IMG/VR virus record: IMGVR_UViG_3300045115_000228 | Direction: 5' to 3' (one strand) | From: an uncultured virus (IMG/VR IMGVR_UViG_3300045115_000228) | Lineage: Duplodnaviria; Heunggongvirae; Uroviricota; Caudoviricetes | DNA: 20,000 bases | Part shown: piece by piece, positions 1 to 20,000 of the stretch | Layout of the letters: every line of letters begins with the position of its first letter | Numbering within the stretch: the stretch's first letter is position 1 | Notes under the pieces: model-generated | What the model was told of the DNA's origin: nothing | Database searches by the model: none | What the model saw: the letters and a program-made list of their open reading frames with translations, nothing else | Made by a program: the position numbers and the translations under genes

Positions 1-2
1 GC

Positions 3-3000
3 GTGTTCCTCGGGGCCGACTCCAGCGCGCGCGCGAGGCTGCTGCACTTCGAGAACGAGCACGGCGAGTCGAGGTGGATCCCGGCGTCCCACATCAGGCG
101 GATATGGGCCGACAGGACGAGGTTCAGGGTCCAGGTGCTGAACGGCGGAGGCGACTGGGAAGACCATGCCGTGCAGCCGTGGTTCGAGCGGAGGTATCCG
201 ACGGCGGGGGCGGCGCAAAGGGCGATCTCGCGCTATGTCGAGGCCTACCGCAACAGCCACCGGGCCGATCCGGGCGTCACGATGCGCGTCATCGACGAGG
301 AGGGGCACGAGTCGCCATCCCCGTTCGGAAGGTTCGTGGTCGAGGTGTTCCAGGGCCTGGGGGCGGGATGGGCGACCGTGCCGTGGCTGACCGGCAGAGG
401 CGGCGAGCTGGGGTTCTCGACGCGCCAGGCAGGCGAGCAGGCCCTGTCCGACCGCCTGGCGGCCAACCCCGAGACGTCGGACGAGCCAGGGAACTACCGC
501 GTCGTGGACAGGAGCCTGATCCGGAGGACGGCGTCCGCGGGAGGGGTGGGGAAGAGGGCCCAGTTCGACGACGACGGATCCTTCGAGATCGCCTTCCACG
601 AGCTCGGCCCCGATCGGAAGCCTGGCCAAAGGACGTGGGTCTTCGCCGTCGGCCCCAACGGGCGCAACGTCTACTTCAACGACAAGGACGAGTGGGACAG
701 GACACGCAACCCGCCCGAGAAGTCCGGCAACGACGACGAACTCATCGACAGGGTCAAGTGGCTGACGGGGACGGCCGACGACGGGGCGATGGGCGTGTTC
801 GAGCTCGACCCCGGCCAGATCGAGAAGGTCAGGGCCGACCCCTCGTTCGTCGAGGACGGCGACTTCAAGGCGTGGTGCATGAACGCGTTCCCCCACTTCA
901 GGAACGTGGAGGAGTTGACCCTGCTCAGGAAGAGCGGCGACGCGTGGGACTCCATCGGCAGGTTCAGCACGATGGACTCCCTGTGCAGGATCGTGGAAGA
1001 CCAGGTGGCGCGCGGAGGGGACTTCTTCGACTACGGCGCCAGCAGCTCCGTGACCGGCGGCGTCCAGTTGTTCATGATCCAGAAGCAGGTCAACGGGAGA
1101 TGGGGCCACCCGAGGGCTGGCCGCAGGGTCGTCTTCGACGACTACGACGCCGCGACCGCCGCCCTGGGCAGCCCGGGGGAGTTCCCTTCCGACAGCGGGG
1201 ACTACAGGATCGTCGGCAACTGCTCCGACAACCCCGACAACCTCCGCGGGCGCTTCGTCGTCCAGCGCAGGACGAGCCGTGGCTGGCATGCGCCGTACTG
1301 GGACGGGGCCGTGTCGTTCGACGACCCCAGGATCGCATGGCGCGACGTCCAGTCCTACCTGTTCGACCACCCCTCCGCCAGCCCAGGCGACTTCAGGATG
1401 ATCGACGCCCAAGGGGGCACGGCGTCGCCGGCCGTCCTGCCGATCCCGCCGCCGGACAGGTACAACCTGATGAGGCAGGACGAGGACGGCGAATGGATGA
1501 CATTCGGCCACTACGGGGCGGCCGACGACGCCCGCAGGCGTCTGGCCGAGCTGCGCGCCGGCGACCCGACCAACCGGTACAGGGTCGAGCCGGTCTTCCC
1601 GGAGCCAAGACCCGAACCGAGGACAGAGCGCCAATCTTGGGCGGTCGCGAGGTTTGTCGACGACGGGCCTCGGTGGCAGATCGTGTCGGTGTTCGGCACC
1701 AGCGAGGCCGCCAACCGCGAGGTCGCAAGGCTGCGGCTGGCGGAACCCGAGACCAGATTCGGGGTGATCCACAACGTCGTCGAGGCTTCGGCGTCTGGCA
1801 TGGCGAGGACGGCCCAGTTCGACGACGATGAGGAGGAGTTCCAGATCTCCATGCACGAGCTGGAGCCGCCTCCTCCAAGGCCGCCGATCCAGAAGACCCC
1901 GGTCAGGCAGGTCTTCATGATCGAGGAGAGGGCAAGCGACACCGGCGAATGGTCGCCCATCAGCCTGTCAGGGGAAACCGCTCCGAAGTGGTTCTCGTCC
2001 GTCGAGGACGCCGACGCGTTCCTGAGCGGGTACATCAACAGGCTGCTCGACGAGGACGGGGCCGACCTCGACGCCGCCGACAGGAACAACTACAGGATCG
2101 TCGAAGCCTACGTGGACGAGGAGACTGGCAGGCCCGTCGATATGGCTCCCCAGAGGGAGCCGATCGGCGAGGCGACGCAGGCCGGCGGCGCCCAAGGCGG
2201 CGCCCGGCACATGTACATGATCCAGCACGAGTTCGACTACGGATGGGACTACTTCGGGGACAAGAGCGACGACGGGAGGGAGGAGCCATCCGAGTTCCAC
2301 GCCACCGAGGAAGCCGCCAGGGAAGACCTCGAAGAATTCCTTCAGGAGTCCGCCGCCAACGACATGGAATACTCCCGCGACGAGTTCAGGATCGTCCCGT
2401 GCCGCTTCGCCATCGAGGCCCAGGAGGACAGGCCGGGCAGGCCGGCGGAATGGGGCGACGGGGGATGGGAGGACGAGAACGGCGTCAGGATGACGTTCCC
2501 GACGCCCATGGAGGCCCGCGCCGAGATCGCGAACTTCACGGCCGGCAGCCAGAGGAACCGCAACCCCGCCGCGTTCAGGGTCGTCCCGATCCCGCTCGAA
2601 CGCATCCCGGGGTTCGCACAAGCAAGGCAGGACATCCGTCCCCCGCTGCTCTTCGCCTCCGTGACCGTCGACGAGCCGATGGCGGCGAGCATCCCCCAGT
2701 TGAGGGGCCGGGAGGGGGCATACGTCGTGTTCGTCGTCAGGCGCCCGTACTGGGACGAGCACCACGCCCTTGAGCCGAACGAGGACGAAGAGTGCGTCGA
2801 CGCCGTCATGGACGGGGCCATCGACGCCTTCCCGTTCGACGAGCCCAACGTGTTCGTCACGAGGCTGAACGACGTGCAACGCCTCCGCGACGACCCCAGG
2901 TTCGAGGAGAGCCAGGAGCTCGACACGTTCGTCGAGGCGTACGACCTGCGCTTCGCCGACGACCGAAGCCGGCTGCGCCAGGACAGGAACGGGCGCTGCT

Positions 3001-6000
3001 TCATCGACGACACCCCCATCGTCGTCAACGACAGGTACGCTTGGACGGTCCACCCGAGGTTCGCCGGAGAGGCGAACAGGATCGGGGTGGCCGGCGGGGG
3101 CATCATCGGATCGGGGATCCTGCGGGAGATCGACGTCGAGAGACAGGCCCTCACCTTCAACATATCCGACAACGCCATCGTCGACCGCCGACTGAACGCA
3201 TGGTGGATACAGGGCATCCGCCTGCTCAGGTCCCCCACGCGCGGCCTTGGCAGGGTGCGCAGGGCGCAGTTCGAGGACGACGGATCCTTCGAGATCGCGG
3301 TCCACGAGATGGATCCGACCCCGCCGCCGCGGCGGGAACAGCCGGCCAAGGCGGATTCGCAGGCCACGCCAGGGACCGATCCCGACGCCCCATACCGCAT
3401 CGAGCGGCTGGGAGAGGCGGGCGGTCAGGCCGTCGTCGAGACGGTGTTCGAGGAGACCCCGCTCGGCCCCGGGGGAAGGACGAACAGCTTCGACCACCTC
3501 GCCGACGCCAAGGCAGCCCTGTGGTCCGTCCTCTCGTGCCCCAACCAAGACCCGTCCGGCTACCGCATCGTCAACGGCCGCGGGGAGGCGCTGCCAGACG
3601 CGGAATGGTGGGCCGAGGTCGCAGGCAGGATGGGGTACGTCGTGCAGTACCGCAAGCCCACGGGGGAGTGGGACAGGATCGATCCGCTCGGGAACCCGAC
3701 CTACGAGCTCGCCAGCCAGGCGGCCACGAGGTTCGTCAACGACCACCCCGACGTCGGAGGAGGGGACATCCGGATCGTCCCGACCCACGTCGTCAGGGAC
3801 GACGAGGACGCCCCGGAGGCCCAGGCCGACGCCACATGGGTGTACGAGACGGAGCCCATCGACACGGCCATGCGCTCCGCCCTCGGGATGCCACCCGGAT
3901 CGCTCATGGTCACGTTCAAGAGACGCAGCCTGGCGCAAAGGAACGCCGTCGGCGGGAGGCCGGACAGGGAACTCAACGCGACGCTGTCGGGACTGTCCGT
4001 CGGCAACAGGGTCAGCGGGCCGGGGTCGAACCACATGAGGGCGATGACCCTGACGGACCTCTCGCGCCTGCAGGAGGACCAAAGGTTCGCCGACGCGTCC
4101 GCCCGCTACTACGTCGAGGGGAACATGGCGGGACACGCGGGCGGCGAGGTGTGGAGAAGGCTGGAAGAGCCGCACATGACGTCCTTGGACGCCACGCTCT
4201 ACGCCGCGACCCAAGTGGCGAGCCACGGGCACCTCCACGACGGCCGCCCGCAAGGGATCCGCGAGTACAGGGTCGTGAGTGGGTCGGGCGAGGAGTTCGA
4301 CACGTCGGGCTCGTTCGTCGTCGTGGACAGGACGCCGTCCTACCCCGACGAGGCCCGCTTCGTCGTCTCCAGGGAACCGAGCGGAAGGATGGCCCCGCTG
4401 CGCAGGACGTTCTCCAGCGCCGAGGAGGCGGCCGACGCCGCCGTCGGCTGGTGCATCGACAACTCGTACCCTGTCCACGCCATCGAGGTCGTCGACATGG
4501 GCGCCCAGCGGGCGATCCCCCTGGCGCGGCTCGCGGCAGGAAGGCGCGCGCCCGGATCGGGCGAGGACGAGATCGTCGCCGGCGGCACGACGCTGCGCGT
4601 CGGGCAGGCCTATGCGTTCGTGTACGCCCCCGGGGCCGCCGACCGCCGCTCCGCGCTCCCCGGCAGGGCCATCCTCGCCGGCATAGAGCCGTCGGCCGGG
4701 GGCGGGGCCACGCTGGTGCTGCAGAACTTCGACGAGGACGAGGACGAGGACATCCGCGTCGGATCACAGTGGATAGCCGCCGCATCCCCCCTCGACGTCC
4801 CCGAAGAGCAGGTGGACGTGGTGGAAACCGACGGCTCCGTCGCGGGCGCCCCCGCCGCATGGGCGAACAACCCCTACGCGACCCGCGCCGGGGCCAGGGC
4901 CGCCATAAACGACCGCCACGACCAGACCAACGACGAGAACGCCTACGCCATCGTGGGCCACACGTCCAGGACGCTGCTTGAGGTGATCAGGGTTCCGCGG
5001 TGGTCAATGGAAGGCATCATCCCGGCCACGTCGATAACGAGGGCGATAGCGGGGAGGATGTCCCGCATCCTGCGCTCGATGGGCTATGCCTCAAGGGGGG
5101 CCGACGACGTGCTTGAGGCGCTGCGCGGGCGCCCGAACGGCGGACGGCCGATGCTCGACGACGGCAGGCTGTGGCACCCCGACTGGGTCAGGGCGTACGA
5201 GCAGGCCGTGACGCGCCGCAGGGCGTCCACGAGGATCGCCCAGATCGACGACGAGGGAGCGTTCGAGATCGCCGTCCACGAGACGGAGCCGCAGGAGCGG
5301 GGGACCGCGGCCGAGCCGGCGGGGCAAGCCAAGGCGTGGCCGCCCCTGTACGACCCCGACGCGGAGGGGATCGACGAGGACGCCGCGAGGAAAATCTTCG
5401 AGGGGCACGGGTTCGCCCTGCTGGACGTGCGCCAGCCGTACCAGTCGGACGCCCACGTCGCCGCCTTCGACATCGAGTCCATGAACCTCGACGGGATCGC
5501 CGAGCCGGAGGAGCTCGTCGCCGTCAAGCGGGTCCTGCAGGCCGACGGTCACGCGACGGACGTCAGGATCGATTCGACCGGCCCGTCCGCCATCGTCACG
5601 TTCGACGTCCCCGTCTTCTACGTGCGACGCCCGTTCTTCGGCGGCTCGGCGCGCCCGGCCGCCAAGACCGCCCAGTTCGAGGAGGACGAATACTTCGACG
5701 TCAGCTTCCTCGGGGAGGCGGCGCAGGAGGCCCACGAGAGGGACATGATAGCCGGCCAGGAGTGGTTCGCGATCCAGTACAGGACGACCTACGGATGGCT
5801 CGTGCCGAAGTGGGACCAGCCGTGGGCCGGGGGGAAGACCTGGGGCCCGACGGCCTACCCGACCGAGGACAAGGCAAGGGATGCGATCAGGAACTACGTG
5901 TCCGGCAACGCCAGCAACTTCAACCCTCCCCTCACGACCAACAGCTTCCGCGTGGTCAGCAACAAGCGGGGCGTGATCCCCGTCCCCCGCTTCAGGGCCT

Positions 6001-8762
6001 ACTACGCCAACGACGACGGGCGCAGGATGCCGTTCTCCGGCGAGCTGGCGCACCAGTTCGGAAGCGAGGCCGAGGTGAGGGAGGCCATCGAGAGACACGT
6101 CAAGGAGCACAGGACGACGGCCAGGAAGGCGCGGTACGTCGTCGTCGACGAGTCGACGGGGGACGACGGGGCGCCCGTCGTCGACGGCAGCGACGGGAAG
6201 CCTGAGCGCTTCTTCGTGCAGCACGGCAAGAGGGAGAAGGACTACGCCTTCCTCGCCGGGGGCGACGGCAAGCCGAGGGAGTTCGGGTCGGCGGACGAGG
6301 CGTTCCGCGAGGCCACGAGGATCGTCGCGAGGAACGCGCCCCCGCACAAGGTCAGGGTGATCAGCAGCCACTCCGGCGTCGTCGACCCGAGGCCCCAAGT
6401 GCCCGGATCCGGCGAGCCGAGGCTGCCGGACGGCCAGTTCCAGGAGCCGTACGCCATCGAGCAGTGGGACGCCCCCTCGTCGTCGTGGACGACCATATCG
6501 CACCGCGGCTACGAGCGCGCGGACGAGGCGTGGGCCGCCGCGGCGAACATATCGAGGACGACCAACGGCCCGTCCCCCTCCGGTCTGCGCGTCAGGGACT
6601 CCGCCGGCCGCATCCTGCCCCGCCCGCCCTTCTTCGGCGAGCAGGACCCTCCGAACGTCCGCAACCCCTGGAGGATCGAGTACAGGATGACGGGCGCGTC
6701 CCCAAGCTCCCCATGGAACCACCACGCGTCCTACGCCACGCGGGAGGAGGCCCAAGGCGTTCTGGACGAGATCGGCGACACCCTCGCGAGGGTCACCACC
6801 ATGGACGTCAGGATCGTCAACGTCGACTCCGGACAGCCGAGGGTCGTCGTCCAGAGGACAACGCCGACGCCAGGCGCGGGATCGGGCGGGAACTACTACC
6901 CGCAGGCGCTCGACCCCGAGGCCGGAGGATGGGTGCTGCTGGACGGGCAGTCCAACGCCACATTCGCCACGCCCGAGGAGGCGTGGTCGTCCGCCCGGCA
7001 GTGGATGAACGCGGGCCACATGCTCCCCGCCCCAGACGCCTCAAGGATCAGGGTCGTCGGGCCTGACGGGCGCCCCGTGCGGAGGGCGCCATTCTGGGGG
7101 AGCGAGGCGGTGCCCATCTCCGAGTGCGAACAGTGCGGGGCGTTCCACGAGCTCGACTTCGCGGACGACTGCCGCGACAACAACCACAGGTTCTCCGACG
7201 CCGAGGACGCATCCCGCAGGCTCGGCAGGCCCGCGGTCGAGGTGTACCCGCCGGAAGAGGAAGATCCGGAAGAGGAGGGGCAAGACGACAGGGACGTGTC
7301 ACCCGTCGCGCTCACGCTCAACATCCCCTACGCTCTGACGTTCACGAACGACGTGGACATGAGACCAACGACGGCCACGCTCCGCATGGTGCAGGGTTCG
7401 CTCGATGGCAACAGTCATGTGCTCACATTCGAAAACCCGCGCGGAAACCGCTTCAGCATCGATTGGAGGAACGTGTCGTCCTGCGTCAGCGTCATGGAAA
7501 GGCTGGAATACCTGCGCGGCGAGATCGATGCCGAGCGGATCAGCCAGGAGGAGATCGCCGAACTGCAGGGTCTCGCGGAGTTCATCGAGCCGGGCGACGT
7601 GACCCTGCTCCAGTGGGCCGGGGTCCCGGAGGAAGGACAGGCGGAGCCGCAGCCCCCCTTCTTCCCCCAGACCAACGTCCAGGGGCAATGGCGCCCGATC
7701 AGGCGCCTCGTCCCAGGGGGAGCGCGGTCGGACGAGTTCCCGACCGCGGACGAGGCCTGGGGGACGGCGGACGAACACGCCAGGAGGAACGGCCTGATGC
7801 CCGTGATGGTCAGGGTCGTCGATTCCGCCGGCAACGACGTCCCGAGGCCAAGCCAGGCGGACGAGTCGAGGGAAGGGCCAACGGTCGCCGGAGTCAGGCT
7901 CGTCAGGGACGAGGTCTACGACGTGACCTACGGGCCCAACAACGAGTCCATCGACGGGGTGTTCGTCGGTGTCGACCCGCCCTCGGCATGGCTCGTCTTC
8001 CGATCCCCTCCGTCGTCGGAGAGGACGATCGCCATCGACCCCAACGAGGTGGTCTCCGTCCGCCGGGACGCCCCTCCTCGGCGCAACAGGAGGGGGCGGG
8101 GTCTCACGGTGGGGCAGCGCGAGAGGCTGATCCGGGGCTTCGCCGAGTGGAGCGGAGGGACGACCCCCGACAGGGCCAACAGGGAGGACGTGGCGTCGTA
8201 CGTCCAGTCGTCGCTCCCCGACGACGCCCCCGCCGGGGCCGCCGAATGGCTCCTGTCGATCGCCGGCACCGGCCCGCAGAACGATCCGGCGACGGAGAAC
8301 ACCAGGCCGCCGCCGGAGTCGTTCGTCAACGGCCAGACCTACTCGTGGACGTCCACGACCAACGCCAACCACCCGACCCACGGATCCTACATCCAAAGGG
8401 GCGTCACCGGAAGGGGAGAACCCGTCCTCCTGTTCGAGGACGCCCAGGGCGACCAGTTCGACGTCAGGTGGGACGCGATGACGACGGTCAACATCGAGGG
8501 CGGCCAGGACGCCGGGGCCCTGTACCTCAAGTTCACCGAGACCCCAGAGGGGATGCAGGCGATCACGGCGGCCCAGTCCATCCTTGAGGACGCCGACTCC
8601 GGCGTCGACCAGCAGCAGGCGGTCGATTCCGCCATGGAGCACGCCGAGAGGTGGTACCGGGACCTGCACGAGGGGTTCGCCGGATCGTGGGAGGACGACT
8701 GGGGGGAAGTCAGCGAAGCCTTCGCCGACGAGGTGAGGAACGCCATCGCCTTGAGCCGTTGA
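3..8762 (+). CDS. Giant multidomain repeat protein (putative phage polyvalent protein/polyprotein), 5'-truncated at window edge
   Basis: Uninterrupted 2919-codon frame with G/C-ending codons and normal globular amino-acid composition, unlike the Arg/Pro/Gly-rich alternative frames. About 22 copies of a ~50-65 aa module, about 6 copies of a beta-rich module and 5 copies of a [KR]xAQ[FI][DE][DE] motif. The frame begins mid-domain at the window edge, so the true start lies upstream. Confidence is for coding status; function unknown. Confidence 0.93.
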   Translation: MFLGADSSARARLLHFENEHGESRWIPASHIRRIWADRTRFRVQVLNGGGDWEDHAVQPWFERRYPTAGAAQRAISRYVEAYRNSHRADPGVTMRVIDEEGHESPSPFGRFVVEVFQGLGAGWATVPWLTGRGGELGFSTRQAGEQALSDRLAANPETSDEPGNYRVVDRSLIRRTASAGGVGKRAQFDDDGSFEIAFHELGPDRKPGQRTWVFAVGPNGRNVYFNDKDEWDRTRNPPEKSGNDDELIDRVKWLTGTADDGAMGVFELDPGQIEKVRADPSFVEDGDFKAWCMNAFPHFRNVEELTLLRKSGDAWDSIGRFSTMDSLCRIVEDQVARGGDFFDYGASSSVTGGVQLFMIQKQVNGRWGHPRAGRRVVFDDYDAATAALGSPGEFPSDSGDYRIVGNCSDNPDNLRGRFVVQRRTSRGWHAPYWDGAVSFDDPRIAWRDVQSYLFDHPSASPGDFRMIDAQGGTASPAVLPIPPPDRYNLMRQDEDGEWMTFGHYGAADDARRRLAELRAGDPTNRYRVEPVFPEPRPEPRTERQSWAVARFVDDGPRWQIVSVFGTSEAANREVARLRLAEPETRFGVIHNVVEASASGMARTAQFDDDEEEFQISMHELEPPPPRPPIQKTPVRQVFMIEERASDTGEWSPISLSGETAPKWFSSVEDADAFLSGYINRLLDEDGADLDAADRNNYRIVEAYVDEETGRPVDMAPQREPIGEATQAGGAQGGARHMYMIQHEFDYGWDYFGDKSDDGREEPSEFHATEEAAREDLEEFLQESAANDMEYSRDEFRIVPCRFAIEAQEDRPGRPAEWGDGGWEDENGVRMTFPTPMEARAEIANFTAGSQRNRNPAAFRVVPIPLERIPGFAQARQDIRPPLLFASVTVDEPMAASIPQLRGREGAYVVFVVRRPYWDEHHALEPNEDEECVDAVMDGAIDAFPFDEPNVFVTRLNDVQRLRDDPRFEESQELDTFVEAYDLRFADDRSRLRQDRNGRCFIDDTPIVVNDRYAWTVHPRFAGEANRIGVAGGGIIGSGILREIDVERQALTFNISDNAIVDRRLNAWWIQGIRLLRSPTRGLGRVRRAQFEDDGSFEIAVHEMDPTPPPRREQPAKADSQATPGTDPDAPYRIERLGEAGGQAVVETVFEETPLGPGGRTNSFDHLADAKAALWSVLSCPNQDPSGYRIVNGRGEALPDAEWWAEVAGRMGYVVQYRKPTGEWDRIDPLGNPTYELASQAATRFVNDHPDVGGGDIRIVPTHVVRDDEDAPEAQADATWVYETEPIDTAMRSALGMPPGSLMVTFKRRSLAQRNAVGGRPDRELNATLSGLSVGNRVSGPGSNHMRAMTLTDLSRLQEDQRFADASARYYVEGNMAGHAGGEVWRRLEEPHMTSLDATLYAATQVASHGHLHDGRPQGIREYRVVSGSGEEFDTSGSFVVVDRTPSYPDEARFVVSREPSGRMAPLRRTFSSAEEAADAAVGWCIDNSYPVHAIEVVDMGAQRAIPLARLAAGRRAPGSGEDEIVAGGTTLRVGQAYAFVYAPGAADRRSALPGRAILAGIEPSAGGGATLVLQNFDEDEDEDIRVGSQWIAAASPLDVPEEQVDVVETDGSVAGAPAAWANNPYATRAGARAAINDRHDQTNDENAYAIVGHTSRTLLEVIRVPRWSMEGIIPATSITRAIAGRMSRILRSMGYASRGADDVLEALRGRPNGGRPMLDDGRLWHPDWVRAYEQAVTRRRASTRIAQIDDEGAFEIAVHETEPQERGTAAEPAGQAKAWPPLYDPDAEGIDEDAARKIFEGHGFALLDVRQPYQSDAHVAAFDIESMNLDGIAEPEELVAVKRVLQADGHATDVRIDSTGPSAIVTFDVPVFYVRRPFFGGSARPAAKTAQFEEDEYFDVSFLGEAAQEAHERDMIAGQEWFAIQYRTTYGWLVPKWDQPWAGGKTWGPTAYPTEDKARDAIRNYVSGNASNFNPPLTTNSFRVVSNKRGVIPVPRFRAYYANDDGRRMPFSGELAHQFGSEAEVREAIERHVKEHRTTARKARYVVVDESTGDDGAPVVDGSDGKPERFFVQHGKREKDYAFLAGGDGKPREFGSADEAFREATRIVARNAPPHKVRVISSHSGVVDPRPQVPGSGEPRLPDGQFQEPYAIEQWDAPSSSWTTISHRGYERADEAWAAAANISRTTNGPSPSGLRVRDSAGRILPRPPFFGEQDPPNVRNPWRIEYRMTGASPSSPWNHHASYATREEAQGVLDEIGDTLARVTTMDVRIVNVDSGQPRVVVQRTTPTPGAGSGGNYYPQALDPEAGGWVLLDGQSNATFATPEEAWSSARQWMNAGHMLPAPDASRIRVVGPDGRPVRRAPFWGSEAVPISECEQCGAFHELDFADDCRDNNHRFSDAEDASRRLGRPAVEVYPPEEEDPEEEGQDDRDVSPVALTLNIPYALTFTNDVDMRPTTATLRMVQGSLDGNSHVLTFENPRGNRFSIDWRNVSSCVSVMERLEYLRGEIDAERISQEEIAELQGLAEFIEPGDVTLLQWAGVPEEGQAEPQPPFFPQTNVQGQWRPIRRLVPGGARSDEFPTADEAWGTADEHARRNGLMPVMVRVVDSAGNDVPRPSQADESREGPTVAGVRLVRDEVYDVTYGPNNESIDGVFVGVDPPSAWLVFRSPPSSERTIAIDPNEVVSVRRDAPPRRNRRGRGLTVGQRERLIRGFAEWSGGTTPDRANREDVASYVQSSLPDDAPAGAAEWLLSIAGTGPQNDPATENTRPPPESFVNGQTYSWTSTTNANHPTHGSYIQRGVTGRGEPVLLFEDAQGDQFDVRWDAMTTVNIEGGQDAGALYLKFTETPEGMQAITAAQSILEDADSGVDQQQAVDSAMEHAERWYRDLHEGFAGSWEDDWGEVSEAFADEVRNAIALSR

Positions 8763-8787
8763 CCCCCGGCCAAGGAGGACCTATAAT
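8759..8787 (+). promoter_or_regulatory. Sigma70-type promoter TTGACC-N17-TATAAT
   Basis: TTGACC 8759-8764 (contains the TGA stop of the giant ORF), 17-bp spacer, perfect TATAAT 8782-8787; GGAGG at 8796-8800 and ATG at 8807 downstream. Confidence 0.8.
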
Positions 8788-8806
8788 GGACGACCGGAGG
8801 AGCCAG

Positions 8807-9415
8807 ATGGAACCGAGGAAGACCAGGGAGGAAGGAGGCGGCGTCCTCGCCGCCATCGCCAGGCTGATCAACAACATCCTTGAGTTCCTCGCCAACAGGA
8901 GGAGGCGACAGGAGGAGGAGCTCAAGCGCAAGGAGATCGAGGCGGCCAAGGACGAGCTCAGGAGGGCCCTCGCCGAAGGCAGGGAGCAGGACGCCGCCTA
9001 CTGGCGCAAGAGGCTGCTCATGCTAACGGGGGCCCTGGCCGCCGCCCTGCTTCTGTTCGTCGGCCCGGCGGGATGCAGGACCACGGGAGGTGACGCCCAG
9101 CCCGCCCATCCCGCCCCTCCCGCGCAGGTCGTGCAGGCGGAGAGGGTGTCCAAGGCCAAGCCCGGCGACGTCCTCGTCCTGCCAGCCCCCACGCCCCCGG
9201 CCACGCGCTGGGTGCTGGCCGACGACGTGGGGATCTTCCAGGCCGTCGACGCCGGCGTGGTCGTGATGGGCGACAGGTTCAGGGACGTCGCCCCGGGAAG
9301 CCCGTGCGAGGTGCCGAGGCTGAAGCCGCCGGCGAGACAGTGGTATGTTGCCGACGACGTCGGCCTGAAGGAGTGGATGGGGATAGCCCTTGGGCCGTCC
9401 CCCAAGGGAAGGTGA
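8807..9415 (+). CDS. Membrane/lipoprotein with N-terminal helical/coiled-coil segment, internal signal-peptide-II-like segment and duplicated C-terminal motif (possible spanin-like lysis protein)
   Basis: GGAGG RBS 6 nt before ATG 8807 (alternative ATG 8786 overlaps the -10 box). Charged helix RRRRQEEELKRKEIEAAKDELRRAL; then RKRLLMLTGALAAALLLFVGPAG-C (Cys codon 9074-9076); two copies of PP(A)xxWxxADDVG. Confidence 0.75.
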   Translation: MEPRKTREEGGGVLAAIARLINNILEFLANRRRRQEEELKRKEIEAAKDELRRALAEGREQDAAYWRKRLLMLTGALAAALLLFVGPAGCRTTGGDAQPAHPAPPAQVVQAERVSKAKPGDVLVLPAPTPPATRWVLADDVGIFQAVDAGVVVMGDRFRDVAPGSPCEVPRLKPPARQWYVADDVGLKEWMGIALGPSPKGR

Positions 9416-9418
9416 GCC

Positions 9419-10138
9419 ATGCCGTTCTACTTCAGGGTCAACAGGGTCAAGGTCATCGACAACCGCGAGTGGGGCCTGTGGATCCTCAAGCGCGACATCG
9501 CGCAGGTCAGGTTCACCAGCCTCGTCACGACGGGCGACGACGACTTCCCGGCCGTCGGCGCCCTCAAGGGCGGGGCCAGGGACGCCAAGGCGCTCCGCGA
9601 CGCCGCGGCCTCCGTCGTGGCCCAGGTCATAAGCCGGAGGACGACGCTCGCCATCGACGGCATCAAGGACGGACAGACCATCACCTTCGGCGACACGGGG
9701 TACGTCGTACACCGCTCCGACGCCATCCCCGAGGACTTCAACTGGTGCCTGCTCGCCATGGAGGACGAGCAGGCCCTGCGCAACTTCGGCCAGACCCTCT
9801 CGACGGTCGTCGGGTCGTCCGGCTTCGACGGCTTCGCCCAAGGGCTGTCCGTCCTCGTGGGGGCGTCAGCCAACCCGGCGTTCGCCGCCGGGACAGCCGT
9901 GGCCAAGTTCGTCGCCGAGGTCCTCGCGGCGTACCTCAAGGGCAAGGGCGACGAGATGATCGGGGCCCTCTACCTGTCCCTCAACCGCCGCGAGCACTAC
10001 CCCCACGGCGAGCGCAAGTCGGACGGCGTGCCGGACCTCTCCGGCAACATGCTCGTCGACTACTCGCTGTTCGGGTTCGAAGCCACGCCCCCGGTGCCAG
10101 CCGACGCGCCGCCGGCGGCGCCGCGCAGGATGCCCTGA
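9419..10138 (+). CDS. Hypothetical protein (239 aa)
   Basis: ATG 3 nt after the previous stop, with a GAAGGTGA RBS-like sequence; strong GC3 bias; globular sequence with a Gly/Ala-rich hydrophobic helical hairpin (GLSVLVGASANPAFAAGTAVAKFVAEVL). Confidence 0.85.
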   Translation: MPFYFRVNRVKVIDNREWGLWILKRDIAQVRFTSLVTTGDDDFPAVGALKGGARDAKALRDAAASVVAQVISRRTTLAIDGIKDGQTITFGDTGYVVHRSDAIPEDFNWCLLAMEDEQALRNFGQTLSTVVGSSGFDGFAQGLSVLVGASANPAFAAGTAVAKFVAEVLAAYLKGKGDEMIGALYLSLNRREHYPHGERKSDGVPDLSGNMLVDYSLFGFEATPPVPADAPPAAPRRMP

Positions 10139-10830
10139 CGGCGCAGCCTGGCGAGCAGCCTGCGCCACCACGCCGGAGGGGCAAGCCTCGCCTCCAGCCT
10201 CTCCATGTCGATGGAGAACGACCCGTGGGACCCGGAAGGGCCGCCCTGGAAGGGGACGACCATCCCTACGGGACCGTGCGACGGGACGTCGACCTTCAGC
10301 GAGTCCGCCCACCTCTGCGCGGCCTGGAGCCTGGCGTCGTCCCTGACCGCCCCGGCAAGCGACTCCAAGGGGCCCTTCCCGAACACCGCGTCGCCCAGCG
10401 CCGCCGCCAGACCGGAAGGATCGAGCGGCCTCATCTCGATGCCCCTGATCGCCGCCGTCATGTCGGCCCCCATCGCCAGCCGCGAGGCCACTGCGCCGCT
10501 GTACTCCGCCCACGCCCTCCCGACGACCGACGAGGCGTCCGACAGGCGGTACTCCTGCGGCCCCGTGGCCCCTTCCCTCTCGCGCCTCGCCGCCGCCTCG
10601 GCGTCTATCCGCCGCGCCTCCTCGTCGCTGATCCTGTACAACTCCGGGTTGCGCCTGCGCTCCTCCCCCCTGGCAGCAGCCTCCATCGCAACGTCCTGCG
10701 CCTCAAGGAGCTTGCGGTCCTCCTCGGTCTCGCAGCCCCACGGCCTGCCGGCCGCCGCCGCCACGTCCGCGTCGTGCGTGACGTGCCTCCCGACCCCGTC
10801 CCTCGAAACGATCGCCGATGCCCTTGGCAT
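10060..10830 (-). CDS. Hypothetical protein (256 aa, helical/charged)
   Basis: Shortened from ORF 10060..11085. ATG at 10830 with GGAGG RBS at 10836-10840 and an upstream minus-strand promoter. The 3' end overlaps the convergent 9419..10138 gene by 79 bp. Confidence 0.75.
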   Translation of the reverse strand: MPRASAIVSRDGVGRHVTHDADVAAAAGRPWGCETEEDRKLLEAQDVAMEAAARGEERRRNPELYRISDEEARRIDAEAAARREREGATGPQEYRLSDASSVVGRAWAEYSGAVASRLAMGADMTAAIRGIEMRPLDPSGLAAALGDAVFGKGPLESLAGAVRDDARLQAAQRWADSLKVDVPSHGPVGMVVPFQGGPSGSHGSFSIDMERLEARLAPPAWWRRLLARLRRQGILRGAAGGASAGTGGVASNPNSE

Positions 10831-10885
10831 GTCGACCTCCATGTGGCCTCCGGTGGACGCACCATGCGTGACCGTGGCCGGTGGC

Positions 10886-10914
10886 ATTGTACGCGGGACG
10901 AAGTGGGTGGACAA
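10886..10914 (-). promoter_or_regulatory. Sigma70-type promoter TTGTCC-N17-TACAAT (leftward)
   Basis: Minus strand: -35 TTGTCC (10909-10914), 17-bp spacer, -10 TACAAT (10886-10891), upstream of the RBS/ATG at 10830. Confidence 0.7.
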
Positions 10915-10935
10915 GCCGAACAGACCAGAAGCCGG

Positions 10936-10964
10936 TTGACTCCCGGAAGGCGAAACGGTATCAT
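10936..10964 (+). promoter_or_regulatory. Sigma70-type promoter TTGACT-N17-TATCAT (rightward)
   Basis: TTGACT 10936-10941, 17-bp spacer, TATCAT 10959-10964, followed by AGGAGG RBS (~10972-10977) and ATG 10985. Confidence 0.8.
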
Positions 10965-10984
10965 GAGGCGCAGGAGGACAATCC

Positions 10985-12130
10985 ATGTCTGGAAACATCA
11001 CTCTGGCGTCGCATCTGTTCGACCTCAAACAGCGCGAGGAGGCGGACATCCGGATGGCGGTGTCCCTCGGGAGGAACAAGGCCATCCTTGTCGAGGGAGA
11101 CTCAAGGGAAATGATGGATCACATCGATGCCGAGAGCGCATCCCTGGTCTTCACCTCTCCACCGTATTGCATCGCCAAGCAGCGCGAGTACGGAGACGGA
11201 CAGTCAACGGACTACTCCCCCGACAAGTACGTCCAGTGGGCGATGACGTTCGTGCCCCACATCGAGCGTGTCCTCTCCCCCCGTGGCGTCTTCGCGCTCA
11301 ACATCGATGCCGGATCCATGCGCGGGGAACAGATGACCCAGGACATGGAACTGGTCATCAGCATCGTCAGGGGCAGCGGCCTTTTCCTCCTCCAGAAGTT
11401 CGTGTGGGCGAAGAGGAACTACATGCCGGGGTACTGGCCCAACCACTTCGCCAAGAGCCACGAGCTCGTCTACGTGTTCGCGAAGCGCGGCCTCAAGGGG
11501 GATCTCCTTCGCCGCGACAGGATGATGGTGTACCAGGGCGCATGGAGGGGCAAGAGGCTCATCGGGAAGTCATACTCCGGCGATCTCAAGAGGAACGTGT
11601 CGGCCACCGGCAGCGGCGGAGGAAGGCGCGTCGCCAACTGGTTCACTGGCGACCCCAAGTGCCCCACCAAGGAGGTCGCCTACCCCTCCAGCGTGCTCAG
11701 GCTCCCAACGTCGTGCTCCGACAAGGGGCACAGCGCGTCCTTCCCCATCGCGCTGCCGTCGTGGTTCGTCAGGGCGTACACGGATCCAGGCAGCCTCGTG
11801 GTCGACTGCTTCGTCGGCGGAGGCACGACGTGCTCGGCGGCATCCATGCTCGGCAGGAGGTCGGTGGGGATAGACCTGTCGCCGACGAAGGCTTTCAAGG
11901 ACGAGCGGGCTTTCCTGGCGTCCGACAAGGCCGCCGCGGCACACAGGGCGTCAAGGATGACCGACATGAGGACGGAACTCGCCATGGTCAAGAGGATGCA
12001 CGCCGAGACCGGCCTGTACCCATCGATCAAGGACTACGAGATCGACGAGCAGGCCATCTCCGCCATGGCCAACGCCCGCGAGCAGGATCCGATCCGCGGC
12101 TGTATAATGGCCGCATGCTCGGATACCTGA
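10985..12130 (+). CDS. Beta-class amino (N4-cytosine/N6-adenine) DNA methyltransferase, probably m4C
   Basis: EGDS...LVFTSPPY catalytic motif IV near the N-terminus; GHSASFPIALP and LVVDCFVGGGTT...GRRSVGIDL SAM-binding motif I near the C-terminus (beta order). SPPY is typical of m4C MTases. Confidence 0.93.
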   Translation: MSGNITLASHLFDLKQREEADIRMAVSLGRNKAILVEGDSREMMDHIDAESASLVFTSPPYCIAKQREYGDGQSTDYSPDKYVQWAMTFVPHIERVLSPRGVFALNIDAGSMRGEQMTQDMELVISIVRGSGLFLLQKFVWAKRNYMPGYWPNHFAKSHELVYVFAKRGLKGDLLRRDRMMVYQGAWRGKRLIGKSYSGDLKRNVSATGSGGGRRVANWFTGDPKCPTKEVAYPSSVLRLPTSCSDKGHSASFPIALPSWFVRAYTDPGSLVVDCFVGGGTTCSAASMLGRRSVGIDLSPTKAFKDERAFLASDKAAAAHRASRMTDMRTELAMVKRMHAETGLYPSIKDYEIDEQAISAMANAREQDPIRGCIMAACSDT

Positions 12131-13041
12131 CCTACCACAAGCCTTGGCCGGATGGCGACGACAAGGAAGGCTGCGTCGAGCTCGCCAACTACGTCGAGCC
12201 ATTGTTCATAGCGACGCACGGGCCCGGAACGCGCCTCGGCATCCCGATCCGCCGAAACCCCGAGAAGGACTCGAACCCGTTCGCGATCGACCTGTCCCAC
12301 TCCGTCGCAGGGCCCTCGGACCTCAAGTTCAGGCGCGACCCGTTCTACTTCGGCGAGCGAAGGTACTCCGTCCACCCGCAGTACCTCATGACGTTCAACA
12401 GCGAGGACTCCCAATGGTATGCGATGGACCACGGGGATCCAGGAATCTACTTCTGGACGCAATGGGAGCCGTCCGACTCGGACGACGCCGGCCTGTTCCA
12501 CGGCAGGAGGCAACTCGTCAGGGGCATGGTGTCAGTCCATGAGGCGAGGCTTGCGGAGGTCGTCGCCGAAGGAAGCCGACGGGAGAGGCATTGGTACCGC
12601 AACAAGACCAGGGTCTTCGGGGACGGAGGGAACAAGAAGTCCTCGCTGGTCATCGACTTGCGCCGGCTGCCGTGCATCGACATGGAACTGGACCCGGAAT
12701 GCTGGCCAGACACCCCCGAGGACTTCACCGGGATGCTGAGGGACGAGATCGCGTATGGCAGGTTCTCCGACGGGGACGCGCTCCCGTTCGCCTCCAACGA
12801 GCCGATGGCCTCCGTCGCCGAGTCCGCCGCACTCATCCTTGAGTCGGAGGGGCTCGCCAGGCGGTCGGAAGTCAGGCTCCTCGACGGGAGGGTCGTCGGC
12901 AGGTGGACCACGACCGTCTCCCCGTACGAAAGGCTCATGCTGACGTCGAGGCTGGCCCGGGAAGGCTTCAACGAGCGCCAGGAGGGCATCAGGATGATGT
13001 CATGCCGCAACCCGTGGGCCAGGAGGAGAGGGATCGGATGA
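12115..13041 (+). CDS. Putative PD-(D/E)XK-fold nuclease (308 aa)
   Basis: Only the C-terminal part of ORF 9304..13041, from ATG 12115, has protein-like composition. E...NPEKDSNPFAID-L...PSDLK pattern fits a PD-(D/E)XK active site. The stop overlaps the next ATG (ATGA 13038-13041). TATAAT at 12103-12108 sits just upstream. Coding status confident, nuclease call moderate. Confidence 0.65.
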   Translation: MLGYLTYHKPWPDGDDKEGCVELANYVEPLFIATHGPGTRLGIPIRRNPEKDSNPFAIDLSHSVAGPSDLKFRRDPFYFGERRYSVHPQYLMTFNSEDSQWYAMDHGDPGIYFWTQWEPSDSDDAGLFHGRRQLVRGMVSVHEARLAEVVAEGSRRERHWYRNKTRVFGDGGNKKSSLVIDLRRLPCIDMELDPECWPDTPEDFTGMLRDEIAYGRFSDGDALPFASNEPMASVAESAALILESEGLARRSEVRLLDGRVVGRWTTTVSPYERLMLTSRLAREGFNERQEGIRMMSCRNPWARRRGIG

Positions 13042-14060
13042 GGTCGGCAAGCCTGTTTTCCGGGGCCCTTGGACTCGACCTCGGCCTTGAGGCCGCCGGG
13101 TTCCACGCCGTGGCCGCCGTCGAAAGCGACAGGCATGCCGCGGCGACGATCCGCCGGAACCGGCCGGGCGTCGAGATCCTGACGGACGCCTTCGACCAGG
13201 CGACGCTCGCGAGGCTCAAGGAGCTCGGCCCGTTCGACCTGGTGTGCGGCGGCCCGCCATGCCAGAGCTGGTCCCACGCCGGGAAGAGGCTGGGCCTCGA
13301 CGACAACCGCGGCCTCTGCATCCCGAGGTTCATCGACATCGTGGCCCTGCTGTCCCCGGAGTTCGTCGTCATGGAGAACGTCCACGGGTTGATGACCGCG
13401 TCCATCGACGGGGAGAAGGGCGCCGTCGTCAGGATGGCGACGGACAGGCTGTCGAGGATGGGATACGCGGCGAGCGTGATCCTCGCCAACGCCGCCGACT
13501 TCGGGACGCCCCAGTCGCGCAAGCGCGTCGTCATCCTCGCCAGGCTCGGCGGACCGGCCCCGAGCCTGGAACAGACGCATGCCCAATCCCAACAGCCCGA
13601 CCTCTTCATGGGCGCCCCCCTCCTCGCCAAGTGGCTCACGCTCAAGGACGCGATAGGCGACAGGCCGAAGGGCGATTGCGCCGCCTATCCGGAGTCGAAG
13701 GCGAGGTTCTTCCGCATGATCAAGCCGGGCCAGGACTGGAGGAGCCTCCCAGAGGCCGAGCAGGAGGCCGCGATGGGGAACGCCATCCGTTCCGGCGGAG
13801 GACGGACAGGCTTCTTCCGCAGGCTGTCGTGGGAAAGACCGTCGCCAACCCTGACGTGCAGCCCCCTGGGGAAGGCCAACGCCTTCTGCCACCCCGACGA
13901 GGTCCGCCCCCTCAACGTCGCCGAGTACGCCCGCGTCCAAGGCTTCCCCGACTCCTGGAGGTTCGAGGGGCCCCTCATGGCCCGCTACCGCCAGATCGGC
14001 AACGCCGTCCCCGTCCAGCTCGGCGAGGCCATCGGCAGGGCGCTGTCGGAAAGCAGTTGA
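13038..14060 (+). CDS. DNA (cytosine-5)-methyltransferase (340 aa)
   Basis: All hallmark C5-MTase motifs: SLFSGALG (I), GGPPCQSWS (IV), ENV (VI), QSRKRV (VIII), RVQGFP (IX), YRQIGNAVP (X). Start coupled by an ATGA overlap with a purine-rich RBS. Confidence 0.97.
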   Translation: MRSASLFSGALGLDLGLEAAGFHAVAAVESDRHAAATIRRNRPGVEILTDAFDQATLARLKELGPFDLVCGGPPCQSWSHAGKRLGLDDNRGLCIPRFIDIVALLSPEFVVMENVHGLMTASIDGEKGAVVRMATDRLSRMGYAASVILANAADFGTPQSRKRVVILARLGGPAPSLEQTHAQSQQPDLFMGAPLLAKWLTLKDAIGDRPKGDCAAYPESKARFFRMIKPGQDWRSLPEAEQEAAMGNAIRSGGGRTGFFRRLSWERPSPTLTCSPLGKANAFCHPDEVRPLNVAEYARVQGFPDSWRFEGPLMARYRQIGNAVPVQLGEAIGRALSESS

Positions 14061-14085
14061 CTCCGCCATCCGAAAGGAGCATAGT
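14057..14085 (+). promoter_or_regulatory. Possible sigma70 promoter TTGACT-N17-CATAGT
   Basis: TTGACT 14057-14062 overlaps the MTase stop; the -10 is only a partial match; ATG at 14092 lies about at the expected +1. Confidence 0.4.
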
Positions 14086-14091
14086 TGCCAC

Positions 14092-15531
14092 ATGAAGGAA
14101 CCCACAGCCACTCCTGCGGACGACTCCCTTCCGAAGACGACGGAAGACGGATGGAGAGCCGACAAGACATACGAGACGTCCGGGAAGACGGCCAAGTATG
14201 CCATGGGCGTCGCCTGCGGCCTTGAAAAAGAGGTGTCCGACCTGAAGGAGAGAAGCCACAAGGACCTGTTCAGGATCATGAGCGTGCAGGCCTCCCAAGC
14301 GCGCGAGCGGCTCGCGTCCTTCGGATTCCACGTCGCGTCAGCATTCCCGGAGCCGCTGTCGGCCTTCCACCTGTCGCCGCACGGGGTGGTCGTGGTCAGG
14401 GGATGTGCCGACATGTCCATGAGCAACTTCTTCCCCAACGACGGCGGCCAAGCCGTCCCGGAAGACATCTCCGTCGCCTACCACCGTGTCCCTCGCGAGT
14501 TCTTCAAGGAGGGATGGCTTGACGCCACCGAACAGACGTTCAAGAGGATGGTCGTGGAATACCCCAGCGAATGCCTCCTGTCAATGCTGGACAGGTCCCT
14601 GAAGGCAGACTTCATCGTCGTGCTCGGTGGGCCTAGCGGTCTTGACGTCAACATCGACCCCATCCCGCTCCCCCCCGTTGTCGTGAGAACCAGCGACGTC
14701 AACAGGAATGCCATCGAAAGGGTCATCCGCCGCATCGCCGTGACCAAAGAGCCGTTGGCCAAGTTCAGGAGCAACAGGAGATACGACGAGAACGACCCGT
14801 GGGGCGGGTCCTACAACTCGTGGGCGTTCGACCCCGAGACAGGGATCAGGCTGGCAAGGTTCGCCTCCCAGGCGAACAGGGCAACGACCCAGACGTCGTT
14901 CGTCATGTCGTCCATCCTGTACTTCGGAGGAGTCATGCCCGGCTGGATGTCCCCCCCTCGGGTTGGCCAAGCGGCGTGCTTGTCGTCCACCCTGTACAAG
15001 GGGTCAGTCTTCGGGGACGAGACGCAACCCCAGCCCCTTCCGCCGACGGGCGAGGACCCCGCGGACGAATGGTCGCCCATTGACCAAGAGTCGGAAGGCG
15101 ACCCCAGGTTCCAAGAAGGGAGAAGGAAAAGAGGAAGGCATTCGCGTCTGGAGCGCGACCCCGCCCTGCGCAAGGCGTTCCTGGCCGCCAATCCGAAACC
15201 GCGGACCTGCGAGGCTTGCCTGACCAACTTGACGTCACGATACCCGTGGACGGAAGCCATTCAAGTACACCATCTCCTGCCCCTGTCTTCGGACGCCAGC
15301 AGTGGGACCACAAGCCTCCACGACGTGGCGGGACTTTGTCCAAGTTGCCATGTGGCCATCCACTCGTTCTACGACATGCGCCTCGCAATGGCCGGCAAGG
15401 GGGACTTCGAGTCCATCGACGAGGCAAGGACCGTGTTCGAAACGGCGTGCGAGTCCATACGCGGACTGGCAGAAGACGCCAATGACGCTCCAGTTGGCAA
15501 GGAAAACGGCCATGCGCACGTTCAGGATTGA
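14092..15531 (+). CDS. Protein with C-terminal HNH (McrA-like, zinc-binding) endonuclease domain and ~330 aa unrecognised N-terminal region
   Basis: FQEG...HSRLERDPALRKAF, CEAC, QVHHLLPLS, LCPSCHVAIH: the EG/H-x3-ER/CxxC/HH/CxxCH signature of McrA-type HNH nucleases. Confidence 0.88.
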   Translation: MKEPTATPADDSLPKTTEDGWRADKTYETSGKTAKYAMGVACGLEKEVSDLKERSHKDLFRIMSVQASQARERLASFGFHVASAFPEPLSAFHLSPHGVVVVRGCADMSMSNFFPNDGGQAVPEDISVAYHRVPREFFKEGWLDATEQTFKRMVVEYPSECLLSMLDRSLKADFIVVLGGPSGLDVNIDPIPLPPVVVRTSDVNRNAIERVIRRIAVTKEPLAKFRSNRRYDENDPWGGSYNSWAFDPETGIRLARFASQANRATTQTSFVMSSILYFGGVMPGWMSPPRVGQAACLSSTLYKGSVFGDETQPQPLPPTGEDPADEWSPIDQESEGDPRFQEGRRKRGRHSRLERDPALRKAFLAANPKPRTCEACLTNLTSRYPWTEAIQVHHLLPLSSDASSGTTSLHDVAGLCPSCHVAIHSFYDMRLAMAGKGDFESIDEARTVFETACESIRGLAEDANDAPVGKENGHAHVQD

Positions 15532-16129
15532 GCCAAGGTTCGACCCCCGCACGGGGAAGCCAGCCGAGCCCCAGGCCGTCGAGACAGGCGCCGTCCTCTG
15601 CGACTACTCCGCCACCCCAATCAACGCCCACGGAGGCGAAGGACACCTCGTCGAGTACGAGACCCCCGACGTGTCGGGCTGCGAGGAGTTCTGGGACCAG
15701 GACGAGCTGTCCATCGACGGCAGGCCCGTCGACGTCCGCGCCCTCAACGGGATCCAGCCGCGCCTCGCCTTCATCCCGGCCGTCCCCTCCCCCTCCGACG
15801 GGAGCGCCGCCTACAACGCCGAGATGCTCCTCATGCTCGAATGGCGATCCGAACGCGACGCCCTGCTCCGCAAGGAGACCGCCCAATGGGACGGGAACCG
15901 CGACCCCAGGCTCGAAGCCGAAGAGACGGCCATCAGGGCAGCCGAGGACATCCAGGACGCCAGGCTCCACGCCGTCCTCAAGGAGCTCGGCCTGCCACCC
16001 CTCCCCGACCTCGCCAAGGCCGAGACCTTCGCCCAAGCCATGCACCTCGCCCGCTACCGCGCCATCAGGAAGGCCGTCGCCGACGGCAGGACGCCCGACG
16101 AGCTCGGCCTGACCTTCCGGGAGGACTGA
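15512..16129 (+). CDS. Hypothetical protein (205 aa)
   Basis: Start MRTFRIEPRFDP at ATG 15512 with AAGGA upstream; overlaps the HNH gene end by 20 bp; strong GC3 bias. Confidence 0.8.
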   Translation: MRTFRIEPRFDPRTGKPAEPQAVETGAVLCDYSATPINAHGGEGHLVEYETPDVSGCEEFWDQDELSIDGRPVDVRALNGIQPRLAFIPAVPSPSDGSAAYNAEMLLMLEWRSERDALLRKETAQWDGNRDPRLEAEETAIRAAEDIQDARLHAVLKELGLPPLPDLAKAETFAQAMHLARYRAIRKAVADGRTPDELGLTFRED

Positions 16130-16132
16130 CCA

Positions 16133-16411
16133 ATGCCCAAGGCAAGGACCACGCCAACGAAAGGACGTCCACGCTGGAAGAACCCCGACCCGGAACGGGC
16201 CGCCGCCACCATCAACCACCTCGCCGAGGACATGCCGGAACTCGTCACCCGCGAGGACGCCATGGAGGCCGCCGTCTACTGGCGCAACCGCTTCGAGAAG
16301 GCCTCCCGGGCCATCCGGGAAGCCAAGACGACAGTCCTGGCCGAAGGACTCAAGGCTGCGACCACGGCGACCTCCGTCGCCGGCCGGCTGCAGGAAGGGA
16401 CACTAGGATGA
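16133..16411 (+). CDS. Hypothetical protein (92 aa)
   Basis: GGAGG RBS upstream, 3 nt after the previous stop; stop overlaps the next ATG (ATGA). Confidence 0.8.
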   Translation: MPKARTTPTKGRPRWKNPDPERAAATINHLAEDMPELVTREDAMEAAVYWRNRFEKASRAIREAKTTVLAEGLKAATTATSVAGRLQEGTLG

Positions 16412-16791
16412 GCAACGCAGGAGCCGCCACGAGGAACCCCCACCCGGCCTACGTCGACGTCTACCGCGCCGTCAACGGCTGGCAGACCAAGCTGATGTCC
16501 TGGGACGACGATGGGTTCTACGACGTCTGGCAGACAGGCTTCGGCCCCCATGGGCACGACAGGGAAGGCTACGACCGGGCCGTCGCCGAGGGACGCCACT
16601 GGGCGGAGTCCGAAGGGGTCGAGTTCCGCGAGCCCCCGCCCTTCGAGCCCCTCAAGGAAGGCGAGCCAAGGGACCTGCTGGAATGCCTCAGGCAGGAGTC
16701 GGCCAAGGCAGGCAGGACGCTCACCGTCGTCGACCTCGACCGCGGCACCACCGAGGAGATCCAGCCCCCGCCCAGGAACGAAGGGGGATGA
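16408..16791 (+). CDS. Hypothetical protein (127 aa), phage-like
   Basis: C-terminal part of ORF 15841..16791 from ATG 16408 (ATGA coupling); aromatic-rich globular sequence YVDVYRAVNGWQTKLMSW...GFYDVWQTG. Confidence 0.82.
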   Translation: MSNAGAATRNPHPAYVDVYRAVNGWQTKLMSWDDDGFYDVWQTGFGPHGHDREGYDRAVAEGRHWAESEGVEFREPPPFEPLKEGEPRDLLECLRQESAKAGRTLTVVDLDRGTTEEIQPPPRNEGG

Positions 16792-17105
16792 GGATACTCG
16801 CCATGGGGAAGCCCAAGCCGGCGACGAACCCGGACGCCATCGACCCGCGGCTGCTCGAACTCGCCATCTCCGTCATCCGCGAGGAGCACGCCAAGGGACC
16901 GCTCGCCAGGCGCATCGCCAAGAGGCTCGCCGAAGCCGGCATCACCGAGAGACAGTTCTCCGCCGCCACCTCCGACCACCACGGAAACAGCAACAGGAAG
17001 GCATACGTGGCTGGGCCCCTGCAGAACGCCATCGCCAACGAGCTCAGGGACGCCGAGAAAGGGTTCGTCGCCAAGAACCATGGCGATGTCGCCTACGTCC
17101 TGTGA
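16788..17105 (+). CDS. Hypothetical protein (105 aa)
   Basis: ATG 16788 in ATGA overlap with GAAGGGGG upstream; helical sequence with GC3 bias. Confidence 0.8.
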   Translation: MRILAMGKPKPATNPDAIDPRLLELAISVIREEHAKGPLARRIAKRLAEAGITERQFSAATSDHHGNSNRKAYVAGPLQNAIANELRDAEKGFVAKNHGDVAYVL

Positions 17106-17209
17106 GCCACGCCGGCCACGACCAGGTGCTCAAGACCTTCATGACCATGGACTCCTTCGCCTTCACGATGGCCGCCGAGACGGAAGGTTTCCTGATCGTG
17201 CTCGCGTAG
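17102..17209 (+). CDS. Possible 35-aa small protein
   Basis: GTG start overlapping the previous TGA (GTGA), continuing the coupled chain; codons almost all end in G/C; (M)SHAGHDQVLKTFMTMDSFAFTMAAETEGFLIVLA. Confidence 0.45.
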   Translation: MSHAGHDQVLKTFMTMDSFAFTMAAETEGFLIVLA

Positions 17210-17243
17210 GTCTCCTGCGTCCCCACCCGCCATCCAAGGAACG

Positions 17244-18095
17244 TCAGACCCGCGACAGGAAACGCGACGGATGACCGAAACGCTTGCGGTTGATTGAGAT
17301 GGACGCCTCCGACTTGCCGAGCGACTTCGCCAACTCCGCATTGCTTCTCGTCCAATCGACGCCTGACCATCTCCCAGCCATCCGCAAGTCCCACGCACTG
17401 AAGCCGGATGGGGCATGACGATGCCGACCCCTACGGACAACGGAAACGGAACGCCCCGTCAAGGCGACCACCTCCGCGTCCGACTGCGACCAGTCCACGG
17501 CACCCCAGTCGACCTTGACCTTGGGATGAGGAAGACGCTTGCGGCGCGTCAGGAACGACGCCACAGCCATGACGGATCGGCGCTCCTCTGACGACGTAGC
17601 CCTGTTGACGAACTCGAACCTGCAGCCAAGGATGTCCTCCACATGGCGGCGCTTCGCATCGATCTTCCTGACGTACCCATCCCATCCGCGAAACGAGCGG
17701 TCATAGCTGGAGACCTCGACATATAGCCTTTCAGACGGGACATGGAAGTCGAACCGCATCCGTGACCCAGGATAACGCTTGTCGTGCTCGAACGGAACGC
17801 CAGACTCCTTGAGCCTCATGTAATGGGCGGCCTCCAGAATCGAGCCGAACTTCCTGCCGTCAATGCCGATAAGACCAGCAGCCTCGCATCCGCCACAGGA
17901 ACGCGTCCTGCCGCTCCTCAACTTGGTGCTCTTGATGTTCACGATCTTCCCGCAGTCGCACCTGCATTCCCATATCGCCTTTTTGCACCCGCCTCCGCTT
18001 GTCGCTGCCGCCGATGGAACCCAAGTCCCGACCTTCCGGATCGCAAGAAGATGACCGAACTTTTGACCAGAGATGTCAATATGGTGGGGTTTCAT
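17244..18095 (-). CDS. Free-standing homing-endonuclease-like protein: N-terminal Cys-rich domain, PD-(D/E)XK nuclease, two C-terminal HTH-like repeats (283 aa)
   Basis: DISGQKFGHL...WECRCDCG...LRSGRTRSCGGC is the N-terminal module common in phage HNH/AP2 homing endonucleases. FGSILEA...RFDFHVP...LYVEV is a PD-(D/E)XK/Vsr-like core. VDWSQSDAEVVALTGRS and VDWTRSNAELAKSLGKS are HTH-like repeats. Start placed at MKPHH (18095). Confidence 0.8.
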   Translation of the reverse strand: MKPHHIDISGQKFGHLLAIRKVGTWVPSAAATSGGGCKKAIWECRCDCGKIVNIKSTKLRSGRTRSCGGCEAAGLIGIDGRKFGSILEAAHYMRLKESGVPFEHDKRYPGSRMRFDFHVPSERLYVEVSSYDRSFRGWDGYVRKIDAKRRHVEDILGCRFEFVNRATSSEERRSVMAVASFLTRRKRLPHPKVKVDWGAVDWSQSDAEVVALTGRSVSVVRRGRHRHAPSGFSAWDLRMAGRWSGVDWTRSNAELAKSLGKSEASISINRKRFGHPSRFLSRV

Positions 18096-18488
18096 GCGTA
18101 TTATTTCTGGTAGTCCCAAAGGGAACCCTTCTTGAAATTCAGTGACCTGTAATAATTTTCGAAATGACTGGAGTCCCAATGGTGCCGGGAGTCCCAGATA
18201 GGCGGGCCGGGGGGCCGGGCTGCCCACGCCAGAATTGGAAACGAAAAACTACAGACCCCCCTTGATCCATACGGCCCCCTTCTCATCCGTGAGATGGCTC
18301 GGCGCACGCTCCCTCCGTCTGGGGTGGGACAGCCTGCCGGAGTGGGGGAGCGCCCGTCCGCCCTCCGCCCGGCGTCGGCCCAGGGCAGCCGCGGCTTCGA
18401 GGCTCCTTGGGCGCCGCCACTCCGGCGTGGGCTGGAGCGGCAAGGGGCAGGTCGCCCTGCCCCTCGCAGCCATAGCCTGACCGCCAGC

Positions 18489-19061
18489 CTACGCCGCTCG
18501 GCGCGGGGCGTCGGACTCGTACCCCTCGAAGAACGCCGTCAGGATCTCGTCCTGTGTCGTCGCCGAGCCGACCAGCGTCGCCACTCCCGACAGGATCTCC
18601 TCGGCGAAGGGGGACAGGTCGAGCGTGCCGACGTTGGCGTCCGCCGTGTCCATCGAAGCCTTGTCGTCGAGCCTGCGGGCGTCCAAGAACGCCTTGCGGC
18701 GTCCCGTGGCGTCGTCGGCGTCGCGCACGGCTTGGATGGCTGACTTGACCCTCGCGGACACGCCGAGGCGCGCGCCGAGCTGGAGCGCCTCGCCGATGGT
18801 CGTCGTGAGGACGCACGCGGCGTCGTCCCAGTTGCCAGCGTGCTCCACGGGGATGACGCTGGAGATGGCGTCGAGGGACTGATCGGAGGGGGCGTCCATC
18901 TCGACGAACACCTCCACTCCCCAGTTCGTGCCGCCGCCCCTCGACGCGACGCCCTTCGCGACGATCCTGCCCCTCGTGGCGATGAGTCCCGCCGCCCTCG
19001 CGAGGCGCGTGGCGTCCTTCGCGTCCCCCGTGCCCAGCATCAGCCGAGTCGTGCCGTTCAT
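18489..19061 (-). CDS. Hypothetical protein (190 aa)
   Basis: GGAAGGA RBS before ATG; GC3-biased codons; protein-like composition. Confidence 0.82.
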   Translation of the reverse strand: MNGTTRLMLGTGDAKDATRLARAAGLIATRGRIVAKGVASRGGGTNWGVEVFVEMDAPSDQSLDAISSVIPVEHAGNWDDAACVLTTTIGEALQLGARLGVSARVKSAIQAVRDADDATGRRKAFLDARRLDDKASMDTADANVGTLDLSPFAEEILSGVATLVGSATTQDEILTAFFEGYESDAPRRAA

Positions 19062-19073
19062 TGTGTCCTTCCC

Positions 19074-19090
19074 GCCCCGTTCGGGGCTTT
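19074..19090. other. Short GC hairpin GCCCC-GTTC-GGGGC followed by TTT on the plus strand
   Basis: Perfect 5-bp stem at 19074-19087 in the intergenic gap, just upstream of the RBS of the 190-aa minus-strand gene. The U-tract is too short for a confident terminator call. Confidence 0.4.
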
Positions 19091-19110
19091 GGCTGTCAGA
19101 GACGTCCGTC

Positions 19111-19143
19111 CGTCACGCCGCCTGCGTCACGCCGCCTGCGTCA
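19111..19143. repeat. 14-bp direct tandem repeat CGTCACGCCGCCTG x2.4
   Basis: Exact copies at 19111-19124 and 19125-19138 plus CGTCA at 19139-19143; spans the stop codon of the 126-aa gene. Confidence 0.85.
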
Positions 19144-19507
19144 TCGCCACGGCGGGCTTCGTCCAGACGAGCCAGTCGTGGTCCACTCCGCCCTCGCCGT
19201 CGTCGCAGGCGACCTTCATCAGCCTGTGCCCTTGGCGGGCGAGCAGCCCGACGATGTTGAACGCCCTCGCGTCATCGATGCAGCCGACGACGCTGCCGCC
19301 CGTGCGGGGGGTGCGTTCCCAGCCGAACGGGCCGAAGTGCGCGACGAGGTGCCCGCAGGGGGATCGGAATCCCGCCCGCTGGCTGCCGTAGAGCCGCCCG
19401 CAGGTCGGGCAGCGTGCGCCGTCCTTGAGGCTGACGAGGACGGCAGCCGCCTCGACTTCGGCGGGGGCGGCTGGGGTCTTGAACGTGTGCGTTGCCTTGG
19501 ATGTCAT
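19127..19507 (-). CDS. Hypothetical protein (126 aa) with CxxC...CxH putative zinc ribbon
   Basis: ATG 19507 with CAGGAG RBS, directly downstream of the tandem promoters; motif RCPTCG...SPCGH. Confidence 0.8.
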   Translation of the reverse strand: MTSKATHTFKTPAAPAEVEAAAVLVSLKDGARCPTCGRLYGSQRAGFRSPCGHLVAHFGPFGWERTPRTGGSVVGCIDDARAFNIVGLLARQGHRLMKVACDDGEGGVDHDWLVWTKPAVAMTQAA

Positions 19508-19543
19508 GGCGTTCTCCTGTTGGTTCCCATCGTTCACGCGCGC

Positions 19544-19572
19544 AACATAGCATATTGGCGCGATTGCGTCAA
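19544..19572 (-). promoter_or_regulatory. Sigma70 promoter TTGACG-N17-TATGTT with extended -10 (TGn)
   Basis: Minus strand: gcTTGACGcaatcgcgccaataTGcTATGTT; -35 at 19567-19572, -10 at 19544-19549. Confidence 0.8.
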
Positions 19573-19621
19573 GCATTGGTTTCGGGGTCCTGTGGTTCCC
19601 TTCCCCATTGTTGACGCGAGC

Positions 19622-19650
19622 AGGGTAGCATATCCGCGTCGGTATGTCAA
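19622..19650 (-). promoter_or_regulatory. Sigma70 promoter TTGACA-N17-TACCCT with extended -10 (TGn)
   Basis: Minus strand: gcTTGACAtaccgacgcggataTGcTACCCT; -35 at 19645-19650, -10 at 19622-19627; 78 bp upstream of its paralogous copy. Confidence 0.75.
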
Positions 19651-19729
19651 GCGTTCTTTCCGCAGGTCGACGTCCCCTGTCCGCCTGGCTTCGGGTCGGG
19701 GGGTCGGGCGGCCCCACTGCCTCGTGGCG

Positions 19730-19794
19730 GAGCCTAGAGCCTGGCGCCGGGCGCCTGGAGCCTGGCGGCCGCAGGGGAGTGGGGCGTGGGGTCG
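19730..19794. repeat. Degenerate 7-bp tandem repeats
   Basis: GAGCCTA GAGCCTG GCGCCGG GCGCCTG GAGCCTG (19730-19764), followed by GGGGAGT GGGGCGT GGGGTCG (19774-19794). Confidence 0.65.
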
Positions 19795-19810
19795 CCGGCC
19801 CTGGCGGTCT

Positions 19811-19935
19811 CGGTCGCGCGATCGTCCGCGATCGACCGCAATTGACCGCGGATGGCCGTGACAGGCCGTGACAGGCCGTGACGGGCCGTGACGGGCCGTG
19901 ACAGGCCGCGATCGGCCGTGGACGATCGTGATCGG
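19811..19935. repeat. 10-bp-period tandem repeat array (core GGCCGTGAC[A/G] x5 with degenerate flanking units)
   Basis: Five units GGCCGTGAC[A/G] at 19854-19903, then GGCCGCGATC and GGCCGTGGAC; preceded by ATCGTCCGCG ATCGACCGCA ATTGACCGCG with the same period. Confidence 0.9.
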
Positions 19936-20000
19936 GCTGGGGTCGCCGTCGCGGCCACTCCGTGCCGGGCGTGGCTGCCCGCGGCTGAAGAGGCAAGGGC

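Follow-up and report, generated by a model that had tools for sequence, protein, structure and literature searches.

Is the short motif that punctuates a giant open reading frame the mark of a polyprotein that is cut into pieces? The question is raised by a window (the whole stretch of DNA analysed, 20,000 nucleotides) from an uncultivated, probably viral element of lake water. The earlier note on this DNA had proposed that a prohead protease cuts at the motif, a basic residue followed by x-A-Q and acidic residues, within an internal head protein, leaving a common N-terminal tag on each fragment.

The window truncates the 5' end of the giant ORF, which is open from base 3 and encodes 2,919 aa at nt 3-8762 (+). 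Another 738 aa sit upstream on a metagenome contig, L010, which is identical to window bases 1-389 (389/389) and has the start codon at its nt 1050. The full-length protein, P0010, is encoded on a 142,314-bp contig and has 3,657 aa. The ORF is truly coding, judging from the GC3 of its frame, which is 0.81-0.96 (about 0.92) over its whole length. The element is probably a large phage, a status that we infer. The N-terminal head of P0010 is Acb1/2H-phosphoesterase-like; behind it, the chain comprises about 23 small beta-beta-alpha-beta domains, about five small domains rich in beta structure and a few larger ones of unknown type. The beta-beta-alpha-beta mini-domain (D) has roughly 65 aa, ends in [YF]R[IV]V and is predicted to fold with pLDDT 85-97; 18 copies lie in the window.

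3..8762, + strand: C-terminal 2,919 aa of P0010 (open frame, GC3, L010 overlap)
93..7838, + strand: D-domain array as a whole (alignments and HMM)
93-311; 312-521; 1041-1232; 1224-1421; 1422-1607; 1875-2120; 2178-2411; 2397-2603; 3360-3590, + strand: D domains 1-9
3609-3797; 4071-4295; 5733-5975; 5979-6164; 6174-6380; 6408-6614; 6639-6836; 6855-7076; 7623-7838, + strand: D domains 10-18

Translation and a regular-expression scan confirmed the five motif copies reported in the window, with the sequences as quoted. They start at nt 552, 1806, 3258, 5232 and 5664, corresponding to aa 184, 602, 1086, 1744 and 1888 of the 2,919-aa ORF, and the block sizes of 418, 484, 658, 144 and 1,032 aa that had been derived from them are correct.

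522..611, + strand: window copy 1 (protein copy 2), small/basic tract RRTASAGGVG, then KRAQFDDDGSFEIAFHELGP
1776..1868, + strand: window copy 2, VVEASASGMA, then RTAQFDDDEEEFQISMHELEP, then Pro-rich linker
3228..3317, + strand: window copy 3, RSPTRGLGRV, then RRAQFEDDGSFEIAVHEMDP, then Pro-rich linker
5202..5291, + strand: window copy 4, QAVTRRRAST, then RIAQIDDEGAFEIAVHETEP
5634..5756, + strand: window copy 5, FFGGSARPAA, then KTAQFEEDEYFDVSF, then helix GEAAQEAHERDMIA leading into a mini-domain

A sixth copy, RTAQFDEEDGAFEIGTHEIEP, is located upstream of the window, after the 2H head, at aa 242 of full-length P0010. The Pro-rich stretch said to follow most copies is clear for window copies 2 and 3 and partial for copies 1 and 4, but copy 5 has a helix instead.

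The motif is not expected by chance. When the residues of the protein were shuffled 20,000 times, at least one match to the core AQ[FIY][DE][DEG][DE] appeared in 156 shuffles, and two or more in none. A six-frame scan of the window returned five matches to this core, all of them in the giant ORF, and no second carrier of the motif was found among the other ORFs of the window and L010 (23 kb together). In P0010, the motif is present at just six of more than 30 inter-domain junctions, and therefore it is not a generic linker.

An exhaustive phmmer search of 1.84 billion proteins identified only four relatives, three of which are also giants that share the head of P0010, its mini-domains of roughly 65 aa and its motif. 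The D-domain HMM, which was iterated on the D family itself, counted 23 copies in P0010, 11 in P0003, 9 in P0004, 15 in P0005 and one in P0006. Only the 2H head, the mini-domains and block 5 are common to all four giant proteins. Retention of the motif in three distant relatives shows that it is genuine, selected punctuation. Across 22 copies in the four proteins, the consensus core is [KR]-T-A-Q-[FIY], followed by an acidic run: K/R occupies position 0 in 20/22 copies, T position +1 in 12, A position +2 in 21, Q position +3 in 20, F/I/Y position +4 in 18 and D/E position +7 in 19, counts that are biased toward the motif because the sites were picked by regular expression and by eye. Conservation reaches further upstream, with Ala at -7 (12/22), Ser at -6 (11/22) and a small or aliphatic residue at -1, and downstream of the core it runs for about 10-15 residues. 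The acidic tag described in the earlier note exists, but it is variable: FEIAxHE is just one of at least two forms, an H-E-[LMTI]-[EDG]-P element is present in 8/22 copies, and two or three copies of the relatives are without the acidic half and have the V-K-T-A-Q core alone. One copy in P0014, a near-identical assembly variant, has the sequence KRAKFDDDG, in which K replaces Q; this may be an error, because the record has several other odd substitutions. The motif is indeed better conserved than its neighbouring domains, as the earlier note had stated: the eight strongest among the internal self-BLAST matches listed all cross a copy. Outside the head domain, most BLAST matches to the relatives are 23-43% identical, the exceptions being a 26-aa match over a motif (50%) and a 67-aa match (46%).

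The motif delimits multi-domain blocks whose order varies among the relatives. In P0003, the window's block 2 stands before block 1, and in P0005, block-0-like domains stand after block 5; the edges of collinear BLAST segments coincide with motif copies. Window copy 1 has an ortholog at aa 817 of P0003, and window copy 5 has one in each of the three giant relatives. In all four proteins, the 2H head leads straight into the first copy, also in P0004 and P0005, where this copy has no acidic half, and V-[KR]-T-A-Q is therefore the minimal unit; it parts the sole recognisable enzyme from the remainder of the protein. Searches for short proteins returned no homologues with the blocks as separate genes, which is a weak point against cleavage.

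The AlphaFold predictions place the motif between folded domains. In the model of two D domains flanking copy 2, pLDDT falls below 50 only at nt 1788-1814 (SASGMARTA), a stretch that stops one residue short of the core Q, and model residues 62 to 104 form no secondary-structure element; the flanking domains have pLDDT 85-97, one of them being modelled without alignment support. In the model of copy 5, no DSSP element is assigned to the motif residues, whose pLDDT is 67-75, and the helix comprises model residues 26-38. The exposed-linker check suggested by the earlier note thus predicts a flexible linker, and the buried strand that it had named as contrary evidence was not seen. Taken together, the variable block order and the low pLDDT reaching into the core between folded domains characterise a linear motif that is exposed, under selection and placed where cassettes meet.

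The genes flanking the giant ORF encode guanylate kinase, two orphan DNA methylases, HNH nucleases and a predicted membrane protein, the latter called from its own sequence, with no family match.

10985..12130, + strand: N6/N4 DNA methyltransferase (Pfam N6_N4_Mtase, 107.5 bits; PHROG 67)
12903..14060, + strand: C-5 cytosine DNA methyltransferase (Pfam DNA_methylase, 206.4 bits; PHROG 116)
14092..15531, + strand: protein with C-terminal HNH nuclease domain (Pfam HNH, 26.3 bits)

Such a neighbourhood suggests an early or anti-defence region rather than a head-assembly module, and no virion genes were found within the 23 kb. Pfam and PHROGs revealed no protease family in the giant protein or its relatives, and no protease was detected in the other ORFs of the window or L010, so that the prohead protease proposed earlier was encountered neither in the giant protein nor in the 23 kb. 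Virion association is seen for the closest IMG/VR relatives of the head domain, of which one forms a fusion with a lambda-type portal-like ORF and one adjoins a Baseplate_J gene.

What remains of the original interpretation, which is partly supported, is a selected punctuation in predicted flexible linkers delimiting blocks, whereas the head protein, the prohead protease, the cut at [KR]-x-A/Q and the acidic encapsidation tag are so far unsupported. We infer that the motif is recognised in trans. Its most likely function, with a probability of about 0.4, is that of a cleavage site plus retained tag. A trans-acting protease, from the phage (e.g., a prohead-type enzyme) or the host, would cut in or beside [KR]-T-A-Q-[FIY], preceded by a flexible Ala/Ser/Gly tract; it would free the 2H enzyme head first and then six more multi-domain fragments, and the acidic/aromatic stretch would remain at every new N-terminus as a common handle. 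That recognition means cleavage, which bond is cut and whether the acidic part acts in packaging are speculative. Prohead proteases trim packaged phage proteins at short motifs, and the T4 targeting peptide has 10 aa (PMC9026906); for polyvalent phage proteins with a 2H domain fused to portal or MuF, proteolytic processing has been proposed (PMC5512222).

A serious, if doubtful, rival is that the motif is never cut and serves as a multivalent docking site, in which the acidic/aromatic stretch with its KTAQ preface binds the basic groove of a partner, either a host hub or an assembly protein of the phage (portal, scaffold or capsid interior) by which the uncut string would be packed into the head. 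The conserved stretch is longer than the subsites of a typical protease, and a binding motif would explain it at least equally well: past the core, it enters an acidic run with an aromatic end, the context is predicted to be exposed and disordered, and multiple copies per protein would add avidity. Some copies (FDDDGSF; GDIPY/GDIPH in P0005) resemble the bacterial SSB C-terminal tip, which is acidic and aromatic-ended. However, that tip works only as a free C-terminus, and the copies here are internal unless cut. Giant proteins need not be cut, since the N4 virion RNA polymerase of roughly 3,500 aa is packaged unprocessed (PMC5512222), and a string of roughly 7-kDa domains could plausibly pass through the tail channel. 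On the other hand, two or three copies in the relatives keep only V-K-T-A-Q, and pure docking would not call for a position at reshuffled boundaries. It is unlikely that the motif is a passive scar, the N-terminal edge of an ancestral repeat that was spread by internal duplication and inter-cassette recombination, has no trans-acting reader and was kept because it is a good flexible, soluble connector. The massively duplicated units, the varying block order and the similarity of the motif DNA copies over up to about 36 nt, which could promote recombination, would fit such an origin. Yet the linkers of the other 30 or so domains show no conservation, and four to five residues have stayed the same in both GC-rich and AT-rich-looking lineages in spite of drift in the neighbouring domains, which argues for direct selection on the peptide; reader-less disordered segments seldom hold positions at 20-21/22.

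Self-processing, by an unrecognised internal protease domain or by His-Glu-x-[DE]-Pro chemistry at an autocatalytic or cis-cleaved site, appears improbable. Autoprocessing by embedded peptidases has been proposed for polyvalent proteins (PMC5512222), several domains of 100-220 aa are without assignment, and the H-E-[LMTI]-[EDG]-P element recurs; against this, no peptidase signature was found in the protein, HE-x-x-P is missing from most P0004 and P0005 copies, and the only parts common to all four proteins are those named above. Very improbable, and largely refuted, is a structural strand of a folded domain or a site acting at the DNA level (internal start, promoter or recombination). An in-frame GTG or ATG does lie 3-4 codons before A-Q in three of the five window copies, but the other two have no start-like codon, the relatives have no conserved M/V position, and it is the peptide, not the codons, that is conserved across very different codon usage; a strand is at odds with the low confidence and lack of secondary structure predicted for the motif.

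The head of P0010 resembles the Acb1 anti-CBASS nuclease and other 2H (LigT-like) phosphoesterases, with two H-x-T motifs (HPHVT and HATL), a Pfam Acb1 score of 28.0 (gathering threshold 27) and a match to PHROG 755; the heads of the relatives, at 17-22 bits, are below the Pfam cut-off. Acb1 proteins are small stand-alone enzymes, whereas this head leads a 3,657-aa chain. Eukaryotic virus polyproteins, too, are single precursors in which a short site with an invariant Gln recurs in flexible inter-protein junctions, and there they are cut at it (picornavirus 3C cuts at Q/G; ASFV pp220 is cut at GG-X), but they encode or accompany a known protease, and none comparable was found for P0010. To our knowledge, this strategy is not established for tailed phages, and we know of no repeated mini-domains or punctuation motif in the N4 virion RNA polymerase. 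The latter is also a giant virion-delivered phage protein, of about 3,500 aa (PMC5512222), but it is an unprocessed polymerase with no sequence similarity to P0010. In T4 internal proteins, which carry a capsid targeting sequence, and in the head/ejection proteins of phiKZ, 201phi2-1 and SPN3US, which are trimmed by gp21-type prohead proteases, a short peptide signal in an accessible segment also sets the fate of cargo that counters host defence (PMC9026906). Those signals are N-terminal propeptides of separate small proteins, with the cut after Glu in [LI]-x-E or [SAG]-x-E, whereas the signal of P0010 is internal, repeated in one precursor and centred on K-T-A-Q, with no gp21-like protease or head gene within 23 kb.

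The closest likeness is to the polyvalent proteins of phages and conjugative elements (Iyer, Burroughs, Anand, de Souza, Aravind 2017; PMC5512222), single very long polypeptides of mobile elements with many domains. They include 2H phosphoesterases, fused there to portal or MuF and predicted to destroy defence-related nucleotide signals, and parts of such proteins have been proposed to be released by proteolysis. P0010 differs in having one recognisable effector domain, the remainder being about 28 copies of two unannotated mini-domains, and in having no MPTase or other peptidase, MuF, portal, ParB, helicase or methylase module; the part of PMC5512222 available to us makes no mention of a punctuation motif at cassette boundaries. 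We regard P0010 as a giant 'beads-on-a-string' polyvalent protein, whose nearest known kind is the phage polyvalent proteins, and the motif as a short linear signal in exposed linkers that marks its cassette boundaries.

The giant gene of this element is an open reading frame that is free of stops over window bases 3-8762 and encodes 2,919 residues, and since its third-position GC content (GC3) is 0.81-0.96 along the whole frame, we consider it to be truly coding. When metagenome contigs were scanned with the head domain found in the relatives, contig L010 was returned. Its final 389 bases match window bases 1-389 without a difference (389/389), and the true start of the gene is on it. The full-length protein, P0010 (3,657 aa), is present in the protein collection and is encoded on a contig of 142,314 bp; other near-identical copies are encoded on contigs of 125 kb and smaller. 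The extra 738 residues consist of a first ~75 aa without known function, followed by a domain containing two H-x-T motifs. The gene and its neighbours are as follows:

Upstream of the giant gene: guanylate kinase
3-8762, + strand: window part of the giant gene
Downstream of the giant gene: predicted membrane protein, judged from its sequence rather than by a family match
Downstream: unknown protein of 239 aa
Downstream: N6/N4 methylase and C5 methylase, both orphan
Downstream: two HNH proteins

No tRNA gene was found in the window, and no capsid, terminase or tail gene in the 23 kb read. Both strands of window 1-9000 contain long shadow ORFs of up to 836 aa, which run antisense to the giant gene or in another frame and should not be called genes, as their GC3 pattern is that expected of high-GC antisense frames. 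Near the end of the window, short GC-rich repeats that follow the pattern CGCGATCG-N-CCG are clustered in an apparently non-coding stretch (19817-19928), with 10-nt spacing and in two groups 80 nt apart; the cluster also forms an inverted pair.

The earlier note had described a basic-[KR]xAQ-acidic motif that occurs five times in the giant ORF and divides it into blocks; across the relatives its core is [KR]-T-A-Q-[FIY], with an acidic run after it. A regex scan of the window ORF recovered all five copies as quoted and confirmed their nucleotide starts (all + strand):

552: motif copy 1, aa 184
1806: motif copy 2, aa 602
3258: motif copy 3, aa 1086
5232: motif copy 4, aa 1744
5664: motif copy 5, aa 1888

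The block lengths of 418, 484, 658, 144 and 1,032 aa were likewise correct, and a sixth copy, RTAQFDEEDGAFEIGTHEIEP, is present at P0010 aa 242, directly after the head domain. Of 20,000 shuffled versions of the protein, 156 contained the core AQ[FIY][DE][DEG][DE] one or more times, and none contained it two or more times. The view that the motif stands out from its surroundings held in a windowed self-BLAST, in which the eight strongest internal matches listed all span a motif copy. A six-frame scan of the window found the six-residue core nowhere outside the giant ORF. The DNA of the copies varies at synonymous and non-synonymous positions alike, which argues that the repeat is kept as a peptide, and the motif DNA pattern gave no matches in viral, genome and metagenome contigs.

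A total of 22 motif sites (6 + 4 + 5 + 7) was gathered from P0010 and its three giant relatives, P0003 (1,643 aa), P0004 (2,240 aa) and P0005 (3,167 aa).

Residues at the 22 motif sites; the sites were picked by regex and by eye, and the counts therefore lean toward the motif.
Position -7: Ala, 12/22
Position -6: Ser, 11/22
Position 0: K/R, 20/22
Position +1: T, 12/22
Position +2: A, 21/22
Position +3: Q, 20/22
Position +4: F/I/Y, 18/22
Position +7: D/E, 19/22

The downstream half of the motif is variable, the form FEIAxHE-x-[DE]-P being present in 8/22 copies, so that conservation comes down, at the least, to the core plus its small-residue preface. Window copy 5 belongs to a form that runs on into an amphipathic helix, as do its orthologues in the three giant relatives, and core-only copies (V/E-K-T-A-Q or a near-variant) are found twice in P0004 and once in P0005. 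In P0014, a near-identical ENA copy of P0010, the motif at P0010 aa 922 reads KRAKFDDDG and not KRAQFDDDG; this Q to K change may be an assembly error, and the record has about eight further odd substitutions. Its sequence does not agree with several other readings that were considered: as an internal start of translation, as a calcium loop resembling an EF hand, as a clamp-binding or PIP-like motif, as an L27 site of Prp type, or as a Pup or ubiquitin-like tail.

The first motif copy comes after the head in all four giant proteins, and in P0010 the motif is present at only 6 of the >30 domain junctions. BLAST maps showed that the blocks between motif copies are rearranged among the relatives. 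The match of P0003 to P0010 1333-1617 (window block 2) precedes its match to P0010 997-1292 (block 1), the best match of P0005 to P0010 340-472 (block 0) comes after its block-5 match, and several collinear segments start or stop at motif copies, such as P0003 1091, which corresponds to P0010 2626. The surroundings of the motif were modelled with AlphaFold, using alignments of paralogues from the window and L010 only, in which 5 rows cover the motif columns. Model 2, for which the pLDDT averages 83.2, spans window 1590-2132 (a ~65-aa repeat unit that we call the mini-domain, copy 2, and another mini-domain), one of its flanking domains being modelled without alignment support. Its sole stretch with a pLDDT below 50 is the tract leading into the core (residues 67-75, SASGMARTA, nt 1788-1814), and residues 62 to 104 are predicted to be free of secondary structure; averaged in steps of ten residues, the pLDDT over the motif is 57, 51 and 65, versus 85-97 in both flanking domains. 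In model 1 (copy 5, helix, next mini-domain), the motif is without regular structure (pLDDT 67-75) and is followed by the helix. An integral buried strand at the motif, which would have spoken against the processed polyprotein proposed in the earlier note, was seen in neither model. Together, the BLAST maps, the 22 sites and model 2 present the motif as a repeated short site in inter-block junctions that are predicted to be accessible, a trait of viral polyproteins that are processed by a protease.

Four domains of block 5 are each followed by another short sequence of linker type, [RP]-P-[PA]-F-[FW]-G (window 5625-5642, 6621-6638, 7083-7100 and 7650-7667), in the variants RRPFFG, RPPFFG, RAPFWG and QPPFFP; P0003 contains an identical LPRPPFFGEQDPPNV, and P0005 has RPPAWG.

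The giant protein begins with a 2H phosphoesterase-like head. Its two catalytic motifs of the type H-x-[TS], HPH[VI]T and PHATL, do not vary among P0010, P0003, P0004 and P0005, and the first H-x-T motif is also found in the truncated copy of the head on contig L011. The P0010 head scores 28.0 against Pfam Acb1 (cut-off 27) and 24.3 against 2_5_RNA_ligase2 of the 2'-5' RNA ligase superfamily (cut-off 27), and it matches PHROG 755 with an E-value of 2.8e-11. The heads of the giant relatives reach 17.4-22.2 bits against Acb1, and a sequence-profile search of the PDB gave no match to the head. Judged from sequence, the head is a member of its superfamily by its motifs and only marginally by score. 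Nine IMG/VR loci encode related 2H domains (37-44% identity), and these relatives place the head in the 2H clade of the kind fused to portal or MuF proteins. On the IMG/VR contig L006, an ORF of 881 aa that has the 2H domain at its C-terminal end matches Phage_portal_2 (E 5.4e-8; 32.8 bits, just under the cut-off of 32.9). In this ORF (7904-10549) a lambda-type portal-like region is joined to the 2H phosphoesterase via a long low-complexity linker, and by its sequence the product looks like a virion-attached nucleotide-signal nuclease. A stand-alone 2H copy adjoins a Baseplate_J gene on the 190-kb viral contig L008. Both contexts agree with Iyer et al. 2017 (PMC5512222), who describe fusions of this sort of 2H domain to MuF or portal proteins and state that it may degrade defence nucleotides.

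Most of the remainder of the giant protein that could be assigned is made up of mini-domains, which end in [YF]R[IV]V and align well among themselves. An HMM iterated on the family identified 23 of them in P0010 (18 within the window), 9-15 in each giant relative, and a total of 58 in the four giants plus one in the short relative P0006 (255 aa), counts that are partly circular because the HMM was built from the same proteins. The fold predicted by AlphaFold from the paralogue alignment is beta-beta-alpha-beta (pLDDT 85-97). Foldseek found no match in the PDB at E <= 0.001, and the ESM Atlas gave no usable match to the fold. In a structural search against representatives (VIA-align wide) the best Z was 5.5. 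Among the matches were two small proteins of anti-CRISPR type, namely a 70-aa chain of a type I-C CRISPR-Cas3 entry (Z 4.9, rmsd 3.2, 66 aligned) and AcrIIC5 (Z 2.9); since these scores are below the tool's caution line, they indicate no more than a small alpha/beta arrangement of a widespread kind. Pfam found nothing on 22 mini-domain and motif pieces, and Pfam and PHROGs found nothing on the window part of the giant protein. The nearest Pfam match was to DUF7336, with 24.9 bits (cut-off 25) for the mini-domain at P0003 aa 1210-1239 and 14.5 bits for that at P0005 aa 2270-2287; by sequence, the mini-domain may be distantly related to this family, which is without known function.

A few segments of 100-220 aa in the giant protein are without assignment. 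Inspection by eye also showed another small beta-rich repeat, ~60 aa long and present in about five copies (window 87-113, 4593-4793, 7323-7493, 7899-8069 and 8322-8501, plus one on L010). It starts with Y-x-W/F and ends with I/V-x-W-x-x-[IV] (e.g. SHIRRIW, FSIDWRNV and FDVRWDAM), and it appears SH3-like by eye only, with no Pfam match. A Cys-rich segment, CEQCGAFHELDFADDCRDNNHRF, at window 7125-7193 is kept in P0004 as ECGQCGGYHREGYGGDCRNNQERF and is possibly a small zinc-binding knuckle.

When the first 1,200 residues were compared exhaustively by phmmer with 1.84 billion representatives, only four proteins were returned. The three giant relatives, which are encoded on contigs of 45 kb (P0003), 26 kb (P0004) and 16 kb (P0005) and by residue composition look as if they come from AT-richer genomes, all start with the same head (68-82% identical to that of the window protein), and all contain the motif and mini-domains; other BLAST segments are mostly 23-43% identical, and up to 52% where the head is included. 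P0006 has one mini-domain in common with them. The observation of the motif is solid, and it extends to a small and very rare protein family. Megablast and tblastn searches of INPHARED phages and PLSDB plasmids gave no match to the window DNA or protein, one genome per GTDB species contained no relative by motif DNA pattern or 2H head alignment, and IMG/VR contained nothing for protein P0001, P0003 or the downstream 239-aa protein. In word-indexed protein searches the whole giant protein found only itself, and neither shorter proteins with block 5 nor stand-alone mini-domains were found. The window stretch is present in 14 lake-water metagenome runs, with no RNA run among those listed, and near-identical contigs recur in runs dated 2018 to 2025. 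Contigs from four runs show few differences to the window, mostly G>T or C>A, and they consequently provide no usable signal of selection on the motif.

Our best guess is that the element is an uncultivated large phage, because it has orphan methylases and HNH genes, its contig is at least 142 kb, its relatives are absent from cellular genome representatives, and near-identical contigs recur in lake water. That it is of mobile-element origin is inferred from the methylase and HNH neighbours, the absence from GTDB, and the virion contexts of the 2H relatives in IMG/VR.

Four properties of the motif, namely its 4-5 near-invariant residues, its flexible small-residue tract, its location at the borders of independently reshuffled multi-domain blocks, and the fact that its first copy parts the sole enzyme from the rest, taken together are what one would expect of a site that some factor recognises in trans; by analogy, it most resembles the junctions of polyproteins. 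According to PMC9026906, prohead proteases trim packaged proteins at short motifs, and in T4 a peptide of 10 aa, later removed, serves to load internal proteins; in PMC5512222 polyvalent proteins are proposed to be cut before or after delivery. From such phage biology, a prohead protease-type enzyme would be a plausible reader. Because of the junction-like pattern and this plausible reader, we rank first the reading in which the motif is a processing site that leaves an acidic handle behind, and we give the hypothesised cleavage a probability of about 0.4. Against it, Pfam and PHROGs recognised no protease in the giant protein, the giant relatives or the neighbours (23 kb of the contig), the neighbourhood is not a head-gene neighbourhood, conservation extends well past the usual protease subsites, and the near-identical variant has K for Q in one copy, possibly through an assembly error. 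Self-processing of the giant protein is very unlikely. In the fullest form of the cleavage reading, which we regard as doubtful, a tailed phage would make a 3,657-aa precursor with an Acb1-like head that is cut at K-T-A-Q into seven cargo proteins sharing an acidic handle, for anti-defence delivery. These proteins would consist of ~30 novel mini-domains, the handle on each would load the capsid or hold the product on a common partner, and the anti-defence arsenal would travel with the DNA from a single gene, its cassettes being freely reshuffled between phages.

The main rival, tentative though worth serious weight, is that the chain stays intact and docks at several points through its acidic/aromatic peptide, be it for loading or to a hub protein of the host; the giant virion polymerase of phage N4 is a precedent for an uncut giant. 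This part of the motif may resemble the C-terminal tip of SSB, in which an acidic run ends with an aromatic residue at a free C-terminus. The motif has both the acidic run and the aromatic residue, but internally, and it would acquire a free C-terminus only after a cut. That the motif is a passive scar of duplication is unlikely, and a structural or DNA-level role, set beside a repeat kept as a peptide, is the most improbable of all.

The nearest known kind of giant protein is that of the polyvalent proteins of phages and conjugative elements, which also combine many domains in one polypeptide. However, as described in PMC5512222, these contain several different effector or enzyme domains, often with a peptidase (MPTase), whereas Pfam and PHROGs recognised only the 2H head above threshold in P0001, P0003, P0004 and P0005; the lack of such a mix sets the giant protein apart. 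The T4-type capsid-targeting sequence (CTS) is an N-terminal 10-aa propeptide on a separate small protein, whereas the motif copies are all internal to the giant ORF, and no short motif-led proteins were found in the core scan of the window or the searches for short block-5 proteins and stand-alone mini-domains. Proteases of the gp21 family cut after Glu, at [LI]-x-E or [SAG]-x-E; 8/22 motif copies end in [VFMTI]-H-E, but the others do not.

To our knowledge, there is no earlier case of a tailed phage encoding a multi-product polyprotein with reshufflable cassettes, and full-text searches of open-access papers and bioRxiv found no phage polyprotein described that would be comparable. If the motif is processed, this would be the first such polyprotein known from a tailed phage, and if it is a processing or loading signal, it would provide a sequence handle for a hidden class of phage cargo and anti-defence proteins. 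The ~65-aa mini-domain, with no Pfam match above gathering score and no clear structural relative, is a candidate for a new family of small modules that act as inhibitors. Should the motif serve for docking alone, it would still define a testable interaction between a peptide and its partner, in a virus that is uncultivated and has persisted in lake water over several years.
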